A stretch of DNA of 64,000 bases from the NCBI GenBank assembly GCA_021769555.1, contig JAETSR010000007.1, positions 32,017 to 96,016 of the forward strand, read 5' to 3'. A program made the translations under genes and the position numbers. Shown one piece after another: positions 1 through 64,000 of this stretch. How positions within the stretch are numbered: position 1 is the stretch's first letter; the number at the start of each line of letters is the position of its first letter. The notes beneath the pieces were generated by a model. The model saw only the letters and a program-made list of their open reading frames with translations. It did no database searches and was not told the origin of the DNA. Origin of the DNA: Clostridiaceae bacterium. Lineage in GTDB: Bacteria > Bacillota > Clostridia > Oscillospirales > Acutalibacteraceae.

Positions 1-479
1 TCCACATGGGCGGGAAAGGCCGTGCCGCCGTACTGCTCACACAGGGCCTTCACCTCGTCCGCGCCGATATATGAGGCCACCAATAACAGGTCGTCCAGAG
101 TTCCTGTGAGTTCGTCGTTCTCATCCAAAATACGCTGCTCGCCGAATATCTCCGGCTTGTTTTTAATGTGCGGCATATTATCATATATGTACCTGTCGAA
201 CTCCATAGCACCCTCCAACGTCTCAAACAGGCAGACTACATGGGCCTCCTCGCCGGTGCAGAGCTCCATGCCCGGAATTGCAATAATCCCCGCCTCCTCG
301 GCAGCTTTGAGCACCGCCGGGGCGTTTTTACAGGTGTTATGGTCGGTGATGGCGATTATCTCAAGGCCGGATATCTGGGCCATGCCAACTATATTGTTTG
401 GGGTCATGTCGTTGTCCCCGCAGGGGGACAGGCAGGAGTGGATGTGCAGGTCATAGGGGTACGCTTTCAGGGCGCTCAT
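1..479 (-). CDS. PHP-domain phosphoesterase (runs off window start)
   Basis: Manual translation MSALKAYPYDLHIHSCLSPCGDNDMTP...IAITDHN: PHP HxH and TDHN motifs; ATGA overlap with the upstream DRTGG gene. Confidence 0.85.
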   Translation of the reverse strand, partial: MSALKAYPYDLHIHSCLSPCGDNDMTPNNIVGMAQISGLEIIAITDHNTCKNAPAVLKAAEEAGIIAIPGMELCTGEEAHVVCLFETLEGAMEFDRYIYDNMPHIKNKPEIFGEQRILDENDELTGTLDDLLLVASYIGADEVKALCEQYGGTAFPAHV

Positions 480-808
480 TTTATCAGCCCGTGGACCGCC
501 ACGGCGGTGTCATAAAGATTGGGCGCGCAGCCGTACACCGGTATCCCCTGCATGTCGGCCCGCTTCTTTGCGTCCGCGTCCAAAGCCGAGTCCTCGCAGA
601 GGACTATGCAGCTGGTGTCGGCCAGGGCCGCCACGGCTATGGCGTTTAAGTTCCCCATCACCGTCAGCCAGACGTTCCCCGCCTGGGCCCGGCCCATGAC
701 CCAGCTAAGTAAATCCCCCACATAGCAGCCGTCTATCTCATTGTCCTGGCCGTCCTCCCCGGCTAAAAGCTTCCAGCCAAGGGCAGCGGCCATCTCTCTC
801 ACAGTCAT
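476..808 (-). CDS. DRTGG-domain protein
   Basis: GCYVGDLLSWVM and LTVMGNLN pattern of stand-alone DRTGG proteins; operonic overlap. Confidence 0.8.
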   Translation of the reverse strand: MTVREMAAALGWKLLAGEDGQDNEIDGCYVGDLLSWVMGRAQAGNVWLTVMGNLNAIAVAALADTSCIVLCEDSALDADAKKRADMQGIPVYGCAPNLYDTAVAVHGLIK

Positions 809-2121
809 TCTCCATCCTCCTTACTGGGGGTCCAGCCCTCAAGCTCGCCCAGGGTCTCGGCCACCTTCTGCATCTGCTTGCGGTACACGAACACACAGTC
901 GGTCTTCCTGCACGCCCCCTTCACCACGTCCTCGGCAAAGGCCCGGCAGGTGGGCGCGCCGCAGGCCCCGCAGTCCAGCCCCGGCAGCTCCTCCTCTATA
1001 TTGTCTATCTCCACCATCATGCGCATGGCCTCGCCCAAATCCGATGAGAGGGTCATAACGTTGGAAAATTCCAGCTCCTCCTCCCACTCCATCTCCGTGG
1101 GCACAGGCCCCCCGGCCAGATGGTTCTGGCTCACCGGCAGGTACTTCCTCAGCCTCTGTATCCTGGCCTTTGCCACATAGGGGTTCTCGACGCAGAGCAC
1201 CCCTCCCACGCAGCCGCCCGCGCAGGCGTTGAGCTCTATAAAGTCCAGGTCCCCTATGCGCTCGTCCTCCACTTCCTCAAGCACCCTTATCACGTTCTCA
1301 ATGCCGTCGGCGGCCAGGTACTTCTCGTTTAAGAGGGCCGCGGACTCCCCGCCGCTTGTGCTCCAGCCCACGCCTATAATTCCCGAGTTGGCGATGGGCT
1401 CTATGCACTCAAGATGGTCCATCTTATGGGAGAGCTGGGGGAATACCTCGCTTATGGCTATGGCCCCGTCCACACAGGACTTTTCTATCACCAGGGGCAT
1501 TTTGATGTCCGTCACCTTCGCCGGGCAGGGGGTTATAAAGAAGCAGCCTATCTGCTCCTCGGGGAGCCCGGTCTTCTCCATGGCCTCCTTCTTAGCCATC
1601 CCCGCCGCCGTCTCCATGGGGGACTTCAATGGCAGCACATGGTCGCAGAGGTCCGGGAACCTGACCCTTATGAGCCTTACCACCGCCGGGCAGGCCGAGC
1701 TTATCACAGGCCTCGGCAGGTTCACGCCCATTTCGGTGTTGTACATCATCTTCCGGGTGGCCTCGCTCACCAGCTCCGCGGCCCTGGAGACCTCGTACAC
1801 CTGGTCGAAGCCCATCTGCCTAAGGCCCGTGAGCACATAGTCTATGTCGTCCAGATTGTTGAACTGCCCGTACAGGGTCGGGGCGGGCAGGGCTATCTTA
1901 TAGGTAAATTTGTCCAGCGCGTCCATATGGGTATACCTGGCGCGCTTGGCGTGGTGAGGGCAGATGCGTATGCACTCGCCGCAGTCTATGCAGCGCTCCG
2001 AGGCTATGAAGGCCTTGCCGTTTCGTATGCGTATGGCCTCTGTCGGGCAGCGCTTCACGCAGTTGGTGCAGCCCACGCACTTGTCCTCGTTCAGTGTGAC
2101 CGAGTGAAAGAACTCCTTCAC
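805..2121 (-). CDS. [FeFe]-hydrogenase-like Fe-S protein (2x 4Fe-4S, hydrogenase large-subunit-like domain, C-terminal FeS domain)
   Basis: CxxCxxCxxxCP twice, ISSACP, FITPCPAK, ELNACAGGCVGG, LPGLDCGACGAPTC; GTG start with SD. Confidence 0.85.
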   Translation of the reverse strand: MKEFFHSVTLNEDKCVGCTNCVKRCPTEAIRIRNGKAFIASERCIDCGECIRICPHHAKRARYTHMDALDKFTYKIALPAPTLYGQFNNLDDIDYVLTGLRQMGFDQVYEVSRAAELVSEATRKMMYNTEMGVNLPRPVISSACPAVVRLIRVRFPDLCDHVLPLKSPMETAAGMAKKEAMEKTGLPEEQIGCFFITPCPAKVTDIKMPLVIEKSCVDGAIAISEVFPQLSHKMDHLECIEPIANSGIIGVGWSTSGGESAALLNEKYLAADGIENVIRVLEEVEDERIGDLDFIELNACAGGCVGGVLCVENPYVAKARIQRLRKYLPVSQNHLAGGPVPTEMEWEEELEFSNVMTLSSDLGEAMRMMVEIDNIEEELPGLDCGACGAPTCRAFAEDVVKGACRKTDCVFVYRKQMQKVAETLGELEGWTPSKEDGE

Positions 2122-2127
2122 AGGGTA

Positions 2128-2559
2128 TCACCCCTTTCTTCCGGGAATCACCGTCATCTTCACCGTGGTGCCAACGCCCACCGTTGAGTCGATGGTCATC
2201 TCGTCGGTGTATTTCTTCATATTGGGCAGGCCCATCCCCGCGCCGAAGCCCAGAGCCCGCACGTTGTCCGGGGCCGTGGACCAGCCGGCCTGCATGGCCT
2301 GCTCCACGTCCGGTATGCCCGGGCCCTGGTCTATGAGGGCTATGTCCACCCTGTCCGGGTCAACGTCCACCACGGCCTCGCCGCCGCCGCCGTGTATCAC
2401 AAGGTTTATCTCCCCCTCATACATTGCTATAGCCACCCGGCGTATGGCGTCGGGCTCGTAGCCAAGCTTCTTGAGCTTGTGCTTCACGTCCCCCGAGGCC
2501 TCGCCAGCCCTTGTGAAGTCGTCCCCGGGCACCTGGTACTCAAGATGCAGCATGCTCAT
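2128..2559 (-). CDS. Anti-sigma regulatory factor, RsbT-like Ser/Thr kinase (HATPase fold)
   Basis: AMYEGEINLVIH, DQGPGI, GFGAGMGL; true start MSMLHLEY overlaps the upstream stop (ATGA). Confidence 0.85.
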   Translation of the reverse strand: MSMLHLEYQVPGDDFTRAGEASGDVKHKLKKLGYEPDAIRRVAIAMYEGEINLVIHGGGGEAVVDVDPDRVDIALIDQGPGIPDVEQAMQAGWSTAPDNVRALGFGAGMGLPNMKKYTDEMTIDSTVGVGTTVKMTVIPGRKG

Positions 2560-2906
2560 GATATGTCGCAGCCCCCTCTCAGACCGTTCTCGAACAGCAG
2601 CCCGCAGGCGGTGAACATGCGGTAGGGCGAGCTCAGAACCGTCATGTCCTTCATTTCGGCCAGGTCCAGCACCTGCTGGTTCACGGGCTTGCCTCTTACA
2701 AAGACGATGCAGTGCATATCCATCATCTCCGCCGTGCGCACCACCTGGGGGTTCATAAGGCCGGTCAGGAGCACCGACTGGTCCTTCACAAAGGCCAGCA
2801 CGTCGCTCATCATGTCGCTGCCGCAGGCAGTCTTTACCTCCTGCGTCAGGTCGCCCTCCACCAGAATCTGGCATTTAAGTATGTCCACGATGTCTTTTAC
2901 CTGCAT
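2556..2906 (-). CDS. DRTGG-domain protein
   Basis: CGSDMMSDVL and LLTGLMNPQVVRTA pattern. Confidence 0.8.
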   Translation of the reverse strand: MQVKDIVDILKCQILVEGDLTQEVKTACGSDMMSDVLAFVKDQSVLLTGLMNPQVVRTAEMMDMHCIVFVRGKPVNQQVLDLAEMKDMTVLSSPYRMFTACGLLFENGLRGGCDIS

Positions 2907-3032
2907 AGTTTTACCTCCTAATATTCACTTAGGGTCTGTACCCAACATTATATCATAAATTATTCTTGAGGGCAAACATTTTATGAAATTCGCCGCATTT
3001 TTCCCACAAAATGAATTAGGGCCTGTTTTTTC

Positions 3033-3061
3033 TTGCATTTTTGCTCCCCTGACGCTATAAT
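3033..3061 (+). promoter_or_regulatory. Sigma-A promoter of serC
   Basis: TTGCAT-17bp-TATAAT. Confidence 0.65.
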
Positions 3062-3119
3062 ATTGGAAAGCATACGTTTTATTATATTAGTTTGATGAAA
3101 GATTAGGAGGAAAGAAACC

Positions 3120-4205
3120 ATGTCAAGAGTCTACAATTTTTCCGCCGGCCCCTCCATGCTGCCGGTGCCGGTATTGGAGAAAGCCGCCGGCGAGCTTTTG
3201 GAGTACGGTACTACGGGCCAGTCGGTGATGGAGATGTCCCACCGCTCCGCTGCCTTCGAGCCCATCATCGCCGAGGCCCAGGCCCTCATCCGGGAGGTCA
3301 TGGGCATTCCCGAGAACTACAAGGTTCTGTTTTTACAGGGCGGGGCCTCAAGCCAGTTCGCCGCCGTGCCCATGAACCTGATGGTGAAGAACCATAAGGC
3401 CGACTATGTGCTCTCCGGCCAGTTCTCCACCAAGGCCTACAAAGAAGCCTCAAGGTACGGAGACTGCAAGGCCGTGGCTTCATCTAAAGACGACAACTTC
3501 AGCCATATCCCGGCCATTGACAAGAGCGAGCTGCGCCCCGACGCGGACTACCTGCATATCTGCATGAACAACACCATCTACGGCACCCTCTGGCACCAGC
3601 TCCCCGACACTGGCTCTGTGCCCCTGGTGGCCGATATCTCCTCCTGCATACTCAGCCAGCCGATTGACATAACCAGGTTTGGTTTACTGTATGCCGGGGC
3701 CCAGAAGAACGTGGCCCCCGCCGGGCTCACCATCGTTATCGTCCGGGAAGACCTCATAGGCGAGACCCTCCCCGGCACCCCCACCATGTTCGACTATAAA
3801 GTAATGGCCGACAACGACTCCATGTACAACACTCCCCCCTGCTGGCCCATCTATATGTGCAAGCTGGTGCTTGAGTGGATAAAGGACGACATCGGCGGCC
3901 TCGAGAAGATGAAGGAGCGCAACGAGAAAAAGGCCGGGGTCCTCTACGATTTCCTGGACAATTCCAAGCTCTTCAAGCCCTGCGCCGAGAAGGACAGCCG
4001 CTCCATAATGAACGTGACCTTCGTCACCGGCGACAAGGATTTAGACGCGAAGTTCGTCAAGGAGGCTTCAGCCGCGGGCTTCGTGAACCTCAAGGGCCAC
4101 AGGAGCGTTGGCGGTATGCGCGCGTCTATTTATAACGCCATGCCTCCCGAGGGCGTGGATAAGCTGGTGGAGTTCATGAGGGAGTTTGAGAACGCAAACG
4201 GCTGA
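3120..4205 (+). CDS. serC: Phosphoserine aminotransferase
   Basis: YNFSAGPS, EMSHRS, YAGAQKN (PLP lysine), GHRSVGGMRASIYNA. Confidence 0.97.
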   Translation: MSRVYNFSAGPSMLPVPVLEKAAGELLEYGTTGQSVMEMSHRSAAFEPIIAEAQALIREVMGIPENYKVLFLQGGASSQFAAVPMNLMVKNHKADYVLSGQFSTKAYKEASRYGDCKAVASSKDDNFSHIPAIDKSELRPDADYLHICMNNTIYGTLWHQLPDTGSVPLVADISSCILSQPIDITRFGLLYAGAQKNVAPAGLTIVIVREDLIGETLPGTPTMFDYKVMADNDSMYNTPPCWPIYMCKLVLEWIKDDIGGLEKMKERNEKKAGVLYDFLDNSKLFKPCAEKDSRSIMNVTFVTGDKDLDAKFVKEASAAGFVNLKGHRSVGGMRASIYNAMPPEGVDKLVEFMREFENANG

Positions 4206-4219
4206 TTTTACGTAAAATA

Positions 4220-4248
4220 TTGACAAGAACTGGAATTTAATGTAAAAT
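4220..4248 (+). promoter_or_regulatory. Sigma-A promoter of the small toxin mRNA
   Basis: TTGACA-17bp-TAAAAT. Confidence 0.75.
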
Positions 4249-4416
4249 GAAAGCGCCTCCCGCAGGACCTACAGCAGAATAGAGGCGGGAACGGCGCTGG
4301 ACATATATAAGCCACTTAGTAGAACGTAGAAAAGGCGGACGGTAGACCGACAAGTAAGTGCTCGGCATACGCATGCTCGTGAGATGCGGAAACCACACCG
4401 AAAGGAGGTCACGCTT

Positions 4417-4506
4417 ATGAACGCGTACGAGATTATGACAGTCATGGTGATGGTACTTCACATCGTCGTAGACCTGCTGATTGCCCTCGACGCAAAAAAT
4501 AAGTAG
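4417..4506 (+). CDS. 29-aa hydrophobic peptide, putative type I toxin
   Basis: AAAGGAGGT SD; MNAYEIMTVMVMVLHIVVDLLIALDAKNK = one TM helix plus a basic tail; not in the supplied ORF track. Confidence 0.75.
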   Translation: MNAYEIMTVMVMVLHIVVDLLIALDAKNK

Positions 4507-4593
4507 CCGCTCCCCCCAGCAAGGTGTAGCGGCTACTTAGCTCTACAAACCGGCCTACCGTCCGAACCGTGGTCCGTCCAGCGCCTTTTCTTT
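4494..4593 (-). ncRNA. Putative antisense antitoxin sRNA (about 100 nt)
   Basis: Convergent promoter at 4600-4627; 11-bp hairpin 4500-4539 followed by T6 on the minus strand; overlaps the toxin 3' end. Confidence 0.65.
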
Positions 4594-4599
4594 ATCTAT

Positions 4600-4627
4600 A
4601 TTATACCACATTCTATGTTTATGTCAA
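4600..4627 (-). promoter_or_regulatory. Antisense sigma-A promoter (extended -10)
   Basis: TTGACA-16bp-TATAAT with TGn immediately before the -10. Confidence 0.7.
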
Positions 4628-4659
4628 TACCCCAACCATAATTTGAAAGGATGATTCCC

Positions 4660-5826
4660 ATGTACAAAATACTCTGCCTCAACAAAATAAGCCCCACCGG
4701 CACCAAGCGCTTCGGCGAGAGCTATACCTTCTCCCCGGAGATGAAGGACCCCGAGGGCATACTGGTGCGCTCGGCCTCCATGCACGATATGGAACTGCCC
4801 GAGAGCCTTTTAGCCATCGCCAGGGCCGGGGCCGGCACAAACAATATCCCCTCCGAGGACTGCGCCAAGAAGGGCATAGCCGTGTTCAACACCCCCGGGG
4901 CCAACGCCAACGCCGTGAAGGAGCTGGTGCTCTGCGCGCTGCTGCTCTCCTCCCGGAAGATACCCGCCGCCATGGACTGGGTGAAGACCCTCAGGGGCCA
5001 GGGGGCCGAGGTCTCAAAGCTTGTGGAAAAGGGCAAGGGCCAGTTTGCCGGGCCCGAGATACAGGGCAAGTCCCTGGGCGTGGTGGGCCTTGGTGCCATC
5101 GGCATTTTAGTTGCCAACGCCGCCCATTCCCTTGGAATGGAGGTCTACGGCTACGACCCCTTCCTGTCGGTGGACGCCGCATGGAGGCTCTCCCGCTCGG
5201 TGCACCGCTCCATGTCCTTGGATGAAATTTACCAGAGCTGCGACTATATCACCCTGCACCTGCCCGCCACCAAGGACACCAAGGGCATGATAAACGCCGA
5301 CACCATCGGTAAGATGAAGGACGGCGTGCGCCTTCTGAACTTTGCAAGAGGGGAGCTGGTGGACACTGCCGCCCTGCTCTCTGCCCTTGAGTCCGGCAAA
5401 TGCGCCGCCTACGCCACGGACTTCCCCGCCGACGAAATGCTGGGCTGCGGGAACGTGATACCCCTGCCACACCTGGGCGCCTCCACCCCCGAGAGCGAGG
5501 ACAACTGCGCCCAAATGGCCGTGGACCAGATAAAGGAGTACATCGAAAACGGCAATATCATAAACTCCGTGAACCTGCCGAACCTCAGCATGTCCCGGGA
5601 GTCCGGCACCCGCCGTATCTGCGTGATACACAAAAACGTCCCCGGGGCCATCGCCGACTTCACCGCCGTCTGCGGCAGGGCCGGTATAAACATCGAGAAC
5701 ATGCAGAGCAAATCCAGGGGCGACTACGCCTACACCGTTTTGGATGTGACCGGCGCGGACGTCTCCCCCGCCGTCCAGGAGCTCTCCTCCCTTGAAGCGA
5801 ACATCCGGGTGCGGGTGATAGACTGA
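4660..5826 (+). CDS. serA: D-3-phosphoglycerate dehydrogenase with C-terminal ACT domain
   Basis: ARAGAGTNNI, NTPGANANAV, GVVGLGAIG, PHLGAST; follows serC. Confidence 0.95.
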   Translation: MYKILCLNKISPTGTKRFGESYTFSPEMKDPEGILVRSASMHDMELPESLLAIARAGAGTNNIPSEDCAKKGIAVFNTPGANANAVKELVLCALLLSSRKIPAAMDWVKTLRGQGAEVSKLVEKGKGQFAGPEIQGKSLGVVGLGAIGILVANAAHSLGMEVYGYDPFLSVDAAWRLSRSVHRSMSLDEIYQSCDYITLHLPATKDTKGMINADTIGKMKDGVRLLNFARGELVDTAALLSALESGKCAAYATDFPADEMLGCGNVIPLPHLGASTPESEDNCAQMAVDQIKEYIENGNIINSVNLPNLSMSRESGTRRICVIHKNVPGAIADFTAVCGRAGINIENMQSKSRGDYAYTVLDVTGADVSPAVQELSSLEANIRVRVID

Positions 5827-5863
5827 CCGGCAAATCCTGGGGAGCTGTTATAGGAGTATAAAT

Positions 5864-6637
5864 ATGACAGACGGACATATACACATTGAGCGCGGCCCGT
5901 ATACCCTTGACTGGATAGAGCAATTTGTAAACAGGGCGCTTGAGACGGGGCTCGACGAAATACGCCTGCTGGAGCACAACTATATATTTGAGGAATTTGC
6001 CCCGATGTACGATTCCGTGCGCGCCTGCAGCGAGTACGTGGACGCATGGTTCCAGAGAAGCGCCTGCAGGCATACGCTCCCGGAATATTTAGAGCTCATT
6101 GAGCTTGCCAGAAGCCATCGGTTTCCCATAGAGGTCAAGTTTGGACTTGAGATATGCTATTTTAAGGAGTTTGAAGATTTTATCTCCGGGCTTGTAGAGG
6201 ACAAAGGCTTTGATTTTCTGCTGGGAAGCGTACATTTTGCCGGTAACTTTGCCTTCGACCACAAGGCCGAGCACTGGGCCGGGCTCGACGTTGACGAGAT
6301 ATACCGCCGGTATTTTGAGGACTCCGTCCTCTTGGCAGAAAGCGGGATATTCGACGGCATTGGCCACCCGGACGGGATAAAGCTGTTCGGCCACAGGCCG
6401 TCATACCCGCTGACAGGCTTCTATGAGCGTTTGGCTGCGGAGCTCTCTAAAAGCAATATGTACGCGGACCATAACAGCGGCGCGGAAAGAAGGTGCCCGG
6501 AAACAGCGTCCCTCGGCATGGACACGGAGCTGCTTGGAATTTTGAAAAAGCATAATGTGAAGATAATCACTTCCTCCGATGCCCACTGCCCCGAGGACGT
6601 GGGGTATAAAATCAGGGAACTGAATAATATGTTATAG
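5864..6637 (+). CDS. PHP-family hydrolase (HisJ-like)
   Basis: DGHIH, LGSVH, GHPD, SSDAH motifs. Confidence 0.75.
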   Translation: MTDGHIHIERGPYTLDWIEQFVNRALETGLDEIRLLEHNYIFEEFAPMYDSVRACSEYVDAWFQRSACRHTLPEYLELIELARSHRFPIEVKFGLEICYFKEFEDFISGLVEDKGFDFLLGSVHFAGNFAFDHKAEHWAGLDVDEIYRRYFEDSVLLAESGIFDGIGHPDGIKLFGHRPSYPLTGFYERLAAELSKSNMYADHNSGAERRCPETASLGMDTELLGILKKHNVKIITSSDAHCPEDVGYKIRELNNML

Positions 6638-6647
6638 GAGCAGCGGA

Positions 6648-6974
6648 ATGGCAAATTTCAGCTTTGACGACATGCAGGCCATACAAAAGGAGCTGCAGGA
6701 GAAATACCTTGACAAATGGGGCGGGCTGTACCCGGAGAAGGCCGTGCGCATGATGCTCTGGATGCTCTGCGAGGCGGGCGAGGCCGCCCAGGTGCTCAAG
6801 AAGGTCCCCACCGAGGAGCTCCTTGCCGACACCCCCCAGCGAAAGCATTTCATCGAGGAGATGTGCGACGTGATGATGTACTTTAACGACGTTATGCTCT
6901 GCTATAACATCACGCCCGATGAGCTTGAGAAGGTGTACCGGGAGAAGCATGAGACAAATATGAAGCGGTGGTGA
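6648..6974 (+). CDS. MazG-like nucleotide pyrophosphohydrolase
   Basis: EAGEAAQ and EEMCDV acidic helices. Confidence 0.7.
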   Translation: MANFSFDDMQAIQKELQEKYLDKWGGLYPEKAVRMMLWMLCEAGEAAQVLKKVPTEELLADTPQRKHFIEEMCDVMMYFNDVMLCYNITPDELEKVYREKHETNMKRW

Positions 6975-6981
6975 GCCGCCG

Positions 6982-7014
6982 GGAGAGGGCTGCGTGACAG
7001 CCCTCTCCTTTTTT
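6982..7014 (+). terminator. Rho-independent terminator
   Basis: GGAGAGGGCTG-CGTGA-CAGCCCTCTCC followed by T6. Confidence 0.85.
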
Positions 7015-7022
7015 GCCCTCTT

Positions 7023-8285
7023 TCAGCCCACCCCCGCCAGAGTCTCCACGGCGTTCCTCATCTCAGTGCCCGTCTGCTCCGCGTCCAGGAAGTCGCTGCT
7101 GTAAAGCACTACCCCATTACAGGGCAGCTCCCGCGCCGCCTCTATCTGCCTGCTTATCACGTCCCCGCCCGCCCAGGCCTCGCCCTGGGCGCTGTCCCCG
7201 GCCTTGTACAGGGCCAGGCCTATGTAAAGCTCAAGCCCTTTACGCCTGTACATCCCCTGCCAGTCCTCAAGGGCCTGGGAGAAGTTCAGCCCCGGATTTT
7301 CAAAGCTGTAGTACACCTGGGGGCAGACGTAGTCTATATACCCCGGCACGGCGCACCAGGCCTCCACGTCAGCCCCCATGCCAATGTCGTTCTGTATATT
7401 CCCCTGGGGCGAAATGCCGAACTGCACCTCAGGATTCACAGCCTTCACCCTGTCGTACACCTCCGCGACCATGGCGTTGATATTCGCCGTGCGCCAGTCC
7501 ATAAGGTCCAGCGGCTCCGAGACGGTTTCAACATGCAGCCGGTAGGCCTCGGCGTCCGGGCCCTCCTCCTGGGAGGGATAAAAATAGTCGTCGAAATGTA
7601 TGCCGTCCACCGGGTACTTCTCCGCTATCTCCGCCGCGCCCTTGGCAATCAGCGTGCGCACATAGGGGTATGCCGGGTCAAGATACAGCGCCCCCTGGCA
7701 CTCCATGAAGTAATAGGGCGCGTCGGCCCTCAGGTCAGCTATTGGCCCGGAGAGCTCCTTCGGGTTCTCTGCGGTCTTCACCCTCAGGGGGTTTATCCAG
7801 GCGTGGAACTCCATCCCCAGGCTGTGGGTATACTCCACCATGAACTTTAACGGGTCGAACCCCGGGTCCTTCCCCTGGGTGCCGGTGAGGATATGGGACC
7901 AGGGGTAGAGCTCCGAGGGGTACAGCGCGTCCGAAAATGGCCGCACATGCACGAACAGGGCGTTGAGCCCCTTCTCCCTGGCGCTGTCGGCTATGCCCTT
8001 GAAGTTCGCCTCAAAGGCCTCCTGAGTGTGCTCGGGCACGTTCAGCGACATATACGGCACCCAGACCCCCATGAGCTCCCCCCTCTCCGAGGTCTTCGGC
8101 ACGCTGACCTCCATCTCCTCCGGCTCCTCAGAGGGCCCGGCGCTTGCCGCCGGCCCAGCCTCCCCGGGCCTCTCAGCCTCCACACTATTGCCGCCGCCCA
8201 GCAGCCATACCGCCCCCACAGCGCCTGCCAGCGCCAGCCAGAGCACCAAATATTTTAAAGCTGTCCCCGAGCCCCTTCTTCTCAT
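7023..8285 (-). CDS. Glycoside hydrolase family 10-like (GHL10/DUF187) exported protein
   Basis: N-terminal TM; FVHVRPFSDALYPS, HAWINP, DGIHFDDYFYP, PQVY. Confidence 0.85.
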   Translation of the reverse strand: MRRRGSGTALKYLVLWLALAGAVGAVWLLGGGNSVEAERPGEAGPAASAGPSEEPEEMEVSVPKTSERGELMGVWVPYMSLNVPEHTQEAFEANFKGIADSAREKGLNALFVHVRPFSDALYPSELYPWSHILTGTQGKDPGFDPLKFMVEYTHSLGMEFHAWINPLRVKTAENPKELSGPIADLRADAPYYFMECQGALYLDPAYPYVRTLIAKGAAEIAEKYPVDGIHFDDYFYPSQEEGPDAEAYRLHVETVSEPLDLMDWRTANINAMVAEVYDRVKAVNPEVQFGISPQGNIQNDIGMGADVEAWCAVPGYIDYVCPQVYYSFENPGLNFSQALEDWQGMYRRKGLELYIGLALYKAGDSAQGEAWAGGDVISRQIEAARELPCNGVVLYSSDFLDAEQTGTEMRNAVETLAGVG

Positions 8286-8303
8286 AGACTTGTCCTCCCG
8301 AGA

Positions 8304-8332
8304 TTGACACCGGCTTAAAAAGCGGGTATAAT
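8304..8332 (+). promoter_or_regulatory. Sigma-A promoter
   Basis: TTGACA-17bp-TATAAT. Confidence 0.75.
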
Positions 8333-8366
8333 TTCTCTATGATAATATGCGTGAAAGGATGGTCTT

Positions 8367-9065
8367 ATGCGCTTTCTTCTCTTCGACGCCGACTACACCC
8401 TTCTGGACTTCCCCGCCGACATGGTGCGCTCCTTCACAATAATGTATGAGGCCTGCTTTAAGTCCCAGCGGCCCTACGCAAAGGAGCTCCTCGACTGCTA
8501 CGAGGCCTGCAATAACCGGGCCTGGGACCGCTTCGAGCGGGGGGAGTGCACGAAGGACGAGCTCTATATCTCCCGCTTCTCTGAGTTTCTTTCAAAGACC
8601 GGCCTCACCGGCGACCCGGAAACTGTAAATGAAAAGTACTTTACAGCCATGGCCGAGACCGGCACGGCCTATCCCGGCGCTGTAGAGCTTGTAAAGGAGC
8701 TGAGCTTTACACATGAGCTCTACCTCATAACCAACGGCAATGTGGTAAGCTCCCTGCCCCGGCTCCGTAACTCAGGGCTCGCCCCATACTTCAAGGAGGT
8801 TTTCGTCTCCGAGGCCGTGGGCGTCGGCAAGCCGGACAAGCGCTACTTTGACTACGTTTTCCAGCATATCCCCGGCTTCACCCCCTCCGAGGCCCTTGTG
8901 ATAGGGGATTCCCCCAGCTCCGACATCCAGGGGGCTCAGAACGCCGGACTTCAAAGCATATGGTACGACCCGCCGGGGGCCTGGACCAACGACCGTAAAG
9001 CTCCGGCCTTTACATGGCGCGCGGAGAGCTACGGCGACATCCGGGAAATTCTAAAGCATGTATAA
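8367..9065 (+). CDS. HAD hydrolase, YjjG-like nucleotidase
   Basis: FDADYTL, ITNG, GKPD, IGDSPSSDIQGA. Confidence 0.85.
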   Translation: MRFLLFDADYTLLDFPADMVRSFTIMYEACFKSQRPYAKELLDCYEACNNRAWDRFERGECTKDELYISRFSEFLSKTGLTGDPETVNEKYFTAMAETGTAYPGAVELVKELSFTHELYLITNGNVVSSLPRLRNSGLAPYFKEVFVSEAVGVGKPDKRYFDYVFQHIPGFTPSEALVIGDSPSSDIQGAQNAGLQSIWYDPPGAWTNDRKAPAFTWRAESYGDIREILKHV

Positions 9066-9729
9066 GATATTTATAGTGGAGGACGACCCGGTAATATGCC
9101 GCGGTGTCAGCGAGCACCTATCCCTATGGGGCTATCAGGTCCGGGCCGTGGAAAATTTCTCCAAAATTATAGAGGAGCTTCTGGACTTCGACCCCCATCT
9201 TGTGCTGCTGGATATAGGCCTGCCCGTTCACAACGGCTACTACTGGTGCCGGGAGCTGAGAAAGCGCTCAAAGGTGCCGGTGGTCTTCCTGTCCTCGGCC
9301 TCGGACAATATCAATATAGTAACGGCCATCGAGCTTGGGGGCGACGACTTCATACCGAAGCCCTTCGACCTTACTGTGCTCACCGCCAAGATACAGGCCG
9401 TCCTGCGGCGCGCCTACTCTGTCCTTGGCAGCATGAACCTCCTGGAGTACGGCCCAGCCCTTCTGGACCTGGGCGCCGAGACCGTCTCCGGTCCCGGCGG
9501 GAAGCTGGAGCTCACCAAGAACGAGTTCCGGATACTTCAGGTGCTCATGGAGAACGGCGGCCACACTGTGAGCCGGGGGGACCTGATGGTGCGCCTCTGG
9601 GAGAGCGAGAGCTTCATCGACGACAACACCCTCACGGTAAATGTCTCCCGCCTTCGCAAAAAGCTCGAGTCCGTGGGCCTTGAGGGGCTCCTTGCCACCA
9701 AGAAGGGCCTGGGCTACCAGTTCGGCTGA
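9058..9729 (+). CDS. OmpR-family response regulator (BceR/GraR-like)
   Basis: Receiver DD..D..KPF and winged helix TLTVNVSRLRKKL. Confidence 0.92.
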   Translation: MYKIFIVEDDPVICRGVSEHLSLWGYQVRAVENFSKIIEELLDFDPHLVLLDIGLPVHNGYYWCRELRKRSKVPVVFLSSASDNINIVTAIELGGDDFIPKPFDLTVLTAKIQAVLRRAYSVLGSMNLLEYGPALLDLGAETVSGPGGKLELTKNEFRILQVLMENGGHTVSRGDLMVRLWESESFIDDNTLTVNVSRLRKKLESVGLEGLLATKKGLGYQFG

Positions 9730-9742
9730 GTAAGGAGGGACT

Positions 9743-10738
9743 ATGCTCTTTTTCAGGTATATTTTCGACCGCCGCCGGGTGCTCCTCTGCGGGCTGCTGC
9801 TCTTCGCGGCCCTCTCCGGGCTAATGCTCCTATACGGCCTCTCCGTCTCACAGGTGGGCTACTGCGCCCTTATCGCCCTCACCCTCGCCACAGTCATGTC
9901 CGTGCCGGACTTCGTCCGCTACCGCCGGGCAGTACAGCGCCTCAGGGCTGTAAAGCGCTCCGCTTCACAGGGCTTCCCCCAGCCCCTGGGCCCCGGCGGG
10001 ACTCTCCCCTATGAGCTCCTTATAGAGACCGCCGAGCTCCTCCGCGCCCGCGCCGCCGGCCTCGAGAGCCGGTCCCTCGCCCGCCAGGAGGAGCTTATGG
10101 ACTACTACACCCTCTGGGTCCACCAGGTGAAGACCCCCCTGTCCGCAATGGGGCTGATACTGCAGTCCGGCAGCATTCCCCCGGAGGATGCCGGGGCCCT
10201 GCACCAGGAGCTTTTCAAAATAGAGCGCTATATGGAGATGCTTTTAGGGTATCTCCGGCTGCACTCCATCAGCTCAGACCTGAGGATTGAGCTCTGCCCT
10301 GTGCGGCCCATCGCTTCAAAGGCTGTAAAGAAGTTTGCTTCACAGTTTATATATAAGAAGCTCAGCGTGGACCTTGAGGATTTTGATAACCAGGTCATAA
10401 CCGACGAAAAATGGCTGCTTTTTGTATTGGAGCAGCTGTTGTCAAACGCCGCCAAGTACACCTTCTCAGGGGGTATCACTATCTCCATGAGCGGGGATGA
10501 CGTGCTCTCTGTCGCCGACACGGGCATTGGCATTGACCCCGCCGACCTGCCCAGGGTCTGTGAGCGCGGGTTCACAGGTCAGAATGGGCGGGCTGAGCGT
10601 TCAAGCACCGGGCTTGGGCTGTATCTTTGTAAGGCGGTTTTGGATAAGCTGGAAACGCCCTTTGAGATTAGGTCAGAGCAAGGTGTTGGTACTACCGTGC
10701 TCCTTTATATGGACCGCCCGGAGCCCCCGAGGGATTAG
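9743..10738 (+). CDS. Intramembrane-sensing histidine kinase (BceS-like)
   Basis: Two close TMs; WVHQVKTP, QLLSNAAKY, DTGIGI, GLGLYL. Confidence 0.92.
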   Translation: MLFFRYIFDRRRVLLCGLLLFAALSGLMLLYGLSVSQVGYCALIALTLATVMSVPDFVRYRRAVQRLRAVKRSASQGFPQPLGPGGTLPYELLIETAELLRARAAGLESRSLARQEELMDYYTLWVHQVKTPLSAMGLILQSGSIPPEDAGALHQELFKIERYMEMLLGYLRLHSISSDLRIELCPVRPIASKAVKKFASQFIYKKLSVDLEDFDNQVITDEKWLLFVLEQLLSNAAKYTFSGGITISMSGDDVLSVADTGIGIDPADLPRVCERGFTGQNGRAERSSTGLGLYLCKAVLDKLETPFEIRSEQGVGTTVLLYMDRPEPPRD

Positions 10739-10769
10739 CCCTCAGGGGCTTTTATTTTTGCGCCGCAAC

Positions 10770-10828
10770 CTTACAAAACTGTAAGCCACCGGCCCCTTTT
10801 TGTAAGCCCATCTTATGGATTTTGTAAG
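10770..10828 (+). promoter_or_regulatory. BceR-type binding sites upstream of the ABC transporter
   Basis: Palindrome CTTACA-AAAC-TGTAAG at 10770-10785; TGTAAG half-sites at 10801 and 10823. Confidence 0.7.
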
Positions 10829-10879
10829 ATTTACCCGCTATACTTAGACCATAGCAAAAATCGCAAAGGAGATTCAAAT

Positions 10880-11656
10880 ATGCCTGTCTTAAACGTAGAG
10901 CACCTGAAAAAAACCTACTCAAACCGCCTGGGCGGCACCCAGGTCCACGCGCTGCAGGACGTGAGCTTCACCGTGGAGCAGGGCGAATTTGCCGCCATAA
11001 TGGGCGAGTCCGGTTCCGGCAAAACCACCCTTCTGAACATCCTAGCCGCCCTGGATAAGCCCACCTCCGGCAGCGTCTTCCTGAACATGCGGGACATCAC
11101 CACCCTCAGGGAGTCAGAAATATCCGCCTTCCGCCGGGACAACCTGGGCTTTGTCTTCCAGGATTTCAACCTTCTGGACACCTTCTCCGTCCAGGACAAC
11201 ATCTTCCTCCCCCTGGTGCTGGCCGGAAAGAAGTACCCCGAAATGCGCGAGCGCATACAGTCCATAGCCGCGGGGCTGGGCATAGCGGAGCTTCTGGAAA
11301 AGTACCCCTACGAGATATCCGGCGGCCAGAAGCAGCGAGTTGCCATAGCCCGGGCCATCATCACGGACCCCCAGCTTATCCTGGCCGACGAACCCACCGG
11401 CGCTCTCGACTCCCGCTCAGCCGGGCAGATAATGGACATCTTCAGAAGGGTCAACGCCTCCGGGCAGACGGTCCTGATGGTGACCCACTCCATCCAGGCT
11501 GCCAGCCGCGCGGGCAGGGTGCTCTTTATCAAGGACGGCCAGGTGTTCCACCAGATATACCGGGGAAACCAGACCGACGACCAGCTCTACCAGAGCATTT
11601 CCGACACCCTGACGGTCCTTGCCACCAGCAGGAAAGGGGGCGAGGGCAGTGTTTAA
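10880..11656 (+). CDS. ABC transporter ATP-binding protein (BceA-like)
   Basis: GESGSGKT, ISGGQKQR, ILADEPTG. Confidence 0.93.
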   Translation: MPVLNVEHLKKTYSNRLGGTQVHALQDVSFTVEQGEFAAIMGESGSGKTTLLNILAALDKPTSGSVFLNMRDITTLRESEISAFRRDNLGFVFQDFNLLDTFSVQDNIFLPLVLAGKKYPEMRERIQSIAAGLGIAELLEKYPYEISGGQKQRVAIARAIITDPQLILADEPTGALDSRSAGQIMDIFRRVNASGQTVLMVTHSIQAASRAGRVLFIKDGQVFHQIYRGNQTDDQLYQSISDTLTVLATSRKGGEGSV

Positions 11657-13682
11657 GCTCTACCCAAAGCTTGCCGTGCACAACCTGAAAAGCAGCTACC
11701 GTGTGACAGTCCCCTACCTGCTCTCGGGCTCGGGGATAATCATGATGTACTATATGCTCTTCGCCCTGACTGTGGGCACCCAGAGCGCCGACTTCTACGG
11801 CGTCACCAGCTCCGGCTTGGGCCTGGAGCTCGGCACACACGTCATAGCCATCTTCGGCGCGATTTTCCTCTTTTACACCAACAGCTTCATAATGAAGCGC
11901 CGCAAGAAGGAACTGGGCCTCTACAACATTCTCGGCATGGAGAAACGGCATATCGCCGGGGTCATCCTCACCGAGACCATCCTCACCGCCGCCGTCTGCC
12001 TGCTCATGGGACTGGGCTTCGGCATACTGTTCTCGAAGGTTTTCTTCCTGATACTGGAGAAGATACTCAGTATGCCCGGGCTGGTGCCCTTCGTGATACC
12101 CCTCTCGGGCATCAGAGACACGGTGATACTCTTCGCCTGCATCTTCCTCGCGACCGCGCTCTACAATATATTACAGGTGCGGCTGAGTAAACCCATCGAG
12201 CTCCTCCACGGCGGGGAGATTGGGGAGAAGGAGCCCAAGGCCCATTGGCTCCTCGCCATAGTGGGCGCGGGGCTCCTGGGGGCCGGGTACTATATGGCAC
12301 TCACTATCGAAGACCCGGTGGCCGCCCTTGTGATGTTCTTTGTGGCGGTGATTCTGGTCATTCTGGGCACATACCTGCTGTTCATGGTGGGCATAACCGC
12401 CATGCTCAAGCTCCTGAAGAAAAACAAGAGCTTCTACTATAAGACCCGGCACTTCACTACAGTATCCGGGATGCTCTACAGAATGAAGCAGAACGCCGCA
12501 GGCCTCGCCTCTATCTGCATACTGTTCACCTGCCTGTTGGTGACGGTGTCCACTACCTTCTCGCTGTACACAGGCATTGAGGACATGGTGGACACCCGCT
12601 GTGCCCGGGACATAAACCTCAGCTTCACCGGCATAAAGGAGGAGGAGTTCGCCTCGGTGAAGGAGAAGGCGGGGGAGATATCTGCCGCCCACGATGCGCA
12701 GATGGAGGATGTGCTCACCTACCGCTCCTGGAGCATAGGCTCTGTCCGGGAGGGGAACAGCTTCAAGTTCAAGAACTCCACCGACTACGGCAATATCTAC
12801 GCCTACTTCAATATCTTCACCCCGGAGGACTATAACGACTTCGCCGGGACAAATTACACCCTCGACAGCGGCAAGGTGCTCCTCTGCGACCCGGACGGCA
12901 GGTTCGACAGCGAGACAGTCGACCTCTTCGGCAAGACCTATCAGGTGGAGGAGATAGAGATGCCCTATACCAACTCCGTGTACCTGAACTTCTCAAACAT
13001 CGAGAAGTACGGTCTGGTGCTAAACGACCCGGAGCTGATAGTTGACGGCCGCATGGTGAACCCCATGGACGGCATCTCCTCAGACTACCCTTGGCTCGAC
13101 CCGGACTACACCTTCGACTTCGACCTCGCCGGACACGACCCGGAGACTATAAAGGCCGTCTATGACGAGCTACTGGACTGGTTCGTAAACGAGAAGTGGA
13201 ACTGGGCGACAACTGAGGAGCTGAACGCCTCGGGCCTGAGCTACTCCTACAACAACAGGATACAGGAGCGGGAGGACGTCACCGGGCTCTTCGGCGGGCT
13301 CTTCTTCCTGGGGCTCTTCATGGGGGCCATGTTCCTCATTGGCACGGTGCTTATCATCTACTATAAGCAGGTGTCCGAGGGCTACGAGGACGCCCGCCGC
13401 TTTGACATCATGCAGAAGGTGGGCATGAGCCGCCATGAGGTGAAAAAAAGCATCAAGAGCCAGGTATTGATGGTCTTCTTCCTGCCCCTGTTGATGGCCC
13501 TGGTGCACCTCTCCTTCGCCTTCCCCATGCTGCAAAAGATACTCATGCTCATGCAGATGGTGAACCTTGACCTTATCATCCTGTCCATGGCCGGCTGCGT
13601 GCTGGTGTTCAGCGTGTTCTACCTTATCATCTATCTGCTCACCGCCCGCACCTACTACCGGATAGTGGAGAGCGCAAACTAA
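11649..13682 (+). CDS. FtsX-like ABC permease (BceB-like)
   Basis: Multi-TM, KRRKKELGLYNILGM, large extracellular loop; GTG start overlapping the ATPase stop. Confidence 0.9.
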   Translation: MFKLYPKLAVHNLKSSYRVTVPYLLSGSGIIMMYYMLFALTVGTQSADFYGVTSSGLGLELGTHVIAIFGAIFLFYTNSFIMKRRKKELGLYNILGMEKRHIAGVILTETILTAAVCLLMGLGFGILFSKVFFLILEKILSMPGLVPFVIPLSGIRDTVILFACIFLATALYNILQVRLSKPIELLHGGEIGEKEPKAHWLLAIVGAGLLGAGYYMALTIEDPVAALVMFFVAVILVILGTYLLFMVGITAMLKLLKKNKSFYYKTRHFTTVSGMLYRMKQNAAGLASICILFTCLLVTVSTTFSLYTGIEDMVDTRCARDINLSFTGIKEEEFASVKEKAGEISAAHDAQMEDVLTYRSWSIGSVREGNSFKFKNSTDYGNIYAYFNIFTPEDYNDFAGTNYTLDSGKVLLCDPDGRFDSETVDLFGKTYQVEEIEMPYTNSVYLNFSNIEKYGLVLNDPELIVDGRMVNPMDGISSDYPWLDPDYTFDFDLAGHDPETIKAVYDELLDWFVNEKWNWATTEELNASGLSYSYNNRIQEREDVTGLFGGLFFLGLFMGAMFLIGTVLIIYYKQVSEGYEDARRFDIMQKVGMSRHEVKKSIKSQVLMVFFLPLLMALVHLSFAFPMLQKILMLMQMVNLDLIILSMAGCVLVFSVFYLIIYLLTARTYYRIVESAN

Positions 13683-13704
13683 AACCATAATAGGGGGTAT
13701 TAAA

Positions 13705-14016
13705 ATGAGCCTTTCCATCTTTGACTTCTTTGTAAATCTTTTCGGCCTGGGCTGGAAGTTCCTCTGCTTCATAGCCGACATGAGCATCCGCTTCTTTACG
13801 GCGCTGCTGAACTTCGGCACGAAAGCGGCGTGTGCGGTGCTAAATCTGTTCTTTGCCCCCTTCACCCACGGGCTCTCCCTGCTCACGGACTGGACCGCCC
13901 TGGACCTTCGGGGCCTCTTCTCCCTGGTAATGTGGGTGCTGCTGGGAGCCTGCGCCCTCCTGGCCCTCTTCGCCCTTGGCAGCAATATGTACCGCCGGTA
14001 CAGGCACAGGCTCTGA
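13705..14016 (+). CDS. Small membrane protein, unknown function
   Basis: SD GGGGGT, hydrophobic 103-aa ORF, terminator follows. Confidence 0.6.
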   Translation: MSLSIFDFFVNLFGLGWKFLCFIADMSIRFFTALLNFGTKAACAVLNLFFAPFTHGLSLLTDWTALDLRGLFSLVMWVLLGACALLALFALGSNMYRRYRHRL

Positions 14017-14029
14017 TAGAGAACAACAG

Positions 14030-14062
14030 AAAAAACCTCAGGGCACGCGCCCTGAGGTTTTT
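14030..14062. terminator. Bidirectional terminator
   Basis: AAAAACCTCAGGGC-ACGC-GCCCTGAGGTTTTT. Confidence 0.85.
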
Positions 14063-14080
14063 TATCATGCTGTGTACAAA

Positions 14081-14659
14081 TTACTTGCCGGTATACTCCT
14101 TGCTGGCAATCTCAGTGCCGTCTGCCTTGGCATAGACGACCTTGACCTTAACGCTGTCGGCCTCGACAACCTGGGCGACAGTTCCGGCGATGTTCTCGAA
14201 GGTAGAGACGAAGCTCTCCTCGCTGAGGCCAGCCTCAAGAGCGGTCTTCAGGGTGCTCTCGTCGGTAGCGGCCATTGCCTCGTCGCTGAACTTGAACATG
14301 TAAATAAGGGTGTCTTCAGTGCCGTCCAGGGACACGTCCATGGTATCGTCGTCGCCGACCATCTGCTCGATGGAGGCGTCCAGCTGGGCCTTAGTGGTGG
14401 GGTCCTCAAGGAAAGCCTTCACAGTGGGGAACACGCCGTCGGCGGCGCCGGTGGAGGCCTCAGAGCTCTCCTCAGCCTGGGAGCTGGACTCCTCAGTACT
14501 GGCCTCGCTTGAGCTCTCAGACGCCTCGGAGGAGCTCTGCTCGCTGGAGCTGGGGGTCGAGCTGCCGGAGCCCTTGTCGTCATTGCCGCACGCGGCCAGT
14601 GAGAACACCATCGTCAAGGCCAGCACAGCGGCCAGGACACGCAGAACATTCTTTTTCAT
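14081..14659 (-). CDS. Lipoprotein with Ser/Glu-rich linker
   Basis: Signal peptide with lipobox LAAC; promoter TTGACA-17bp-TATAAT at 14717-14745. Confidence 0.85.
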   Translation of the reverse strand: MKKNVLRVLAAVLALTMVFSLAACGNDDKGSGSSTPSSSEQSSSEASESSSEASTEESSSQAEESSEASTGAADGVFPTVKAFLEDPTTKAQLDASIEQMVGDDDTMDVSLDGTEDTLIYMFKFSDEAMAATDESTLKTALEAGLSEESFVSTFENIAGTVAQVVEADSVKVKVVYAKADGTEIASKEYTGK

Positions 14660-14778
14660 TTACATTCACCTTTCTAATCATGTATTGCGGTTTGAACAAA
14701 CTCAAAACCACGAGCTATTATAACTCTCTAAAAGAATAATGTCAAGAGCCCTGACAGTTACAATTTATTAATATTTTC

Positions 14779-15876
14779 TTACGTTTCCCCGGGCACAGGC
14801 CCGGTGCTGTCCCGTAAAACCAGGCTTGCGGGCAGCTCATACCGCAGCCAGGGCTCCTCCCCCAGGTCCTTCAGCCGGATAAGGTTCTCGAGCATGAGCA
14901 CGCACTGCCGCCCCATGAGCTGGGGGGAATTGTGAACGGTGGTGATGTTCGGCTCAATGGTGGTACAGATGGCCCCGTCGTCAAAGCCCATGACGGACAC
15001 GTCCCCCGGGACATCCAGCCCGGCCTGCTGCAGGGCCTTTATAACGCGCCAGGCCTGCCGGTCGTTCTCACATACCAGGGCCGTGGGCAGGCTCCCGGCC
15101 CTCCTGAAATCCCCCAAAAGGCTTGTATGGTCCAAAAGCCCAAGCTCCTCCCCGGCTGTGAAGAAGTCCCCCTCATTACACCTGAGCCCAAAGTCCGAGA
15201 GCGCCTCCTTAAAGCACCTGCGGCGCTCAAGGTTCAGCGGGGACTCCCAGCCGCTGGAAACATACCCTATTCGCCTGTGCCCCAGGGTGTGGAGGTGGTA
15301 CACGGCCCGGCGCATACCCTGCTGGTTGCTTATGCACACGGACGGCGGCTGCCAGCTGAGGGAGGTGTATGTGTCCATGAACACGCACGGCACAGACAGG
15401 CCCCTCATGGTCGCGAGTATCTGCTCATTGATGGTGCAGGGGTGCACGATGACCCCCGCCACGTTCCCCGCCCGGCGCAGCTGCTCCCCGATGGTGGCCT
15501 TCCTGTGCCGCCCCGCGTGGAGCATGATAAGGCAGTAGTCATGCTCCCAGGCCTCGGCCTCAATGCCCTCAAGCACCCCGGAGAAGAAGTTATAGGGGTC
15601 GTTCATATCCTCAAGGTAGTCGTGCTCATGGTAGATAAAATAGGCGATGGACCTGCACGCGCACCCCCCTGTCGCCTCCTGCTTCTGAACAGCCTGCTGC
15701 CCCTGGGCCGCCCCCTCCCGCAGGGAACCGCTCAGCATCTGCTCACAGCCAAGCTGCTGTATCTGCTCCAAAAGTGACTTTCTCAGCGCGTCGCTTATGC
15801 CCGGCTTATTGTTGAGCACCAGCGAAATGGTCGCGGGCGAGACGCCCAGCTTTTTGGCAAGGTCTTTTGCTTTCAT
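14779..15876 (-). CDS. LacI-family transcriptional regulator
   Basis: AKDLAKKLGVSPATISLVLNNKPG HTH; VPGDVSVMGFDD. Confidence 0.9.
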   Translation of the reverse strand: MKAKDLAKKLGVSPATISLVLNNKPGISDALRKSLLEQIQQLGCEQMLSGSLREGAAQGQQAVQKQEATGGCACRSIAYFIYHEHDYLEDMNDPYNFFSGVLEGIEAEAWEHDYCLIMLHAGRHRKATIGEQLRRAGNVAGVIVHPCTINEQILATMRGLSVPCVFMDTYTSLSWQPPSVCISNQQGMRRAVYHLHTLGHRRIGYVSSGWESPLNLERRRCFKEALSDFGLRCNEGDFFTAGEELGLLDHTSLLGDFRRAGSLPTALVCENDRQAWRVIKALQQAGLDVPGDVSVMGFDDGAICTTIEPNITTVHNSPQLMGRQCVLMLENLIRLKDLGEEPWLRYELPASLVLRDSTGPVPGET

Positions 15877-15970
15877 AAGGTCAACACCACCAGCGTTTTA
15901 TAAACTCTTTATAAAGTATTATAAACCATAGCCGGTGAAAAAGCAATAGCAAATTTAAGTAAAAGGGCCC

Positions 15971-15999
15971 TTGACAAATTCAAATATATACGCTAGAAT
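15971..15999 (+). promoter_or_regulatory. Sigma-A promoter of riboswitch-thiT
   Basis: TTGACA-17bp-TAGAAT. Confidence 0.75.
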
Positions 16000-16010
16000 A
16001 AACTCGAAAA

Positions 16011-16182
16011 ATGAAGAGCAGGGGTGCGGTTGACGTTCATGAAGCAAAGCTTCATGAAGTCCCCGAGTTTTGCAAAGCAAAACTCTTGCCTTATGGCAGG
16101 AGGATTCGGGCGCGCTGAGAGGAGCTTCGAGCTTAAACCCTATGAACCTGAGGCGGATAATACCGACGGAGGAAGCATCTCA
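16011..16182 (+). ncRNA. TPP riboswitch with expanded P3
   Basis: AGGGGTGC...GCTGAGA...ACCCTATGAACCTGAGGCGGATAATACCGACGGAGGAAGC; lies upstream of a thiamine transporter. Confidence 0.88.
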
Positions 16183-16294
16183 TTTTCCCAAGCTTAGTAT
16201 ATATTTTGGGAGCTTCTTTGCGCTGTTCGGAAAAATTTCCGGGCGGCGCTTTTCATTTTTCAAAAATAATCTTTTTGAGAAAGGGAAATGCTAA

Positions 16295-16903
16295 ATGAAC
16301 GACAACCAAAACGCACGCCTGAAAAATGTGGAGAACCTGGTGCTGGCCGGGGTCCTAATCGCCCTTGGCACGGCGCTGTCCTTCGTGAAGGTCTTCGACC
16401 TGCCCTACGGCGGCTCCATAACCCTGTGCTCCATGCTGCCGGTGATGGTATTCTCATACCGCGCCGGGATAAAATGGGGCCTTGGAGCCGGCTTCACCTT
16501 CAGCGTGCTGGAGCTGCTCTTCGGCCTGGACGCCCTCAAGGGCATATCCGGGGCCACGGTGGCGGGCTCCATCTTCCTCGACTACCTCCTGGCCTTCACT
16601 GTGCTGGGCCTCGCGGGTATCTTCCGGGGGAAGATAAAGAACGACCCGGCGGCCTTCACCCTGGGGTGCCTTACAGCGGGGCTTCTCCGGTACGTCTGCT
16701 CCTTCCTCTCAGGCTGGATACTCTGGGGGGAGTTCGCCGACGCAAACTTCTCCCCCGTGCTTGCGGGCATGAGCGGCCAGCAGCTTGCCTGCTTCTATTC
16801 TCTTGTATATAACGGCAGCTACATGATTCCCGAGATACTTGTGACCTGCATAGCCGCGTTCATCGTCATGCAGTTTCTTGGAAAGTTTATCCTCAAAGAC
16901 TGA
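16295..16903 (+). CDS. thiT: ECF thiamine transporter S-component
   Basis: LPYGGSITLCSMLP, FLDYLLAF, SGWILWGEFA, SLVYNGSY; TPP riboswitch upstream. Confidence 0.9.
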   Translation: MNDNQNARLKNVENLVLAGVLIALGTALSFVKVFDLPYGGSITLCSMLPVMVFSYRAGIKWGLGAGFTFSVLELLFGLDALKGISGATVAGSIFLDYLLAFTVLGLAGIFRGKIKNDPAAFTLGCLTAGLLRYVCSFLSGWILWGEFADANFSPVLAGMSGQQLACFYSLVYNGSYMIPEILVTCIAAFIVMQFLGKFILKD

Positions 16904-16986
16904 GAAAGTTTCACCCCGCGCTTGCTTTACCCGGGAAATTCTGGTATTATTTAGGGGCAGGATAAAAGAGTAAGGAGCTGACCCCT

Positions 16987-18144
16987 ATGTCAGGCAGGCA
17001 CCATGCGGACAACCGCCCGAGCCTCTGGCTCATTATAGCAATAATAATCATACTCACCGGCCTGCTGGCCGCGGGCATACTGCTCGTCCGTGAGCTGGGC
17101 CTCAGGGAGGAGCCCGAGCCCCCATCCCAAAGCCCCTCCACGGCCCCCTCGAAAATAACCTCAGAGGTCGAACCCACGCCCACTCCCGAGCCCACGCCGA
17201 CGCCCACCCCGGAGCCCACCCCCACCCCCGGCCCCATACCCGACAACGGCGAGGACGGCTACCTCTCCGAGGGCATATACATCTGGAACAATATGGCCTT
17301 TGAGCTGTTCTACGGCTACGACGAGGCCTCGGACCCATACGCGAATGCAATAGACGGCTTTGCAAGGGACCTGCCCAGCGACGTGAAGGTATATAATATG
17401 ATAGTGCCGAACCACAGCGAGTACGGCCTGCCAGAGAGGCTCAGGGACAGCCTTGGCTGCAACTCGCAAAAGGACAATATCAGGTATATCTACGGCACCT
17501 ATAAGTACGCCCAGCCTGTAGATATCTGTGACGCCCTGGACCAGCACAAGGAGGAATACCTCTACTTCAACACCGACACCCACTGGACCGCCCGGGGAGC
17601 CTACCGCGCCTATGAGGAGTTCTGCAGAGCTGCGGAGGTCCCCTGCGCGGCCCTTGAGGAGTTCACCCTGACTGCCCACGAGCGGGACTTCTGCGGCTAC
17701 CTCGCCGAGGTCACCGGGGAGGACTGCCTGTATAATAACCCGGACCATATCGAGACCTTCGAGCCCGGCTACCCCTATAAGGCTGCAATGAGCTGCGACG
17801 GCTATGACTTTACAGAGCTTGACGGCGTGAACAGCTCCGACGCCTCCATGGGCTACAGCATGTTCCTCTGGGGGGACCTGCCCTGTGTGCGCGTAAAAAA
17901 TGAAAACTCATATATGAACAGAAAGCTTGCGGTGGTGAAGGAGTCCTACGGCAACGCCATCGGGGCCTTTATGGGCGCGAGCTTCGACGAGGTATATATG
18001 ATAGACTTCCGGAGCTTCTCCGGGAGCCTGCCGGACTTTATAAGGGACAACGGCATAACCGACGTGCTCTTTATGAACAGCGCCACCGCCGCCAATACCT
18101 ACCAGAGGGTCGAGGACCTGAACTCCCTTTTCCCCGGCGGCTGA
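16987..18144 (+). CDS. DHHW-family membrane-anchored protein with Pro-Thr linker
   Basis: TM, (EPTPTP)n linker, YFNTDTHWT, VKESYGNA. Confidence 0.75.
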   Translation: MSGRHHADNRPSLWLIIAIIIILTGLLAAGILLVRELGLREEPEPPSQSPSTAPSKITSEVEPTPTPEPTPTPTPEPTPTPGPIPDNGEDGYLSEGIYIWNNMAFELFYGYDEASDPYANAIDGFARDLPSDVKVYNMIVPNHSEYGLPERLRDSLGCNSQKDNIRYIYGTYKYAQPVDICDALDQHKEEYLYFNTDTHWTARGAYRAYEEFCRAAEVPCAALEEFTLTAHERDFCGYLAEVTGEDCLYNNPDHIETFEPGYPYKAAMSCDGYDFTELDGVNSSDASMGYSMFLWGDLPCVRVKNENSYMNRKLAVVKESYGNAIGAFMGASFDEVYMIDFRSFSGSLPDFIRDNGITDVLFMNSATAANTYQRVEDLNSLFPGG

Positions 18145-18213
18145 TAATTTGAGTCAGGAGGGCAATACTAACCCCTGTCCGACCACTTTCTATAATATAG
18201 GGGGGCATTTGCC

Positions 18214-18540
18214 ATGAGAAACAAGCTTGAATGTTCAGTGACCGCCTGCCGGCACAACGAGCACAACTTCTGCGACCTGCCCGGCATTAAGGTGGAGGGC
18301 CCCGGGGCCCGGGAGAGCCGCCAGACCTGCTGCGAGTCCTTCGAGCCCAGAAGCGGGAGCAGCAACAGCGTGGGCTCATGCGGCTGCGCGTCCGCCGAGA
18401 CCGCCATCGACTGCAAGGCCAAAAACTGCACCTATAACAACGACTGCCGGTGCGAGGCCGAATGCGTATGCGTTGGCTGCTGCTGCGACGACGTCACCGG
18501 CAAGTCCGGCACGGAGTGCTGCACCTTCCGCGAGGGCTGA
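18214..18540 (+). CDS. Cys-rich DUF1540-like protein
   Basis: Two CxxxxCxxNxxxxC repeats. Confidence 0.7.
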   Translation: MRNKLECSVTACRHNEHNFCDLPGIKVEGPGARESRQTCCESFEPRSGSSNSVGSCGCASAETAIDCKAKNCTYNNDCRCEAECVCVGCCCDDVTGKSGTECCTFREG

Positions 18541-18679
18541 GCTGAAGACAGGGCGTAAAAGGGAAAGCGCGGAGGGCGCCGGGCCGGTATGGCCCGGCGT
18601 TCTTTTTGTGCAATTTCCCAAATGGAAATCCGCCCCCGGGCATGATATAATGTACGCAAAAGAGCAGGGGGTGCGGGTG

Positions 18680-19519
18680 GTGTACGGCGCAATATTGGGT
18701 GATATAGCCGGGTCGCGCTTTGAGTTTACAAGGCCCGAGAAGTTCGACTGGCGGCGGGAGGAGCTCTTCAACGGCATGAGCAAATACACCGACGACACTG
18801 TGCTCACCGTGGCCACGAAATACGCGGTGCTCACAGGCGTGCCCTATTTCCGGGCCTATCAGCGCTTCGGGCGGCGGTACATGCAGGCGGGCTACGGGCC
18901 AATGTTCAAGAACTGGCTGCACGCCCACTCACAGCGGGGGTATAACAGCTACGGCAACGGCTCGGCCATGCGTGTGAGCTACATAGGCCTGCACTTTAAT
19001 ACCCTCGAGGAGGTGGAGCGGGAGGCCCGGGAGAGCTCCCTCTGCACCCACGACCACCCCGAGGGGATAAGGGCCGCCATAGCCACGGCCGCCGCGGTGT
19101 TTATGGCCCGCACCGGGGCCGGCAAGGGCGAAATAGCATATTATATGAGAAGGCGCTATAAATATACCGTGGCCCGGCCCCTGTTCCTGTACCGCCCCTT
19201 CGGGAAATTCGACGTGACCGCCATGGGCACCATGCCCCTTGCCATACGCTGCTTTCTCGAGTCCGAGGACTGGGAGAGCTGCATAAGGAACGTTTACAGC
19301 GTTAGGTGCGACACGGACACCGTGGGCTGCATAGCCGGGGGCATAGCCGACGCCTTTTACGGCGGCACCGGCCAGGACGAGGACGCGCTTCTGAGGCGCT
19401 ATCTCATACGCCCCAACCGTGTGGGCGCCTTTGACACATACCTGTACGACTGGGCCGTGAAGACCCCGGAGGAGTACAGGCGGGAGAAAGAGGAGAAACA
19501 GGAGAAGGGAGAGACCTGA
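18680..19519 (+). CDS. ADP-ribosylglycohydrolase family protein
   Basis: GAILGDIAGS, YTDDT, SYGNGSAMR, DTDTVGCIAG; start approximate. Confidence 0.88.
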   Translation: MYGAILGDIAGSRFEFTRPEKFDWRREELFNGMSKYTDDTVLTVATKYAVLTGVPYFRAYQRFGRRYMQAGYGPMFKNWLHAHSQRGYNSYGNGSAMRVSYIGLHFNTLEEVEREARESSLCTHDHPEGIRAAIATAAAVFMARTGAGKGEIAYYMRRRYKYTVARPLFLYRPFGKFDVTAMGTMPLAIRCFLESEDWESCIRNVYSVRCDTDTVGCIAGGIADAFYGGTGQDEDALLRRYLIRPNRVGAFDTYLYDWAVKTPEEYRREKEEKQEKGET

Positions 19520-19520
19520 G

Positions 19521-20018
19521 ATGATACTGCAAACCTACCAGTCCAAGGTGGTGCTGCGCACCCTGAAAGGCGGCGAGGTCTACAGGGCCAAGCCCAACCT
19601 CAGCCTTCGGGGGGAGTACAACGCCCTGATAGACATGCTGGGGCTCCACTGCGAGTGCCCGGTCTTCGCGGTGGTGAAGGGCAGAAAGCAGAACACCGGC
19701 GGAAAGGTGTCCGGCTCGGTGCAGCTCACCCTGGACGTGCCCGAGGAGCTTGTGCATATAACCGAGTACAGCGTCTGGGCCGACTTCATCTACGCCTTCA
19801 AGTTCTCAAAGCCCGGCAACTACAAGGTGCTCCGCCCGGACTGCGAGGAGATTTCCGTGCGGCGGTACAACGAGCTAATGGAGGACCTAAGGAACCAGAG
19901 AAAGCTCAGCGCCTACGAGTGCCCCCAGGTGGTGCTGGAACGGATAGAGCCGGGCTGGCTCAAAAGCGTGAAGATGTTCGGCAAAAGCGGGCTATTCGGC
20001 CGGCTCAGGCGGGGATAG
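19521..20018 (+). CDS. Hypothetical protein (DUF3841-like)
   Basis: Starts 1 nt after the ARH stop; LxLDVPEE...WADF resembles DUF3841 from memory. Confidence 0.5.
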   Translation: MILQTYQSKVVLRTLKGGEVYRAKPNLSLRGEYNALIDMLGLHCECPVFAVVKGRKQNTGGKVSGSVQLTLDVPEELVHITEYSVWADFIYAFKFSKPGNYKVLRPDCEEISVRRYNELMEDLRNQRKLSAYECPQVVLERIEPGWLKSVKMFGKSGLFGRLRRG

Positions 20019-20036
20019 ATTAAAATAGAGCACAAA

Positions 20037-20061
20037 GGCCGCCGGGTAATTCCCGGCGGCC
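20037..20061. terminator. Terminator hairpin between convergent genes
   Basis: GGCCGCCGGG-TAATT-CCCGGCGGCC. Confidence 0.7.
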
Positions 20062-20119
20062 TCCACTTATTGCCTAAAGCCGGCGCTTATGCGCCGCGCT
20101 GACTGTACCGCCCTCTCCC

Positions 20120-20530
20120 CTACTTGTCGAAGGAGGGGTTAAAGGCGTAGAAGTTCTTGCTGTCCAGCCGGTCGGTGAGGATACGCAGGCCCTCGCCGAA
20201 GCGCTGGTAATGCACGACCTCCCGCTCCCGCAGGAACTTGATTGGCTCCGCCACATCAGGGTCGTCTGCAAAGCGCAGGATGTTGTCATAGCTGAGGCGG
20301 GCCTTCTGCTCGGCCGCCAGGTCCTCGTTCAAATCCGCGATGGGGTCGCCGGTGACGGCAAATGTCGCCGCGGAGAACGGCGTACCCGAGGCCGCCTGGG
20401 GGTAGACGCCGGTGGTATGGTCCACAAAGTAGTCCGCGAAGCCCGCCTCCTCTATCTGCTCGGGAGTAAGGCACCGGGTCAGCTGGTAGACGATGGTGCC
20501 GACCATTTCAAGGTGGGCGAGTTCTTTCGT
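20120..20530 (-). pseudogene. cotJC: 3' portion of Mn-catalase/spore coat gene, interrupted by the prophage
   Basis: Reads (GTK)ELAHLEMVGTIVYQLT...GDPIADLNEDLAAEQKAR...LREREVVHYQRF; N-terminal third missing; no SD before the ATG at 20506. Confidence 0.88.
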
Positions 20531-20564
20531 ACCAAGAGGTTATCAATGGAAAAGGCCAAAAGTG

Positions 20565-20867
20565 CTAGTAGTTGTAGTGCGCTCCTGTCTCCTGCGAGAG
20601 GCACCCGGCGCAGAATCCGAGCATTTGGTAGGCCCGGGAAATTCTACCGGCGGCAGAATCAATCTCAAACCGGAGCTCCGGGTCGGATATTCTGTCCAGG
20701 GTCTCCTTGAACGCCGCCTCAGCCTGCTGGATGTCCGGTATGGTAAACTTCTCTGCAAGCTGGGCCGCGAACTCGCTGTCGGCGAGAGTGTAGAAATAGT
20801 CGGCCTTTTGCTGCCAGCGCTCTGCGGCGCTGCGGGGCCGTGTTGGTGTGCGTGTCAAAATGTCCAT
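20565..20867 (-). CDS. Phage hypothetical protein
   Basis: GGAGGT SD, 100-aa ORF ending about 35 bp from the att junction. Confidence 0.7.
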   Translation of the reverse strand: MDILTRTPTRPRSAAERWQQKADYFYTLADSEFAAQLAEKFTIPDIQQAEAAFKETLDRISDPELRFEIDSAAGRISRAYQMLGFCAGCLSQETGAHYNY

Positions 20868-20879
20868 GATAACCTCCGG

Positions 20880-21362
20880 CCTAAATACTACTCCCGTCCC
20901 CGTAAGGGGGTAGGGGGTATATCTCTTTTATCCTTTATCTTATATCTTACATCTTATATCTTATATAGCTTGCGCATTTTTGCGTTTTGCTTTCGGCTTG
21001 CTTAGTTTTGCTTGCCGTTTGCTTACGCGGTGCTTGAAAGCAAGATGAATCAAATTGCCGGAAAGCCTTGCAAATGCTGGGGATTTTTGCTTTCGCTTTG
21101 CTTGAGAGCTTTTTCCGGGTCAAAATCGCGGAAATGCAATATAATTCCTTGCGGGAAATATTATACCTTTCCTGGGGTCTGCAGTCCACTTGAAATGCTG
21201 CTGCTTATCAAAATGGCGCGAACTGCTTTTCGCAAAATGCTTGTCCCGTTTGTGAAAGCAAAATGAAGTGTGCTTGCGGAAAAATAGCGCTTGCTTATCG
21301 TCTGCGTGTGTTTTGCTTGCCGTTTGCTTTCGTTTGCGTGTGTTTTGCTTACGGCTTGCTTA
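20880..21362. repeat. (T)TTGCTT-rich region with a 20-bp direct repeat
   Basis: GTTTTGCTTGCCGTTTGCTT at 21005-21024 and 21310-21329, plus many TGCTT units. Confidence 0.75.
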
Positions 21363-21713
21363 TGCCTGCGCCTCCTCTGCGAGCTTTTTCATCAGCCGCA
21401 AAACGGTGTCCGCCTTACGGAATGCCTCTGCGAGTTTACCCTCTTCGAGGTCTTTGCTGGCTGCTGCGGTTAAGCCTGCATAGGCCGCCTGCGGCACCCC
21501 TTGTGAGGTGTAAAAGAAACACATATCCAGCGTATCGCAGAACATATAGCTGTTTTTCACGGGGAACTGCTGTCCGGCTCGCATGAACTGGACGGCTATC
21601 TTTTCAGCCCATGTCTGCGCCTCTTTCCGGCGCTCAATCCAACGGATATGGCTGTCAACCCCTGCCTGCTTACAGGCTACGGAGATAAGCTCCGCCTGTC
21701 TCTCCGGGGTCAT
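21360..21713 (-). CDS. Phage hypothetical protein
   Basis: 117-aa ORF, ATGA overlap with the upstream gene. Confidence 0.75.
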   Translation of the reverse strand: MTPERQAELISVACKQAGVDSHIRWIERRKEAQTWAEKIAVQFMRAGQQFPVKNSYMFCDTLDMCFFYTSQGVPQAAYAGLTAAASKDLEEGKLAEAFRKADTVLRLMKKLAEEAQA

Positions 21714-22135
21714 ACTGTCGCCTCCTTCCGTTTCAGCCGTTCAGCGAGTTTGTGGGCGTATGTCCCGATGTCGTTTAGACTGCTATGTCCGTCCTGCCAG
21801 GCATTGACAAACTCTATGCGCTTGTCCTCCTCAGTGATTGCCTCTAATGCTGCGTTGTAGCGCCTCCGGTCTTCAAAACCGCCAAGCATAAAGGAGCCTA
21901 GCGCATATGATACGGACTGCCCTTTTTCCGCGAGCCCTTCGTCTGGGCTGCGCCCGAAACGCTCTTTGTACCATTCCACGGCCCCGCCAAAGAGGAAAAT
22001 TGGGACTTCCTCGCCCGGTTCTTTTGGTTCCGCGCCATACATCGTGCCGAGGAGGAAGACTGCGAGCGTTGCCGTCTCAAAATCCTCTGCCAAGAATGTG
22101 TAGGGGTCGCTGGGGTTGATTAGTTTATACTCCAT
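21710..22135 (-). CDS. Phage hypothetical protein
   Basis: Start MEYKLINPSDPYTF with GGAGG SD. Confidence 0.75.
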   Translation of the reverse strand: MEYKLINPSDPYTFLAEDFETATLAVFLLGTMYGAEPKEPGEEVPIFLFGGAVEWYKERFGRSPDEGLAEKGQSVSYALGSFMLGGFEDRRRYNAALEAITEEDKRIEFVNAWQDGHSSLNDIGTYAHKLAERLKRKEATV

Positions 22136-22709
22136 ATCGCTCTGCCTCCTTCCGAGCCTCGTCGATGCATTTCGCAAGCTCTGTCTTGCGGGCACGCCTG
22201 TTGGTGGTCTCGCCTCGAAAACAGTGCCCGTCGAAACGCCACTTATTTTCCCCAATGCGGTGGAATGTGGTATAGGTCTGCCTGTAGTTGCCCTGCTCGT
22301 CGCCCTCATAGCTAACCGGCTCTCCGCATTGGGCGCAGGCGGAACTCATGCAGGCGGGCGGTACCACGTTTATAAAGTAGTCCACCATTTCCTCGTCTAC
22401 GGTGTCCCCGATGAAACAGTAATCATCAAAAGAGGAAAGTCCGCTCTGCTCCCATCCCTCGTAGGTCTTCACGGGATAGCTGTCAGTGATTTTCTTGCGC
22501 TCTGTGAGCACAAGTTCTAGGGCCTTTAAGCGTTGTTCGGGCGTCAAGGTGATGTCTTCCCCTTCGCTCCCGGAAAACGCCTTGAGGCCGCAGAGAAGAA
22601 GGTCTACGGAGACGATAACAGTCATCGTCCTCTGGCCGTCATGGTGGAGGTCTATCTCCACCCTTTCGCGCTGTTCCGGGCCGCCCGGATAATACCTATA
22701 ATCTTTCAT
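22125..22709 (-). CDS. Phage hypothetical protein
   Basis: 194-aa ORF in a tightly overlapping operon. Confidence 0.75.
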   Translation of the reverse strand: MKDYRYYPGGPEQRERVEIDLHHDGQRTMTVIVSVDLLLCGLKAFSGSEGEDITLTPEQRLKALELVLTERKKITDSYPVKTYEGWEQSGLSSFDDYCFIGDTVDEEMVDYFINVVPPACMSSACAQCGEPVSYEGDEQGNYRQTYTTFHRIGENKWRFDGHCFRGETTNRRARKTELAKCIDEARKEAERYGV

Positions 22710-23649
22710 TGCCCTGGCCTCCTCCTATTTCTTTGAGCTTTTGGAGCACTCTCCTGGTGGCGCTCCGGGCGTTGCCAGTGAGCTGCCTCTGCCAACACCC
22801 GTTCCGGGGCGACCACTTGAACGCCTCGCCTTTCAGAATGTCTCTGACTTCCTGCTCCGGCTTGCCGTCGAAGAAAAGCTGAATCCGCATATCTTCGGCG
22901 TTTTCCTTTACAGTTACCGGGAGGTCTCCCAAGGATATCTCCTGCTCGGAGCCTCCCCGTTCTTTGGTCGCTTTCAGTTCCTTAATGCGTCCCTCTACCC
23001 GGTGGATATTCGCGTTATTGTTCGACAGAGCGTAGTCGGGGTAGCCAATTCTACCGCAGAAGTCCGGCTCTCGGAGGCTTTTAATATCCTCCTCGCTGTA
23101 CCCCATTTCCCGCAGCAGGTCGTCGCCCGCCTCCGTATCCTTGAGCCGGATGGCCTTGTTTGCTGCTTTCATCTGTCCCTGTAGCTTCTTCATGTCGTCC
23201 AGCTTTTCTTCCAGTTTCTCGATGGCCCTCTCGTCGTCGGATTTGATGATTTCTCTGCCGTGGAGAATGTTCTCGATTTTGGAGAGAATCCCTTGTACCT
23301 CTGTGTAGAACTGGTGATTTCTGTCCCAGGCGGCCACCTGCTTTTCTTTCTTCCTGACGGGGAAGTTGCTGCCGCCGCTTATCATAATAGACGGGCAAAT
23401 CGTGCCAATACTGGCCTCCCGGTTGTAATACTCCGCCATTTTCTTTGCATAGCGTCCGGCCAGCCTGTAAACACGCTCTGCCTCGTCCGGTTTCTTCGCT
23501 GCAACCCGGTCTGCCAAGTCGTAGGCCCTATCCACGTCCCGGCGGTATTCCGCCGTCTTGCTGCCCTCTGTGTAGTCGCTAAATGACATCATATCATGGG
23601 CCGCTCTGGCGGTTTTCTCGTTGATGGGGTAATAAGTTCTTTCACTCAT
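22696..23649 (-). CDS. DUF3560-like polyvalent-type protein
   Basis: Start MSERTYYP; SIMISGGSNFPVRKKEK and C-terminal LFFDGKP...FKWSPRNGCWQR. Confidence 0.6.
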   Translation of the reverse strand: MSERTYYPINEKTARAAHDMMSFSDYTEGSKTAEYRRDVDRAYDLADRVAAKKPDEAERVYRLAGRYAKKMAEYYNREASIGTICPSIMISGGSNFPVRKKEKQVAAWDRNHQFYTEVQGILSKIENILHGREIIKSDDERAIEKLEEKLDDMKKLQGQMKAANKAIRLKDTEAGDDLLREMGYSEEDIKSLREPDFCGRIGYPDYALSNNNANIHRVEGRIKELKATKERGGSEQEISLGDLPVTVKENAEDMRIQLFFDGKPEQEVRDILKGEAFKWSPRNGCWQRQLTGNARSATRRVLQKLKEIGGGQGNERL

Positions 23650-23662
23650 GGTATGTTCCTCC

Positions 23663-24076
23663 TTACTGGTATTCCGGTTTGATATGGGCTGACATGGAGC
23701 AGTCTGGCTCCCCGTCAAAAGTGTTGCCGTATGAGGAGTGCGGAGTGTCACCCCTCTGCTCGCACACTTCTCGTGGGGAGCAGCAGTCGAGCAGTTTCCA
23801 GAGTTTGCCGTTCTCGTCCTCGTAAACGTAGCGACCCCAACTATCTTCGCCGAGATACCGCAGGTGAAGGGTCTTTGTCTGCGGCACAGAGAGCTCGTAG
23901 GAATCGAGATCGAACCGAGCAAGAGGCTTCTCGTAGTCGATGTACCCCCAGACTTCCCGGCCAAGCTCCTCGCAGTAGGTCTTGCTGTCATAGTTGTGGA
24001 TTTCCAAGACCTTGTTCCCGTCGGGTCTCGGAAAGCTCCCCGGTGTGACCGGGCGCTGTGTGCTATAGTAACGCAT
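23663..24076 (-). CDS. Protein with DarA C-terminal-like domain
   Basis: RYYSTQRPVTPGSFP...WGYIDYEKPL...SYEL resembles DarA_C from memory. Confidence 0.5.
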   Translation of the reverse strand: MRYYSTQRPVTPGSFPRPDGNKVLEIHNYDSKTYCEELGREVWGYIDYEKPLARFDLDSYELSVPQTKTLHLRYLGEDSWGRYVYEDENGKLWKLLDCCSPREVCEQRGDTPHSSYGNTFDGEPDCSMSAHIKPEYQ

Positions 24077-24094
24077 TAAGATACCTCCTTGTTT

Positions 24095-24475
24095 TTACTT
24101 CACTATAAGTGAGCGTAATATACTGTTTTCATCCTCCAGCTCCTTGATTCGCCTCTTGAGCTTTACCTTTTCACCGCTGCGGCTGAGATAGGATTCGAGC
24201 TGGGCGACGATTGGAGACGAGCCGTCGATGTCTGGCGCGTAAAGCCAGTAACTGGTGTTCTCCGGGTCTATGCCAACCTTCTTTGCAATCAGGTCGATAA
24301 CCTCCCGCGCAGCGCGGTAACGCTTGTCGAAAAGAGCCATAGTCCGGTCTTTTATTCTGCAAAGAACGGCTGCGTCCTGCCCGAGATAATTGTAGCGGCC
24401 AGGGTCGCGTTGCTCGATTTCGCTGGGATATCCAGCCAACAGGTCGAGCTCCTGCTGTGTGATGGGTGTGCTCAT
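24095..24475 (-). CDS. Phage hypothetical protein
   Basis: AGAAAGGAGA SD, 126 aa. Confidence 0.75.
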   Translation of the reverse strand: MSTPITQQELDLLAGYPSEIEQRDPGRYNYLGQDAAVLCRIKDRTMALFDKRYRAAREVIDLIAKKVGIDPENTSYWLYAPDIDGSSPIVAQLESYLSRSGEKVKLKRRIKELEDENSILRSLIVK

Positions 24476-24490
24476 AAAAGTCTCCTTTCT

Positions 24491-24553
24491 GCCCTGCCAT
24501 TGTCAGGCCGGGTAGGGCGGCTCCCGGCGACGCCCAGGAGGGCGTTTCGGCTC
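24491..24553 (-). ncRNA. Type II hammerhead-like ribozyme (G8A variant)
   Basis: GCC-GAAAC-GCCC/GGGC-GUC-GCCGGG/CCCGGC-CUGACAA-U-GGC, with loop I GCCCU complementary to 3' AGGGC. Confidence 0.7.
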
Positions 24554-24702
24554 TAATTTACAAAACTACGCCCCCAATGGGCTATGCGCCGCCCGTTGAA
24601 TGTGAAGCAAATGCACTTTTGGCGGAAGAAAATTGTGAGTTTGGTGCTTCTCGTCCCTATGTTGATGGAGCCGTTAGCCTTGCTGTATCGAAAGATTTTC
24701 AC
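24553..24702 (-). CDS. 49-aa basic hypothetical protein
   Basis: GGAGG SD then GTG AAA ATC. Confidence 0.5.
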   Translation of the reverse strand: MKIFRYSKANGSINIGTRSTKLTIFFRQKCICFTFNGRRIAHWGRSFVN

Positions 24703-24715
24703 GGTCGTCCCCTCC

Positions 24716-24886
24716 TTACTCAACTTTGAATGTGACCTCATGGCCGGGATTCTCCCGGATAAGCTGCTGCTTGAGGTCGTCCACCATCATGTTGTTGTCG
24801 AGCGCTGCTTTCACAACGTCCACCAGCTTTTTCCCGTCCAGGTAGGCCCATACGGTCGTCCTTTTTCTCCTGCGTGTCATAGTCAT
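24716..24886 (-). CDS. 56-aa hypothetical protein
   Basis: MTMTRRRKRTTVWAYLDGKKLVDVVKAALDNNMMVDDLKQQLIRENPGHEVTFKVE, behind the repeat SD; not in the ORF track. Confidence 0.7.
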   Translation of the reverse strand: MTMTRRRKRTTVWAYLDGKKLVDVVKAALDNNMMVDDLKQQLIRENPGHEVTFKVE

Positions 24887-24887
24887 T

Positions 24888-25113
24888 TCCTTTCTCCCCG
24901 TCTTGCCGATAGGTCAGCAGTCGTGTTAGCTGTAGAGTTCTGAGGCGGGCCGTACCCTTGCCTTGATACCCGCCTTAGCGAGTGCCGCCACCCGTTCATA
25001 AGCGACCTCCGCTGTAGGGTATCGATTAACGCCGTACTTCCAGCGCCTCTCAAAGTAGACCTGCAAGATATACATAAATCTGTCCTTTCTCCCCGTCTTG
25101 CCGATAGGTCAGC
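24888..25113 (-). repeat. Identical 31-bp leader repeat, two copies
   Basis: GCTGACCTATCGGCAAGACGGGGAGAAAGGA at 24888-24918 and 25083-25113. Confidence 0.9.
24926..25075 (-). CDS. 49-aa hypothetical protein
   Basis: MYILQVYFERRWKYGVNRYPTAEVAYERVAALAKAGIKARVRPASELYS between the two repeats; not in the ORF track. Confidence 0.7.
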   Translation of the reverse strand: MYILQVYFERRWKYGVNRYPTAEVAYERVAALAKAGIKARVRPASELYS

Positions 25114-25186
25114 GCCTCGATTTGAGTTATCTGGTGTAATTTTCTCTACCTGTGCGATACATTTCGCGGCATTTGTGGGTAAAAAA

Positions 25187-25858
25187 TTACTCAGCTTTCG
25201 CCTTGACAAGCCTCTCAAAGAGGGCCGTGTAGTAGTCAAGGTCGGACTTGGCTACTCGGTGGTCTTTGACGGCGTTCTGGAATGTTGCACTCTCCGGCTC
25301 CGACGCCGCCTCTACAATCCTCTCTGCGGCGTTCTTGGCCTCTGATTCGAGGGCCAGCCTCTTTTCTGTGACGAGATGAATAACGACGGTGAGGTCGTCG
25401 TGGGATAGGAGGCGCTCACGAAGGGCCGCAATCTCTGCGTTATTCGTCTCTGCGATTGCACGTGCTGTGTCGTGTGCGGCCTCAAGGTCTCTTTGGCTCT
25501 CCGCAAGCTGTTCTTTCAGCTCCTCAATAGCGCCGTTTGCTGAGTTGAACTGCATATCTGCGTGAATCCACCTGTCTTTCATGCTGTCCGCGAAGTCGTT
25601 TTCGATGTTCTGCTCAGCAATCTCGAAACAACCATCAAAGGCAGTGGCTAGGTAGCTCTGCGGCCCCAGTTCCTCGACCATCTTCTTGATGGCCGCCAGC
25701 GTGTCCCGCTCCTGCTGCTTTGTGGCGCAGGCGTCGGTACAGATAAGCTCAATGTCGTAAATGTCAGGGGTAGTAGTGCCAGTTCCTTTGTAGCGAGCCT
25801 TGAACGCTTTTTGAAAAAAATTACAAAAAATTTTTATTTTTATATGCAATATACCCAA
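25187..25858 (-). CDS. Coiled-coil phage protein, start uncertain (possibly 5'-truncated)
   Basis: Open frame, but the first about 40 codons cross an A/T-tract region with no SD. Confidence 0.55.
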   Translation of the reverse strand: MGILHIKIKIFCNFFQKAFKARYKGTGTTTPDIYDIELICTDACATKQQERDTLAAIKKMVEELGPQSYLATAFDGCFEIAEQNIENDFADSMKDRWIHADMQFNSANGAIEELKEQLAESQRDLEAAHDTARAIAETNNAEIAALRERLLSHDDLTVVIHLVTEKRLALESEAKNAAERIVEAASEPESATFQNAVKDHRVAKSDLDYYTALFERLVKAKAE

Positions 25859-25883
25859 ATCAAGTCCAAATTTGGGTAAAAAG

Positions 25884-25914
25884 AAAAAGCCCCCTCGGAT
25901 TAACGAGGGGGCTT
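25884..25914. terminator. Terminator after the lysis module
   Basis: AAAAAGCCCCCTCG-GATTAA-CGAGGGGGCTTT. Confidence 0.85.
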
Positions 25915-25936
25915 TGGAAAACTGGGGGTGCTCTTT

Positions 25937-26482
25937 CTACTCTGCGGGGGGCGTCTGCGAGCTATACTGGTTAATAGCGACCTGAGCAACCGTAGCCGCT
26001 GTAGCCGCTGCCGTACTGGCGGCAATCGTGGTGGTGTCAGGTATACTCTCTAGCTCTGCTACCGCCGGGAGCGCGAGAGTTGCAGGCTGCTCAAATTTCT
26101 GCCTGCGTACCTCTGCCTCAATCTTATTCATAAGGTAGGCTTTTGCGTTTCCATATACGGCCTCAATAAATGCTGTGGCTGCGGGGCTTATAGTAGCCAC
26201 GCAGGCGGTAAGAGCCTTGCTGGCGGCCTCTTTCTGGGCCTCCAGAGTAAAGCAGCCCTGTTTCTTGAGGGCGTCCACATAGGTCTGGCTAGTAGCGGCT
26301 ACAGCGTCGGAAATCGCGTTCATGATTTCCTCGAGGTAGCCTTGCATTTTGATGTCGTCGGTGCTGGCGGCTATGTTTTCTTTAGCCTTTTTGATATAAG
26401 ACACAAAAAAGGCTGCGATAACCGGCACAGCAGCGGATATGACAGCTAAAAGCAAACTGGTGAAAAAATCCTGCAAACTCAT
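25937..26482 (-). CDS. Probable holin (LL-H-like)
   Basis: Single N-terminal TM, AISDAVAATSQTYVDALKK; follows the endolysin. Confidence 0.65.
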   Translation of the reverse strand: MSLQDFFTSLLLAVISAAVPVIAAFFVSYIKKAKENIAASTDDIKMQGYLEEIMNAISDAVAATSQTYVDALKKQGCFTLEAQKEAASKALTACVATISPAATAFIEAVYGNAKAYLMNKIEAEVRRQKFEQPATLALPAVAELESIPDTTTIAASTAAATAATVAQVAINQYSSQTPPAE

Positions 26483-26494
26483 GTTGAATCCTCC

Positions 26495-27937
26495 TTAGCT
26501 CAAAAGAGCATTTACCTTATTCTGAATTGTGTCGTAGTCGTACCCTGCGGCCTGTAGGCGCTGTTTGCGCTCCTCGCCAGCGCCCCACTTACCCGCGATA
26601 ACCTCCTGGGCGAGTTCGGCTACGGTCTTCCCGTTTGTGCTGCGGGCGGCTATGTCCGCAGCGTCTACCCAGCCATAGACGTTGCTTGTCCCGTCCGTAT
26701 GTATTACATGGTATGGGTGTTTCGCGCCGCTGGCAATGGCCGTGACCTTTGCGGGGCCAGGGCGGCACTCCGGGCCGGTGACGGCGTTGGAGTTTGCATA
26801 ATGCCTGCTCCCGGTAAAGTCCCTGATATCCCCAACCTTAACCTCCCCGAAGCTGCTGGGGAGCGTCGTCTCGGGATATGAAGGAACTGCGCTGGCGGGG
26901 CCCGCCTTGCTGCTGTACTTGGGGACGCCATAGCCGCGAATGTACCGTCCGTTGACTGTTATCGTGCGCCGCCCCACACTGTTTGAATAGTTCCCCTCAA
27001 TAACAGTGATGGTCTGTCCGCTGACCTTCTCCACAATGCCAACGTGGTCTGCCGGGGCGGTGCAGTCTCCCGCGCCGCTGTCGTCCCAATTATAGAAGAT
27101 GTAGTCGCCGGGGGCCGGGGTGTAGGCGTCGTTCTCCACCCAGCTCCCCAGGTTCTTAAAGAGCTGGATATGCTTCTCGCAGCCGCACTCCGTAGGAATG
27201 ATGTCGGTAAGCCCTGCCTTTATTGCCACGGCGCTGGCGAAGGTGCTGCACCATGCGTCGGTGTAAGTGACGGCGTAGCCACGGGCCAGCGGTTTGTGGG
27301 AGTTGTACAGGTCAATAATTTTCCGGTGGGAGCCGTCGCTTTCCCTGCAGCCGAGATAGCTCTGGGCTATGCTCACAATCTTCTGCCGTAACTCCTGCTC
27401 TGTCATGGTGGTGCCTCCTTTGCTGGCGTATTTATTGTAGATGGTCTGGCCGTAGGCCGCCCGCTTGGCCTTTACGGTCTCGCTTTGGTCTGCTGGGCGC
27501 TCAAATTGGGTAAGCACCATGTCGCTGGCCGTCCGGACGGAGGTGGCCGTCTTGAGGGCCACCAGAAGGGAGGTGTGCCCCTCTGAGAGCTCCTTCCAGA
27601 GAAATCCGAGCTGCATTTCCAGGTCGCCGATGGACTTTTTCGCGGCCCGCGCGAAGTCCAAAAGGGCTTTCTTGCGGCTCCAAAATGTCCACTGTGCAAG
27701 CCCGTAACCGGCGCAGTCGTGTACGAAGTTGGTGTAGGCCCCGCTGTCTACATCTGCGGTGTAGGTGCTGTCTGTATAGCCAAGGGCCCCTTCGTAACCG
27801 TTTTCCAGATTGTCCGGGCGGAGTCCGCTCTCGAAGTAGAGGTTGTCCACAAGGCCCGCCGCGCCCGCGAGGCTCAACCCCTTTCGCAAGAGGTAGTTCA
27901 CAATGCGCTCCTCGTTCGTGTTTCCTTTCAAACTCAT
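26495..27937 (-). CDS. Endolysin: phage tail lysozyme, CHAP, SH3-like and Cpl-7 domains
   Basis: NLYFESGL/GYGLAQWT; AWCSTF, DHVGIV, IEGN; VAELAQEVIAGKWGAGEERKQRLQAAGYDY. Confidence 0.92.
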   Translation of the reverse strand: MSLKGNTNEERIVNYLLRKGLSLAGAAGLVDNLYFESGLRPDNLENGYEGALGYTDSTYTADVDSGAYTNFVHDCAGYGLAQWTFWSRKKALLDFARAAKKSIGDLEMQLGFLWKELSEGHTSLLVALKTATSVRTASDMVLTQFERPADQSETVKAKRAAYGQTIYNKYASKGGTTMTEQELRQKIVSIAQSYLGCRESDGSHRKIIDLYNSHKPLARGYAVTYTDAWCSTFASAVAIKAGLTDIIPTECGCEKHIQLFKNLGSWVENDAYTPAPGDYIFYNWDDSGAGDCTAPADHVGIVEKVSGQTITVIEGNYSNSVGRRTITVNGRYIRGYGVPKYSSKAGPASAVPSYPETTLPSSFGEVKVGDIRDFTGSRHYANSNAVTGPECRPGPAKVTAIASGAKHPYHVIHTDGTSNVYGWVDAADIAARSTNGKTVAELAQEVIAGKWGAGEERKQRLQAAGYDYDTIQNKVNALLS

Positions 27938-27949
27938 GGCCGCTCCTCC

Positions 27950-28264
27950 TTATAGGTTATTCTTTGGCCGGTCGTCTCCCTCTGCCTGCTCTACTTCCGA
28001 GGCAATCGGGTTGCCGTCAGCGTCCAGGCCATGCCGGTTCCGGCTGACTTTTTCAGACACGGTAGCGGCTGCATAGCTGATAAGGTAGCCTATGCAGGCC
28101 CCGAAGATTGCTATGGCAAGGTCGCTGTTCGTCTGCTTGTCGAGCGCTGCCAGCACATACGAGGCAATCACAGTGCCGGTGGCTATCAGCGCCGCCCAGG
28201 CGGCCAGCTTTTTCTTGAACTCATAGGGGCGCTTATGCCTCTGGTGCTTCTTCCGGCCCATCAT
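27950..28264 (-). CDS. Two-TM membrane protein of the lysis region
   Basis: Basic N-terminus, two hydrophobic segments. Confidence 0.65.
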   Translation of the reverse strand: MMGRKKHQRHKRPYEFKKKLAAWAALIATGTVIASYVLAALDKQTNSDLAIAIFGACIGYLISYAAATVSEKVSRNRHGLDADGNPIASEVEQAEGDDRPKNNL

Positions 28265-28760
28265 CCTGCCTCCCATCTTCCAGAAAGTCGTGCTTTTTGA
28301 GCCGTTCTTTGTAGACTTCCCGGATGTTCTCTATGGCGAGGACTGCCCGGTTATTGGGGTAGTTCTCGTCCTTTTCGCAGTATCTCTCGTATTCGTCGAT
28401 GTTCGTAAGAATCTCGATGAACTCCTCCTTGGTGTGCTTGCGGTTGCGCAGGAGCGTATTATTGAACTGCAAAATCTCCATGCGGTGCTTGTCGGCGTCC
28501 CGGCGGGCGTCCGTCAAGATGTGCTTATCAAGACGAGCCTCTAAGGTCTCTAGCTTTTTCTGAGCCTCCTGCTGGGCGTGGGTCACTTCTTCAAGTTTGG
28601 CAAGTACGGAGCTGTTCGCCGCCCGGCCTATGCAGCCCAGCAGCCACTTAAAGAACTTCCCCAACTCCGACCATGGGTCTAGCTTTATGGGGGAAATCTG
28701 TACCAGGAGCATGGCTATTGCCAAAATGCCGCCCCCGGCAAAAAGGTTTTGGAGTGTCAA
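28233..28760 (-). CDS. Membrane-anchored hypothetical protein of the lysis region
   Basis: TTG start with SD; LVQISPIKLDPWS then coiled coil. Confidence 0.7.
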   Translation of the reverse strand: MTLQNLFAGGGILAIAMLLVQISPIKLDPWSELGKFFKWLLGCIGRAANSSVLAKLEEVTHAQQEAQKKLETLEARLDKHILTDARRDADKHRMEILQFNNTLLRNRKHTKEEFIEILTNIDEYERYCEKDENYPNNRAVLAIENIREVYKERLKKHDFLEDGRQDDGPEEAPEA

Positions 28761-28787
28761 ATTTTATCACCTGCCTTGTTCGGAAAT

Positions 28788-28825
28788 AAAAAAGCCGCAG
28801 GCCGCTCGTTTGGGCGGCCTCGGCT
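28788..28825 (-). terminator. Terminator at the end of the tail operon
   Basis: AGCCGAGGCCGCCC-AAAC-GAGCGGCCTGCGGCT followed by a T tract. Confidence 0.75.
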
Positions 28826-28837
28826 CTCAGAGGAAAT

Positions 28838-28960
28838 CTACTCCTCCACCTTTACCTCGCAGTCGGCGAGGATTTCCTTGACCTGCTCCCGAATAAGAGC
28901 GGGTACCTGCTCAAGGGTTTTGCGGCCCTTGATGATAAGGGTTGCGTACACAACTGCCAT
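28838..28960 (-). CDS. CD1375-like small protein
   Basis: MAVVYATLIIKGRKTLEQVPALIREQVKEIL; AAGGAGGT SD. Confidence 0.7.
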   Translation of the reverse strand: MAVVYATLIIKGRKTLEQVPALIREQVKEILADCEVKVEE

Positions 28961-29009
28961 GCCGTCCACCTCCTTCCTGAGCAAGAATTTCAAAAGCCCC
29001 TCCCGGAGC

Positions 29010-29120
29010 CTACTCATTGTCTTCCTCTAACAGGGCCTCGACCTCTGCCCGGAGTTTGGCCGGGACATCGTCCAGCGTCTTCCTGCCCTTGCGGATAAGC
29101 TCTGCGTAGATTTTAGCCAT
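29010..29120 (-). CDS. CD1375-like small protein (tandem paralog)
   Basis: MAKIYAELIRKGRKTLDDVPAKLRAEVEALL. Confidence 0.7.
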   Translation of the reverse strand: MAKIYAELIRKGRKTLDDVPAKLRAEVEALLEEDNE

Positions 29121-29301
29121 TACTCATTACCTCCATGACCTGCTCGAATACGTCGCAGAGGGCCATCTGCGTGTCCTCGAGCTGTGTTTCCAAGGTGTTC
29201 ACCTTGGTCTGCAGCGCCTCGTTCTCTGCCTGGAGCTGGGCCCGGCTTTTCTGTTTGCTGCGCTCCTTAACAGAATCCTTTCTCTGCACATTCAGTCCCA
29301 T
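29113..29301 (-). CDS. Small coiled-coil tail-associated protein
   Basis: MGLNVQRKD...QMALCDVFEQ; TAATG overlap with the DGR target stop. Confidence 0.65.
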   Translation of the reverse strand: MGLNVQRKDSVKERSKQKSRAQLQAENEALQTKVNTLETQLEDTQMALCDVFEQVMEVMSNG

Positions 29302-31151
29302 TACTGGAATCCTCCTTGAATCGAAGTGATGTAGCCGCCCTTGCCGCTCTCGCCCCGCTCGACCGTAACACGGAAATTGAAGGCAAAACCGCTGGCGGCT
29401 GTTTCGTTCGTAAATACATGGTTTGCGCCGTTCTTGACCTCCGTAGTGCACTCCTCCCACACAGGGGTCTCGTCGTTGGCGTTGTTCGTGACCTCTACCT
29501 TGTACTCTGCGTCGGTGGGTATATCCCCCGTGACCGATAGGACGCATACCGTGATTTTGGCGTCGGCCTCCATGGGCTCGTCCAGGCTGATGGACGCCGC
29601 CGTAACCTCTTTGGTGAAGGTGATCTCATGGGCGCTGGCCTCTTTGCCGTCGCTGGCGGTGATTTTCAAGGTGTGCTGGCCGTTGGCAAGTTTCATGAAG
29701 TATTCGCCGGTAACTGCGAAGCTGTTGCTCGCCGCCGGGTCAGCCGTGAAGCTGCGCTTCAAGGCCCCGTCTATTGCCTCGGAGACCGTAATGGGGTCGC
29801 TGTCTGCGTCGCTTACCTGGTAGGAGATAGTGAAGCCTGCGCTTTTCGTTCCCAGGTCGCCGGTCGTGGTGCAGACGATAGCGGGAGGGGTGTTATTGTT
29901 GACCGTCCGGGTTTCAGAGGTGGAATAGTCGCCGTAGGCGCTGTGGCTATCGTAGGCCCGCACACGATATGCCACGCTGGCCCAGCCCTTTGTAATGCTA
30001 TCAGTAAAGCTCAGGGCAGTCCCGGAGTAAATCTGCGTCCACTCGCCCCCGTCCACCTGGCGCTCCAAGCTGTACCCGGCCAGATCGCCGTCGCTGTCCG
30101 TGGCCGCGCCCCAGGTGATTGCTAAATTGCCGCCGCCCATCACTGTATTAGGAACGGTGATACTGGTGGGCGCTCCGGGCGCGAGGTTGTTTATCACGGT
30201 TATCGCGGCGCTCGTTCGGTAAGCCGAACTCGCGCCGTCGGTGTCGTATGCTTTTACTCTGTACTGAACTGTTCCGGTGCCGAAGGGCACCGGATTGGTG
30301 GTGCTCCTGCTGCTGCCCTGGTAAATCTGGGCCCAGCTCGCGCCGCCGTCCGTGCTGCGCTCTACGATGTACCCCTCCAGGTTGCTCTCTGCGTCGCTGC
30401 TGGCGGCCCAACTGACCGTGATAGTTTCCCCACCCTGTATGCTCTCCGGGATGGTAATGCTCCCTGGCGTAGTGGGAGCCGTGTTCGTATTTACCGAGCC
30501 ATCGTCAGAGACCAAGAGTGAAGAGGGAAGTATCAAAGCGGGGCGGACGCCATAGGTGCCGGCGCAGCTGCCGTAGTCGTAATTGCCACTGGAGTTGACG
30601 CCCCAGGCGCCGCTGGCGACGCCGGTGTCCGGGGAGCGGAGCCACCAGCTGGTGGCGGAGCCGTTGTAGTTGGCTATGCGTTTATTAAGGGCGCTTTGCC
30701 CGGTGCCGTTCTCGAAGTATGAGAGCTTTGCTCCATCGGTTGGAAAATAGCTGTTGTCGCTTGTTGTGAATCCTACCTCATATCCAGACAGCAGGAAGAC
30801 CTTGCAGGATAGGCCGTTGGCCCCGGACGCCACGGCGCTGTTGGCGGTGCCGTTGACATACGGGAGCTTGACCTGCTTTACCTGGGCCTGGATGTTGGCG
30901 TCCAGCTTGTTTATCCAGGTGTTGTTGAGATAGGCGTGAATGGCTGAATTTTTGTAGTCATTCACATTTGAGCTATGCCACTGACGGGTTTCCAGCATAT
31001 CCTTGAGCAACAGCCAAACGCCGTCGCAGGAGGAATCGTAAAGGGTGCTGGGCCGCCCCTTGTGGACGATGATAAAGTCGCGGAGAACGCCGTCAACCTT
31101 GAGTTTGACGGTACTGCCGACCGCTTTCGAGTTTAGTGCTACTGCTGCCAT
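29301..31151 (-). CDS. DGR target tail protein: N-terminal variable (CLec/DUF6273-like) domain, two Fn3 repeats and Ig-like C-terminal domains
   Basis: Contains the VR at aa ~165-207 (WWLRSP...GVRPAL); two repeats with W..ASD...GY..ER..DGG..W.QIY...YRV.AYD. Confidence 0.92.
   Translation of the reverse strand: MAAVALNSKAVGSTVKLKVDGVLRDFIIVHKGRPSTLYDSSCDGVWLLLKDMLETRQWHSSNVNDYKNSAIHAYLNNTWINKLDANIQAQVKQVKLPYVNGTANSAVASGANGLSCKVFLLSGYEVGFTTSDNSYFPTDGAKLSYFENGTGQSALNKRIANYNGSATSWWLRSPDTGVASGAWGVNSSGNYDYGSCAGTYGVRPALILPSSLLVSDDGSVNTNTAPTTPGSITIPESIQGGETITVSWAASSDAESNLEGYIVERSTDGGASWAQIYQGSSRSTTNPVPFGTGTVQYRVKAYDTDGASSAYRTSAAITVINNLAPGAPTSITVPNTVMGGGNLAITWGAATDSDGDLAGYSLERQVDGGEWTQIYSGTALSFTDSITKGWASVAYRVRAYDSHSAYGDYSTSETRTVNNNTPPAIVCTTTGDLGTKSAGFTISYQVSDADSDPITVSEAIDGALKRSFTADPAASNSFAVTGEYFMKLANGQHTLKITASDGKEASAHEITFTKEVTAASISLDEPMEADAKITVCVLSVTGDIPTDAEYKVEVTNNANDETPVWEECTTEVKNGANHVFTNETAASGFAFNFRVTVERGESGKGGYITSIQGGFQ
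30532..30659 (-). repeat. DGR variable repeat (VR)
   Basis: 128-bp ungapped match to the TR; 21 mismatches at TR adenines plus one in the 3' IMH. Confidence 0.97.
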
Positions 31152-32353
31152 GTTTCTCCTTTCTGCTGGCCCTGCGGTGTAATGCGTATGGGCTGCGGGG
31201 AAAAAGAAAAGGGGCTTGGCTCTCCGGCCAGCTCCCGCTTTTTCATGATGTTCTTATACTGTTTCAGTCTACGCTTTGCCCGCACTTCCCGGGTGGAATT
31301 TATCTTTCGGTGAATCTTTACCTTTTCACCGATGATTTCTTCCACCTGGTCAGCGTATTTCCGCCGTAGGGAATGGGTGTCGCCGTGGGCTGCGTGTGCG
31401 TCCCACGAGGTGAACTTTTCAACAATCTTTTCCTTGCTTATTTTGCCCTCCGGGTAATCCCTCCTCCATTTTTTGATTCTGCCCCTTATGCGGTTGATAC
31501 TTTCCTGCCGGAGTTTCTGGACTACGCCGCCGTTCTCCGTCAGGTAGGAGTGAAAGCCGAGGAAGTCTATGCCGTTCCTCAGTGGGAAAATGGCGGTCTT
31601 GTCGTTCAGCTCCAGCTTGTACTCGGACATCAGGGCCTGCACGTCTTTCAAAAGCCTTTGCAGCTCTGCCTTGTCCGGCAGGATGACAAAGAAATCATCC
31701 ATATACCGGCCATAGCGCTTTATCTGATACTTTTCCTTGATGATATGGTCGAACTCGTCAAGGAACATCAGGGCAAAAAGCTGACTTGTCTGGTAGCCCA
31801 GGGGCAGGCCGGGGGTGGTGTCTATGTAGGTGCATAGAAGGTAATACACCTGCCAGTCAATGTCCTTGCGCTCCATGAGCCTTTGCAGTTTAGCTTTCAG
31901 AAGGTCGTGGTCTATGCTTGCGAAAAAGTGGTGTACATCACATTTCAGCACCCATCCATCCGCGCTGCCGGTTTTCCGGTAGTAGTCCACCATCTGCTGC
32001 TTGAGCCGCATAAGGCCGTCGTGCGTACCCTTACCCTTTTGGCTGGCGTAGTTGTCCCGGATAAAGCTGCTGGTGATGGCGTCGTAGATGATATTGTCCG
32101 TTACGGCGTGGAGCACTACCTTGTCCACAAAAGCCGGGGCCTGCACGAGCCGTTTCTTTGGCTCATACACATAGAAGGTCTCGAACCGGCTGGGCCGGTA
32201 CTTTTGGGTGGAGAGGATATGGGATAGCTTTTCGGTGCAGGCCAGAGCGTTGGCCTCGTATTGGGCTGTAGCGGCCTTGGCCCGCTTTCGCTTTCTGGCC
32301 TCGAGATACCCATTGTAGAGCACTTCAAATGAGCATAATTCTTCAAATGTCAT
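31139..32353 (-). CDS. DGR reverse transcriptase
   Basis: Start MTFEELC (GGAGGT SD); YVYEPKKR, KCDVHHFF, GLPLGYQTSQ, RYMDD. Confidence 0.97.
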   Translation of the reverse strand: MTFEELCSFEVLYNGYLEARKRKRAKAATAQYEANALACTEKLSHILSTQKYRPSRFETFYVYEPKKRLVQAPAFVDKVVLHAVTDNIIYDAITSSFIRDNYASQKGKGTHDGLMRLKQQMVDYYRKTGSADGWVLKCDVHHFFASIDHDLLKAKLQRLMERKDIDWQVYYLLCTYIDTTPGLPLGYQTSQLFALMFLDEFDHIIKEKYQIKRYGRYMDDFFVILPDKAELQRLLKDVQALMSEYKLELNDKTAIFPLRNGIDFLGFHSYLTENGGVVQKLRQESINRIRGRIKKWRRDYPEGKISKEKIVEKFTSWDAHAAHGDTHSLRRKYADQVEEIIGEKVKIHRKINSTREVRAKRRLKQYKNIMKKRELAGEPSPFSFSPQPIRITPQGQQKGETWQQ

Positions 32354-32583
32354 TTGACCTCCCAAATTTAAGCTCTCCGGGGGGTAGAGGAGGCTCCCGG
32401 AAAGCACCATGCCTAAACGCCGGTCTGTCCTCCTCGCAGCAGCCTGCTGCGCCCCATCTGGGGCGGCTGGCCTCGGCGTGATGTATTTATCCCCAGCCCC
32501 TCCGGGGCTGACGACAGGATATGGCTCCCTTTGATGTGACGGCGTACTGCTTTCACCCTTTTGGGTTACTCGTCTAACATTCC

Positions 32584-32711
32584 ATCAGAGCGGGGCGGAC
32601 GCCATAGGTGTTGGTGCAGTTGTTGTTGTTGTAATTGCCATTGGAGTTGACGTTCCAGGCGTTGTTGGTGTTGTTGGTGTTCGGGGAGCGGAGCCACCAG
32701 TTGGTGGCGGA
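32584..32711 (-). repeat. DGR template repeat (TR)
   Basis: AAC-rich: SATNWWLRSPNTNNTNNAWNVNSNGNYNNNNCTNTYGVRPAL; lies between avd and RT. Confidence 0.97.
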
Positions 32712-32744
32712 AATGAGCCATACCCTAATACAAGCAGTTTCCCG

Positions 32745-33344
32745 CTAGTATCCTTGTTTGGCCGCGCGGATGGCGTCGCGGCAGGCAGAAGTAGCGATTT
32801 GATACTGCCTCTTGTCTGCCGCTGTCTGCTCCTCTGCGGCGAGTTTGCGGGCCCGGCCTCCATCGTTCTTGCGCCAGGAGGCGGCCATGTACTTTACGTC
32901 GTTTACTTTCTTTGTCCAGGTTTCTACCTTCTTCATGCTGATAATGTGCTCGTCGAAACATATCTGGATGTATTCCAGCATAAGGGTGCAGCCATCCAGG
33001 ATGTCGTCTATCTTGTCGAGCCGCTGCTGGTACTCTGTGGCAAAGTGCTTGTTATTCGCGGAGTGGATGTCCCGAACGATACCCTTGGCAATCATGCGCA
33101 ACTCCTCTCCGTATAGCCTGTACTTACTGCGGGAAAAGCCCTCCTTTTTCTTTCTGTCGGTTGCGTGGATGATTTGGGAGCAGGCCGACCGTACTTCACG
33201 GATGTCGTCTAGTTCAGAAATTCGCCTGATGATTTTCTGAACATCGGTAAGGCTGACATCATCGGAAACGACCCTTGTCGCCTGATTGGTATATCGCAGG
33301 AGCTCCCTTGCCCTGTTGCCAAGCAGGAATTCTTTCTCAGCCAT
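32745..33344 (-). CDS. avd: DGR accessory variability determinant (four-helix bundle)
   Basis: Basic helical protein directly before the TR; FSRSKYRLYGEELR, ISMKKVETWTKKV. Confidence 0.8.
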   Translation of the reverse strand: MAEKEFLLGNRARELLRYTNQATRVVSDDVSLTDVQKIIRRISELDDIREVRSACSQIIHATDRKKKEGFSRSKYRLYGEELRMIAKGIVRDIHSANNKHFATEYQQRLDKIDDILDGCTLMLEYIQICFDEHIISMKKVETWTKKVNDVKYMAASWRKNDGGRARKLAAEEQTAADKRQYQIATSACRDAIRAAKQGY

Positions 33345-33597
33345 TCTTGCGTCCCCTTTCCGGGCAGTTAGGCCCATTCAAAAGGGGAGCCAGGTCTCCC
33401 GGCTCCCCCTCAAAGACGCAGCGGTCACTCTGGATGGTCAGCCGCCCATAATTCTGATTGTGGGTGACGCCGAAAAGTACCAGGTAGGTGCTGCTCCTCA
33501 AATCACACGTCCTGCATGGAGGCTCAAGCCTCTCGAAAAGGTTGCCGACGATACAGGACAGCTCATTCGGCGACCTGGAAAACTCTATGGTCTGCAT
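33337..33597 (-). CDS. Small Cys-containing hypothetical protein
   Basis: MQTIEF start overlaps the upstream stop (TAATG); its own stop overlaps the avd start. Confidence 0.65.
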   Translation of the reverse strand: MQTIEFSRSPNELSCIVGNLFERLEPPCRTCDLRSSTYLVLFGVTHNQNYGRLTIQSDRCVFEGEPGDLAPLLNGPNCPERGRKNG

Positions 33598-34328
33598 TAG
33601 AAGTCTACCCTCTTTTGCACTGTATTCCAAATGCCCTCCACCTGCAGGCCGGTAAGGGTCTCAAAGGTAACTGTGAAGGGGTTTCCGCTAACATCGGTGT
33701 TGTACATGAGCTCCAACAGCGCCAGCCGAGAATCCACGGTAGTCACCAGGTTTTGCACGTCCGGGTGGGCCGTCGGGTCGGCATTGTGCGTATCTATGAG
33801 TTTCTGGGCCTCCACAAGGAACTGCGGGAGCATGACAACAGTTGTGTACTCCTGGATGTCCTCAGCGGTCATAAACGCCTCTGGTGAATAGTCGATGATA
33901 ACGGTAGCGCCCTCCCCAATGGTAATGCTTACCGGATAGCGCCGGGTGTCAATGCCCTGGGAGTTGTAGGCGCTTACCCACTGCGGGTAATCTCCCAGAG
34001 TGCCGTAATAGAGCATGACTTCGGAGCCGTCCAAATCTTCGGCGAACACACCAAACTCTCGAATCCAAAAGCCTCGGTTGAGGCCGCCGTTGAGGTCAGA
34101 GCGGTATTCGACCGTCATGTGCACCGTGTCTCCGTTATAGGTGGGGATATCGCTTGTGCCTGCTGCCACCGGTTCAATAAGGTCTTGCAGGTTTCCGGGG
34201 AAAATATCGTCCGGGCAGACGCCGGAGCCCATCATGACCCTGGTGATTTTCATGGGCAGCTTGGCGGCCAGGATTCTTGCTATCAGTTCCCGGCCCTTTT
34301 TGGGGATTGTGCAGCCGTATTGGCTCAT
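33597..34328 (-). CDS. Tail-collar fibre / baseplate-attachment protein
   Basis: GRELIARI...ITRVMMGSG, IREFGVFA; HNADPTAHPD motif. Confidence 0.75.
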   Translation of the reverse strand: MSQYGCTIPKKGRELIARILAAKLPMKITRVMMGSGVCPDDIFPGNLQDLIEPVAAGTSDIPTYNGDTVHMTVEYRSDLNGGLNRGFWIREFGVFAEDLDGSEVMLYYGTLGDYPQWVSAYNSQGIDTRRYPVSITIGEGATVIIDYSPEAFMTAEDIQEYTTVVMLPQFLVEAQKLIDTHNADPTAHPDVQNLVTTVDSRLALLELMYNTDVSGNPFTVTFETLTGLQVEGIWNTVQKRVDF

Positions 34329-35152
34329 ACTGATTCCTCCTTGATTTCTGGTAATGCTGTTTCTGTATAGCTGGTGAATACAGCCGAGGCCCGCTCATGG
34401 GCTACGGCTGGTATGACCGTTTCAAACTCTGGCAAAGGCGGCAGGCTTGTGGTCGTAAAGGAGCTGTGAACTCCTCCCACACTAAGCATGACCGGCGCTG
34501 CGCGGAACTCGGGCTCTATCTCAGGTAGTTTGGTGACATTCATGCACTGGCCGATGTAGGGGGTGATATAAAGGGCTTTCTCAGGGATGATGGGCTCTAT
34601 TTCTGGAAGTTCTGTTATATTTACCCCCCGGCCAAAGGCGGGGGCAATATACATAGCTCCCGTGGTCTCCGGCGCGGTGATAACGTTATGCAAAAAGAGG
34701 CCCAGATGGGCCGGAATGCGGCGCAAAAGGGTCTCAATGAGGTTGTTCCTGTCGAATATCTCCCCACTTATCGTAATCATTATGGAGCTATTCTCAAAAT
34801 CGACGTCTGTTTCGCCATCCGAGTAATTCCCAATGATTGCTCGAATTTCCGGTTCCCCGATATGCCCGAGACCGCACAACCTTGCTATCACGACGCGCCT
34901 GCGCTGCTCGAGGGCAAGCTGCTCCTCATAGGTAATGCCTAAGAATTTCTCCCATGTCCTAAGCGTAGGAGGGTCTGCGGTGAGAATGAAATGGTCGAGA
35001 AATGTCTGCTCTATGTTGTCTTCCAGCGCATCCACAACCTTGCCCTGGGCTTTGAGAATTTCCACCATTTCAAATACTTCCCGGTAATACCTGGGATAGT
35101 GAGAAATGAGCTCATGGTAATTGCTCTTATAGTAGCGGTTATAAAGCCTCAT
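34325..35152 (-). CDS. YmfQ/DUF2313 (XkdU-like) baseplate protein
   Basis: PRYYREVFEM, WEKFLGI, RRRVVIARL, RRIPAHL. Confidence 0.8.
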   Translation of the reverse strand: MRLYNRYYKSNYHELISHYPRYYREVFEMVEILKAQGKVVDALEDNIEQTFLDHFILTADPPTLRTWEKFLGITYEEQLALEQRRRVVIARLCGLGHIGEPEIRAIIGNYSDGETDVDFENSSIMITISGEIFDRNNLIETLLRRIPAHLGLFLHNVITAPETTGAMYIAPAFGRGVNITELPEIEPIIPEKALYITPYIGQCMNVTKLPEIEPEFRAAPVMLSVGGVHSSFTTTSLPPLPEFETVIPAVAHERASAVFTSYTETALPEIKEESV

Positions 35153-36258
35153 GAGATAATCACCTCTCCAAGAACGGGAACATCGTCGTCTCCTGGTATT
35201 ATGTTCTTTATATCGCCGTTGAGGGTGAGGCTGCTATAATCTACCATATTTTTTAAGCTGCTAAGGATGGCTCCTACAGCAGAAATGCGAACAATGGCGT
35301 CTGCTCCGGCGTTGGAGTTGAGGACAAGCCCTTGTATATATTTCTCGATTGCCTCTGCCGCCTCCTGTTTCGCTGCTTCTTTCGTGGCCCCAGTAGCCAA
35401 CTCCGCACCGAAGGAAACCGTAATCGAGAGGGGGGTTGCCCCTACTGCGGTAAAGTGTGCGCCAATGTTTGCAACCCCGTTTCCCAGGCCGTCGCCTACG
35501 GTGTACGTTATGCCGCCTACGGTAGCCTTGAGACCCTTTCCTGCTGGGTCAATATAATTCTGCACCTCCAGCACCTTGGCTGCCCCGCAGGGCTTTCCTA
35601 CGGGGTCTATGAGTACGGCTTTGACGGTGTTTGGCCCGTTCCACAGCGGAAATATCCTTGCCTGTCCCACGCCGTCTATGCTCTCGCACCATGTTTTGTA
35701 GTGCTGTCGGTTGCCGTTTTCGGCTGGCCCTGCAATTTTCTCCTGCACACGAGTGCGGAGGCTTTCGTCGTCCTCACTGTCTGAGCCGTTTTCGTATATC
35801 TTTCCGAAGGTGGCAGAGGCAAGGCCGTTAATGTTATTGACTGGTACCGCAGGGGTTCCCTCGTACACGTCGTTTCCGCTTTCTCCTGCAATCTCTGCCT
35901 CAAAGTAGTATACGCTTGTCTCCTTATCATAACGGAGATTAAAATAATTTCCGTCGTAGTAAAAGCGTTCTCCTATTGCTGGGGTTACACCATCGAAAAC
36001 GGCGTGGTACTTTGCTCTGGTGGCCGCAAGTCGCCGCACGTTGTATTCGCTGGCCCTTGTGTCTAGCGCCTCCCCGGTCGCCGTCGCAACCGTCGTCATT
36101 TGCACAATAAGGTCAAGGTCGGTGTAGAGCTTTGCGACCTTTAGCAATACCCCGGATATGGCGTCATAAAATATACTGCCCTGCCGGGTATCTATCCCCT
36201 CTGGGGCATTGGCGATAACATCCTCCAAAAGGCGCTCGTATGTGAAGCTCTCGAACAA
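35149..36258 (-). CDS. Baseplate J/gp47 (XkdT-like)
   Basis: IDTRQGSIFYDA, ESDDESLRTR-type motif, GNRQHYKTW. Confidence 0.9.
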   Translation of the reverse strand: MFESFTYERLLEDVIANAPEGIDTRQGSIFYDAISGVLLKVAKLYTDLDLIVQMTTVATATGEALDTRASEYNVRRLAATRAKYHAVFDGVTPAIGERFYYDGNYFNLRYDKETSVYYFEAEIAGESGNDVYEGTPAVPVNNINGLASATFGKIYENGSDSEDDESLRTRVQEKIAGPAENGNRQHYKTWCESIDGVGQARIFPLWNGPNTVKAVLIDPVGKPCGAAKVLEVQNYIDPAGKGLKATVGGITYTVGDGLGNGVANIGAHFTAVGATPLSITVSFGAELATGATKEAAKQEAAEAIEKYIQGLVLNSNAGADAIVRISAVGAILSSLKNMVDYSSLTLNGDIKNIIPGDDDVPVLGEVIIS

Positions 36259-36666
36259 TTAAATCACCTCCTCTATCTCCGTATCTCCGAAAATGGTATC
36301 GGCACGGAAACGAAAATAGGCTCCGTCCCCGTTAAAATCCACGTCTACGTCATACACCGAAAGAATCCGGGTATCTGGCAGGAGTGCGTCTTTGATAAAC
36401 CTTGCCGCCGTGGCCCTGATATATTCTCGGGTTGCGTCCTTCGTAATGATCGCGTTCTCAAGCTCGCTGCCGTACTGGCTGTCATAGATAAGGCACTTAA
36501 AGCGCGGGGTAATGATGGCTTTTCGGATAGCCTGGTTGACCGCCTCGAGCCCGTCTACCTTGCCAACAATGCGTCCCTTGTCCAAGTCCAGGCGGTAGGT
36601 CTTAGACGGTAACTCCTCAGCCTCCGAAACGGTTTCAACCGGGATAGGAATAAAAGTATCTGGCAT
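36259..36666 (-). CDS. DUF2634 (XkdS-like) baseplate wedge protein
   Basis: AVNQAIRKAIITPRFKCLIYDSQYGSEL. Confidence 0.85.
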   Translation of the reverse strand: MPDTFIPIPVETVSEAEELPSKTYRLDLDKGRIVGKVDGLEAVNQAIRKAIITPRFKCLIYDSQYGSELENAIITKDATREYIRATAARFIKDALLPDTRILSVYDVDVDFNGDGAYFRFRADTIFGDTEIEEVI

Positions 36667-36668
36667 AA

Positions 36669-37031
36669 TCACTCAATCCTGTCTAAAACATAGTATTGTT
36701 TGCCGTGGTTAAGAGGAAGAATATGTACCACGTCGCCCTTTTTAAGAGCATTGTGTATCAAAATAGACTTGCGCCCCAAAATGGGGTGCGAATGGGCTGC
36801 TGCTACCTCTGTCTGCCACTCCACGGTGACTTCTGTTTTGTAGTCTGTAAGGTGGCGGGGGATATAGGTATTGTTCTGGTTGAGAATGAGCTTTTCGTCG
36901 TTCGTTATCTGAATTTGAAGCGGGCTGGTTTTTATTACGGTGCCCTGCAGGATGGTAAAGCCTCCTGAGGCCTCATCTGCCATGCCTTGAAATATAGCCT
37001 TTATGCTTGTTTGCTCTCCTGCCTTTGCCAT
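36669..37031 (-). CDS. DUF2577 (XkdR-like)
   Basis: GTVIKTSPLQI, LKKGDVVHIL...QYYVLDR. Confidence 0.85.
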   Translation of the reverse strand: MAKAGEQTSIKAIFQGMADEASGGFTILQGTVIKTSPLQIQITNDEKLILNQNNTYIPRHLTDYKTEVTVEWQTEVAAAHSHPILGRKSILIHNALKKGDVVHILPLNHGKQYYVLDRIE

Positions 37032-37042
37032 ACGAATCCTCC

Positions 37043-38260
37043 CTAGTTGAACATTCCGCTATCCACCCAGCCATATACCCACGAGCTGCTGTCGGTGTGG
37101 ATTAGGTGATAGGGGTGCTTTGCGCCTTTTGCAATGATGGTAATTTTGGCTGGCCCTGCTTTCGGGTTGCCTGCTGGGCTGCCCGCGCTGCTGCTCACAT
37201 AGTGTGGCCCGCCCTTGAATTGGACAACGTCGCCCACCTTGTAGTCCTTCTCGCCGGTATCGCTGTCTTTCTTCTCCTCCTTGGAGAGATCGTTTGCAAA
37301 GTTGAGTTTGAGAGACATCGTGTGCTTGTTGTCCTCGAAGGTGTGGGTATCTTCGTCAACATAAAATGTCCTGGAAAGCCCCAACTCTGGGATGATGATG
37401 TATACTCCAATGCCGGAGATAACGTCAGCTATTCCAGGCGCGGTAATGCTGAGGTTGCGTTTTGGGGTGCTCTTTTCTTCCAGCATACTGGAGACAAGCG
37501 CGTTTACCTGTGCAGTAGTGAGGCTTTCGTCCGGCTGTTCTATGTCTTGGAAAATGCCAATTTTGCTCTCAAGGGAGGCGACTGCCTTTTCTGCTATCGT
37601 CGTACCCTCTTTGGAAATCATCTTCATGCGGGTTTTGATGTCTTCTATGCTTTTCGAGTAATTATAATCAACAAGGTTCTTTCCCACCTCAATGACCCAC
37701 TGTAGAATATTCTCTCTGCGGGTTAGCAGGCTCAATTTGCCCTTGTCGCTGGACACATAGTGTCTTATCCCGGTGGCATCGAAATCAAGGCTTAGGGCGT
37801 CTGTGATGGCGTCAAATGCGGTAGTTTTTGGCTTAGTAAGTTCGGGAATTTTATAGGAGCAGCCCGCAACCTCCCCGGTAGGAATATTAAACCGCTTGCA
37901 GCAGTCTTTGAAAATGTCGCTCGCAGTTTTGTTCTCGTACTGGAATGTATCCTTATTATTTGCCAGATATATTCCGTTATCGTAAGCGGTGAAAGTGAGC
38001 TGCTTTTTGTTGTTCTGGGACTGTGACATCAGAATACCACGAAAACGCTCTTGACCGTCTACGCTAAATATACACTGGTTCCCGGCCTCAACGTCAATCC
38101 CGCTCCGGGCGTGTTTGTAGCCGTCGTCGTCCATTAGGGTGGCCGAAAGCGTTCGAGAGGAGGAGCCCTTGCGCCCTTTCCACTTGATTTTTTCCACAAG
38201 CTGGGTAATGTCGCTCCCCTGAGTACCCTTTAGAAGGATAAGGCTAACTCCATCTTTCAT
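37043..38260 (-). CDS. XkdQ-like baseplate hub with C-terminal SH3-like domain
   Basis: LTFTAYDNGIYLANNKD; FYVDEDTHTF; C-terminal PYHLIH...GWVD. Confidence 0.85.
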   Translation of the reverse strand: MKDGVSLILLKGTQGSDITQLVEKIKWKGRKGSSSRTLSATLMDDDGYKHARSGIDVEAGNQCIFSVDGQERFRGILMSQSQNNKKQLTFTAYDNGIYLANNKDTFQYENKTASDIFKDCCKRFNIPTGEVAGCSYKIPELTKPKTTAFDAITDALSLDFDATGIRHYVSSDKGKLSLLTRRENILQWVIEVGKNLVDYNYSKSIEDIKTRMKMISKEGTTIAEKAVASLESKIGIFQDIEQPDESLTTAQVNALVSSMLEEKSTPKRNLSITAPGIADVISGIGVYIIIPELGLSRTFYVDEDTHTFEDNKHTMSLKLNFANDLSKEEKKDSDTGEKDYKVGDVVQFKGGPHYVSSSAGSPAGNPKAGPAKITIIAKGAKHPYHLIHTDSSSWVYGWVDSGMFN

Positions 38261-38273
38261 TGGCCGCGCCTCC

Positions 38274-38942
38274 TTATGGTATCGTTAATACTTGCCCGCC
38301 GTATATCAGGTTGGGATTCCCTCCAATCACCCCTTTGTTGGCGTTGTAAATCTTCGTATATTGGCTACCGTCGCCGTAAAATTTCTTGGCAATATTCCAG
38401 AGGCAGTCTCCGGCCTTTACTGTATAAGTCTTTGGCTTTACAGTATTATCCACTCGGGGCTCCTCCTTCTTCACAGTTGCCTTTTTGGTGGGAATGTCCA
38501 CCTTTACCTGCCGTACCGTGATTTCCCTGTACTCCTTCAATGAGATGCTGTACTGGTAGGTGCCAGGGTCGCCGCCCTCCTCGGAATAGTCGAAACTCTC
38601 TATGGTGACAAAAAGGTCTATCCCGCAGGCGGTCGCTATGAAGTGAACAGGCTTTTTGCTTGCTTTCCAAGTGTTGATTCGCTCCACCAGTTCAAGAGGT
38701 TTGGTGATTTTTGCAACCTTAATGCCTGGAAATCTGGTGGCCGGAAAAAAACTGGAAAAACTAAATTGCAGGGCTGGGCGGCTCTGCAGGATAACGACCT
38801 CTCCCAGCCCTGTAATGTCCATACTGTCATTTTTGCTCCCGTTGCGCGTCTGGAAAGAGGTAGGGAGTACCGGGAGCTGTATTTTCTCCTTCTCTGCGTT
38901 GTAGGAGAGCCACATTTGGTAATTCGGGGAATTAGTAGTCAT
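38274..38942 (-). CDS. LysM protein (XkdP-like)
   Basis: YTVKAGDCLWNIAKKFYGDGSQYTKIYNAN. Confidence 0.9.
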   Translation of the reverse strand: MTTNSPNYQMWLSYNAEKEKIQLPVLPTSFQTRNGSKNDSMDITGLGEVVILQSRPALQFSFSSFFPATRFPGIKVAKITKPLELVERINTWKASKKPVHFIATACGIDLFVTIESFDYSEEGGDPGTYQYSISLKEYREITVRQVKVDIPTKKATVKKEEPRVDNTVKPKTYTVKAGDCLWNIAKKFYGDGSQYTKIYNANKGVIGGNPNLIYGGQVLTIP

Positions 38943-41900
38943 AGGCCATATCTCCCTCCTCGAAGACCTCCTCCTGGAGAATGTTCATAAACACTGACTT
39001 GGCGTTGTCCATAAGCACGTCGAGAATGGTATTCTTGTCCACGCCGGTGCTACCACCGACTTCCATACGCCCACTGCCGGAAATCTCAAGGAATATTCTC
39101 TTGATTTGCTCGCCAGCGCTCTGGCGGCTCCCGCTGTCTCCTCGGGATTCCATCAGAATGGGGGAGGGCTCTGGCCGGTCGTTTAGGGCGTGTATAAGCC
39201 TGTCGGTTTCCTCTGTGGGGAATACAGTGCTGCCCTGCTGCCCGAGAATGAGTTCCGGTCCATCATCCCCGGCTATAAAGGCGTTCGGGCTCTCTGTCGT
39301 GCCGTTTGCAAAGGCATCTACTTTTCGGATAATCAGCTCCGGCCCATCCTCGCCAGCGACAAATGCGTTTTCTGCGTTTGTGGTGCCGCTTGCATGGCCG
39401 GGAACTGTGCCGCTGGTATTTACCCTTAGATTGAGAGCCGCTTGTGTCTGTAGGGCCGCTGCAACCGCAGTAGCGACCTCCCTGGCAGCCGCAACAGCGG
39501 CCCCCTTTGAGTTGCGTATGGAGCTGACGTATGCGTTAATGGTGGCCGTAGCCGAAGCTGCTGCCTCGTCGCTCAGGTTCATACCCTCGACGGTTTCCTG
39601 CATTTCTCGCTCTATTTCGTCCATCTGGGAGGTGAAGTCTGTGACCCAATCGGCGGTAGTGGCGGCAATTTCCTGCTGCTTTGCGCTGACCTCTCCGACC
39701 GTGTTTGCGAGCTCTGCGACGGCCTCTGTGTTGCCGCTGTTGATTGCCTCTGCCATGCTGGCGGATAGTCCTGCGGCCTCCTCTGTGCCCCCCTGGGCGT
39801 ATGCCATTAGAGCCTCATAGTTTTCCTGCGTAATGCCTAAGTCGGCTGCAGACGTGCTTTTAAGCACTTCTATGTTGGCTTGATAGTTGTTCCAGTAGGC
39901 GAGCTGGCTGTCGAGCGCGGCCTGGGCGTTTGCCACGGTGGCGTTCATGTACTCCTCAGATTCCATGGACGCCTGGTCGAAAAGGCCGAACTGTCCTTCC
40001 ATACTGGCAAGCGCGGATTGGTAGACTTCATCGTAGGCAGCGCACAGCTCGTCAATCCGTTCCTTCGTACTCTCAATGGCTGCGCTTACGGCCTCCTCAT
40101 AGGTGGGGGGTACCTCTGCTGCGGCCTCCTCTGCTTCTGCGAGTTTCCCCCAATACTGCTCAATCTCTGCAATACCGGCCTCGTTCTCTGCTATGCTGGC
40201 GTTGAGCTCATCTATGGCCTCCCGGTATGACTTAATGTCCGTTTGCCAAGCTGTGGCCCACTCGCCGCTGTAGGTGCCGTCCCCGTTGTCAATGATGTTG
40301 TTTGCCTCGAGCTCGGCATTGTAGTTCGCCTGAGCCTTTGCAAGCTCCTCGGTCAGTTCTTCGCGCTTGAGCAGCGCCTCTACATACGCGTCCTGGGCCT
40401 GCTCCATGCGCTGCTGTTCTGCCTGCTGCTCGCAGGCTTGGCGCATTGCCTCTGCGAAATCCACGGCGCTCCCGGAGGTCTTTTCGAACTGGGCGGCCAG
40501 GTCGGGGTAACTCTCCGCAAGCCTTTTTGTGACTGCTTCAAGCTCCTTCTCTTGGGCTCCCGTGAGGTTTGTCTGTGTGGCAAGGTCTTCATATTTTTGG
40601 ATAAGGGAAAGCGCTCCCAACTCCTGAGTGTGAATGTCCTCTGTACCGCTGTTATACTCTGTCCAGAGCTTATCAACACTCTCACATAGCGCGTCAACCT
40701 CTGCGGTGAACTCCTCGACCGTCTGGCGGCTGGCCTCAAAAGCTGCGGACAAATCGTCCACCTGGTACTTGAGCCGGGACGCCTCCTAGGAGGTCTCTCC
40801 GTACTTTTCGCAAGCCTCCTCGTACTCTGCGTTGAGGTCTTGGAGCTCATAATACTGGTTACGGGTAACTGCGGTCATGCCTGCGGTTTCGTCCTCGGCG
40901 TCCTCCATCATTGCGATAAAGGCTGCCCCCGCTGCAACAACTGCAGTTAACCCAATAGCTACCCAGCCCACCGGGCCAAGAGCAACATTAAGAGCCACGC
41001 CAAAGGTTGTTATTGCGGGGATTGCAACGGTTGTTGCGAATGAAACTGCCGCTATTCCGGCAGATACGGTTCCTATGCCTACCCCAACTGCAACGATAGC
41101 CTTGGTGAGCGTAGGGTGCTCATTGAGAAAATCACCCACGCCATTCATGACGTTGGCAAACCCGCTGGAAACCTTGTCAAGTGATGGCTGCAAGGCCTTA
41201 GTGAAAGCAGTGCTAATATTGTTGCTGGCCTTTTGCCATTTTTCCGAAAGGCTCTCTCCCGCTTCGGCGGTTTTCGCCAGTGTTCCGTCTGCTTCCTCCA
41301 GGGTGGCGGTAAAAGTGTCAACAGATACCGTACCGCTCCCGATTGCAGAAGCAAGCTGTTGCCCTGCTCTGCTCCCGAATGTTTCCACTGCGAGCGCGGT
41401 CGCGTCGGCGGCGTTCTCCATTCCGGCTATCTCTGCTATGACTTCCTGCAAGGCAGTTCCAGCGTCCTTGCCATCTTTTGAGAATCCGGTGACGGCGGTT
41501 CGCATGGCCGTGATGGCTGTGGTGCTGTTTATGCCTGCCAGCTCAAAGTCGGCCAGCATTTGGATGGTGCTGTCAAGGGAAAGCCCCGCCTGCTGGAAAG
41601 AGGCTGCGCCCGTAATGAGCGTGTTGCTTAGGGTGTCTACCGAAGCGCCGGAAATCTGCCCAGCATAAGCGAGCCTGTCCATTACCCTCTCTACGTCTTG
41701 GCCCTCGACGCCCCACTGGTTCATGACCTTAGTGACGTTTTGTACCGAGCCGACGACGTTTGTGCCAGTGATGTCCGCGAAGTCCAAAAATTTCCCGGTT
41801 ACGTCTGTAAGGGCGTCCCCGGTCAGGCCCATGCGCGTGTTGATCTCGCCAACCGCTGCCGCAGCGTCTTGCAGTGAATCATCGTTTCCGGCATACGCTT

Positions 41901-42525
41901 CGAGCATACTACTCCCGAGGCTGTCAAGAGCTGCCCCGGTTGCTCCTGTCGCATTTACGACAACCTTTTCGGCCTCGCTGTAAGCGTCAACGAGCTCGTA
42001 GGCTGCCTCAGATATCTCTTTTATTGTGGCGGTGATTCCCGCCGCCGCAAGGGCGCTGGCTATGCTATTTACAGCGCTGGTGCCTTTGTCTCCCATTTCC
42101 TCCTGAGCCTGTCCGGTCTCCTCGCTCTGCTCTGCCATCTTGTCGAGCGCTTCCTCTGCCTCCTGGGCTGCCGTCTGCTCAGATTCAAGTGCCTCCTGCG
42201 TCTTGTAGCCCATTTCGACAAGCTCCTCGGTGGTGTAAATGGCCTCAAGCGCAGATTTGTCATAGTTCCCGATGGCGTCAGTCCAGTAGTCCGTTTGGTC
42301 GGCAGCGTCGCTGGCCGATGTGCTATATGAAGTCAGAGAGGTGGCTACCCCATCAACGGACGAGGCAGTGGCTGTCGCGCTGCTTACAATCCCGTCAAAG
42401 GCCCCGCTTGCGGTATCTCCGGCCTGTTCAAACTGCTCCACCATGGACATACCCGCTTGTGATACGTTGGCAATGGCGTCGCTCATCCTGTCCACTAAGC
42501 TGAATACTGCGGTTAGGTTTGGCAC
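38932..42525 (-). pseudogene. Tape measure protein interrupted by an in-frame TAG at 40786-40788
   Basis: ORFs 40786-42525 and 38932-40761 share one frame: ...YGETS*EASRLKYQVDDL... Confidence 0.88.
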
Positions 42526-42597
42526 TGTTCCACCTCCCGAATTTTATTTACAAAAGAAAAAGGCTCCGCGCTAGGCGAAGTCTTTTTTACATATTCC

Positions 42598-43356
42598 TTA
42601 TTCTGCAATCCCAGCTTTAGCTTTATTGCGGGCATCCAATTCCTTCTCCCAATCGTCGCCCATCTCCTCAAGGGCCTCTTGGCGAATCCTCTCTCGCTCC
42701 TCAGAAGTTAAGCCAAGGATTGAGTTGAGCCGTTTTCGCTCGTCAATCCGTTCTTTTTCCAAGATTACATCAAGATGTTCAACCTCTCTCTGAGCGCGTT
42801 CCGCATTTATGTCATCGTGATTAAGCCGGTACAGTCTAGCCAGCCATGCAGTGGCAGCGCGTTTTTGACCGGTTTCGTGTTCAGAAGAAATTCTTTCGGA
42901 TAGTAGCCGAATGAGTAGGCGTAAATCGTCTTCCTGGCTGTCCATCTGGGCTGCCATTATTTTTTCTGGTTCAAGAAGGTTTGTACTGCCTAAAACGTCA
43001 TAATAGCGCAATAAAGCGCTGTTTGTTGTTACAGTTTCCTGTCCACATTCTGTCAAAATGTACCGTAGGGGGATGTTTGCTGCCTCCAATTCGGATTCAG
43101 AATAAATCTGCCCTACGCGCTCAATGAGTTCCGCTTTTTTTCTGCCAGCTTTAGCGCCTTTGGATTTTAGCAGGCTGCGGAGAGTTTGCATATCGGAGTA
43201 GGGCAGGCTTTGCATAAATGTTCCGACACGCAAATACCCTTCATTGCACAATTTGGCAATTGTTTCCGGGTACCCGGCAATATAGACCACATCATCCTGC
43301 GTTCGCCCTGTGGCCTTGCTTAATATTCTTATTTCCTCTGGTGACAACACATACAA
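42598..43356 (-). CDS. Moron protein with SAP-like motif and MuF-like C-terminal tail
   Basis: LRSLLKSKGAKAGRKKAELIERV; C-terminus matches that of the MuF gene. Confidence 0.75.
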   Translation of the reverse strand: MYVLSPEEIRILSKATGRTQDDVVYIAGYPETIAKLCNEGYLRVGTFMQSLPYSDMQTLRSLLKSKGAKAGRKKAELIERVGQIYSESELEAANIPLRYILTECGQETVTTNSALLRYYDVLGSTNLLEPEKIMAAQMDSQEDDLRLLIRLLSERISSEHETGQKRAATAWLARLYRLNHDDINAERAQREVEHLDVILEKERIDERKRLNSILGLTSEERERIRQEALEEMGDDWEKELDARNKAKAGIAE

Positions 43357-43375
43357 TTCTTATCCCTCCAAACCG

Positions 43376-43894
43376 CTACAGGACTATCTTCTCGTACTTA
43401 TACCGCCATATATATTTTCCTGCCCGTTTCTGCTTTCCTCTTAAACAAGCGTTTATGCTGGGGAGGCTTACGCCAGTTGCCCTTGCTGCTGCGCTCTGGC
43501 CGGGGAACTCTGCAATCACTGACATAGTCTCGGGGTTTATCTGCAATATGGGAGTGCGGCTCCCATTCTTGGCAGTAGCCCTGGCGGTTCTACTGCCATA
43601 GTTGGTGTTCTCCTTTGGAGTAGCCCACTCAAGATTGCTGGCCCGGTTATTTTCGGGGTTTTCGTCCTTGTGGTTGACCTGCGGCTTTCCTTCCGGGTTT
43701 GGTACAAACGCCTCTGCCACAATTCTATGCAGCCTGAGCGACTTTCTTACTCCGTTCTTGCCCACAAGAGAAATCTGCATATATCCATGCTTTTTTCTTG
43801 TGGGCTCGAGAACACGGATTCGCTTGATTCTTCCGAGGTTGCTGACCTCGTATAGACCTTCATACCCAACTACCGGTTTCCATGTTTCTTTCAT
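43376..43894 (-). CDS. NUMOD4-HNH endonuclease with NUMOD1-like C-terminus
   Basis: ETWKPVVGYEGLYEVSNLGRIK; LHRIVAEAF...VNHKDENPENN..NLEW. Confidence 0.9.
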   Translation of the reverse strand: MKETWKPVVGYEGLYEVSNLGRIKRIRVLEPTRKKHGYMQISLVGKNGVRKSLRLHRIVAEAFVPNPEGKPQVNHKDENPENNRASNLEWATPKENTNYGSRTARATAKNGSRTPILQINPETMSVIAEFPGQSAAARATGVSLPSINACLRGKQKRAGKYIWRYKYEKIVL

Positions 43895-43902
43895 GGGGGG
43901 CC

Positions 43903-44295
43903 TCAGCGCTTACTCAATCCCGCCTTATCCGCGAGGTCATTTCGTGCTTTAAGAATTTTATCGTAAGTATCAGAAGTTCCCTTTAGGCTATCATTGAAGA
44001 TGTCTGACGAAAGAAGTGTTATCGAGGTGCTAATCGAGAAATCTGCGGCCTTATGAGCGTCACCGGTTTCAAGGTTATCGACGTACTCCATTTCGTCCTT
44101 GAGCTTGGACAGTTTTTCGCTTGCTTCACTATAGCTCAGCTTACTATCAAGATAATCATCTGCAACTCCTACTGCGCTTTTAGCCACAGAGATTGCCTTG
44201 TCGCTTGCTTTTGTTTTCCCTCCACATGAAGAAAAGGTTAGAAGAACTAGGATAAGGGGGAGGACGATAATAAAGAATCTGCGGAGATGTTTCAT
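43903..44295 (-). CDS. Moron lipoprotein
   Basis: MKHLRR, hydrophobic stretch, lipobox FSSC; has its own promoter. Confidence 0.8.
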   Translation of the reverse strand: MKHLRRFFIIVLPLILVLLTFSSCGGKTKASDKAISVAKSAVGVADDYLDSKLSYSEASEKLSKLKDEMEYVDNLETGDAHKAADFSISTSITLLSSDIFNDSLKGTSDTYDKILKARNDLADKAGLSKR

Positions 44296-44327
44296 GGGGT
44301 GCCTCCTGTTGATTTTTTACAATTTGT

Positions 44328-44358
44328 ATTATACGCCCCCCCCCCCCCTGTTTGTCAA
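44328..44358 (-). promoter_or_regulatory. Moron promoter with a poly-G13 spacer
   Basis: TTGACA-AACA-G13-CG-TATAAT, 19-bp spacer. Confidence 0.85.
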
Positions 44359-44383
44359 TAGTTTTCGGGAAAATTGACGGAAA

Positions 44384-45015
44384 TTACTTGTAAGTATCGT
44401 GCCGGACGGGGTGCTCCCCTTCCTCAATTTCCGAGGCCATATAAAAGAGCTGCGTTCTCCGGGGCATAGCCTCGAACTCCTCCATCCGTAGTCCATGTCT
44501 TTGCCAGAGAACGTGAGCCCAGTAGGCGGTACTCCCGGCCTCGCGGATTAGTTTTTTGCGTCGTCCAGCTCCTCGTCGTCATTAACCTCCTTGGAAAGCC
44601 CCAGCACCCTCATTACCATCCGGACGACGTGCTGGTACTCGTCGGTACGGAGGAATACCTTGAGCGGCATTTCCGTGATGTCGAGGCAGCCGTAATATTC
44701 CATGAGCTCTTTGTCCTGCAGGTTGGGGTACTGCAGCGCCTCGGCAATGATGTGGCGGGTCGCCCGAGCGCTGTCCTTTTCGGTCTTCCAGACGACCTCG
44801 CCGAGGGCAATCAGCGGATTCCCTTTCTTGTCGGTCGCCATGCTGCGCTTACGGTAGGCGTCGTTGATTTGGTTAATGCGCTCCTGGGAGAGCACCTTAA
44901 CCTCGAGCTGGATAACTTTCCCATCATCATCCTTGATGGTCTCCGGGCCGGGGACGGTGACGATTTCGGGCTCACGGTTTCTCATAAAATACTTCAAACT
45001 TTTCTTGTCTGCCAT
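44384..45015 (-). CDS. Tail assembly chaperone (XkdN-like; short form 44548-45015) with predicted -1 frameshift extension to 44384
   Basis: A AAA AAC at 44551-44557 just before TAA; the -1 frame gives LIREAGSTAYWAHVLWQRHGLRMEEF...TYK. Confidence 0.8.
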
Positions 45016-45084
45016 GATAATCTGCTCCTTTTATAAAAATGGGGGATAGCCCCTCCTCTCTGCGGAAGGGGCCTCCCTGTGCGT

Positions 45085-45513
45085 TTAGATGAAATCCTTA
45101 GCGGAAAAGGCTATGTTATCCTCCAAGACCTGGCCCTCGCTGTCCAGGTCTAAGAGCGTGAGATCGCCGGTCAGGACGACGCCCACGGCAGTAATAACCT
45201 CGCTGCCGAACTGCTTGTAGAAGTCGCTCTGCTTGTCCTCCATGATACCCTGGATGGTCATTTCCGGGGTCTCGTGGGTTTCCTGGTAATACTTGATTTT
45301 TTCCTTGAGCCACATGGTGTTGCGGCGGCGGGTAATAGTGCCGGTGATAGAATAGCCAAGCCACCGGGTGCTGGGGGTTATCTCCCCAAGCTGTCTGCCG
45401 CTCCAGGTGTCCGGGGTCATTTTGATGTTGCACTTGATACTGTCCATGATTTCGACACCATCAAGGAACACGTGGCCCTCGCGCACGGAAATCGGGGAAT
45501 GATTGTATTCCAT
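45085..45513 (-). CDS. Tail tube protein (XkdM-like)
   Basis: ISVREGHVFLDG; position after the sheath. Confidence 0.85.
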   Translation of the reverse strand: MEYNHSPISVREGHVFLDGVEIMDSIKCNIKMTPDTWSGRQLGEITPSTRWLGYSITGTITRRRNTMWLKEKIKYYQETHETPEMTIQGIMEDKQSDFYKQFGSEVITAVGVVLTGDLTLLDLDSEGQVLEDNIAFSAKDFI

Positions 45514-45525
45514 AAATTATCCTCC

Positions 45526-46932
45526 TTATCTGGTGTTGACGGTGAAGTACATTTTTTCAGCGCTGTCAACCGCCTGCAGGCCGATGTTGAAGAATGTCTC
45601 GTCGTCGTAGCTGGCCTCCCGGTCTACCAGGAAGTCCCGGCTATAATCGACATTGGTAATGGCTCCGGCCTCGTAGAACAGCTTGAGAATGGTGTTCCCC
45701 AGACCCTCCATGATGTCCCAGCCGCGAGGTTCGTTGTCGAACTTGTTGGGCGGGAAGTTGACCTTAACATATTCCTGGAAGGTGTCGAATACGCGGATGA
45801 CGCGATTCTTGCGGTAGCTCTTGTCTTTCTTGTTCTGCTTTGAGAAGGTGGTGAGGGAGTTGATGTCGTACTCGACCACGACCTCGTCCTCCTCGTTGAC
45901 GGAGAAGAAGAACTCGCCAGCCTTGATGGCGGCGATAGCCTCGTCGTTGCTCTTAGGCCCGACAACAGCCGTCGCTCCTTCGTACAGGTTGTAGGTCAGG
46001 CTCTCGATGTAAGAGGCCCCTGCGGTCGCTCCGGCCACCCAGGCGCATACCTCGGCAGTGCTCAGGTCGTTCCCATCAATGGAGATACTGTTCGTGACAT
46101 TGATAATGCCCTCGTAGTCCATCCGGCCTGCGTTGGGAATAACAGCCTGTACGCCTCTGCCCATGCTGTCTCTCATATACTTGATTTTGGTGAGCACGGC
46201 CTGTTTGACATTCGTCGCCTCCTGGCCGTCGAAGGGGAAACACACCGTATTAAAGCGAATGCTCTCCCATGCGTCAATGAAGGCGGTGATATCGGCGTTG
46301 GTGGTCTCCTCATCGGTACCGCCGGACAGGTTCGTGCCTGCGGCCTCTCCGAGGCTGCCTGTGCCCTTGAAGTCCAGGTACGGGTTATTCTGCTCGATAA
46401 GCTCCTCGATGGTCTCCAGGCCCTCGTATTCCGTAACCTTTGCACCGTCAAGATGGACAAGGACATCATAGCCTCCCAGAGGGTTGGCGTCCACGGTCAC
46501 CGTGAATGCGTTGCCCCTTGTGCCGCCGTACTTGGCAATGGCTGTAAGGGTGTTTGTGGTGGCCGACGCTCCTTCGCTTCCCGGGTCTGCGGGAATAGAC
46601 ATGGAGATTTCCGCCTGCGCCTCTTTGCCCTCGCTCATGACATAGACGTAAACGGTGGTAGCCCGCTTGAACGCCTCTCGAATGAGCAACATCTGGCGGT
46701 TGGGGTCATCGTCGTAGATACTGTAGCCAAATGTGGCCGCTCCTGCGTCCGGGCTTTCATTTGTCAGTTTGATAAACTGCTTACCAGGGCCATAGTTGGC
46801 TTTCGGGAGCGGGACAATAACGGTTCCTCTGGTGCCTGCTCCAACTACGGCAATATCCCGGCTGCTCTCGAAGTTCATATAAGTGCCCGGGCGCACCTTC
46901 CCGACGGCCTTGTCGAACTTTCCTCCTGCCAT
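45526..46932 (-). CDS. Tail sheath protein (XkdK-like)
   Basis: MAGGKF...KVRPGTYMNF; VEYDINSLT; YRKNRVIRVFD. Confidence 0.92.
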   Translation of the reverse strand: MAGGKFDKAVGKVRPGTYMNFESSRDIAVVGAGTRGTVIVPLPKANYGPGKQFIKLTNESPDAGAATFGYSIYDDDPNRQMLLIREAFKRATTVYVYVMSEGKEAQAEISMSIPADPGSEGASATTNTLTAIAKYGGTRGNAFTVTVDANPLGGYDVLVHLDGAKVTEYEGLETIEELIEQNNPYLDFKGTGSLGEAAGTNLSGGTDEETTNADITAFIDAWESIRFNTVCFPFDGQEATNVKQAVLTKIKYMRDSMGRGVQAVIPNAGRMDYEGIINVTNSISIDGNDLSTAEVCAWVAGATAGASYIESLTYNLYEGATAVVGPKSNDEAIAAIKAGEFFFSVNEEDEVVVEYDINSLTTFSKQNKKDKSYRKNRVIRVFDTFQEYVKVNFPPNKFDNEPRGWDIMEGLGNTILKLFYEAGAITNVDYSRDFLVDREASYDDETFFNIGLQAVDSAEKMYFTVNTR

Positions 46933-46933
46933 T

Positions 46934-47128
46934 TTATTTCACCCCTTTCTTTTTCCAATCCTCAATGTGGGCTTTCATTTCCTCCACGGAGTATCTGCCC
47001 TTCATTCCTACGGTCGCGCCAACAAATGTACTTGTGGACACGCCGAAAAGGGCTCGGCAGTTCTCCTGGAGCTTGCTTAACTCGAACTTGCGCGGCGCTG
47101 CTGCGCCGGTCTTGCCTTTTTCAGCCAT
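46934..47128 (-). CDS. Small structural-region protein
   Basis: GGAGG SD; MAEKGK...KFELSKLQENCRALFGV. Confidence 0.7.
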   Translation of the reverse strand: MAEKGKTGAAAPRKFELSKLQENCRALFGVSTSTFVGATVGMKGRYSVEEMKAHIEDWKKKGVK

Positions 47129-47151
47129 TGCATGGCCTCCTTTCCCCGGTG

Positions 47152-47685
47152 TTATCCGGGCTGATTTGTCGGGATGGCGTACTTCTCCAAAGCCCTTGCG
47201 CACTCGTCTGAAATGGTCTCCCCAGACTTCATGAATACGTTCAAGTCGATTGAGCTGGCCTTTGTTTTGGGAGCTACAGTGTCGTCATACGGTCTACGGC
47301 TGCGCCAGCTTATGGTGAGCTGCGCTGCGCCGTCGTCCACTACCTTTAGACTGGGGTCGTCAACACGTACCCACTCTCCGGAAATCGCGTTTCCCTGCTC
47401 CTCGATAAGAGGGATGAGGTTACGCGCCGCCCGGATTGAGGTGAGCACTGTCTGTCCCATGGAATAGGCCCCCTGCTCTGTCCTGTGGAAAAACTTGATG
47501 TACCACACATAGTCCAGGTAGTAGGTGGAAAAAGTTTCGCCGCCGCTGGAAATCTCTGGGACGGGAAAGTGGACGGCTGGAATGCTGAAATGTTGCGGTA
47601 CGTTCCAGTAGTAGGGCGCTGGCCCTCCGGCTTTTTCGGCCACGTATTTTATAATGCTTGCCATTTCCTGCTCTATCATCCGCAT
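47152..47685 (-). CDS. Probable tail terminator (XkdJ-like)
   Basis: Synteny between the HK97 gp10-like gene and the sheath. Confidence 0.6.
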   Translation of the reverse strand: MRMIEQEMASIIKYVAEKAGGPAPYYWNVPQHFSIPAVHFPVPEISSGGETFSTYYLDYVWYIKFFHRTEQGAYSMGQTVLTSIRAARNLIPLIEEQGNAISGEWVRVDDPSLKVVDDGAAQLTISWRSRRPYDDTVAPKTKASSIDLNVFMKSGETISDECARALEKYAIPTNQPG

Positions 47686-47691
47686 GGCCCC

Positions 47692-48207
47692 CTATGCTCC
47701 AAAGTAGCGCTCTAGCCACTCTTGTAACTTGTTTTCTGCCTCTGTCTGGAACATCTTCTCGTATATCCGAAGGGCGCTTTCAAAGTAGTGCGCTCCTTCT
47801 ACCCAATGCTGTTTCAGCAGCATTCCGGTTTTGGCCGATGGGTCGTAAATGAAGCGGTCTCCTTCCCAATACCCTGGCACCCAGCGGCGCTGTACGCCTT
47901 TGGGGTTTGTCCAGTGGCCGTCATTTACATAGCCTGCGTACTCCACATTTGTGCCGACCTCTAATGTCAGGTCGCCGTCCGAAAGCTCCCACACGTTGCC
48001 GCCGTCGCCTTTGGTAAAGCTGTTCAGTAGCAGGCGGGTGTCCAAGACTTTGCGGCGCACGATTTCATCTTGAACTACCCGAAGAAAATCGGTGCCGACG
48101 GCCTCGAGCCATTCTTCCATATCCTTTTTGAAGTCCCCTTTGGCGGCCCTCTCCATGCTTTGGAAGAACTCGCGTATCTCGCTCATATCAAATTCAACAG
48201 TAGCCAC
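47692..48207 (-). CDS. HK97 gp10-family neck protein
   Basis: LDTRLLLNSF, VGTNVEYAGYVNDGH. Confidence 0.85.
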   Translation of the reverse strand: MATVEFDMSEIREFFQSMERAAKGDFKKDMEEWLEAVGTDFLRVVQDEIVRRKVLDTRLLLNSFTKGDGGNVWELSDGDLTLEVGTNVEYAGYVNDGHWTNPKGVQRRWVPGYWEGDRFIYDPSAKTGMLLKQHWVEGAHYFESALRIYEKMFQTEAENKLQEWLERYFGA

Positions 48208-48572
48208 TAAAGGTGCCGCTCCTCTCCTATCTTCTTGATGAACACAAAAAGGTGGTGATTTCGGACGTTGACCGGCTGCTCTGCTGTATACTCCTCGCCG
48301 GTGCTGCAGTCGATGATTTTGTCGTTGAGCCGCACGTCTGTTCCGATGGGGAGAGTGAGCTTGATTTTCGCGTCCATGAGGTTTGCGGGGGCTGTCTGGG
48401 TTATGGTGACACTACGGGTTTTTATCCCAAAATGGCAGCGCTGTCCGCTAATATCCGGTTCCTCTGGGTAAGAGAATGAAGGGGAAGGGGCCAGCCCGTA
48501 GCCCGGGCTGGCCGTTCCTCCGATGATGTGATAAATATTGCAGGTGTGATTCAAAAGGCTCTCCAGGCTCAT
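48207..48572 (-). CDS. Head closure protein (XkdH/DUF3599-like)
   Basis: MSLESLLNHTCNIYH; synteny. Confidence 0.75.
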   Translation of the reverse strand: MSLESLLNHTCNIYHIIGGTASPGYGLAPSPSFSYPEEPDISGQRCHFGIKTRSVTITQTAPANLMDAKIKLTLPIGTDVRLNDKIIDCSTGEEYTAEQPVNVRNHHLFVFIKKIGEERHL

Positions 48573-48582
48573 ACTGTTCCTC

Positions 48583-48984
48583 CTATAGCTTTCTCATGCG
48601 GAGTGTCACCCCGTTTCGCGGTTCCGCTATCACATAGTCGTCCAGCAGGGCCGCGAGGTCGAGGGCGTCCACGAGCTCGGAGAATGAAGAATCCCCGGCG
48701 GTATAGGCGTAGTCGTCAAATGTTTCGGACTTGAAAGCGCCGCCCCCTGTTTTCACCATGAGGTGCGCATGAGAGGCATATGCCTCAGCCAGTAGGATAA
48801 CGGCGGTTTTTACGGGGGCCGGAACTTCTTCGTACTTCTCGAATCGGTTGTGAGTGTATGTGATAACATACTGCTCTGCCCTAGCAATGTCCACTTCCAG
48901 TCGCGCGGTGGAGCGGTCTTGGACTGCTGGTAGCTCGGAGTAGTCTTTCACTTCCTGGGGGTTCACCCACGGCCTCTCTGCCAT
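48583..48984 (-). CDS. Head-tail connector (YqbG/DUF3199-like)
   Basis: WVNPQEVKDYS, FKSETFDDYAYT. Confidence 0.75.
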   Translation of the reverse strand: MAERPWVNPQEVKDYSELPAVQDRSTARLEVDIARAEQYVITYTHNRFEKYEEVPAPVKTAVILLAEAYASHAHLMVKTGGGAFKSETFDDYAYTAGDSSFSELVDALDLAALLDDYVIAEPRNGVTLRMRKL

Positions 48985-48999
48985 ACTTGTCCCCCTCGC

Positions 49000-49548
49000 T
49001 TACTGCTCCTGCAGCTCCACCATTGTCGGGCTGCCGTAGTCAACTTCGTTCTCGGTCTCCTCTGCGCCCAGGGCCTCTTTGAGTGCGGCAATGATGTTGT
49101 CCTTGCCGCGCACTCCCTTGAGGCTGACGCCCTTATAGGTGGCGAAGGTCTCAAGCTCGGAGACCGTCATTTTGTCCAGGGTTTTTCCGGGAGAGCTGCC
49201 CTGGGCAATTTCCTCGTCAGTAGGAGGGTCGTACTCGATAGTTTCTGCCGCGACCCTTTCGGCGAGTTCTTTGTGAGAGAGACCGGTCGCGTCAACCCCC
49301 ATGTCAGCGGCGAGCTTTTTAAGTTCATCGTTGTCCATGTCCTCAAGAAATACCTTGTCGAGGTGGCCTGTCCGCCTGGAAGGTAACACTTCCTGCTCCT
49401 CGCTGACTGAGACCAGCTTGAAATAGCCGGAGGCCAGCGCTGCATTGGCGCTGGCCTCGTCCTCGACATAGACATCCGGGTTCTTCTTTGTGGCCTTTAT
49501 GCCTCCCCCGTAGTAGGAGAGGCCCTTGCTGAGTTTCAAGTGATACAT
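49000..49548 (-). CDS. YqbF-like protein with HeH/Rho-N-like repeats
   Basis: MYHLKLSKGLSY; two short helical repeats (LDKMTVSELETFA...KDNIIAAL). Confidence 0.6.
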   Translation of the reverse strand: MYHLKLSKGLSYYGGGIKATKKNPDVYVEDEASANAALASGYFKLVSVSEEQEVLPSRRTGHLDKVFLEDMDNDELKKLAADMGVDATGLSHKELAERVAAETIEYDPPTDEEIAQGSSPGKTLDKMTVSELETFATYKGVSLKGVRGKDNIIAALKEALGAEETENEVDYGSPTMVELQEQ

Positions 49549-49560
49549 TGCTGCTCCTCC

Positions 49561-50625
49561 TTACGCGACGTGCGGCAGGCCCTTGATGATTGCAGTAGCG
49601 TCCAGCTCCTCCACAATGGGGTCGTAGTCATAGTGAACGACATAGAATCTCTTGTCCTGCATGATGGCCTCTTTGCCCTCGGTGGTCTTGCGAATCTGGA
49701 CGCTATAGGTGTTGACCACAATGAGGTTTTTGGGGTCGCTCAGGAGGATGGTGTCATCGTCGAGGGAAGGGCACTCGACGGCGGGAATACGGGCGGGGGC
49801 AGTATAGACATTCTCGGGGACGACGCCGCCCTGTCCAATCACCTGATTCAGCAGGAACAGTTCCCACTCCTGGGCCCGCTTGGGAGACATGAGCCACCGC
49901 AGCTTGCCGTTGTTGTACTTGTTCGGGAGCTGCTGCAGCGCCTTGTAGAAAATGTCGAGCTTCATGCTGGTAGCAGAGGAGGCGTCATAAACATGGCCGC
50001 CCTCGGAAATCTGCTTAATCCACCCATCGTTGATTTTGAGAAAATCGGCGTCGTCCTGCGTGCCGAACTCCTCCACGTCGCTTGCACTGAAAGCTCCTGC
50101 CGCATGGGCGGCTGTGAATTTGTAGAGCTTGCCGTCATAGATAACCTCGTCACCTTTGCTATACGCAGTAGAGGCGCTGAAAGCCGGGATTTTCGCCATA
50201 GCTTCGTCACCATTGAGGTACAAGTCCTCATTGTCAATGCCGAGCTGTGTCGTCATAAGATTGGTGACGATGGTCTCGAAGTTCTGCCCCTCGATGTTCT
50301 CGCGCAGCGTCTCCTCGGTGATTTCCCAGGGCAGGCGGACGGCAGTTGTAGCGTACTCGATCTGCCCGGTCTCCACGCTTGCGCGGTAGCCGTCGTCGGT
50401 GTTCTCAGTCTTCTTACGGACAATCCGGCGGGCAATGCCAATTTTGTCTATCTCGCCGGTCTTGGCCGTCCGCATTTCATGGCGGACAAGAGGCCCCAGG
50501 TTGGTAGCCTCAAAGGTCTGCTGGATAAACTTCTTGGCCTGCTCCGGGTTCAGCAGGCCAGAGCTCAGGGTAGCCGTCTGGATGGCGTCATTGGCTGCCC
50601 TCTGAACAATGTCTCTGTTTTTCAT
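49561..50625 (-). CDS. Major capsid protein (XkdG-like) with CBM-like insertion
   Basis: GLLNPEQAKKFI, ITEETLRENIE, DLYLNGD; start MKNRDIV with GGAGG SD. Confidence 0.9.
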   Translation of the reverse strand: MKNRDIVQRAANDAIQTATLSSGLLNPEQAKKFIQQTFEATNLGPLVRHEMRTAKTGEIDKIGIARRIVRKKTENTDDGYRASVETGQIEYATTAVRLPWEITEETLRENIEGQNFETIVTNLMTTQLGIDNEDLYLNGDEAMAKIPAFSASTAYSKGDEVIYDGKLYKFTAAHAAGAFSASDVEEFGTQDDADFLKINDGWIKQISEGGHVYDASSATSMKLDIFYKALQQLPNKYNNGKLRWLMSPKRAQEWELFLLNQVIGQGGVVPENVYTAPARIPAVECPSLDDDTILLSDPKNLIVVNTYSVQIRKTTEGKEAIMQDKRFYVVHYDYDPIVEELDATAIIKGLPHVA

Positions 50626-50644
50626 GGTGTGCTCCTCCTTTTGA

Positions 50645-52018
50645 TTAAAGAATACCGTGAAGGTAATGCTGCTCGCCAGTGGATTTCTCCACAGTGCCGT
50701 CGGCGTTGAGGTTGCTAGGCAGACCCCTGGCCTTGAGTACCGGGTCAACCGCCTTAGCGACGGCAGATGTAATCATGTCCTGCACCTGCTCTACGGTCAC
50801 CTGCTCCTGCTGGGGTTCTCTGGCTTTGGCAATAGCCTCCTCCACCATCTTCGTAATGGCCTCCGGGGTAATGGCCTCCGGGGCGGGAGCAGGTTCTGCG
50901 GCCTTAGCTACCGGCTCGGTGGCTGCGGGCTGGGCCTGCGGCTCAGTGGGGCCCATAGCCTTAGAAATGGCCTCGTCCACAATCTTCTGAACTTCGCTTT
51001 TTGTCACGTCTTTGTCCTCCTTCTTTTCGGTGGCGTTATCATCGTCCTCGGTGCCCTCGGAAGTTTCCCCGTCCTTTTTCTTGTCGGGGTCGTCGTCGGG
51101 CTCCGGGTCGTCGAACTCTTTAAGGAAAGCTCCAAGGCTTTCGTAAATGCCCTGCAAGGTTTCTTTGTTCTTGCAGCTCATTTTCTTTCCAGCCTTTGCA
51201 ACTTGCTCTGGCCGGTCTGTGTGAATGGCTTTTGTGATACTCTCATTGCTGACGAGAACGTCTGCAATGATGGTGCTGAAATCCTCGAGGCACTCTCGCA
51301 CCTTGGCTTCGTCATTCTCATACTGCCAATTTCCCGTGTATGGGTCGTAGTGCTGTAGGGTTTCCTGGAGGGAATAGAAAGCGTCCCAAAACAGGTCACC
51401 CTTGCTGCGCTCCGCGAAAAGCTCTGCAACGGTTCCCTTTTCCACTACGCTGAATCCCAGTGCTGTGGCAATCTGTTTGAGCAAGCCTTTCTTTTCTCCG
51501 GCCTGCTGTTTGTTTACGTCTTCCAAGTTCACGTCCTCCTCGCTGTAATTTCCAATACCGCCCATAGAAAAGCCGGTAATGTCGCCTTTCTCAATGCCAG
51601 CCCAGATTTCGGGGTCGGTGACTTCTACTGTCATTAGCCATGTGCCTTTCCGAATGGCCTCGTCCTCGATTTCAAAGTCTGCCTTGGCTACCCAAGTCTC
51701 GACGACGGAGGCTCCTTCCAGCGGCTCGAAACTGTGCTGCAGGTCTACCTTGTCGCCGTTTTTGGCGTACCAGTAGGCTGCCTTGATGATTTCCTCCTCG
51801 GTCATGTAGTTGCCCTGGCTGTCTTCGGCCATTGGCTCGTACACTATCCCGGTAACATAATGGCTTTCAGCGTCGGCCTTGACGATTCTCCCATAGGTGG
51901 TAAACGCTGCTTTTCCATCCTCAGCCTTTTTCACCAGAAATTTTCTGAGGTTGGCGGCAGCGTCAACGAGGGAGACAAACTGTATTTTCGCGTCTGTGAT
52001 TTCATATGCCTTTTCCAT
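50645..52018 (-). CDS. XkdF-like prohead protease/scaffold
   Basis: FVSLVDAAAN, VTGIVYEP, GTWLMTV, ITGFSMGG; acidic/Pro-Ala C-terminus. Confidence 0.85.
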   Translation of the reverse strand: MEKAYEITDAKIQFVSLVDAAANLRKFLVKKAEDGKAAFTTYGRIVKADAESHYVTGIVYEPMAEDSQGNYMTEEEIIKAAYWYAKNGDKVDLQHSFEPLEGASVVETWVAKADFEIEDEAIRKGTWLMTVEVTDPEIWAGIEKGDITGFSMGGIGNYSEEDVNLEDVNKQQAGEKKGLLKQIATALGFSVVEKGTVAELFAERSKGDLFWDAFYSLQETLQHYDPYTGNWQYENDEAKVRECLEDFSTIIADVLVSNESITKAIHTDRPEQVAKAGKKMSCKNKETLQGIYESLGAFLKEFDDPEPDDDPDKKKDGETSEGTEDDDNATEKKEDKDVTKSEVQKIVDEAISKAMGPTEPQAQPAATEPVAKAAEPAPAPEAITPEAITKMVEEAIAKAREPQQEQVTVEQVQDMITSAVAKAVDPVLKARGLPSNLNADGTVEKSTGEQHYLHGIL

Positions 52019-52211
52019 TCTTTTTCTCAAGTGTCTTCTCACCTCCTTTCGCGGGTCTTGAGAAAATATAAAAAGCAGCGTTTCCGCTGCTCTCTACCTT
52101 GTGTATCAATTTCGTGGTGCCGCGAAATTGTCCTGAGAGGCCGTCAGAAGCCCTCGCACTTGCTAGGTATAGTTTCTCCTTGGTAACCGGTTTGAGGCCA
52201 TGAGTGGCACT

Positions 52212-52436
52212 CTAGCGGTCGTGAGCGCTATTGAGCGGGCAGTCTTCCCGCTCAATTATCACGATACCCTGCGGCAGTTCAATTTCAATATTGGGCTCAT
52301 GAATGGTAAGCCGCAGCTCCGGGATTTCACCACCCTTTTGATTGAGGGAAAACTCGGAAACATAGGCAGCTAACTCTACCCCGTCAATTTTTAAGGATGT
52401 TGCTACTCCACGTTCGTCCTGCTTTATCTGTATCAC
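52212..52436 (-). CDS. Small hypothetical protein
   Basis: 74-aa ORF directly after MuF. Confidence 0.55.
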   Translation of the reverse strand: MIQIKQDERGVATSLKIDGVELAAYVSEFSLNQKGGEIPELRLTIHEPNIEIELPQGIVIIEREDCPLNSAHDR

Positions 52437-52439
52437 GGT

Positions 52440-53408
52440 TTATTCCTCCTCGATTCCTGCCTTGGCCCGGTTTCTGGCGTCCAGCTCTTTCTCCCACTCG
52501 TCGTCCATTTCGTCGATTGCCTCCTGCTGGAGCCTTTTGCGCTCCTCAAGGGAAAGTCCAAGAATCTCCTCGCTGACTTTCGGCTGGGAGTTGCAGTGGC
52601 AGTTGATACTCTCCTCTGGTGGTAGATTGGGGTCGCGGGGGTACATGGGATAATAGGTAGTACCATCTGCTCCCACCAGCTCATAGGGCTTGTCAACCGG
52701 GACAGACTGGCCGTCCATATCAACGTGATTCTGGCGAGGCTCATTCCTATATGCCCCCGTGTGCTGCCATATTTTCCCAACGACCACAGGCGACTGCATA
52801 TATGCCTCCTGCTGGGCTACACTGTGAGCCCGCAACACCTCTGTAAGGGCGGCCCTCCGGGCCTTGTAGTATTCGTCCCGTATGCCGCTGTCCAGAATAG
52901 CGCGGGTAAACTCTGCTATCCCGTCGCCGTTTTCCAGTCCCTTCTCAAGGATAGCCTCTATTTCTTTGTGACTGTTAAGCTGCATGAGGTCTCCAAGTTG
53001 TTCACTCCACGATTTTACCCAGGCCGTGGTGCGCTTGGAGAGGGTCGTAAGTTTTAGCTCGCGGTCGGTTCTCTCGATGTAGTACCCAACGTACTCGGGG
53101 AGAAATTCCCCCAGCTTGTCGGTGAAGACCGTGGTGAGCTTTTCTTTAGCTGCGTCGTTTATCTTGACATTGGGCCAGACATCAGCAGCGAAGGTTTCTA
53201 GGTCAACCGCTTTTTCTGCCTCTGAGAGGAAATAGTCGGTTTCAGCTACCAGGGCCTCTGCCACCTCGTCTTCAATCGCCTGGGCGTATTTCACGGTCTT
53301 CTTAGGCTTGGCGTACCCTTCCGCCTCTAGTACATCCGCTAGGTCGTCGTCGGCCTTTTGGATATATGCGTCGATTGCTTTTAGGAGCGGCCCACATTGC
53401 AAACACAT
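52440..53408 (-). CDS. MuF-family minor head protein
   Basis: ARRAALTEVLRA, KIWQH, RQNHVDMDGQ, ESINCHC. Confidence 0.88.
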   Translation of the reverse strand: MCLQCGPLLKAIDAYIQKADDDLADVLEAEGYAKPKKTVKYAQAIEDEVAEALVAETDYFLSEAEKAVDLETFAADVWPNVKINDAAKEKLTTVFTDKLGEFLPEYVGYYIERTDRELKLTTLSKRTTAWVKSWSEQLGDLMQLNSHKEIEAILEKGLENGDGIAEFTRAILDSGIRDEYYKARRAALTEVLRAHSVAQQEAYMQSPVVVGKIWQHTGAYRNEPRQNHVDMDGQSVPVDKPYELVGADGTTYYPMYPRDPNLPPEESINCHCNSQPKVSEEILGLSLEERKRLQQEAIDEMDDEWEKELDARNRAKAGIEEE

Positions 53409-53410
53409 AA

Positions 53411-54967
53411 TTATTCCCCCTTGTCAATATCTAGGAGGAGTTTTTTTACTTCTTTCATCACGGCTACTACGGCGTCGTCCCGGTTGCTGGCGGCCTTTTC
53501 AATCTGCTGCTGCAGGCTCATAGTGAGGTTTCCAAAGTCCAACCCCGCGCTGCTCTGGCTCTTGCTATAGGCCAGCGGGATGTCTCCCCACTCCTCTGGA
53601 TAGTCCTCGGAAACCTCTCCAATAGCGCTCAGGAGAATCTGCTTGGCCTTGTTGGGTGTAAGACCGCCTGCGTTGTTACAGACGGTAAGAATTTTCACGA
53701 GGTCGTCCGGGTTGCTGATGTCCGGCTCGAGGAAGTATGCCTCCACATACTTGAACTGGTAGCCATTCAGCAGCCGGTTATTGACCGCCCAGGCAAGGCT
53801 CCTGCGCTCAGGCTGGAATACCTGCTCCTCTGTGACCTCCTGCGCTGTCTGGGCTGTTGCGCGGTTAAAGTCGGTAGTGTAGCCCACATAGAGGTCTGGG
53901 AGCTGAAAAGCAGACTGTACCTTTCGGCGGTTATTGTCCAGGTAGCCTTGGAAAAGTTCATCCTTTTGGAGTATGCTTGCAAGGTCTTTGATTTCGACCT
54001 TTGGCTTGTCCTGCTGGTCAAAGTCTGTCCGGGCGTCGGTCGCCTCTGTTTCCAGAATGATAAAAGCGTGTTGTCCGGCCTCTCCTTTGATTTCGTCCAT
54101 GTAGTGCTGTAGTTTCTCGTAGCTCTCGTCGGTGAGGGTTCCGCCCTCTACCATAATGAGCAGCGGCGTGTGTCTCCCGTTCCGGAAGTAGTTGTTATTG
54201 AGGTTTTCAGCCCTCCGGCTGCCGTCTACACCGAGAATCTGGCCTATCCAGCGGACGGTGCCGTATGGCTTAGTGCCGATAGCAAACTCCATAATCTCGT
54301 TTGCCTGATATGTTAATTCCAGCGTCTGCCCGTCTTCCAGGTACTTGCCATCCCGCATATCCATAATGCGAGGGTCGCCAAACTCCCTAAAATAGACGGT
54401 CTTCCCGCCTACATCCTGCTTATACTTGCAGAATTTCTTTTGGAAGACCTGAGCTTGGCCGTGATGATAGTATGTGGTGGAGACATAGGGCTCTAAAGGC
54501 CGGGTCTTTTGTATACTGGGGGTCTCTTTGAGAAATTCAATCTGGGTGACCTCTCCTATCGCATTGCGTATAACCTCAATGTAAGAAATGCCGTATGTCT
54601 CCCGGGCTTCGATGATGTCCTCAAACACCTCTTTGGTGTCCTGCTCGATGTTCAACAGCTCGATAATCTCCTGGGCCCTCTGGAACTCTGCGGCCATTTC
54701 CGGCGTTTCCTCGACGTCCTCTATGTATCTTACGCCGATACCAAACCCGGCAATATTGTTCTTATAGGCCCGTATGCACTGGGGAAGGATGGTGCTATTC
54801 TCCACCAATGCTTCAAGCCCCAGCATATCGTTTACGGGGGTTATCCAATCCCCTGCGTTGCGTGCCTCCTGAGTGGTGATTTGGGTTGGAGTTTCTGCTT
54901 TCTGTACGGGGGCCTGCTGCCTCTCCTTGATAACTCGTACCTGCATAGCTGCTTTGGCTTTAGGCAC
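53411..54967 (-). CDS. Portal protein
   Basis: YFRNGRHTP, FNRATAQTA, VFQPER; follows the terminase. Confidence 0.9.
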   Translation of the reverse strand: MPKAKAAMQVRVIKERQQAPVQKAETPTQITTQEARNAGDWITPVNDMLGLEALVENSTILPQCIRAYKNNIAGFGIGVRYIEDVEETPEMAAEFQRAQEIIELLNIEQDTKEVFEDIIEARETYGISYIEVIRNAIGEVTQIEFLKETPSIQKTRPLEPYVSTTYYHHGQAQVFQKKFCKYKQDVGGKTVYFREFGDPRIMDMRDGKYLEDGQTLELTYQANEIMEFAIGTKPYGTVRWIGQILGVDGSRRAENLNNNYFRNGRHTPLLIMVEGGTLTDESYEKLQHYMDEIKGEAGQHAFIILETEATDARTDFDQQDKPKVEIKDLASILQKDELFQGYLDNNRRKVQSAFQLPDLYVGYTTDFNRATAQTAQEVTEEQVFQPERRSLAWAVNNRLLNGYQFKYVEAYFLEPDISNPDDLVKILTVCNNAGGLTPNKAKQILLSAIGEVSEDYPEEWGDIPLAYSKSQSSAGLDFGNLTMSLQQQIEKAASNRDDAVVAVMKEVKKLLLDIDKGE

Positions 54968-56360
54968 TCTTTTTCACCCCTTTGCTTTTTGGCGGTTTTA
55001 CTGGCAAGCAGAGAAGCAAAACACAGTCGGCCTCGTCAGGGGAGGGCTGCCCGCGCTTCTTTACCTCTTTCTTGCTCTCTATTTTTATCTTGCTGGCCTC
55101 TGTGAGCTCGTACTTGCGCCCGGAAAGCTGGGCCACCAGGTCGTCGTCGTCCGGCAGTATGAGCTCTACTGGCTTTTTATTGCCCTCCTCGTCGAAGGGC
55201 TGCAGGAGCTTCTTTACCACCGACATCATGTAGGTGGTGCTGTCGTGGTAATATTTGTGCTTGATTCGCTGGCCGAACTTGACCGGGTATACCTCAAGCC
55301 ACCAGAAACGCTCCGGGTCACCTCTCTTGACCTGTCGGAGGCGGTCAACGACGCCTCCACCCACGCCCCCGTCGTCTACCTTAACCGGTATGGGGCTGGT
55401 GAGCTTGTAGCGCCGCACTAGCTCCTCTCCGAGCAGGATAATGTCGTCTGCGGTCTTCATGGTGTCCTGCCCCTGGCGCTTTTTGTGGAATTGGGCCTGC
55501 TCGTCTACCTTGTAGCCGATAACGGTCTTGTCGTCTCCGAACCGGGCGACGTCGCACCCAATATGTACGAGGTGCGGCTCCGGGCGGGGGACATATTCCG
55601 TGTGGATTGACCGTTCCACCAGAGATATTGGGATAAATATATCGTCTTCCTGCAAGGGAAACTCCCCGGCGACACGGACGCGGAACACGTCGCTGTCTTC
55701 CCCGTACATCTGGATGATGGTGTTGACAAAATCTTGCGGCACCCGGGCGCTTTTCCTGCCATCTATGTGAAATCTAGCGTAGTTGGCGCGGTTCTTGTTA
55801 TGGCTGTCGTAGAAGAATCCCGAAAGCTGCGTAGGGTTCCCGCACATAAGCAGTCTGGCCCCTGGCGTGGATAGTGCGCCCAGAACGGGCTCGAATATGC
55901 TGTCTGCCACGCCGCTGGCCTCGTCGATGATAAATAAAAGGTCTTCCGCATGAAAACCTTGGAGTGCGTCGGGCTTGCTGGCCGTTCGGGCGACGGCAAA
56001 CCATTCCTCCGGGTACCCTTTCATATAGACCTTCTCTTTGGTCCATACCAGCTCATTGGCAAGGGCCGGATTGCTACGCATCCACTTGCTGACCTCAGCC
56101 CAGAGGATGTCGAATAGCTGGTGTTGCGTCGGGGCGGTGCAGGGTATCTTTGGAAATGGGCGGGTTGCCAAAAACCAAATTATCGTCCATGCCTCGACTG
56201 CGCTCTTTCCGACGCCGTGGCCGCTCCTCACGGTCGTCATGGGATTGGCGGCCACGCTACGGAGAATTCTCGCTTGGTCTTGGTCTGGGGTGGCCCCTAT
56301 GATGTCCTCCACAAACTCCACCGGGTGCTCGGCGTAGTAAAATACGGCCTCCTCGTCCAT
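54960..56360 (-). CDS. Terminase large subunit
   Basis: RSGHGVGKS, IIDEASG, GNPT, GCDVARFGDDKT, SPDEAD. Confidence 0.95.
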   Translation of the reverse strand: MDEEAVFYYAEHPVEFVEDIIGATPDQDQARILRSVAANPMTTVRSGHGVGKSAVEAWTIIWFLATRPFPKIPCTAPTQHQLFDILWAEVSKWMRSNPALANELVWTKEKVYMKGYPEEWFAVARTASKPDALQGFHAEDLLFIIDEASGVADSIFEPVLGALSTPGARLLMCGNPTQLSGFFYDSHNKNRANYARFHIDGRKSARVPQDFVNTIIQMYGEDSDVFRVRVAGEFPLQEDDIFIPISLVERSIHTEYVPRPEPHLVHIGCDVARFGDDKTVIGYKVDEQAQFHKKRQGQDTMKTADDIILLGEELVRRYKLTSPIPVKVDDGGVGGGVVDRLRQVKRGDPERFWWLEVYPVKFGQRIKHKYYHDSTTYMMSVVKKLLQPFDEEGNKKPVELILPDDDDLVAQLSGRKYELTEASKIKIESKKEVKKRGQPSPDEADCVLLLCLPVKPPKSKGVKKSA

Positions 56361-56365
56361 CAGGT

Positions 56366-56860
56366 TTACTCTCCCATCCGCCTCTTGTATGCTGATACTA
56401 TGGTCTCTGCCAGACTAGATGTCTGCGTGTCGTCCCTGGGGGCTGCTGCGGCCTCGTCTTTTTGTACTTCCCTTTCGAGGCGTATACCCTCAGTGATAAA
56501 TCGCAGAATGTCTTTGGGCTCCATGTCTTCTATGTCCAGATTGTTCAAGGCCTCGACGGCCTTTTTTTGCAGGAAAACGGCGGTTTTAAGCTGCCGTTCC
56601 CGCGCTTTCTTGATTTCCTGCTGTTTGGCTGCGAACTCTTTCCGCTGCAGCTCTGTATCGTATTCACGGCTCCTCTGCTGCCAGTTCCATGTGCTGCTCC
56701 ACCGGCTTATCAAAGTGTTGCTTTTGCCTAACTTTTGCGCAACTTTCCGTAAACTGCGCTCAGAGCCCATTTCAAGGTAGAGGTAAAACGCCTCATAGGC
56801 CGGTGGGCTCTCCTTTGGCTGGCGCTCCCAGGGCTTTTCAGTCTTACTTTGTCTCGCCAT
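56366..56860 (-). CDS. Terminase small subunit
   Basis: WERQPKES...RSLRKVA HTH; precedes TerL. Confidence 0.8.
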   Translation of the reverse strand: MARQSKTEKPWERQPKESPPAYEAFYLYLEMGSERSLRKVAQKLGKSNTLISRWSSTWNWQQRSREYDTELQRKEFAAKQQEIKKARERQLKTAVFLQKKAVEALNNLDIEDMEPKDILRFITEGIRLEREVQKDEAAAAPRDDTQTSSLAETIVSAYKRRMGE

Positions 56861-58145
56861 TTCCCCCCTCTCCTTTTAGCGCAAATTTATATACTATGTC
56901 GCCGTTTGCGTCTCTCCCTATGGGCCGTAGGATTCCTCCATAGCCTTTGGCTGGGCTGGTACCCTTGCTGGGGGTGTTCCAGTTATCCCGGAGGAACTGC
57001 GCCATAGTAGTGTCGTAGTTGAGGGCTCGGGCCTTATTGCTGCCGGTGTTGTAACCGGCTGCTCCGCACCAGGGGAAGGAAAAGTAGCGGTCTATGCCCT
57101 CTTGGATGTCAGAGAAGTGTACCTCCCCTTTCTCTCTGGCTGTTATTATCGCCTGCCCTATATTGCCCTGCTGGCTGACGCCCCACTCCGGGGGGACGCC
57201 GCAGCAGTTGCAAGCGTCGTTACACTCGCGGCAAAATGCGTCGCTGACGTGGAAACGCATACCAAGGCTGTGGACGTACTCCCGCATTTCATGGATGATG
57301 GGGGCCTTGATTGCTCTGTTCAGCCTTTTGTACCCATGCTGCTTGCTGTTCTCCATGTAATATTTGTGGATGTCGAAGCCGCAAACTTTGCTCATTTCGG
57401 CGTACCTCTTTTTGAGGTTGTCGTCCGCTCTGGCCTCCATGCAGAAAAACTCTGTGGTAACACTGTCGGCTCCTGCCTCTTTTGCCATGCTGATAAGCTG
57501 CTTGAAGTCGGAGGACACGCCTATGATAAAAGGCCGGAGCCGGAGCGTAACGTGTACGCCTATGTCTGCGAGCCTCTTTATAGCTGCTATTCTCTCCTCC
57601 GGGGAGGGAACACCCTTTTCAATCCTCCTGGCCTTTTCCTTGTCGGCGGTGATGATGGATATTTTGACGTGCCAGTTGTGGGTATGCCTGCGGAAAAGTG
57701 TCATGTACCGCTCGTCCTCAGTCCACCACGCCGCCTTTGTGCTGAATGATAGGGGATAGTCTATCTTGTCAAAGTAACGCAGTAGCTCCAAGGTCACGCC
57801 ATGCCTGCGTTCCCATTCGTCGAACTCGTCCGCGAGGCCGCCCCACTGCATGATACGCCGGTTCTGGATATATGGGAAGAATTGCAGCTCGCTTTTGGTG
57901 ACGCCTTGGCGATTGTTTTTGATAGCGTTCTCAAAGAGGGCTATAACCTTCTGAGGATTCACGCACCTGGGCTGCCCGTCAAGATATCCCTCTACAACAT
58001 GGCTCTTTTGGAAATAAGAAAAGCAGTAGAGGCAGTTGTAGGCGCATTTGCTGTAGGTGTCCATGCTCATAGGCATGGAGCAGTCCGGAATTTCCATGCT
58101 CCATCTGGGAGAGCTATAGTCCTGCTTTAATGGCTTTTTCTCCAT
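56844..58145 (-). CDS. Radical SAM protein (SPL-like)
   Basis: CAYNCLYC (CxxxCxxC). Confidence 0.88.
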   Translation of the reverse strand: MEKKPLKQDYSSPRWSMEIPDCSMPMSMDTYSKCAYNCLYCFSYFQKSHVVEGYLDGQPRCVNPQKVIALFENAIKNNRQGVTKSELQFFPYIQNRRIMQWGGLADEFDEWERRHGVTLELLRYFDKIDYPLSFSTKAAWWTEDERYMTLFRRHTHNWHVKISIITADKEKARRIEKGVPSPEERIAAIKRLADIGVHVTLRLRPFIIGVSSDFKQLISMAKEAGADSVTTEFFCMEARADDNLKKRYAEMSKVCGFDIHKYYMENSKQHGYKRLNRAIKAPIIHEMREYVHSLGMRFHVSDAFCRECNDACNCCGVPPEWGVSQQGNIGQAIITAREKGEVHFSDIQEGIDRYFSFPWCGAAGYNTGSNKARALNYDTTMAQFLRDNWNTPSKGTSPAKGYGGILRPIGRDANGDIVYKFALKGEGGNGETK

Positions 58146-58157
58146 TGCGCCGTCTCC

Positions 58158-58745
58158 TTATTCCTCAATGCGAATAACCGTAGTGCTGCTGCCCTCGTGT
58201 ATCTTGTCGGCAAATCCATTCCCTGCGGCCCACTCCCGCGCTAAATCCTCGTTAGCGAACACCAGCGTCACGACGTAGCTGCCACCGACGACCGTTTCCT
58301 CAGTATCTTCGTCCCACTCGCTGTAATCTTCTTCATCCTCCCATAAATCCTCATTGCTTGCGAGAATGACGGCAATCTCGTCCTCGGAAAAGCCGGATAG
58401 GGTCGCTACCTCGCGGTCATAACCGGAAAGAAGCTCCTCGAGCTTTTCGTAATCCCACTGGCCCTTGATTTTGTTGAGGGCGACATTGAGAAGCTTTTCC
58501 TCCTCCTCTGGGAGGTCTACTATCGAGCAGGGGACAGTCTCATAGCCAAGGCTTTTCAACACCTTGAGCCTTTGGTGCCCGCCGACGACATTGCCGGTTC
58601 TCTTGTTCCAGACTATGGGCTCCACGTTACCGAACTGCACAATGCTGTTGCGCAGCTTTTCCCACTCGGGCATACCCGGTTCCAGGGAGATTCTGGGGTT
58701 GTAAGCAGCCTCGTTAAGCTGCTCCACCTTAATATCTTGTACCAT
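58158..58745 (-). CDS. ParB/Srx N-terminal domain protein (paralog 2)
   Basis: YNPR, EPIVWN, VGGHQR, LNVALNKI. Confidence 0.88.
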   Translation of the reverse strand: MVQDIKVEQLNEAAYNPRISLEPGMPEWEKLRNSIVQFGNVEPIVWNKRTGNVVGGHQRLKVLKSLGYETVPCSIVDLPEEEEKLLNVALNKIKGQWDYEKLEELLSGYDREVATLSGFSEDEIAVILASNEDLWEDEEDYSEWDEDTEETVVGGSYVVTLVFANEDLAREWAAGNGFADKIHEGSSTTVIRIEE

Positions 58746-59382
58746 AGTCAAGTCCCTCCATCCTGATAGTGATATTCCTTGCGGCGCTCCCGTATTCTGC
58801 CTCAACTCCCCGGTCGTGCAGCCACTTTTCTGCAAGCTCCTTAGTGGGGAAGGAGAGGAATATGTTGAACTCCTTGAGGGCCGCAGGCTTTTCGGGTGCC
58901 TCTGCGGGTTCTTCATCGTCTTCATCCGGCGGAGTGTCCTCTGCGGCGCTGCCGTCCTCCTGATTGTTGTCGTCGTCGGCGGGGAGGCCGGTGTCAAAAA
59001 GGTTGTCCAGTTCCTCCGCCGAGAATCCGGTGAATTTTATGTCTTCGGGCTCAAACTCGCTGAACAGAGCCTCGAGTTTCCGGTAGTCCCATTCGCCGTC
59101 TACCTTGTTTAAGGCCACGTTGAGGAGCTTTTCTTGCTCCTCGTCCACCTCGATTAAGACGACCTCAACCTCTGTGACGCCGCTGGCCTTGAGAACATTG
59201 AGGCGCTGGTGGCCGCTCACGAGGTTGCCCGTGGTCTCGTTCACAACAAGAGGTTCCGCGACGCCAAAGCGCTCCATGGAGTTTTTAAGAGCCTCATACT
59301 CTTTATCCCCGGGTTGCAGCGTTACTCTGGGATTGTACGCCGCCGGGCGAATGTCTTTAAGCTTCAAAATGGCTGTTTTCAA
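58729..59382 (-). CDS. ParB/Srx N-terminal domain protein (paralog 1)
   Basis: YNPR, EPLVVN, VSGHQR, LNVALNKV. Confidence 0.88.
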   Translation of the reverse strand: MKTAILKLKDIRPAAYNPRVTLQPGDKEYEALKNSMERFGVAEPLVVNETTGNLVSGHQRLNVLKASGVTEVEVVLIEVDEEQEKLLNVALNKVDGEWDYRKLEALFSEFEPEDIKFTGFSAEELDNLFDTGLPADDDNNQEDGSAAEDTPPDEDDEEPAEAPEKPAALKEFNIFLSFPTKELAEKWLHDRGVEAEYGSAARNITIRMEGLDYGTRY

Positions 59383-59427
59383 TTTTCTCCGCCACCTTTC
59401 TCCTTTTTAGGTCTTATGCTATGTTCA

Positions 59428-60183
59428 CTAAGATTTCCCTAAATGTATTTTCTTGTCTTTCAGCACCATGCGGACTTCATTTGCTTTTCTGCTGTTTGGT
59501 GCCAAAATATCCGGGTACATTCTGCACAGCCTTGCGACCGTTTTCGTGTGCGCCGTTGAGTGCCATGCTTCGAAACAGCCTCCGGCGTTTGTTCTATGTT
59601 TTGCGTTTACGGACAAAAAATTATACCGCAGTATTGGCTTTCCGTTGTTCAAAACCCTTGCACACAGTTCTATGTCCTCTTTTGCCGAGAATGTTTCGTT
59701 GAATGTGAGTATTTGTCCTTTAGGAAAACCAACAGCCGTATTTACTGTTACTTTCGTGCTTATGCTTCTCTGCATGAAAAAGGCGTTGTTTACAGGGTAA
59801 ACTCCCCACAACGGAGCTGCTGCTCGCCTTGCCTGTTCAAAACATTTTCCTATTGTCCTATCAAACGTCTCTTTATCAGATATCGGTTTGATTGTGTCCC
59901 CTTTAAGCTGTCCGATATAGTTTACGTCGTCGTCCAACATGAAAATGTCGTGAACGCCTTTGAAGTGACGCAAGATGTTATTCCTTGCCTTAGCTATCCC
60001 ATCTGCTTTCGCATAAATAACGCCACACTTATCCACGTACCTCTGGTACTTCTCGTAATCCTGCTCCGTCTGGACAAAGATAAAAACCCTGTCTTTTTCA
60101 ACTCCCATATCGGACAGATATTTAAGTGTTCCTTGCGTCTCCGCCCTCTGATATGACGGTATCGCAATTATGAATTTCTCCAT
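59428..60183 (-). CDS. GT-A glycosyltransferase (TAGT/GREB1-like)
   Basis: IAIPSYQR, GIAKARN, MLDDD, EDIEL, TNAGGC. Confidence 0.75.
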   Translation of the reverse strand: MEKFIIAIPSYQRAETQGTLKYLSDMGVEKDRVFIFVQTEQDYEKYQRYVDKCGVIYAKADGIAKARNNILRHFKGVHDIFMLDDDVNYIGQLKGDTIKPISDKETFDRTIGKCFEQARRAAAPLWGVYPVNNAFFMQRSISTKVTVNTAVGFPKGQILTFNETFSAKEDIELCARVLNNGKPILRYNFLSVNAKHRTNAGGCFEAWHSTAHTKTVARLCRMYPDILAPNSRKANEVRMVLKDKKIHLGKS

Positions 60184-60583
60184 TTTCAATTCTCCTCCGC
60201 AGCTCTGTTGAGCTTAACCCGTGCGCCCTCCGGTTGTAAAATATTTCTATCCCAAGCTCTCCGCACGTTGCTTTCCCCGTGAAATCTTTTCCTTTGTAAT
60301 CCTCACCCACAAACCTTATATCTATTGGCAATGACCTCAATGCCAAATCTAAATCCGCCTCGCTTTCAAGCGGAACAACCTCGTCAACCGATCTGTGACA
60401 AACAAGTTGTGTATATCTCTCGAAAAGGGACTGTACAGGTTTGTTTTTCCACGCCCTGTCTTTTGTAGGGTCTGTTATTATTCCGACATAGAGATAATCA
60501 CAATGTCTCTTGCACTCGTCGAGCATTAAGGCGTGTCCGGCGTGCATAAGGTCGCCTACCACTGATGTAAAGCCAATCCTCAT
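60122..60583 (-). CDS. Cytidylyltransferase (TagD-like)
   Basis: GDLMHAGH (HxGH), PVQSLFER, RAHGLSSTELR. Confidence 0.9.
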   Translation of the reverse strand: MRIGFTSVVGDLMHAGHALMLDECKRHCDYLYVGIITDPTKDRAWKNKPVQSLFERYTQLVCHRSVDEVVPLESEADLDLALRSLPIDIRFVGEDYKGKDFTGKATCGELGIEIFYNRRAHGLSSTELRRRIENGEIHNCDTVISEGGDARNT

Positions 60584-61647
60584 ATCTCTGCCTCCAGTTC
60601 TTTTGCCTTTCTCCATATCGTTTTCCTATCCTCGTCCCTCTCAAAATAACCAAGCATACGAATCCAGTGTACAGCCTCCATTGCCTTTGTAATTCCACTC
60701 AAATTGTTTTCAGTCAGTATCTCGGATAACTCCGATAGCCGTGCGTCGTAATTATTTGGCCTCTCTCCTCCGTGTAGAAGCTGCTCTCCTCCGTCGAGTG
60801 AAAATCTCAGTTTTGCGAAGTCGTTCAAAAATGTGCTGTATTCTGTCCGTGCGCTTGGGTCGATAAGATATAATCCATTTTCGGAAAAAATGGTGTTCGA
60901 CAGGGACAGGTCTCCGTGGCTGAACGTGCTGTTTTTTCTAAATACATCTGCATTCTCTTTTAGGTACGCCAAAAGCTTTTCGAAGCAACACTCCCAGCCT
61001 GCAAGCGCAAGCCTCTTTTTTGTAAAAGAAATATACCCGTGTGCGTCGAACGGCGTAGCTGCTCTGTATAGGCTCATTAACATAATTTGTGATACAATTT
61101 GTCCCAATTCCGCCTTGCCAAGTTTCTTTTTGTTGCCTGCTTCGCCGTTTAGGTACTCTAAACTTATCGTATCAAGCACTACTGAAAAGACTTTCGGGGT
61201 CTTTATTCCAATTTCCTGCGCCTTTGCGTACCAGTCCGCCTGCTGCCTTGCGTCTCTGCATTTCTTGATTACACTGTTTCCTGCCCGGTAAACCCCCGAG
61301 CCACTATTGCCTTTAAGCATACCGTATTCACCGCGCAAGAACTCTGCAAGGGAGATTCCTTTGTCGTCCACATAGAGGTCTCCAAGCGGTTTACCAAATA
61401 TCAGCCTGTCATACGGTACATTGTGCTTTTCAAGCCAATCCTCTATCTGCTCCCTGTTTCGTTTCTCTATGAGGGCTAAATCTCCCTTGCATGAATTTTG
61501 CCCTCGTGCGCTGTATATGTAAATCTCGCAGCCGTCCCCTTTGAGTTTTCTTATCTTTTCGACTGTTTCCATAACGGGAACTGCATTTGCAAAATCCCTA
61601 TTGTAATGGACGCTTATCGTGTCGTCTAAATCGAAAACAATCCTCAT
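60580..61647 (-). CDS. Fusion of HAD phosphatase (EcbF/BcbF-like) and APH-type kinase
   Basis: FDLDDT...GKP...YVDDK; GNSGSGV, HGDLSLSN, LIDP. Confidence 0.82.
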   Translation of the reverse strand: MRIVFDLDDTISVHYNRDFANAVPVMETVEKIRKLKGDGCEIYIYSARGQNSCKGDLALIEKRNREQIEDWLEKHNVPYDRLIFGKPLGDLYVDDKGISLAEFLRGEYGMLKGNSGSGVYRAGNSVIKKCRDARQQADWYAKAQEIGIKTPKVFSVVLDTISLEYLNGEAGNKKKLGKAELGQIVSQIMLMSLYRAATPFDAHGYISFTKKRLALAGWECCFEKLLAYLKENADVFRKNSTFSHGDLSLSNTIFSENGLYLIDPSARTEYSTFLNDFAKLRFSLDGGEQLLHGGERPNNYDARLSELSEILTENNLSGITKAMEAVHWIRMLGYFERDEDRKTIWRKAKELEAEI

Positions 61648-61755
61648 GGCAGCCTCCTCCCGTTTCGTTTCGCGTCGGAAATTTTCGTAAAAAAGCACCG
61701 CCCCATGGGGTTCCCCATTGAGCGGCGCATTTACAATCATAAATTTACATTTTAT

Positions 61756-61785
61756 ATTGTATCATAAGGGGCTGTGCTGTGTCAA
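61756..61785 (-). promoter_or_regulatory. Promoter of the modification/packaging operon
   Basis: TTGACA-18bp-TACAAT with TGn before the -10. Confidence 0.65.
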
Positions 61786-61810
61786 TGGCGACTTTTTGAC
61801 ACGTTTTGAA

Positions 61811-62503
61811 TCATAGGTTGTCTATGCCCCAAACCCCGAAAAAGAGGACGGTGAGCTCAGCGGCGCTGGTGTCAATATCCCGGTAGACGGTACGCTTGTC
61901 TATGCCCTCCTGCTGGGCAAGCTCCTCTGCGCTTTGGGGAACGTCTGAAAGGTAAAGGCCGTTGAGTATTCTCCAATGCCGCTGCTCCTCCTCTTTGTCT
62001 GAACTCGTACATTTTAGGCGGTAGCACTCAAGCATTCTTTTAACATGGGTCATAATGATTCTGGTGGTGATGTAGTTTTGCTGTATGCTCTCAACGAATA
62101 TCTCCTCGTCAGTTGGTCTCCCCATGCTACGCATGATGTCCGCAAAGTCCACATCGACCTCCTCTGCCGCCTCGGTGCTGAATACAGCGTTTTGGTAGTA
62201 TTCGTTTAGCCTGCGGTAGTTCCGAATTAGGAGCTTGGTGTTGTGATACTTCCAGTCATACTGAGCCTTGCGGTAGCTTTTACTCTCCCGTTCAATTACC
62301 CTGCGCATAGCTTTTGCCCCATGCTCGGCTCCCGTCCTAGCCCCGATTTCCGCGCCTACCTCAGCGCCGATTTTTACGGCTATGGGAATAGCCAGATTGA
62401 CAGCCGCCTGGATTTTTTCATCTACTCCTTTAACCCCTGCTTCATAGGCGGCCAAAACCGCCGCCTCAATCATTTTCTGGATGTCCAGATTGCTGTTTCC
62501 CAT
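61811..62503 (-). CDS. Putative late transcriptional regulator with C-terminal HTH
   Basis: HNTKLLIRNYR; AEELAQQEGIDKRTVYRDI; position before the packaging genes. Confidence 0.7.
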   Translation of the reverse strand: MGNSNLDIQKMIEAAVLAAYEAGVKGVDEKIQAAVNLAIPIAVKIGAEVGAEIGARTGAEHGAKAMRRVIERESKSYRKAQYDWKYHNTKLLIRNYRRLNEYYQNAVFSTEAAEEVDVDFADIMRSMGRPTDEEIFVESIQQNYITTRIIMTHVKRMLECYRLKCTSSDKEEEQRHWRILNGLYLSDVPQSAEELAQQEGIDKRTVYRDIDTSAAELTVLFFGVWGIDNL

Positions 62504-62535
62504 AGGTGTCCTCTCCTTTGCTGTATAATTTAGCG

Positions 62536-63117
62536 TTAGGGCTCGCTCTTTCCATCTGTACACAATTTTGTTTCTGGGTAGCTCCTCAAATACTGGCCTA
62601 TTCCCCGCAAAAAGTGTAGTACCCCTCCCTCAACCTTGATTTCATACTCTGGAACATCGGAGGGAGTTATGTATTTTCGCCCAAAGTGGTCTTTCATATC
62701 CCGAAAAACTGCCCACGGGATTCTGAAAAAGCGGGTAAACCGGAAGGACACCAGCACATAACAGGCTGCACCTAGCTCCAAATGCCGGTTGAGGCATTTC
62801 TCCTGCTCCACGCTTATTACAGTGCGCAGCAGTCTATCGCCGCCCGTATGCTTGGCCTCAAATACAATGGCCCTCCCGCCTGCAAGGGTTCCTTTGTAGT
62901 CGGGCTGTGCTTGCTTGGTGAAGCAGGCGAGGAATTGGCCCTTTTTGTTCCGGCTGCTCAGTGGCCTCATAGGCTCCGGGGTCTTCTCGATTTCGGCAAT
63001 ACCCTTCTGGCTGTAATAACGGCAGCTTGCCTCGATAACCTCCTCCCAATAATTACCGGCAATTTTACTGCGCCGCCCGGTTACGATTGCCTGGTAATGC
63101 TGGGCCCCGGTTCTCAT
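62536..63117 (-). CDS. recU: Holliday junction resolvase
   Basis: IEKTPEP, PDYKG, FEAKHT, EQEKCL. Confidence 0.88.
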   Translation of the reverse strand: MRTGAQHYQAIVTGRRSKIAGNYWEEVIEASCRYYSQKGIAEIEKTPEPMRPLSSRNKKGQFLACFTKQAQPDYKGTLAGGRAIVFEAKHTGGDRLLRTVISVEQEKCLNRHLELGAACYVLVSFRFTRFFRIPWAVFRDMKDHFGRKYITPSDVPEYEIKVEGGVLHFLRGIGQYLRSYPETKLCTDGKSEP

Positions 63118-63416
63118 AGCAGCCCCATTTCTGAGGCAAATTTCGTGAGCTTGTACACGGTTGCCCCTTTTATGCCCTTGCATTTGCCCTCTGAGAGCGC
63201 CGTGAGGAGCCTTTCAAGGCTTGAGCGGGTGTTTTCCTGACCCGGGTTTTCGGATGGCTCCTGCGGAACTTGATGGCCCTTAGGAGCCATGCTGCTATCG
63301 GCTGCCCGGTGAAACTGCTCGACGAGCTGCTTGTCCGTCATTTTCCGAAGCCGCACAGCCTCCTCGTGAATAGCCTGCTCTGCTGGGGTGCGTCTACAGT
63401 TCTTCTTTCTGCTCAT
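63114..63416 (-). CDS. Phage hypothetical protein
   Basis: MSRKKNCRRTPAEQAIHEEAVRLRKMTD. Confidence 0.7.
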   Translation of the reverse strand: MSRKKNCRRTPAEQAIHEEAVRLRKMTDKQLVEQFHRAADSSMAPKGHQVPQEPSENPGQENTRSSLERLLTALSEGKCKGIKGATVYKLTKFASEMGLL

Positions 63417-63426
63417 GGTATACCTC

Positions 63427-63765
63427 TCATTCTTTGTCATAAATTTTCACGCCGATTTGTTCTCCAAGCCAGTCCAACCCTGCACGTGTCAGGATGTAGC
63501 AGTGGCCCTCTGTGCCGTCAGTAGCGAGCGGCATGGCAATCTCGGTCATGTACCCCGCCTCTACCAGTGGACGGAATGTTGCGCTTTTCCGGCCAGTCGT
63601 GAAGTAATTTCTGTACGGCCTGTAGAACTTTCTCCCATGGCGGGTGTATGGCCGTCTATAGTCCAGGCCGATGGTGTGAAGAACCATCTGTCGGAGGGTA
63701 CAAAAATGGTAGGTTGTGCCGTTGCGCACCTCTGTAATGTATTCCTCTTTCGGCAGTTCAATCAT
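63427..63765 (-). CDS. Phage hypothetical protein
   Basis: 112 aa; MVLHTIGLD...YRPYRNYF. Confidence 0.7.
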   Translation of the reverse strand: MIELPKEEYITEVRNGTTYHFCTLRQMVLHTIGLDYRRPYTRHGRKFYRPYRNYFTTGRKSATFRPLVEAGYMTEIAMPLATDGTEGHCYILTRAGLDWLGEQIGVKIYDKE

Positions 63766-63767
63766 AA

Positions 63768-64000
63768 TCAGTCCTCCATTCCTGCGGTTAGCTCAAGAAT
63801 ATCCCTTACGGCCCGAAGCTGATGGAGCGTGTAGCGGTCGATTTTCTCCCAGCCCGTCGCTGTCCGTACCCACGTTTTCAGCTCCTCCCGCTCGCAGTAT
63901 TCATCCACCGCCTCTTTCGATGGGAACAAGAACTTGGGCGCTCCATATTCTGTGTGCTCGACGAGGTAGGGCCTGCTGGTGGAAGTCTCCTCGAACTGTC
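63768..64000 (-). CDS. Phage hypothetical protein (5' end outside the window)
   Basis: Open frame ...EHTEYGAPKFLFPSKEAVDEY...TAGMED*. Confidence 0.6.
   Translation of the reverse strand, partial: QFEETSTSRPYLVEHTEYGAPKFLFPSKEAVDEYCEREELKTWVRTATGWEKIDRYTLHQLRAVRDILELTAGMED

Follow-up and report, generated by a model that had tools for sequence, protein, structure and literature searches.

Sporulation genes that are split by a prophage and rebuilt by its excision have been described in a small number of Bacillus and Clostridium strains. The elements skin (sigK), SPbeta (spsM), vfbin (spoVFB), vrin (spoVR), and gin (gerE) are established cases of developmental excision (PMC4191935, PMC5025042, PMC5595907, PMC6957869), and the excision of yin from yabG of C. 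botulinum is reported to depend on growth phase (PMC10747680). SPbeta of Bacillus subtilis, one of the known systems closest to the present locus, employs the integrase SprA and the directionality factor SprB (PMC4191935, PMC5499854). According to bioRxiv 10.1101/2021.11.22.469490, Abe et al. (2013) counted the spore-coat gene cotJC among frequent integration targets, and another preprint (bioRxiv 10.1101/2022.02.25.481979) notes that cotJC of Laceyella sacchari holds a skin-like element; both are in silico mentions of a single line. No att-site analysis, frequency survey, or experiment on cotJC was found in the literature at hand, in which Abe et al. (2013) is represented by the paper that cites it. 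Here, we describe a cotJC that is split by an apparently active phage in a poorly cultured or uncultured gut family, and for which both att sites and the free attP have been defined.

The analysis started from a stretch of 64,000 nucleotides (the window), which corresponds to positions 32017-96016 of contig C23 in genome G000. The host is a gut spore-former of the Oscillospiraceae that carries SpoIVA and a single cotJ operon, of which cotJC is the last gene (cotJA-cotJB-cotJC). On the minus strand, window positions 20533-20504 read GGT ACG AAA GAA CTC GCC CAC CTT GAA ATG (GTKELAHLEM), and the reading frame remains open from there to a stop codon at 20122-20120. The encoded piece matches positions 63-197 of the Pfam Mn_catalase profile PF05067 (E = 1.3e-26) and is 98.6% identical to the joined CotJC described below (tblastn). 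Two in-frame stop codons lie just 5' of this piece, and no GGAGG or similar Shine-Dalgarno sequence was found 5' of the ATG at 20506. Relatives read GTEELAHLEM or GTEELSHLEM at the position of GTKELAHLEM, the GGTACGAAAG at the junction being the contribution of the phage arm, which mimics the host's GGCACCGAAG. An earlier note, made from the window alone, had reported phage DNA leading into GTKELAHLEM and then into the C-terminal two-thirds of CotJC, had named GTEELAHLEM as the usual motif, had seen no Shine-Dalgarno sequence before the remaining ATG, and had estimated the crossover at about 20521-20535. The letters and the Pfam match agree with this description, the core shared by both junctions falls within the estimated interval (Table 1), and the DNA upstream does encode phage proteins (portal, Mu F, sheath, tape measure, baseplate J, and endolysin). 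On the other side of the gene, the order of the host flank genes is identical in the sister genome G367. Because both cotJC junctions recur in many independent public assemblies, the split is not a chance pattern.

A PF05067 profile search of the whole G000 genome matched in three places: the window piece (profile positions 62-198), contig C2 (positions 2292-2486, minus strand, profile positions 1-66), and a full-length paralogue on contig C27. The piece on C2 comprises codons 1-65 of cotJC and ends in ...LTDIGTEE, with cotJB (PF12652, 91 bits) and cotJA (PF11007, 61 bits) directly upstream. Contig C23 ends inside the start of a repressor gene, and C2 starts seven bases further on; the missing bases are GTCTCTT. 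As five independent public assemblies carry this join, the element is one piece of 61,069 bp, running from window position 20527 to the end of C23, across the 7-nt gap, and through C2:1-2291. Within its left part, a stretch of 21.4 kb shares 99.2% identity with Logan contig L007. The 5' portion of cotJC and the integrase that the earlier note had expected at the far end are therefore both in place on C2, together with cotJB and cotJA. The paralogue on C27 was considered as a second cotJC and rejected, being only 35% identical to CotJC and adjoined by neither cotJA nor cotJB, so that no intact second copy was found in the genome.

The G000 assembly is a draft of 73 contigs in which the halves of cotJC lie on separate contigs, as might be seen if assembly or binning had brought together halves from different organisms or had produced chimeric junctions. 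We give such an artefact practically no credence: several independent assemblies contain attL with cotJB and cotJA, several contain attR beside the same host genes, and several contain the C23/C2 join, while the halves share a single reading frame and agree with G367 at nearly every base. Directly upstream of cotJA (contig L004, G000:C2 3018-8100) there is also a compact phage-like module with genes for a LexA/S24-type repressor, a terminase large subunit, a holin, an amidase, and an M23 peptidase, as well as two small ORFs. The module is conserved in this position in G367, L023, and L024, and may represent the remains of a second phage or a lysis cassette next to the cotJ operon.

Table 1. 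Positions of the features discussed in the text. Positions refer to the window unless contig C2 or CotJC residues are named; the four split sites are those of the family-wide survey.
Feature	Position	Strand	Basis or remark
Host flank: DHHW protein, DUF1540 protein, ADP-ribosylglycohydrolase, 165-aa ORF	16987-20018	+	Pfam
cotJC 3' part, codons 66-198 and stop, host DNA	20120-20521	-	Pfam match; attR B' arm at the 5' end
Crossover core AAGAA, in codons Glu64-Glu65 of the ExxH motif	20522-20526	-	Alignment of attL, attR, G367 attB, and L105 attP
attR phage arm TTGATAACCTCTTGGTACGA, half of the attP imperfect inverted repeat	20527-20546	-	Partner arm at attL
Prophage, left 43.5 kb	20527-64000	-, nearly all genes	Gene content; join to C2
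ORF beside attR, 100 aa, no known family	20565-20867	-	Used as marker
Endolysin-like protein (Phage_lysozyme2, CHAP, CW_7)	26495-27937	-	
Diversity-generating retroelement	29301-32711	-	RVT_1, DUF6273, template and variable repeats
Retroelement target gene, DUF6273, 616 aa	29301-31151	-	Variable repeat at 30532-30659
Retroelement reverse transcriptase, RVT_1	31139-32410	-	Template repeat at 32584-32711
Tape-measure gene, 1197 codons, PhageMin_Tail	38932-42525	-	Amber-interrupted
Contractile tail sheath	45526-46932	-	Phage_sheath_1 and related domains
Mu F-like head protein	52440-53408	-	Phage_Mu_F in the identical L007 gene
Portal	53411-54967	-	Phage_portal in the identical L007 gene
Large serine recombinase (LSR), 534 aa	C2:628-2232		Domain matches; ends 60 nt from the attL core
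Split site A, motif QYGGP/HGE	CotJC residues ~30-33		~13 genera
Split site B, motif GTEE/LAH	CotJC residues ~64-66		~17 genera
Split site D, motif DLAAE/QKAR	CotJC residues ~134-137		4-5 genera
Split site C, motif RFGE/GLRI	CotJC residues ~173-177		4-5 genera

On the cotJC strand, attL reads GGCACCGAAGAA followed by TCTGTACCCGGAGGTTATCAA, and attR reads TTGATAACCTCTTGGTACGAAAGAA followed by CTCGCCCACC; the arms around the core are TTGATAACCTC..GGTAC and GTACC..GGAGGTTATCAA, and AAGAA is common to both sites. Joining the host arms yields ...GATATAGGCACCGAAGAACTCGCCCACCTTGAAATG..., translated DIGTEELAHLEM, with the attB sequence GGATATAGGCACCGAAGAACTCGCCCACCTTGAAATGG. The product is an in-frame CotJC of 198 aa that matches Mn_catalase positions 1-197 with no gap (171 bits) and is 79-86% identical to the intact CotJC of relatives. 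The sister genome G367, which belongs to the same genus, is uninterrupted at this site (site B in Table 1) and supplies a natural attB with just two synonymous base differences from the joined sequence. The phage arm at attL on C2 (TCTGTACCCGGAGGTTATCAA) is the partner of that at attR, and the two are contiguous in a 38-kb ENA metagenome contig (L105), which carries the attP form: 113 of the 114 predicted bases match, and the order is the 100-aa attR-bordering ORF, attP, the LSR, and the repressor gene. The resulting attP is an imperfect palindrome of ~46 bp with a centre that mimics the host codons, and such an imperfect inverted repeat of the phage arms is expected of a serine-integrase attP. 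The restoration of cotJC upon excision that the earlier note had inferred is thus borne out, with the frame restored exactly, by the joined attL and attR, and the attB and attP that it had proposed to reconstruct both have natural counterparts, in G367 and L105, respectively. The sole mismatch in the L105 attP (GAAAGCATCTG vs. GAAAGAATCTG) lies just right of AAG, and the attL copies read GAAGAATCTG in eight of eight cases; the mismatch is probably a polymorphism of the L105 phage. The central dinucleotide of the crossover most likely falls within AAG, as AA or AG. A 32-nt stretch of the predicted attP had no exact match in IMG/VR, and it is in this stretch that the L105 attP has its one SNP.

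The recombinase at the attL end lies directly behind an XRE-type repressor gene. Its domains (PF00239 Resolvase at aa 5-157, PF07508 Recombinase at 183-304, and PF13408 Zn_ribbon_recom at 318-371, followed by a tail of 160 aa) are the resolvase, recombinase, and zinc-ribbon domains and the long C-terminal region of the LSR family, and its presumed catalytic serine lies in YLRKSRAD. An identical protein was found on 14 contigs, and its close relatives belong to Oscillospiraceae and Oscillibacter of mouse and other guts. When relatives with at least 55% identity were collected from IMG/VR and GTDB genomes, 12 of the 17 were found to adjoin a cotJC fragment broken at aa 61-68, in either orientation. 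The LSRs of Paenibacillus medicaginis (50% identity) and Chengkuizengella (47%) likewise adjoin a cotJC broken at these residues. In Thermoflavimicrobium, which belongs to the family of Laceyella, an LSR with 44% identity also splits cotJC, ~10 codons further on, near codon 78; the element mentioned for L. sacchari shares this target gene. To judge from these neighbourhoods, members of the LSR clade sit in cotJC at the same place in both Clostridia and Bacilli. The cultured Paenibacillus larvae phage phiIBB_Pl23 (NC_021865, L111) encodes an LSR that is 53% identical to that of the prophage and is followed, at positions 3100-3145, by a similar attP-like palindrome whose CTCTTC centre is GAAGAG (Glu-Glu) on the other strand; this phage probably uses the same Glu-Glu target in cotJC.

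The element has the gene content of a tailed phage. Its structural genes encode a portal, Mu F-like and HK97-gp10-like proteins, a contractile sheath, a tube, a tape measure, a LysM protein, and baseplate J; its replication genes encode a DnaC-like loader, an SbcCD-like ATPase, and a primase-like protein; and its lysogeny module consists of the repressor, cro, and the LSR, with a sigma-A-like promoter. Genes on the attR side resembled accessory genes of conjugative elements, and an integrative conjugative element was considered and rejected in view of the full tailed-phage module. No match to GenBank phages was found by megablast with 23 kb of the element. The diversity-generating retroelement has repeats of 128 nt with 83% identity, 26 of the 39 mismatches falling at template adenines, and the template repeat contains AAC runs. 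Among other genes, the window encodes a radical-SAM-like protein (56844-58145) and a protein with a weak match to TCAD9, a ternary-complex-associated domain (60580-61740), both of which may serve in counter-defence or modification. A series of 7-nt repeats (GATATAA, GATGTAA, GATATAA, GATAAAG, ...) separates the 100-aa ORF from the gene that follows it (20900-20975, minus strand); similar repeats, of the CTTATAT type, adjoin the attP of a related phage, L043, and the repeats may be bound by a regulator or by the excision machinery.

Copies of the same phage were found in a range of genomic settings. The 100-aa marker protein is indexed in identical form in 116 blocks of an assembly collection. 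The host flanks vary between phage copies: the cotJC DNA is 92.8-96% identical to that of G000 in some, at least four different gene neighbourhoods occur downstream of cotJC, and the phage is also inserted in cotJC alleles that are already split at site A (L025 and L027) or site C (L101). Since these flanks differ between copies with an identical LSR or attR marker, the phage circulates among several hosts, and the element is a circulating temperate phage, apparently one that is active or was so very recently. The earlier note had offered a tail-defective tape measure as a sign of domestication. The defect itself is present in G000, where codon 580 of the tape-measure gene (window 40786-40788) is TAG instead of GAG through a single G-to-T difference, so that with all structural, lysis, replication, and lysogeny modules present this copy is nevertheless not intact throughout. 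Recoding of the amber codon was considered and rejected, as there is no tRNA in the window and the sister copies read GAG. The amber codon would also suit a domesticated, defective element of the skin kind, kept solely as a developmental switch, but we consider this very unlikely: the lesion is a single base change, the gene is intact (1197 aa, GAG) in five other copies (L007 and L009-L012), no module is missing, and the phage has been found in no fewer than four host contexts as well as in the attP form. The G-to-T difference could be a real and recent knock-out, a minor variant, or an error in the assembly consensus, and the G000 copy is at most a freshly crippled form of a circulating phage.

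With its insertion inside a sporulation gene, its own LSR near a junction, a shared core with flanking repeats, and an ORF restored by joining, the arrangement is, on this sequence evidence, of the SPbeta/skin type, a kind already known; the joined protein likewise has the full-length PF05067 match and the place as third gene after cotJA and cotJB that characterize CotJC. Like SPbeta in spsM, the element is a large temperate phage with an LSR at one end that lies inside a mother-cell spore-envelope gene, its exact excision would rebuild the ORF, and, as for SPbeta, related defective copies exist in other species. In contrast to SPbeta, the target is cotJC, the host belongs to the Clostridia, the phage is a different one, and the LSR lies behind the repressor gene; moreover, no SprB-like gene or sporulation promoter was found in the cotJC phage, and its developmental excision from cotJC is putative. 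The skin elements in sigK (SpoIVCA/Skr in B. subtilis and CD1231/CD1234 in C. difficile) are also LSR elements that split a mother-cell gene, with clostridial examples (PMC5025042, PMC6957869); however, skin is defective, a remnant lodged in a regulatory gene on which sporulation depends, whereas the cotJC phage is apparently functional and occupies a structural coat gene. Similarly, gin in gerE of B. cereus (PMC5595907) and yin in yabG (PMC10747680) are LSR elements that split sporulation genes, and gin is a non-phage element, as are inserts of 3.4-13 kb in the cotJC of relatives. Unlike gin and yin, which are single elements of single strains, the cotJC of Oscillospiraceae holds up to three elements per gene, across many genera.

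The extent of this splitting was surveyed in 71 genomes of at least 90% completeness, one per genus, in which the listed matches were sorted by eye. Among these listed matches, the cotJC orthologue was intact in 33 genomes and in pieces in 29, including G000; a single piece was found in three of the split genomes. Apart from the genus of G000, cotJC is therefore split in 28 of the 61 genera that have the gene, and the splits fall at four fixed sites (Table 1), with inserts of 3.8 to 73 kb where these could be read on one contig. Two or three inserts in the same cotJC were seen in G003, G026, G028, G030, G037, G367, and G408. Each of the four sites lies in or beside one conserved CotJC block, and these blocks presumably hold the di-metal ligands (near Glu35, Glu65/His68, Glu136, and His169), as in Mn catalases. 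The site A LSRs form a clade of their own, being 40-65% identical to one another and 23-27% identical to the prophage LSR, and three or more unrelated LSR lineages target site B.

Several of the individual inserts are informative in their own right. In G367, a 23-kb defective prophage occupies site A, and a 12.7-kb non-phage island at site C (G367:C62, ~70370-83100; L031-L033) carries an LSR, a complete type I restriction-modification system (hsdR, hsdM, and hsdS), and two AAA ATPases; this is in effect a defence island parked in a sporulation gene. The site C LSR is preceded by a sigma-E-like GTATT-N15-CATACATT, 29 nt before the start codon. The cotJC of G408 is in four pieces, with three inserts at sites A, B, and D (L094 = G408:C10:57001-70000; L095), two of which are only ~4 kb long and contain little beyond a serine recombinase. 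The isolate Oscillospiraceae bacterium 38-13 (G402) has a 3.4-kb insert at site B (L096, G402:C3:89001-96500) that encodes an LSR and a 484-aa membrane transporter, and it is a culturable candidate for excision testing.

Whether a split cotJC is still under selection can be judged from two species of one genus, G071 and G235, which share a non-phage element of 8.6 to 9.8 kb at site A whose divergence is like that of the flanks. Their 3' cotJC pieces differ at 33 bases, of which 31 are synonymous and 2 non-synonymous (omega 0.016), and the five changes in the 5' piece are all synonymous; the LSR of the element itself has an omega of 0.13. Across the family survey, split copies are ~71-81% identical to the joined CotJC query and intact copies ~66-79%, and the split frames are open. 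These low omega values and conserved open pieces argue that split cotJC, which is under strong purifying selection in G071 and G235, is still functional and hence rebuilt at some time. This argument rests on elements other than the G000 phage, and it assumes that the insert shared by G071 and G235 is older than the split of the two species.

The anatomy of the locus and the integration and excision of the phage by its LSR are held with high confidence, the timing of excision being a separate matter. In the lysogen, cotJC would be off while the phage is integrated, and phage excision would require the LSR plus a directionality factor. The terminal mother cell may also trigger excision, as it does for SPbeta in spsM, in which case the coat gene would be rebuilt there while the forespore would keep the prophage. 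From what is known of B. subtilis and C. difficile, we take the cotJ operon to be expressed in the mother cell, and upstream of cotJA in G000 lies AC-N16-CATAAAATA, a sigma-K-like mother-cell pattern. That the G000 phage is excised during sporulation is a real possibility, though we would stop short of calling it probable.

An explanation with a similar claim, also falling a little below an even chance, is that of a plain lysogenic insertion, in which the conserved ExxH-coding stretch serves as a low-cost and widely available landing site, cotJC stays broken even in sporulation, and excision occurs only on induction. Such an insertion would fit a phage that is active in several hosts and as attP, with a classical repressor/cro/integrase module and a sigma-A-like promoter, and a host that has a 35% identical paralogue on C27. 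Scans of the element for the parts of a developmental switch also leave room for it. No excisionase or directionality factor was recognised by PHROGs scans of 20 small or early phage proteins, and tblastn of the element's ORFs of at least 35 aa against small elements of the same LSR clade (G003, G016, and G030) found only the LSR in common. The 100-aa ORF on the attR side was considered as a directionality factor and is a poor candidate, not being conserved beside related recombinases. A regex search for mother-cell-type (sigma-E or sigma-K) promoters before the LSR or any phage gene gave only chance-level matches; as the motif was calibrated on the cotJ promoter alone and misses the region upstream of spoIVA in the host itself, this negative result is a weak one. 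A hairpin of -21 to -30 kcal/mol, absent from the list of a simple terminator scan, separates the LSR from attL and would be predicted to stop cotJ read-through; with the LSR directly behind the repressor gene and this hairpin between the LSR and the incoming cotJ transcript, no obvious coupling of the LSR to cotJ transcription was seen. The presence of this phage in several hosts points to a recent acquisition, which has left selection little time to shape the G000 copy. Mutants in cotJ of B. subtilis have mild phenotypes, and by analogy a simple inactivation of cotJC may be tolerated.

The observations that speak against a permanently broken cotJC come from the other elements: in about half of the genera the pieces are open and conserved like intact genes, inserts reduced to ~4 kb retain intact recombinases, and the split gene of G071 and G235 shows the excess of synonymous changes given above. 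For sporulation-timed excision, the family-wide comparison, in which small inserts keep their LSR and split cotJC is as conserved as intact cotJC, thus makes a plausible case. We lean slightly towards the view that the cotJC-splitting elements of Oscillospiraceae are generally excised during sporulation.

The elements held in cotJC, up to three per gene, range from recombinase-only remnants of 4 kb, through type I restriction-modification islands and transporter cargo, to phages of 60-70 kb. We tentatively propose, as a possibility somewhat weaker than an even one, that cotJC in Oscillospiraceae acts both as a developmental gene with several locks and as a safe harbour that mobile elements share, with a probably wider reach in Clostridia and some Bacilli, and that rebuilding this one coat gene would take the removal of all of its elements in the mother cell, each of them being retained in the forespore. 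The att sites and recombinases are candidate orthogonal integration tools. Taken across the family, the splits suggest that gut spore-formers may commonly rearrange the DNA of a coat gene in a programmed way; if this is true, phages and defence islands would have in cotJC a major point of entry into these organisms.

Follow-up and report, generated by a model that had tools for sequence, protein, structure and literature searches.

The 64,000-nucleotide stretch of DNA analysed here (the window) almost certainly carries a complete diversity-generating retroelement (DGR) that is active at the population level. It lies among the late genes of a myovirus-like prophage, with the tail fibre gene on one side and the lysis genes on the other. 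The locus is a clean further example of the published tentaclin/FP_Brigit design and not a new type, and its target is a tentaclin-type variable protein. A sequence-only reading of this DNA had already called the element complete and this is borne out, as a DGR-type RT, Avd, TR, VR and IMH/IMH* are all present and intact and A-specific VR turnover is found elsewhere.

The cassette lies on the minus strand and comprises, in order, Avd (199 amino acids), TR, a 230-nt structured spacer RNA, RT (404 amino acids) and the target (616 amino acids), which confirms the avd-TR-RT-target order given in that reading. Its observation that the RT stop overlaps the target start also holds, with the stop at 31139-31141 and the target ATG at 31149-31151, as does its remark that Avd is long, since homologues, as well as gene calls made independently in other assemblies, back the start at 33344. 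Avd (32745..33344, minus strand; pI 9.3) matches phrog_3206, 'Avd protein of DGR' (E = 2.8e-29), while its matches to Pfam bAvd and NCBIfam DivGenRetAVD fall below the curated cut-offs. In an AF2 model (pLDDT 84.9) it is predicted to be a bundle of helices that has an insertion after helix 1 (about residues 23-70) and a long C-terminal helix. In Foldseek this model matches BPP-1 Avd (4dwl), with an rmsd of 1.5 A across 89 columns, as well as chains of the DGR RNP 8ub7. The RT (31139..32353, minus strand) is recognised by RVT_1 (E = 2.8e-20) and phrog_1423 (E = 1.6e-120), and carries the motifs YMDD at residues 217-220 and LGYQTSQ at about residues 185-191. Its best PDB match is BPP-1 bRT (8ub7_A, E = 3.4e-28, covering 10-316 of 328), and group II intron RTs follow at 1e-10. 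The most likely start of the RT is 32353, giving 404 residues; the first ATG, at 32410 (423 residues), is less likely, as the exact 404-residue product occurs on other contigs.

The spacer between TR and the RT gene (32354..32583, minus strand) encodes a conserved structured RNA. In a family alignment of 16 sequences RNAalifold gave 31 pairs, of which 17 show compensatory changes. In a 35-pair structure 92.8% of cells were paired and 21 pairs covaried, where slid partners gave 36-48% and 3-7. Rfam held no family matching the spacer RNA, which is presumed, by analogy, to be the equivalent of the 'Sp' part of the BPP-1 DGR RNA. Directly upstream of the cassette is a tail fibre gene (33597..34328, minus strand; phrog_7037, E = 1.2e-45), adjoined by baseplate genes (34325-36258; phrog_521 and phrog_6), and downstream, in the lysis module, is an endolysin gene (26495..27937, minus strand; phrog_20388, E = 9e-93). 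The prophage is of a gut type. After the small ORFs 3' of the target a consensus scan found a terminator-like stem-loop (28799..28820, minus strand), with seven pairs, six of them G-C, followed by a T-run, which is probably the end of the late/DGR transcription unit.

The target gene (29301..31151, minus strand) matches phrog_10993 (E = 1.5e-206) and contains an N-terminal DUF6273 domain (E = 5e-38) at residues 43-210 (30522-31025, minus strand). DUF6273 has been reported to be C-type-lectin-like in close homologues (PMC10743442), and by analogy with these the target domain may have a lectin fold. In the AF2 model that the sequence-only reading had proposed as a check (pLDDT 89.3), residues from about 220 to 616 form four β-sandwich Fn3/Ig-like domains. 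Full-length Foldseek results are dominated by Fn3, with Fn3 tandems at the top in PDB and DUF6273/Fn3 phage proteins in BFVD, whereas profile searches returned DUF6273 and one IgA-protease domain only. Besides the FP_Brigit protein, the target matches proteins of nd4, nd12 and FP_Mushu, and its C-terminal domain aligns with all four (nd4, to residue 615; nd12, 318-616; FP_Mushu, 414-614; FP_Brigit). The protein is annotated in PHROG and GenBank as 'Hoc-like head decoration', the tandem Ig/Fn3 domains do recall Hoc, and a head decoration role has been put forward for FP_Brigit and FP_Mushu (PMC5883640). We consider this role rather unlikely for the present protein, because the annotation is based on Ig-like repeats only, the gene sits between the tail fibre gene and lysis, outside the head module, and T4 Hoc is without an N-terminal lectin domain and has another anchoring domain (PMC10743442). 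As a tentaclin-type protein the target would be located on the virion and would bind a ligand.

The adenine signature of the TR/VR pair is confirmed. A repeat search aligned TR (32584..32711, minus strand) with VR (30532..30659, minus strand) without gaps over 128 nt at 83% identity, with homology ending abruptly at both edges, and thus returned the coordinates and the ungapped 128-bp match of the sequence-only reading. Compared base by base on the coding minus strand the two differ at 22 positions. As that reading had counted, 21 of these are at TR adenines (19 A>G and 2 A>T), although TR holds 38 adenines and not the 'about 37' it gave; the chance of at least 21 of 22 differences landing on 38 adenines is P = 8.7e-13 (hypergeometric). 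The sole non-A difference, which it had also placed in the 3' IMH/IMH*, is a C>T at position 124 of 128. TR, with IMH* at its 3' end, includes 13 AAC codons, and all 38 adenines fall at codon positions 1 or 2, from which stop codons are unreachable by A changes. Since TR and VR are also equal in length, the frame is kept and no stop is possible. VR begins exactly at codon 165 of the 616-residue ORF and finishes in codon 207, with IMH at its 3' end and 409 residues after it, in line with the earlier estimates of residues 165-207 and about 400 residues. The patch that is rewritten is 42 residues long. Its 22 diversifiable codons could encode about 7e21 proteins, and in the AF2 model the variable residues are mostly on predicted strands and loops at residues 181-195, a β-hairpin. 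A search of the genome found no second VR for this TR.

The IMH* of TR consists of a GC-rich element, GGCGTCCGCCCCGC, at 32590-32603, followed by TCTGAT, and the IMH of VR consists of the same 14-mer, GGCGTCCGCCCCGC, at 30538-30551, followed by TTTGAT; the last mutable adenine is 1 nt upstream of the GC-rich element. The C>T difference between IMH* and IMH recurs in FP_Brigit, in L007 and in the paralogous cassette C9. In BPP-1 a GC-rich inverted repeat (hairpin/cruciform) 3' of the IMH is helpful but non-essential. Folding the 90 nt of DNA after the present VR predicted no GC hairpin of the BPP-1 type (z = -0.73; no IMH-adjacent GC stem). Immediately 3' of VR there is a pyrimidine-rich coding stretch (30507..30530, minus strand; codons 208-215) with raised synonymous-site conservation, in which codon identity is 0.68-1.0 against a background of about 0.53 among 16 lineages that are <90% identical, and on this conservation we regard it as a candidate extension of the IMH or target-recognition sequence. 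A broader proposal, which at present we judge distinctly unlikely, is that the tentaclin-type DGR lineage has a variant target recognition and RNP, with a long Avd and with an IMH reaching about 24 nt into unique coding sequence instead of a hairpin. If true, homing into the internal VR would proceed by sequence-specific recognition of coding DNA and not of a cruciform.

Three DGRs are present in the same genome. The paralogous tentaclin cassettes C23 and C9 have identical IMH and IMH*, while their TRs differ at 11 of 128 positions. At non-A sites each VR agrees with its own TR and not with the other, cognate pairs having one non-A mismatch and cross pairs 8 (TR1/VR2) and 11 (TR2/VR1). The shared IMH and the large part of TR common to both cassettes could in principle allow the cDNA of one to home into the VR of the other, but such cross-talk is very unlikely given that the present VRs bear the non-A signature of their own TRs.

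The evidence for activity comes from independent metagenome contigs carrying near-identical cassettes. Contigs from other samples encode the exact 404-residue RT (24 contigs) and the exact 199-residue Avd (at least 23), and TR is identical in eight of the nine other assemblies with the same RT. VR, by contrast, takes nine distinct forms in the 12 copies that share this RT; 34 of the 38 TR adenines vary across these alleles, and in the protein each of the 22 codons that contain A shows variation. In eight near-identical copies VR has 14-22 mismatches, against 0-4 in the remaining 2.7-4.1 kb, so that homing must postdate nearly all point mutations over 4 kb. L072, a ninth copy, has an identical Avd and 95.5% identity overall. 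The same VR is shared by pairs of samples (the window and L070, L063 and L069, L067 and L071), so diversification is episodic and not continuous. We conclude that the DGR has almost certainly been active recently at the population level, the comparison being one between samples. That the record is one of past mutagenic homing, with the element now dead in the present prophage, is hard to credit: some samples do share a VR, and turnover is known between samples rather than within one, but every part, from Avd, TR and spacer RNA to RT and IMH, is intact, and VR has diverged well beyond its flanks among samples whose RT and Avd are identical as proteins. That the VR variation stems from common positive selection, or from recombination between alleles of the phage, and not from retrohoming can practically be dismissed. 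Phage receptor-binding patches are commonly hypervariable, but the variable sites in the nine VRs are the 34 TR adenines, two sporadic non-A changes and, in the IMH, the fixed C>T; third codon positions and non-A sites are otherwise fixed, TR itself is invariant, and the comparison between paralogous cassettes shows cognate-TR specificity.

We propose that the recently active element works as follows, the biochemical steps of homing being modelled by homology on BPP-1. The minus-strand transcript would span avd, TR, the 230-nt structured spacer and the genes for RT and the target. An RT-Avd complex would bind the TR-spacer RNA and copy TR into cDNA with misincorporation opposite template adenines, and this cDNA would replace the homologous 128-nt VR, with homing anchored at the 3' IMH by GGCGTCCGCCCCGC and TTTGAT, and probably by the unique coding sequence that follows for ~24 nt. 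The rewritten codons would lie at the C-terminal end of the N-terminal DUF6273 domain, mostly on the β-hairpin, with the four Fn3/Ig-like domains acting as a stalk and the last of them probably as the virion anchor. The target would thus be a ligand-binding tentaclin displayed on the virion, whose specificity the phage can re-draw.

Among known systems, BPP-1 (mtd-avd-TR-brt) shares with the present element the A-specific signature, the RT clade (8ub7_A being the best solved match), the Avd helical bundle, a 14-nt GC-rich IMH element, a structured RNA separating TR from the RT gene, and the avd-TR-RT core, on which architecture B1 of Wu et al. is also built (PMC5758913). It differs in that its target is upstream of RT and not downstream, and in that its Avd has 128 residues, against 199 here. 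The present VR is internal, unlike that of BPP-1, because the variable domain is N-terminal; it is followed by no predicted GC-rich hairpin, and its IMH diverges completely from IMH* 6 nt past the GC-rich element. The Avd-TR-RT-target order is common to all 22 related loci that have all three genes, and in the related loci examined Avd is roughly 160-210 residues long, most being about 195-210.

Also related to the present cassette are DGRs of Faecalibacterium prophages (Roos, Pioen, Lelie and CP11), whose DUF6273 targets have VR at the C-terminus of that domain and whose activity was inferred, as here, from A-specific variation among cognate genomes (PMC11792537). Some of these elements have two VRs, and the target match in phage Lelie is only partial (70% coverage, 55% identity). 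Tentaclins are described as having an N-terminal C-lectin/DUF6273 domain, hypermutated by a DGR, followed by 1-4 Ig-like domains, the C-terminal one bearing a seven-residue consensus (PMC10743442). The present target resembles them in its N-terminal DUF6273 domain with VR at the C-terminal end, most variable residues on a predicted β-hairpin, and four β-sandwich domains, the last homologous to that of the tentaclins of FP_Brigit, FP_Mushu, nd4 and nd12. A single target is present in this cassette, against two in each of nd4 and nd12. The novelty that the sequence-only reading implied for the internal VR, the gene order and the long Avd is therefore not upheld, the same design having been published as tentaclins and in FP_Brigit. 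The original account of FP_Brigit reported no Avd and placed the VRs at 3' ends (Cornuault et al., 2018; PMC5883640), although its 264-residue 'hypothetical protein' is a homologue of the long Avd. Its protein identities (target 60.8% over the full length, RT 64%, Avd-like 46%) are only about 46-64%, and it is a different phage lineage, with a 23-nt gap between RT and target where there is a 13-nt overlap here. FP_Brigit (MG711465/NC_047909; PMC5883640) has its DGR in the same myovirus-like position (baseplate/tail, Avd-like, TR, RT, target, small ORFs, lysis), VR lies at the same position in the protein, and the GC-rich IMH core and the C>T difference between IMH* and IMH are shared.

A repeat search over 28000-35000 returned one long direct repeat, namely the template repeat (TR, 32584-32711, minus strand) and the variable repeat (VR, 30532-30659, minus strand) of a diversity-generating retroelement (DGR), each 128 nt long and 83% identical to the other. 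Compared base by base on the coding strand, the two show 22 differences, of which 21 fall on TR adenines (19 A>G and 2 A>T), and the only non-A difference is a C>T at position 124 of 128. The recount gave 38 adenines in the TR, close to the figure of about 37 in the sequence-only reading, and the hypergeometric probability of 21 or more of the 22 differences falling on A is 8.7e-13. The repeat coordinates, difference counts and gene order proposed in that reading were all confirmed by the repeat search and base-by-base comparison. Homology between TR and VR breaks off sharply at either side; their 3' ends, IMH* and IMH, have in common a 14-nt GC-rich element followed by T(C/T)TGAT, after which divergence is complete.

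The VR starts exactly at codon 165 and ends within codon 207 of the 616-codon target ORF (29301-31151). The TR adenines occupy codon positions 1 and 2 only, with 13 AAC codons, and no A>N change can produce a stop codon from the TR; the theoretical repertoire of the VR is approximately 7e21 proteins. No second VR for this TR was found in the genome, where the only other matches were the TR and VR of a paralogous cassette.

The ORF at 31139-32410 (minus strand) encodes a reverse transcriptase (RT) that matches RVT_1 (2.8e-20) and phrog_1423 (1.6e-120) and contains the motifs YMDD and LGYQTSQ. The nearest solved structure is the Bordetella phage DGR RT (8ub7_A, E = 3.4e-28, residues 10-316 of 328), behind which group II intron RTs rank at about 1e-10. 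The RT start assumed initially has to be moved to 32353, giving a protein of 404 aa, because the alignment with the RT of phage FP_Brigit begins at M20 of the 423-aa ORF and because the exact 404-aa product is on record, on 24 contigs elsewhere. This start is preceded by a GGGAGG Shine-Dalgarno sequence. An exact-product lookup with the longest ORFs (RT 423 aa, Avd 210 aa) found no match on record, and the products called in other assemblies have the shorter starts, with 404 aa for RT and 199 aa for Avd.

The avd gene (32745-33344, minus strand, 199 aa) matches phrog_3206, ‘Avd protein of DGR’ (2.8e-29), while its matches to Pfam bAvd and NCBIfam DivGenRetAVD are below both cut-offs. In the AlphaFold2 model (pLDDT 84.9), Avd forms a helical bundle whose C-terminal helix is 60 residues long; an insertion, modelled with lower confidence, takes up about residues 23-70. 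Using Foldseek, the model was matched to the Avd-like bundles 2rld and 2gsc and to the Avd chains of the DGR RNP 8ub7, and it superimposed on the Avd of BPP-1, the Bordetella phage with the prototype DGR (4dwl), with an rmsd of 1.5 Å over 89 columns. Its pI is 9.3, and the value reported for Avd is 9.5 ± 0.7 (Wu et al., PMC5758913). This long, low-scoring Avd belongs to the DGR family of the tentaclins, phage proteins in which an N-terminal C-lectin/DUF6273 domain with a DGR-mutated patch is followed by Ig-like domains (PMC10743442).

We judged activity by comparing samples, using contigs of many independent assemblies whose encoded RT and Avd are identical to those of the window. The TR is unchanged in eight of nine copies with the same RT. 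The remaining copy has two adjacent non-A changes, CT>TG, at the positions corresponding to 32658-32659 of the window, and these may be a true TR variant or may have arisen in assembly. Meanwhile, 12 copies carry nine distinct VR alleles, in which variation affects 34 of the 38 TR adenines, non-A changes are limited to two sporadic ones and the C>T of the IMH is fixed. Amino-acid variation is seen at each of the 22 codons containing A, and no VR allele contains a stop. Eight near-identical copies have 14-22 mismatches in the 128-nt VR and 0-4 outside it, over 2.7-4.1 kb of cassette sequence. The assembled sequences argue strongly, at the population level, that mutagenic homing has taken place repeatedly and recently in the phage lineage. 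The earlier proposal of a complete DGR is supported, with RT, Avd, TR, VR and IMH/IMH* all present and with recent activity in the population. Some samples share a VR (the window and L070; L063 and L069; L067 and L071), so turnover of the VR is episodic. Across the VRs of the window and of the copies L062-L072, substitutions at TR adenines comprise 108 A>G, 33 A>T and 10 A>C, a strong skew which may result from RT bias or from selection for Gly, Ser, Asp and Tyr.

The genome carries three DGRs, two of which are paralogous with identical IMHs. The paralogue lies in another prophage region, on contig C9 (190240-194358, plus strand), and is also of the tentaclin type, with Avd (190240-190872, 210 aa), TR2 (190919-191046), RT (191201-192475, 424 aa) and a 617-aa target (192505-194358) that includes VR2 (192994-193121). 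TR2 and VR2 differ at 13 adenines and by the same C>T as the window pair, TR1 and VR1, and both IMH and IMH* are identical between the two cassettes. Cross pairing gives eight non-A mismatches for TR1/VR2 and 11 for TR2/VR1, which indicates that each VR derives from its own TR despite the identical IMH and IMH*. The changes visible in the alignment of the C9 cassette are mostly A>T, in contrast to the A>G skew of the window lineage. The third DGR, on contig C5 (3868-8101, minus strand), has the canonical BPP-1 order and baseplate-like genes upstream; its parts are a target of 662 aa whose VR is C-terminal (about 6140-6262), an Avd-like gene of 154 aa (5458-5922), a TR (about 5304-5426) and a 393-aa RT (3868-5049), and every TR/VR difference in the aligned core falls on a TR adenine. 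An RT-like match on contig C16 (159399-160019, plus strand), 28% identical to the window RT, probably represents a different retroelement class, and no convincing A-biased repeat was found near it.

TR1 and TR2 have about 50 identical nt at their 3' ends. Many metagenome contigs of the prophage (the ends of L075-L081, and L065-L067, L070 and L071) break near the repeats, with the break falling 23-42 nt inside the TR, in the VR or a little beyond it; the breaks are likely to stem from co-resident paralogous TRs, VR heterogeneity within a sample, or both. A 103-nt TR1 pattern had no match in viral contigs or metagenome contigs.

The 230-nt spacer between TR and RT (32354-32583, minus strand) is a structured RNA, conserved in blocks in an alignment of 16 family members. 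Its consensus fold has 31 pairs, 17 of them with compensatory changes, and a 35-pair structure has 92.8% of its cells paired, compared with 36-48% once the partners are slid, and 21 covarying pairs, compared with 3-7. By analogy, the spacer would be the equivalent of the ‘Sp’ part of the BPP-1 DGR RNA, with a structure such as the BPP-1 model predicts. Rfam gave no credible match over 29000-33700.

In the BPP-1 paradigm the VR is followed by a GC-rich hairpin, whereas folding predicted none after the VR of the window cassette (z = -0.73). One could suppose that the IMH is instead extended and independent of a hairpin, since in codons 208-215 (30507-30530), a pyrimidine-rich stretch just after the VR, codon identity among 16 lineages (less than 90% identical) is 0.68-1.0, compared with a background of about 0.53 at other conserved residues. 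However, most of the compared loci were retrieved via the IMH pattern, which makes the perfect conservation of codons 201-206 circular and could, by linkage, inflate identity in the codons next to them; we consider an extended IMH unlikely. With its three DGRs, of which the two paralogous ones have identical IMHs, the genome would be convenient for testing both cognate specificity and hairpin-independent homing.

The target (29301-31151, minus strand, 616 aa) comprises a DUF6273 domain (aa 43-210, 5e-38) and four β-sandwich domains, which span about aa 220-616 in the AlphaFold2 model (pLDDT 89.3). Its top Foldseek matches are Fn3 tandems in the PDB and DUF6273/Fn3 phage proteins in BFVD; the full-length search was swamped by Fn3, so these hits do not address the lectin fold of the N-terminal domain. 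With aa 1-215, Pfam returned DUF6273 alone at E <= 10, and PDB profile matches included no named lectin and one informative match, the N-terminal segment of an ‘IgA protease’ (9qa6_A). The VR-bearing end of DUF6273 (aa 160-215; W-WLRSP ... YG-RPAL) aligns with residues 202-259 of this structure (E = 9e-5), and thus a related, non-diversified domain exists in a solved structure and is a possible template. A C-type lectin fold for aa 1-215 would follow from what is described for homologues (PMC10743442).

The cassette is part of a late operon on the minus strand of a myovirus-like prophage. Upstream are genes for terminase, portal, protease, a capsid-like protein, sheath, tape measure, baseplate (35149-36258 and 34325-35152, minus strand) and tail fibre (33597-34328, minus strand). 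The tail fibre gene is followed by an 86-aa ORF, then by the DGR and three small ORFs, a terminator-like hairpin (28799-28820), holin-like genes and an endolysin (26495-27937, minus strand), and the left 20 kb or so of the window is bacterial-looking (LacI, FtsX, DHHW). The 86-aa ORF (33337-33597, minus strand) shares 8 nt with the start of Avd; related assemblies all have it among their called genes, and its sole match, a weak one, is to phrog_21058, of unknown function. The tape-measure region (38932-42525, minus strand) consists of two adjoining ORFs of 609 and 579 aa, both matching tape-measure PHROGs; a split gene, a programmed frameshift and two separate genes are all possible readings.

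A search with the target at E <= 1e-10 returned at least 8000 relatives, and the IMH core TAYGGCRTCCGCCCCGCTYTGAT was found in 53 IMG/VR stretches. Locus searches with the target found no relatives in viral contigs and one true relative in genome contigs, 85% identical, from a mouse-gut ‘Eubacteriales’ MAG, while the closest phages infect Faecalibacterium. Among these, the ‘Hoc-like head decoration protein’ of FP_Brigit is 60.8% identical to the window target over its full length, the RTs are 64% identical, and the gene order is alike (tail genes, a 264-aa hypothetical protein, TR, RT, target). We found the FP_Brigit TR/VR pair, which shares with the window pair both the GC-rich IMH and the C>T difference. 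Its DGR and Hoc-like target were reported by Cornuault et al., with no Avd for Brigit and Avd homologues only in Mushu and Lagaffe (PMC5883640); the 264-aa protein (AUV56677.1; MG711465, 4757-5551) is nevertheless 46% identical to the window Avd over 201 aa. It lies upstream of the TR, into which its annotated ORF runs. FP_Brigit and FP_Mushu are both listed as tentaclin members (PMC10743442).

Three features pointed out in the sequence-only reading, namely a mutator cassette upstream of its target, a VR internal to the protein and an Avd of unusual length, are characters of the family rather than of this locus alone. The order Avd-TR-RT-target on one strand was found in 22 of 22 loci holding all three genes, and Avd is mostly about 195-210 aa in related loci, with shorter ORF calls of about 160-170 aa in three and longer values that stem from upstream ATGs. 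In the literature, 5'-proximal VRs are rare overall and typical of the tentaclin family (PMC10743442), VRs map to the C-terminus of DUF6273 in several Faecalibacterium prophages (PMC11792537), and avd-TR-RT is the core of the commonest architecture, B1, with a variable target position (Wu et al., PMC5758913). The locus is a well-documented natural DGR diversifying a patch inside a long virion protein of modular build, its evidence of recent activity is drawn from public assemblies alone, and it extends the record by one lineage beyond the cultured Faecalibacterium phages. Its design is that of the published FP_Brigit/tentaclin type, and the kinds of DGR known are unchanged.

Follow-up and report, generated by a model that had tools for sequence, protein, structure and literature searches.

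Late genes of the phage

The window (the whole stretch of DNA that was analyzed, 64,000 nucleotides) contains the late region of a PBSX-like myophage, which is encoded on the minus strand. Its genes are, in order, portal, MuF, a 74-aa ORF, an XkdF-type protease-scaffold gene, capsid, sheath, and tube genes, an XkdN-like chaperone gene, a three-gene insert, and the tape measure gene. The portal gene (53411..54967, minus strand) is directly upstream of MuF, and this gene order is as in the relative L018 (PF04860 recorded). The XkdF-type gene (50645..52042, minus strand; PF14550, E = 7.6e-32) encodes a fusion of prohead protease and scaffold.

MuF (52440..53408, minus strand; 322 aa) is a minor head protein of the SPP1 gp7/Mu F family. 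It matches PF04233 at residues 149-273 (45.1 bits, cut-off 29.6, E = 1.9e-11) and the head morphogenesis family phrog_2468 (E = 2e-68), and its match to the gp7 model TIGR01641 is weak (12.4 bits, cut-off 39.65). The PF04233 match stops short of the C-terminal tail of the protein. In the AF2 model (pLDDT 87.3), the tail is one helix comprising residues 287-316 at pLDDT 90-95. No relatives were found in the PDB by sequence or by fold. Several MuF PHROG profiles align across part of the tail, so a helix past the MuF core seems to be common among MuF proteins. The protein in the window ends one residue past the tail motif described below and is a "short MuF", without the toxin extension of MuF polymorphic toxins.

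Directly past the short MuF gene is the 74-aa ORF (52212..52436, minus strand), which is conserved in the related phage L010 (73 aa) and matches no family. It occupies the slot where MuF toxins have an immunity gene, and the MuF of the window has no toxin. The first part of the tape measure gene (40786..42525, minus strand; PF10145) ends at a single in-frame stop at 40786-40788, which splits the gene into ORFs of 579 and 609 aa in the same frame (...YGETS*EASRLKY); the relatives L001, L002, and L003 have an undivided tape measure protein of 1255-1336 aa. The major capsid protein of L001 (1231-2280) has a weak CBM_5_12 match on record.

An accessory cassette upstream of the tape measure gene

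The three-gene insert is a cassette that encodes a lipoprotein, a NUMOD4/HNH_3 endonuclease, and the accessory ("moron") protein that is the subject of this report. Its upstream boundary is the XkdN-like tail assembly chaperone gene (44548..45015, minus strand; PF08890), and its downstream boundary is the tape measure gene. An insert is present at this site in the window, in L001, and in L003. L002 and L010 lack it, and their tape measure gene comes immediately after the chaperone gene. The cassette is therefore a genuine insertion of the moron type, as its designation in the earlier note implied.

The cassette begins with the lipoprotein gene (43903..44295, minus strand; 130 aa), and the product may be a superinfection-exclusion factor. 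A homologue in L010 (1659-2054; 47% identity, E = 3e-35) also precedes a gene with the tail motif. The two tail-bearing genes encode different N-domains and are located at different genome sites, and it seems that lipoprotein gene and tail-bearing gene travel together. The second gene (43376..43894, minus strand) encodes a homing-type endonuclease with NUMOD4 and HNH_3 domains in Pfam and is directly upstream of the moron gene. It is 61% identical to its counterpart in L001 (8151-8669), which has the same position. The moron proteins of the two phages are only 52% identical, and the linkage of endonuclease gene and moron gene is therefore old; it may be related to mobility of the cassette.

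The cassette runs in the sense direction of the late operon and also has a predicted promoter of its own. This promoter (44328..44358, minus strand) was read directly from the sequence as TTGACA, a 19-nt spacer including a run of 13 G, and TATAAT; the spacer is outside the 16-18 nt range of the promoter scan. L003 has a homologous TTGACA promoter region upstream of its moron gene, without the G tract. The 13-G run makes the cassette promoter a candidate for phase variation. A terminator-like hairpin with a T-run (42564..42580, minus strand) is located past the moron stop codon, just before the tape measure gene; it is a weak prediction, the count of such sites not being above that in shuffled sequence.

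The accessory protein and its family

The moron gene (42598..43356, minus strand; 252 aa) starts with TTG, 8 nt past a GGAGGG ribosome-binding site. The protein consists of a helical N-domain with a SAP-like motif at residues of about 56-84, a long helix (182-214), and a C-terminal module shared with MuF. It has no Pfam match and hence neither a MuF domain (PF04233) nor a toxin domain. The earlier note described the part outside the tail as SAP-like. The window protein itself scores 12.2 bits against the SAP domain PF02037 (cut-off 23.9), and the description holds at the level of the family: homologue P0002 has PF02037 on record, and P0194, another carrier of the tail motif, scores 28.1 bits. 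The AF2 model made from the alignment (pLDDT 87.8) has a confident, all-helical N-domain. In Foldseek searches its fold matches "SAP domain" proteins of uncultured phages in BFVD (E 5e-7 to 1e-5, TM 0.5-0.57), and there is a weak structural match to the SAP and TPR part of FAN1. The N-domain is probably of SAP type and DNA-binding.

The moron family is rare. The first search yielded five clusters with 47-98% identity (P0001-P0005), and a profile search added six more distant homologues, for 11 aligned in all. A scan of IMG/VR with the moron alignment returned tails only and no full-length moron homologue.

A C-terminal peptide common to the accessory protein and MuF

The last 40 residues of the moron protein and MuF are shared, with 29 of 40 positions identical and 37 of 40 positive (BLASTP, E = 6e-16). 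This sharing was the central observation of the earlier note, which also held that the remainder of the moron was unrelated to MuF; BLASTP indeed found no significant similarity between the two proteins outside this segment. The moron protein ends in ILGLTSEERERIRQEALEEMGDDWEKELDARNKAKAGIAE and MuF ends in ILGLSLEERKRLQQEAIDEMDDEWEKELDARNRAKAGIEEE. The module spans residues 213-252 of the moron (42601..42720, minus strand), where it is the most conserved region of the family, and residues 282-322 of MuF (52443..52565, minus strand). It is about 40 residues long with the core LG-x-x-x-EER ... W-E-K-E-L-D-x-x-N-x-A-K-A-G-I, in which the 15 residues WEKELDxxNxAKAGI are near-invariant and common to unrelated carrier proteins.

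The MuF tail is net acidic, with 14 acidic and 7 basic residues. Its hydrophobic residues, read from the sequence, are spaced i, i+4 (L293, A297, M301, W305, L309), which suggests an amphipathic acidic helix with a single hydrophobic face that is predicted to bind a partner. The moron tail is modeled less confidently, as two helices (218-231 and 234-247) at pLDDT 66-77.

At the DNA level the two tails have diverged. Of the differences in 37 aligned codons, 23 are synonymous and 14 non-synonymous (pS about 1.0, which is saturated; pN 0.16), and the longest identical run is about 9 nt. The earlier statement that the DNA differs at synonymous sites while the peptide is kept is thus confirmed. Saturated synonymous sites and the shortness of identical runs led us to reject a recent duplication or gene conversion within the window, as well as a DNA-level attachment site or homology arm. 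Chance or low complexity was also rejected as a source of the match: apart from the E-value of 6e-16, a profile of the tail, searched against 1.84e9 representative proteins, has just 121 matches at E<=1e-3, and it matches exactly two sites in the 3.0-Mb genome from which the window comes. The tail is not a known domain, since it has no match in Pfam or NCBIfam even at E<=10.

Selection on the accessory copy

All 11 aligned moron homologues, which diverge down to 28% identity, keep the tail, and two of them (P0102 and P0193) have lost the SAP segment and retained it. Mean pairwise identity among the 11 homologues is 0.60 in the tail and 0.28-0.51 in the other regions. In the five moron genes with DNA available, pS is saturated throughout (0.69-1.11), and pN is 0.13-0.23 in the tail against 0.18-0.39 in the N-domain, or about half. 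All tail copies compared, including the two copies in one phage, have saturated pS (0.77-1.1) and low pN (0.08-0.24). Because synonymous sites are saturated, pN is low, and the tail is the best-conserved part of the 11 homologues, purifying selection acts on the accessory tail copy itself. The earlier note had reasoned that its reading would fall if homologues mostly lacked the tail or if dN/dS were near 1; neither was found.

One decayed member of the family was seen. In L030 (5342-5557), a 71-aa remnant has only the last helix and the tail left, and in it an otherwise invariant W is replaced by C and a D by N, which shows what tail decay looks like when it happens. The remnant is flanked by genes for a sigma-like regulator and an RHH protein, and a motif-bearing MuF gene follows 4.6 kb downstream.

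Occurrence of the tail among proteins

Tail profile A3 (45 positions, built from six tails) was searched against 1.84 billion representative proteins at E<=1e-3. It matched 121 clusters, 69 of which are MuF proteins. In 55 of these MuF clusters the motif is followed by at least 60 further residues, and 14 end at the motif. The motif is C-terminal in six clusters of the SAP/moron family and in six clusters with other N-terminal regions, and one cluster (P0161) has another N-domain followed by the motif and TPR. In 23 clusters the motif is near the N-terminus and at least 60 residues follow; most of the metagenomic contigs are short, and some of these representatives are probably truncated gene calls of MuF toxins. 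The other 16 clusters are short pieces.

In the 55 long MuF clusters, the motif joins the MuF domain to a C-terminal extension. Among the extensions sampled, those with a Pfam match have EndoU or ADP-ribosyltransferase toxin domains, and the sampled long MuF forms with the motif are known MuF polymorphic toxins. The piece P0125 shows no MuF part and has a Zeta toxin domain after the motif. Among the non-MuF proteins that carry the motif C-terminally, three unrelated N-domains are represented, namely those of the SAP family, of P0135/P0162/P0161, and of P0116. The SAP-type domain precedes the motif in morons and follows it in P0188, P0194, P0145, and P0208 (BLASTP E 1e-7 to 1e-17), so both module orders occur. 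One short peptide is thus found on a head protein, MuF, and on three otherwise unrelated N-domain families, and the tail motif is a portable, position-independent module. It is a C-terminal MuF element in a lineage of PBSX-like myophages of gut Clostridia.

Carriers are rare. Among 401 genomes of the same family as the genome of the window, five carry the motif, and two copies occur only in the genome of the window. Deposited phage records contain only two tail-only matches, one annotated as "minor head protein" and one in an unannotated record. The author of the earlier note knew of no description of the shared tail, and we likewise found no published account. No model in Pfam or NCBIfam covers the motif, and the segment is not described in the papers on MuF toxins (PMC5576092; PMC5512222).

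Gene neighborhoods of tail-bearing genes

The accessory tail-bearing gene is just upstream of the tape measure gene in the window, in L001 (with the HNH gene), and in L003. In L002 (moron family) and L010 (a different N-domain), it is part of the head module, where it separates the MuF gene from the prohead protease gene. In L004, L005, and L030, its neighbors are genes for a sigma-like regulator on one side and an RHH protein on the other, and the packaging genes are downstream. P0161 is encoded past the lysis genes in L016, and the genes for P0116, P0188, and P0194 are beside HTH genes. A motif-bearing MuF accompanies the accessory carrier in six of six phages with a head module on record (the window, L002, L010, L030/G408, G402, and G403). 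Co-variation of the accessory tail with the MuF tail of its own phage was not significant in the five pairs compared; the cognate MuF ranked 1, 3, 1, 1, and 4 of 5, which makes it the closest match in three.

The earlier note proposed, besides an address tag, that the moron is a decoy. A moron made by the lysogen would occupy the MuF binding site or bind incoming MuF, and would thereby disturb head assembly or the initiation of infection in related superinfecting phages. The layout of the cassette fits this proposal, with its own predicted consensus promoter, a terminator-like hairpin, and a first gene for a lipoprotein, a common superinfection-exclusion class; other carriers, in accessory parts of their phages, have HTH or RHH regulators and a Fic/Phd pair as neighbors. 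However, the resident MuF has the same motif in all six testable phages and is the closest match in three of five pairs, so a decoy would hit its own phage on induction. The position of the gene in the head module of L002 and L010 also argues against a decoy. In addition, SPP1 gp7 is dispensable for assembly (PMC6316719), so that blocking MuF would exclude other phages only weakly. We regard the decoy as improbable. If it is right, prophages would have a new means of interfering with related phages.

Mosaic arrangements are seen at the motif. In L018 (6001-7320), a gene for MuF, motif, and TPR is followed by early genes on the opposite strand. Starting exactly at the WEKELD core, the DNA of L018 is 96% identical to a P0161-type gene (L016, 3285-4313) and the region downstream of it. 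The arrangement reflects either recombination between two motif copies, with loss of the intervening DNA, or a chimera made in assembly.

Such arrangements raise the question of whether the motif is mainly a recombination junction, a crossover point for exchange of N-terminal and C-terminal modules as in polymorphic-toxin loci. The accessory copies would then be by-products that are held similar by gene conversion from MuF. Mosaicism centered on the motif, including the switch in L018, is what this explanation predicts, and it would also account for homologous lipoproteins (47% identity) that precede tail-bearing genes with different N-domains and for a cassette at four different genome positions. 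Its difficulty is in the sequences of the window: with saturated synonymous sites and identical runs of at most about 9 nt, neither recent conversion nor DNA homology can explain conservation there, the divergence of the two copies being too great for recombination. Constraint at the protein level is also higher on the accessory tail than on the rest of its own gene, and L018 may be an assembly chimera. As a full explanation, a recombination junction therefore seems to us to have little probability; it accounts for the spread of the tail and not for its retention, and it is compatible with the proposed docking function discussed below.

Possible function of the tail

Minor head proteins of the MuF family have been placed inside the phage head. 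SPP1 gp7, which is present in few copies, is targeted to the interior of the procapsid or held there by the portal, and it supports the start of infection (PMC6316719). Toxins fused to MuF have been proposed to reach the host with the DNA (PMC5576092; PMC5512222), and short transferable capsid-targeting peptides exist in T4 and P1 (PMC9024508). Delivery by MuF fusion and capsid-targeting peptides are thus already known.

Our preferred explanation, to which we would give somewhat less than an even chance, is that the tail is a position-independent docking helix for a shared procapsid partner, and that it would load unfused cargo alongside MuF. The route would be as follows. The docking partner inside the procapsid could be the portal, the protease-scaffold core, or the MuF domain itself; the portal and XkdF-type genes of the window encode candidate tail partners. 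An accessory protein that gained the module would occupy the same docking site, would be taken into the head as a polypeptide separate from MuF, and would leave the virion with the DNA. In the phage of the window, the moron would be the cargo, a protein of SAP type that probably binds DNA and is encoded in a cassette with a predicted promoter of its own. Such loading in trans would be the non-covalent counterpart of MuF-toxin fusions.

Several observations point to docking. The motif is located between MuF and toxins, it occurs on three unrelated N-domains and in either position, and it co-occurs with a motif-bearing MuF in six of six phages; together these strengthen the inference of an address tag made in the earlier note. 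The location of the tail-bearing gene in L002 and L010, between MuF and the prohead protease, also favors docking, as do selection on the accessory copy and the single hydrophobic face read from the acidic helix. Other observations point away from it. The predicted promoter of the cassette and its lipoprotein gene are typical of morons expressed in the lysogen and not of virion components, and HTH or RHH genes adjoin several carriers, which are located in regulatory or accessory regions. Accessory tails do not clearly co-vary with the tails of their own MuF proteins, and the motif is in only five of 401 family genomes. Finally, at pLDDT 90-95 the modeled helix of the MuF tail may be an integral helix of the MuF fold and not a free tag.

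This last point bears also on a different explanation, in which the tail is a generic self-associating or fold-capping helix that has spread by domain shuffling. It would serve oligomerization or stability and would have no link to virions or to MuF. A helix is predicted in both moron and MuF and is confidently modeled as part of MuF; N-terminal, internal, and C-terminal positions are all tolerated; and cognate co-variation is not significant, all of which agrees with a generic role. On the other hand, the 15-residue core is kept in unrelated proteins and is far more conserved than generic coiled coils. The module is confined to MuF and to proteins of phages with such a MuF (six of six), and it was found in only 121 clusters among 1.84e9 representatives. 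A generic helix is consequently an unlikely explanation in our judgment.

Docking can be extended to a more specific proposal for temperate phages of the gut, in which a tag of about 40 residues from the MuF tail loads unfused cargo at the MuF/portal site for delivery with the DNA. We hold this form of the proposal to be possible, and slightly more doubtful than docking as such. MuF is an accepted vehicle for toxins and effectors delivered by phages, but as covalent fusions only. If the proposal is true, MuF-toxin fusions would represent just one variant, the covalent one, of a wider system of exchangeable cargo. If the tail alone recruits a separate protein, the set of injectable proteins would be larger than domain architectures suggest, the cargo rule could be read from sequence by looking for the tail, and the tail would offer a small, naturally occurring tag with which to package proteins in phage capsids. 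The module, which is conserved and unannotated, also separates the constant and variable parts of MuF toxins and aids their annotation.

Relation to known systems

Structural relatives of the moron N-domain are "SAP domain" proteins of uncultured gut phages in BFVD (A0A8S5LJH5, A0A8S5SSB1, A0A8S5QJT3, and A0A4D6AMU6), which have the same fold. They are 320-369 aa long, compared to 252 aa for the moron.

Encapsulin cargo-loading peptides and the C-terminal helix-turn-helix of the P22 scaffold are C-terminal peptides that dock inside an HK97-fold shell or assembly core. The likeness is a C-terminal peptide on unrelated cargo, with docking in the case of the MuF tail being putative. The MuF tail differs in having no sequence relation to these peptides, and its partner may be the portal and not the shell.

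Capsid targeting sequences of T4 internal proteins and the packaging signal of P1 DarB are also short, transferable, head-internal peptides, and they direct proteins into the procapsid (PMC9024508). These signals are N-terminal, comprise 10-30 residues, and have been found sufficient by experiment (PMC9024508). By comparison, the tail described here is a putative signal of about 40 residues, is helical, is C-terminal or internal, and is shared with MuF. SPP1 gp7 (PMC6316719) resembles the MuF of the window as a MuF-family minor head protein encoded beside the portal gene, although the window protein matches the gp7 model TIGR01641 weakly (12.4 bits versus a cut-off of 39.65).

Among the closest known systems are the MuF polymorphic toxins (Jamet et al., 2017, PMC5576092; Iyer et al., 2017, PMC5512222), which share both the MuF family and the phage lineage with the window. 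The motif links the MuF domain to the extension in 55 of the 121 clusters, and the idea in common is MuF as a delivery vehicle. The moron of the window differs in that it is a separate polypeptide with only the segment of about 40 aa and with neither a MuF nor a toxin domain. A MuF-derived module on unfused, unrelated accessory proteins, in either orientation, is an arrangement that is undescribed in the MuF-toxin papers (PMC5576092; PMC5512222), Pfam, and NCBIfam.

Follow-up and report, generated by a model that had tools for sequence, protein, structure and literature searches.

A run of guanines between the -35 and -10 hexamers of a prophage promoter changed its length repeatedly between near-identical phages. 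The promoter headed a small cassette of three genes, which encode a lipoprotein, an HNH endonuclease and a protein of 252 aa. The best overall explanation, which we regarded as probable, was a consensus promoter of the sigmaA/sigma70 type whose spacer contains a hypermutable run of G's that serves as a slippage switch controlling a moron. Below, the window denotes the whole 64,000-nt stretch of DNA that was analysed, and positions refer to it unless another contig is named.

The promoter and the cassette behind it

On the minus strand, positions 44358-44328 read TTGACA-AACA-G13-CG-TATAAT. The -35 hexamer TTGACA was located at 44358-44353, the G13 homopolymer at 44348-44336 and the -10 hexamer TATAAT at 44333-44328. 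The AACA-G13-CG spacer was 19 bp long, and two G fewer would bring it to 17 bp. The preliminary description of this DNA had reported a perfect pair of hexamers separated by a spacer that contains a run of G's, and the minus-strand sequence agreed exactly with its coordinates and wording. Downstream, the Shine-Dalgarno sequence AGGAGG (44307-44302, minus strand) was placed 20 nt past the -10 hexamer and 6 nt before the ATG (44295-44293, minus strand) of the 130-aa ORF for the lipoprotein. The predicted 5' UTR of this gene was about 25 nt long, and the 32 nt compared as 5' UTR were the same in both phage clades described below.

The tract was situated in a 128-nt intergenic region between a frameshift-extension ORF of the tail assembly chaperone and the lipoprotein gene. 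An intragenic frameshift switch was therefore rejected, as the tract was crossed by short spurious ORFs only. Moreover, we found nothing at the promoter that would rescue the 19-bp (G13) allele. Namely, an alternative -35 hexamer giving a 17-bp spacing at G13 was rejected because GACAAA matched the consensus at 2 of 6 positions, an extended -10 because TATAAT was not preceded by TG, and a structured 5' UTR because its z-score was -0.9.

Counts of perfect TTGACA-TATAAT pairs in the genome placed this spacing in the context of its host. There were 115 pairs with a 17-bp spacer, whereas each of the other spacings held only 0-11 (11 at 16 bp, 7 at 18 bp, 3 at 19 bp and none at 14 or 15 bp). Therefore, this host truly used TTGACA/TATAAT at 17 bp, and the G13 site was one of just three perfect pairs at 19 bp. 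The longest homopolymer in the spacers of the 115 promoters was 6 nt, and the G13 tract was the only homopolymer of at least 7 nt in a consensus-quality promoter spacer genome-wide. Additionally, G/C runs of any kind fell off quickly with length in this 3.01-Mb genome of 56% GC: 1329 runs of 6 nt, 143 of 7 nt and 5 of 8 nt were followed by a thin tail, and several of the longer runs were poly-G junk at contig ends. When the 6-to-7 ratio was extrapolated, about 2e-4 runs of at least 13 nt were expected per genome. The G13 tract was thus far beyond chance, and its origin as a chance event was rejected on these counts.

According to the Pfam and PHROG matches, the surrounding module consisted of PBSX/XkdN-type myophage tail genes, all on the minus strand. 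The sheath (45526-46932) and tube (45085-45513) genes were followed by the XkdN-type tail assembly chaperone (44548-45015; Phage_TAC_5, phrog_389), whose frameshift-extension ORF ended at 44424 and encoded a peptide conserved in L006, L010, L015 and L016. On the other side of the cassette was the tape measure gene (38932-42525, with its GTG at 42525), after which came a gene for a LysM protein. In most relatives the tape measure was a single ORF of 1197-1199 aa, and here it was split into 579 and 609 aa. The split was at 40786-40788, and the break was probably real and shared rather than an assembly error because the same 579-aa call was made in one other sample (L026, SRR13008592).

Within the cassette, the lipoprotein gene came first, followed by the HNH endonuclease gene and the gene for the 252-aa protein. 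Their GC contents were 43.5, 50 and 47%, respectively, versus 55-57% in the tail genes. An intrinsic-terminator-like hairpin (CTTCGC-CTAGC-GCGGAG; 42552-42580, minus strand) was located in the gap between the cassette and the tape measure, and it was followed by CC and the U-rich run UUUUUCUUUU. Phages of clade B (defined below) kept this hairpin and U-tract, with a 7-bp stem and an A/G swap on the 3' arm, despite 26% divergence of the intergenic stretch. In prophages of other genera (L009 and L010), the tape measure came directly after the chaperone or its extension, whereas 1.9 kb lay in between here. Insertion between otherwise adjacent genes, a promoter and a terminator of its own and a deviant composition are the hallmarks of a moron. 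Since the cassette was inserted between genes that are elsewhere adjacent, had its own promoter and terminator and was of foreign GC content, it carried these hallmarks and, judged by its sequence, is a low-GC moron that separates the tail chaperone gene from the tape measure gene. The gene calls and the adjacency seen in L009 and L010 also bore out the position that had been assigned to the promoter beforehand, that is, at the head of a lipoprotein-HNH-252-aa cassette between these two tail genes.

The lipoprotein gene (43903-44295, minus strand) encoded 130 aa with a signal peptide (N-terminus MKHLRRFFIIVLPLILVLLTFSSC) and a lipobox cysteine, Cys24. Of 85 members of the family, at least 90% retained this cysteine, and the relatives carried an L-A/S-G-C lipobox. 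The family comprised 228 representative clusters in a library of 1.8 billion proteins. The AlphaFold2 model (pLDDT 92.5) predicted a four-helix bundle behind the lipid anchor. When this model was compared with the PDB by Foldseek, only generic four-helix bundles were returned (E>0.1), and the best viral match was an unannotated gut-virome 'Lipoprotein' (E=1.6e-3). A profile search of the PDB gave signal-peptide or coiled-coil noise only, and there was no family match in Pfam (E<=0.01, including Ltp), PHROG, PADLOC or NCBIfam. The protein was therefore rejected as Ltp, as a spanin and as a known defence protein, there being no significant match in sequence or fold. The role in superinfection exclusion previously suggested for it found no support in its generic four-helix fold or in the Pfam, PADLOC and NCBIfam searches. 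A role at the cell surface, such as blocking the entry of related phages, was a guess to which we gave rather low odds.

Searches with the lipoprotein for related loci in viral contigs found none, and those in genome contigs found two copies only, chromosomal or from metagenome-assembled genomes. Lone chromosomal copies of the family were present in Oscillospiraceae-type metagenome-assembled genomes (L002-L005 and L058). They adjoined a two-component system or had an unannotated 394-aa ORF upstream, and their promoters were ordinary ones without a homopolymer.

The second gene (43376-43894, minus strand) started 8 nt past the lipoprotein stop and encoded a 172-aa endonuclease with NUMOD4 (5.7e-13) and HNH_3 (7.9e-11) domains in Pfam and with matches to phrog_59 (5.8e-52) and to HEase of PADLOC (2e-31). 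By these matches, it is a typical free-standing homing-type endonuclease similar to I-HmuI. The third and last gene (42598-43356, minus strand), after a gap of 19 nt, encoded the 252-aa protein with a SAP-like motif, for which the match was faint. Phages of clade B had a very divergent version of 277 aa in its place.

The same lipoprotein family also occupied the slot between chaperone and tape measure in three more distant prophages (L006, L015 and L016). In the sequence of each of them, a putative strong promoter of its own was found directly after the chaperone extension. Since all three carried one there, a promoter at this slot was a conserved feature of the cassette. The HNH gene was missing from these distant cassettes, and it had therefore joined the lipoprotein later. 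The promoter of L015 was TTGACA-N18-TGaTATAAT with only GGGG in its spacer, and that of L016 was TTGAAA-N17-TATTAT. In L006 (L006:3590-3640, a Logan contig of ERR12723933), the promoter read TTGACA-TTTTTGC-G8-TACACT, with a 15-bp spacer that was two G's under 17 bp. L006 represented a different XkdN-type prophage in which this promoter preceded a 420-aa TPR protein and the lipoprotein of the same family. At least two lineages had acquired a G-run within the spacer. In L006, a pair of 16-nt direct repeats (GACGTTATTTGGGGAA) was present immediately upstream of the -35 hexamer.

Tract length among related phages

We compared the window with assembled contigs of other samples from ENA and Logan, which were consensus sequences from short-read assemblies. 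Dozens of these contigs carried the chaperone and the lipoprotein, the latter in identical or closely similar form. Exact-pattern scans for the promoter in genome, viral and metagenome contig collections gave no match, and neither did a megablast of 12 kb against a phage collection. The promoter was spanned by 16 contigs from other samples, which together with the window provided 17 alleles. The -35 hexamer was unchanged in 16 of 16 spanning relatives, and the -10 hexamer was likewise unchanged in all of them.

The most common allele was AACA-G13-CG with a spacer of 19 bp, which was found in the window and in L019 (60x coverage), L020, L023, L035, L046 and L049 (seven alleles in total). AACA-G11-CG with a spacer of 17 bp was found in five contigs (L018, L021, L051, L052 and L053) that came from samples of four different studies. 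AACA-G12-CG (18 bp; L022), AACA-G10-CG (16 bp; L050) and AACA-G9-CG (15 bp; L047, 3.6x) were each represented once. Two further variants with 18-bp spacers were AAC-G13-CG (L029, 2.7x) and AAC-G7AG5-CG (L028). These lengths should be read with caution, since long G runs are error-prone in short-read assemblies and some of the spanning contigs had low coverage. The tract was neither invariant nor an artefact of one assembly: lengths from G9 to G13 were present among the 17 alleles, and the tract occurred with unchanged hexamers in 16 other independent assemblies, on which grounds a single-assembly artefact was rejected. Moreover, the G11 form that had been predicted as optimal occurred naturally beside G9, G10, G12 and G13 in otherwise near-identical phages.

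The DNA around the tract was stable. Namely, the 65 nt upstream of the -35 hexamer and the 5' UTR contained zero substitutions in the good-quality spanning contigs, and two low-coverage contigs, L047 and L029, differed upstream of the -35. All homopolymers shorter than the tract within the 3.3-kb flanks were invariant across the contigs. More than 20 additional contigs started or stopped in the tract, which was compatible with heterogeneity or with poor reads, and the poly-C head at the tract in L024 and L025 was a de Bruijn artefact.

Pairwise comparison of the flanks over up to 3.3 kb separated the phages into two clades and a number of mosaics. Members of clade A (the window, L018, L020-L023, L046 and L049) differed by 0-5 SNPs and yet carried G11, G12 and G13. 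Similarly, members of clade B (L028, L029, L035 and L050-L052) differed by 0-8 SNPs and yet carried G10, G11, G13 and both of the 18-bp variants. Among the mosaics, L019 had G13, L053 had G11 and L047 had G9. Thus, G11 and G13 each recurred in both clades. A private SNP and G11 were both common to L018 and L021, which came from samples of different studies. From 2100 alignment columns of the flanks, which excluded the promoter, we built a maximum-likelihood tree of 13 sequences. On this 13-taxon tree, at least six changes of tract state were required, while the within-clade branches measured 0-0.001 per site. In other words, the changes in one 13-bp tract were about equal in number to those in two kb of flanks.

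The two clades were 7-8% apart in their tail genes, with 6-8% in the flanking tail genes and HNH, and the third cassette gene was about 48% different between them. Within the block from the chaperone extension to the lipoprotein (43903-44547), the difference was 0-1.8% with zero non-coding substitutions. This block was either recently exchanged between the lineages or tightly conserved, and from its sequence it looks like exchange. In the good-quality contigs, the tract was the sole moving part within the block.

A proposed spacer-length switch and the alternatives to it

In the mechanism that we propose, slipped-strand mispairing during replication would add or remove G's, and the spacer length would shift between 15 and 19 bp. 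The G11 allele (17 bp) would have full strength, G10 and G12 (16 and 18 bp) would be intermediate, and G9 and G13 (15 and 19 bp), the latter being the allele of the window, would be weak. The promoter would drive a self-contained unit of the lipoprotein, the HNH endonuclease and the 252-aa protein that is closed by the intrinsic terminator. The carrier would be a temperate myophage of the PBSX/XkdN type with an Oscillospiraceae-like host in the gut. With such changes in spacer length, lineages of lysogens would differ heritably and reversibly in their dose of the lipoprotein at the surface and of the two other cassette proteins.

The hexamers presumably fire in the lysogen, and expression would be expected to track spacer length, as judged from general spacer-length rules and from the values reported for porA. 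In the latter case, expression was high with 11G, 2.2-fold lower with 10G and 13-fold lower with 9G (Tauseef 2013, PMC3639595). By analogy with porA, where two bases off the optimum meant 13-fold less protein (PMC3639595), the earlier suggestion that expression is probably low in the G13 allele of the window was a reasonable one. However, the ON/OFF behaviour that came with it should give way to graded volume control, which probably fits better. The tract probably acts as a heritable dimmer, as known from Neisseria, on the phage of a Gram-positive gut anaerobe. Switching within a population may further be fast and under selection. Even in the G11 allele, promoter strength may be reduced by the high G content of the spacer.

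A more specific form of this proposal was a selected contingency locus carried by the phage. Through slippage of the G tract, lysogens of a gut Firmicute would then bet-hedge between making and silencing a surface lipoprotein that blocks the entry of related phages, and a co-transcribed homing endonuclease that attacks competitors would be under the same control. The G8 run at the same promoter position in L006 pointed toward such a selected locus, which we nevertheless put forward only tentatively.

The alternative that survived best, although we considered it unlikely, was that both the promoter and the slippage are real and that the variation is neutral, with the tract being a mutational hot spot or the promoter drifting out of register, and with no benefit to lysogens from the heterogeneity. 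The predicted weak G13 was indeed the commonest allele (7 of 17), which was also compatible with the promoter being lost; on the other hand, the optimal G11 recurred in both clades and in a mosaic. The prophage copy had a broken tape measure and parts of it may be decaying, but the tract was placed exactly between two perfect hexamers that were unchanged in all spanning contigs. Moreover, the surrounding non-coding DNA was free of substitutions in the good-quality contigs across clades with a 7-8% difference in their tail genes. Finally, the homologous morons of L015 and L016 had no long tract, whereas the second prophage, L006, had G8 at the same promoter position, and long G runs were otherwise strongly avoided in the genome.

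It was considerably less plausible that the length differences were technical, that is, produced by slippage of library or sequencing polymerases and by assembler choices around a single true length of a fixed promoter. Consensus errors of this kind would give a scatter of about one base round one length, whereas two classes 2 bases apart were observed (five G11 and seven G13 alleles), and the G13 class included a contig with 60x coverage. A technical origin could draw on the more than 20 contigs that ended at or inside the tract, some with de Bruijn artefacts (the poly-C heads of L024 and L025), on the 2.7-4x coverage of some spanning contigs and on the poly-G junk at the end of contig C72 in the genome's own assembly. 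However, the shorter homopolymers in the 3.3-kb flanks were invariant, and L018 and L021 shared the same private SNP together with G11 although they came from different studies.

We also gave very little weight to a promoter of the lytic cycle that boosts the HNH endonuclease and the 252-aa protein or re-initiates tail-gene transcription, thereby tuning phage-phage competition or virion cargo rather than the phenotype of the lysogen. The cassette was inside a late tail operon and included a homing-type HNH with a PADLOC HEase match. However, a host sigmaA consensus promoter together with its own terminator and low GC is what classically marks a moron expressed from the prophage. In addition, the gene that came first and was best conserved encoded a secreted lipoprotein whose family was also chromosomal (L002-L005 and L058), and in relatives this lipoprotein was present while the HNH gene or the gene for the 252-aa protein was absent.

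Relation to known systems and other G/C runs

The slippage switch that we favour would be of the kind known from porA and opc, here on a temperate phage whose host is a Gram-positive gut anaerobe. In Neisseria meningitidis, the poly-G of porA and the poly-C of opc are positioned in the spacer separating the -35 from the -10 (van der Ende 1995 and Sarkari 1994, as cited in PMC5084427). The promoter described here resembled them in several respects: it was of the sigma70 type, about 9-13 nt of its spacer were a single-base run of G or C, G11 corresponded to the optimal 17-bp spacer, the gene under its predicted control encoded a surface protein, and tract length differed between close strains. 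On the features that were tested, namely position, consensus, polymorphism and over-representation, the match was complete. Changes of 1-2 bases give graded expression in porA and opc, and here the same would be expected from spacer length. The differences were in the host, which was a mucosal Proteobacterium there and a Gram-positive-type gut anaerobe here, and in the location, which was here the tail operon of a temperate phage with a three-gene cassette including a homing endonuclease.

Morons, as Hendrix and Juhala used the term, carry their own promoter and terminator, as do lambda bor or lom and HK97 gp15, and the known ones are described as constitutive or regulated by a host factor (PhoP in the case of bor). 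The cassette resembled them in its insertion between two genes that neighbour each other in related phages, its deviant GC content, its host-type promoter, its terminator and its lipoprotein. In contrast to them, its promoter spacer was a length-variable homopolymer, and our search of the literature found no described prophage moron with a homopolymer promoter spacer.

Hypermutable polyG tracts have been described in Campylobacter phages (Sorensen et al. 2021, Cell Rep 35:109214, as cited in PMC12823448), and the likeness lay in a phage-borne poly-G that, according to the citing article, yields heritable phenotypic diversity by slippage (PMC12823448). The tract in the window differed from them in being non-coding: it occupied a promoter spacer at the head of an accessory cassette in a temperate phage. 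The Campylobacter tracts reportedly lie within coding sequences of lytic phages, in genes for receptor-binding proteins, and act by frameshift.

Another comparison was provided by Ltp, the lipoprotein with which the prophage TP-J34 of Streptococcus thermophilus blocks the entry of DNA (PMC3952083). Both proteins were prophage-encoded lipoproteins anchored at the surface of a Gram-positive host, with a signal peptide and a lipobox cysteine. However, the lipoprotein in the window had no Pfam match (and was thus not Lipoprotein_Ltp) and was predicted to form a single four-helix bundle. Additionally, the Ltp gene belongs to a lysogeny module, whereas the lipoprotein gene here was in a tail operon.

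Simple-sequence contingency loci are textbook knowledge for a handful of mucosal pathogens. To our knowledge, they have barely been documented in Gram-positive gut anaerobes, and we know of none at the promoter of a prophage moron cassette. If the switch works, lysogenic conversion would be stochastic and heritable rather than constitutive, and the phenotypes of gut strains could hinge on one G that is mis-called or broken on in most assemblies. In this case, homopolymer length at such promoters in metagenomes would represent a biological state. The alleles from G9 to G13 offered a clean natural series for promoter-spacer rules in an Oscillospiraceae host. If the reading as a selected switch is true, then homopolymer promoter switches, together with the G8 of L006, would be a widespread and undescribed way of regulating accessory genes in gut temperate phages.

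The remaining G/C runs of 8-9 nt in the genome, outside the window, were mostly located in or beside DNA methyltransferase genes of other mobile regions. The runs described here were at C16:63202-77115 (L055) and C9:155315 (L056). Two Dam-family genes had a G/C run just ahead of the NPPY motif, one N6_N4 methylase gene had a G9 about 30 nt past its start, and one run was found at a fragmented C5 methylase gene. The run-bearing methylase genes were candidates for phase-variable, phasevarion-like loci. In addition, one G9 was located immediately 5' of the start codon (ATG) of a short ORF that had no annotation, and a gene for an SPFH-domain protein followed about 180 nt downstream.

A G10 run was present 3.6 kb past the end of the window (C23:99658-99667, corresponding to L054:3642-3651). 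It was in frame (Gly-Gly-Gly) within a PAPS-reductase-like gene of phrog_424 that may be part of the same prophage. This gene consisted of two overlapping ORFs, and the frameshift between them was about 100-190 nt downstream of the G10 and not at the run itself.

Finally, a G15 at C1:44541-44555 and a G13 at C72:181680-181692 were both close to contig ends. Beyond the G13, the C72 sequence was poly-G-rich junk to the contig end. Both runs adjoined a similar sequence of about 45 nt (..AGTAATTT..GGTTGATT..TAACA.TTTCTCACC.TTCTGT) that looked like a repeated element at assembly breaks.
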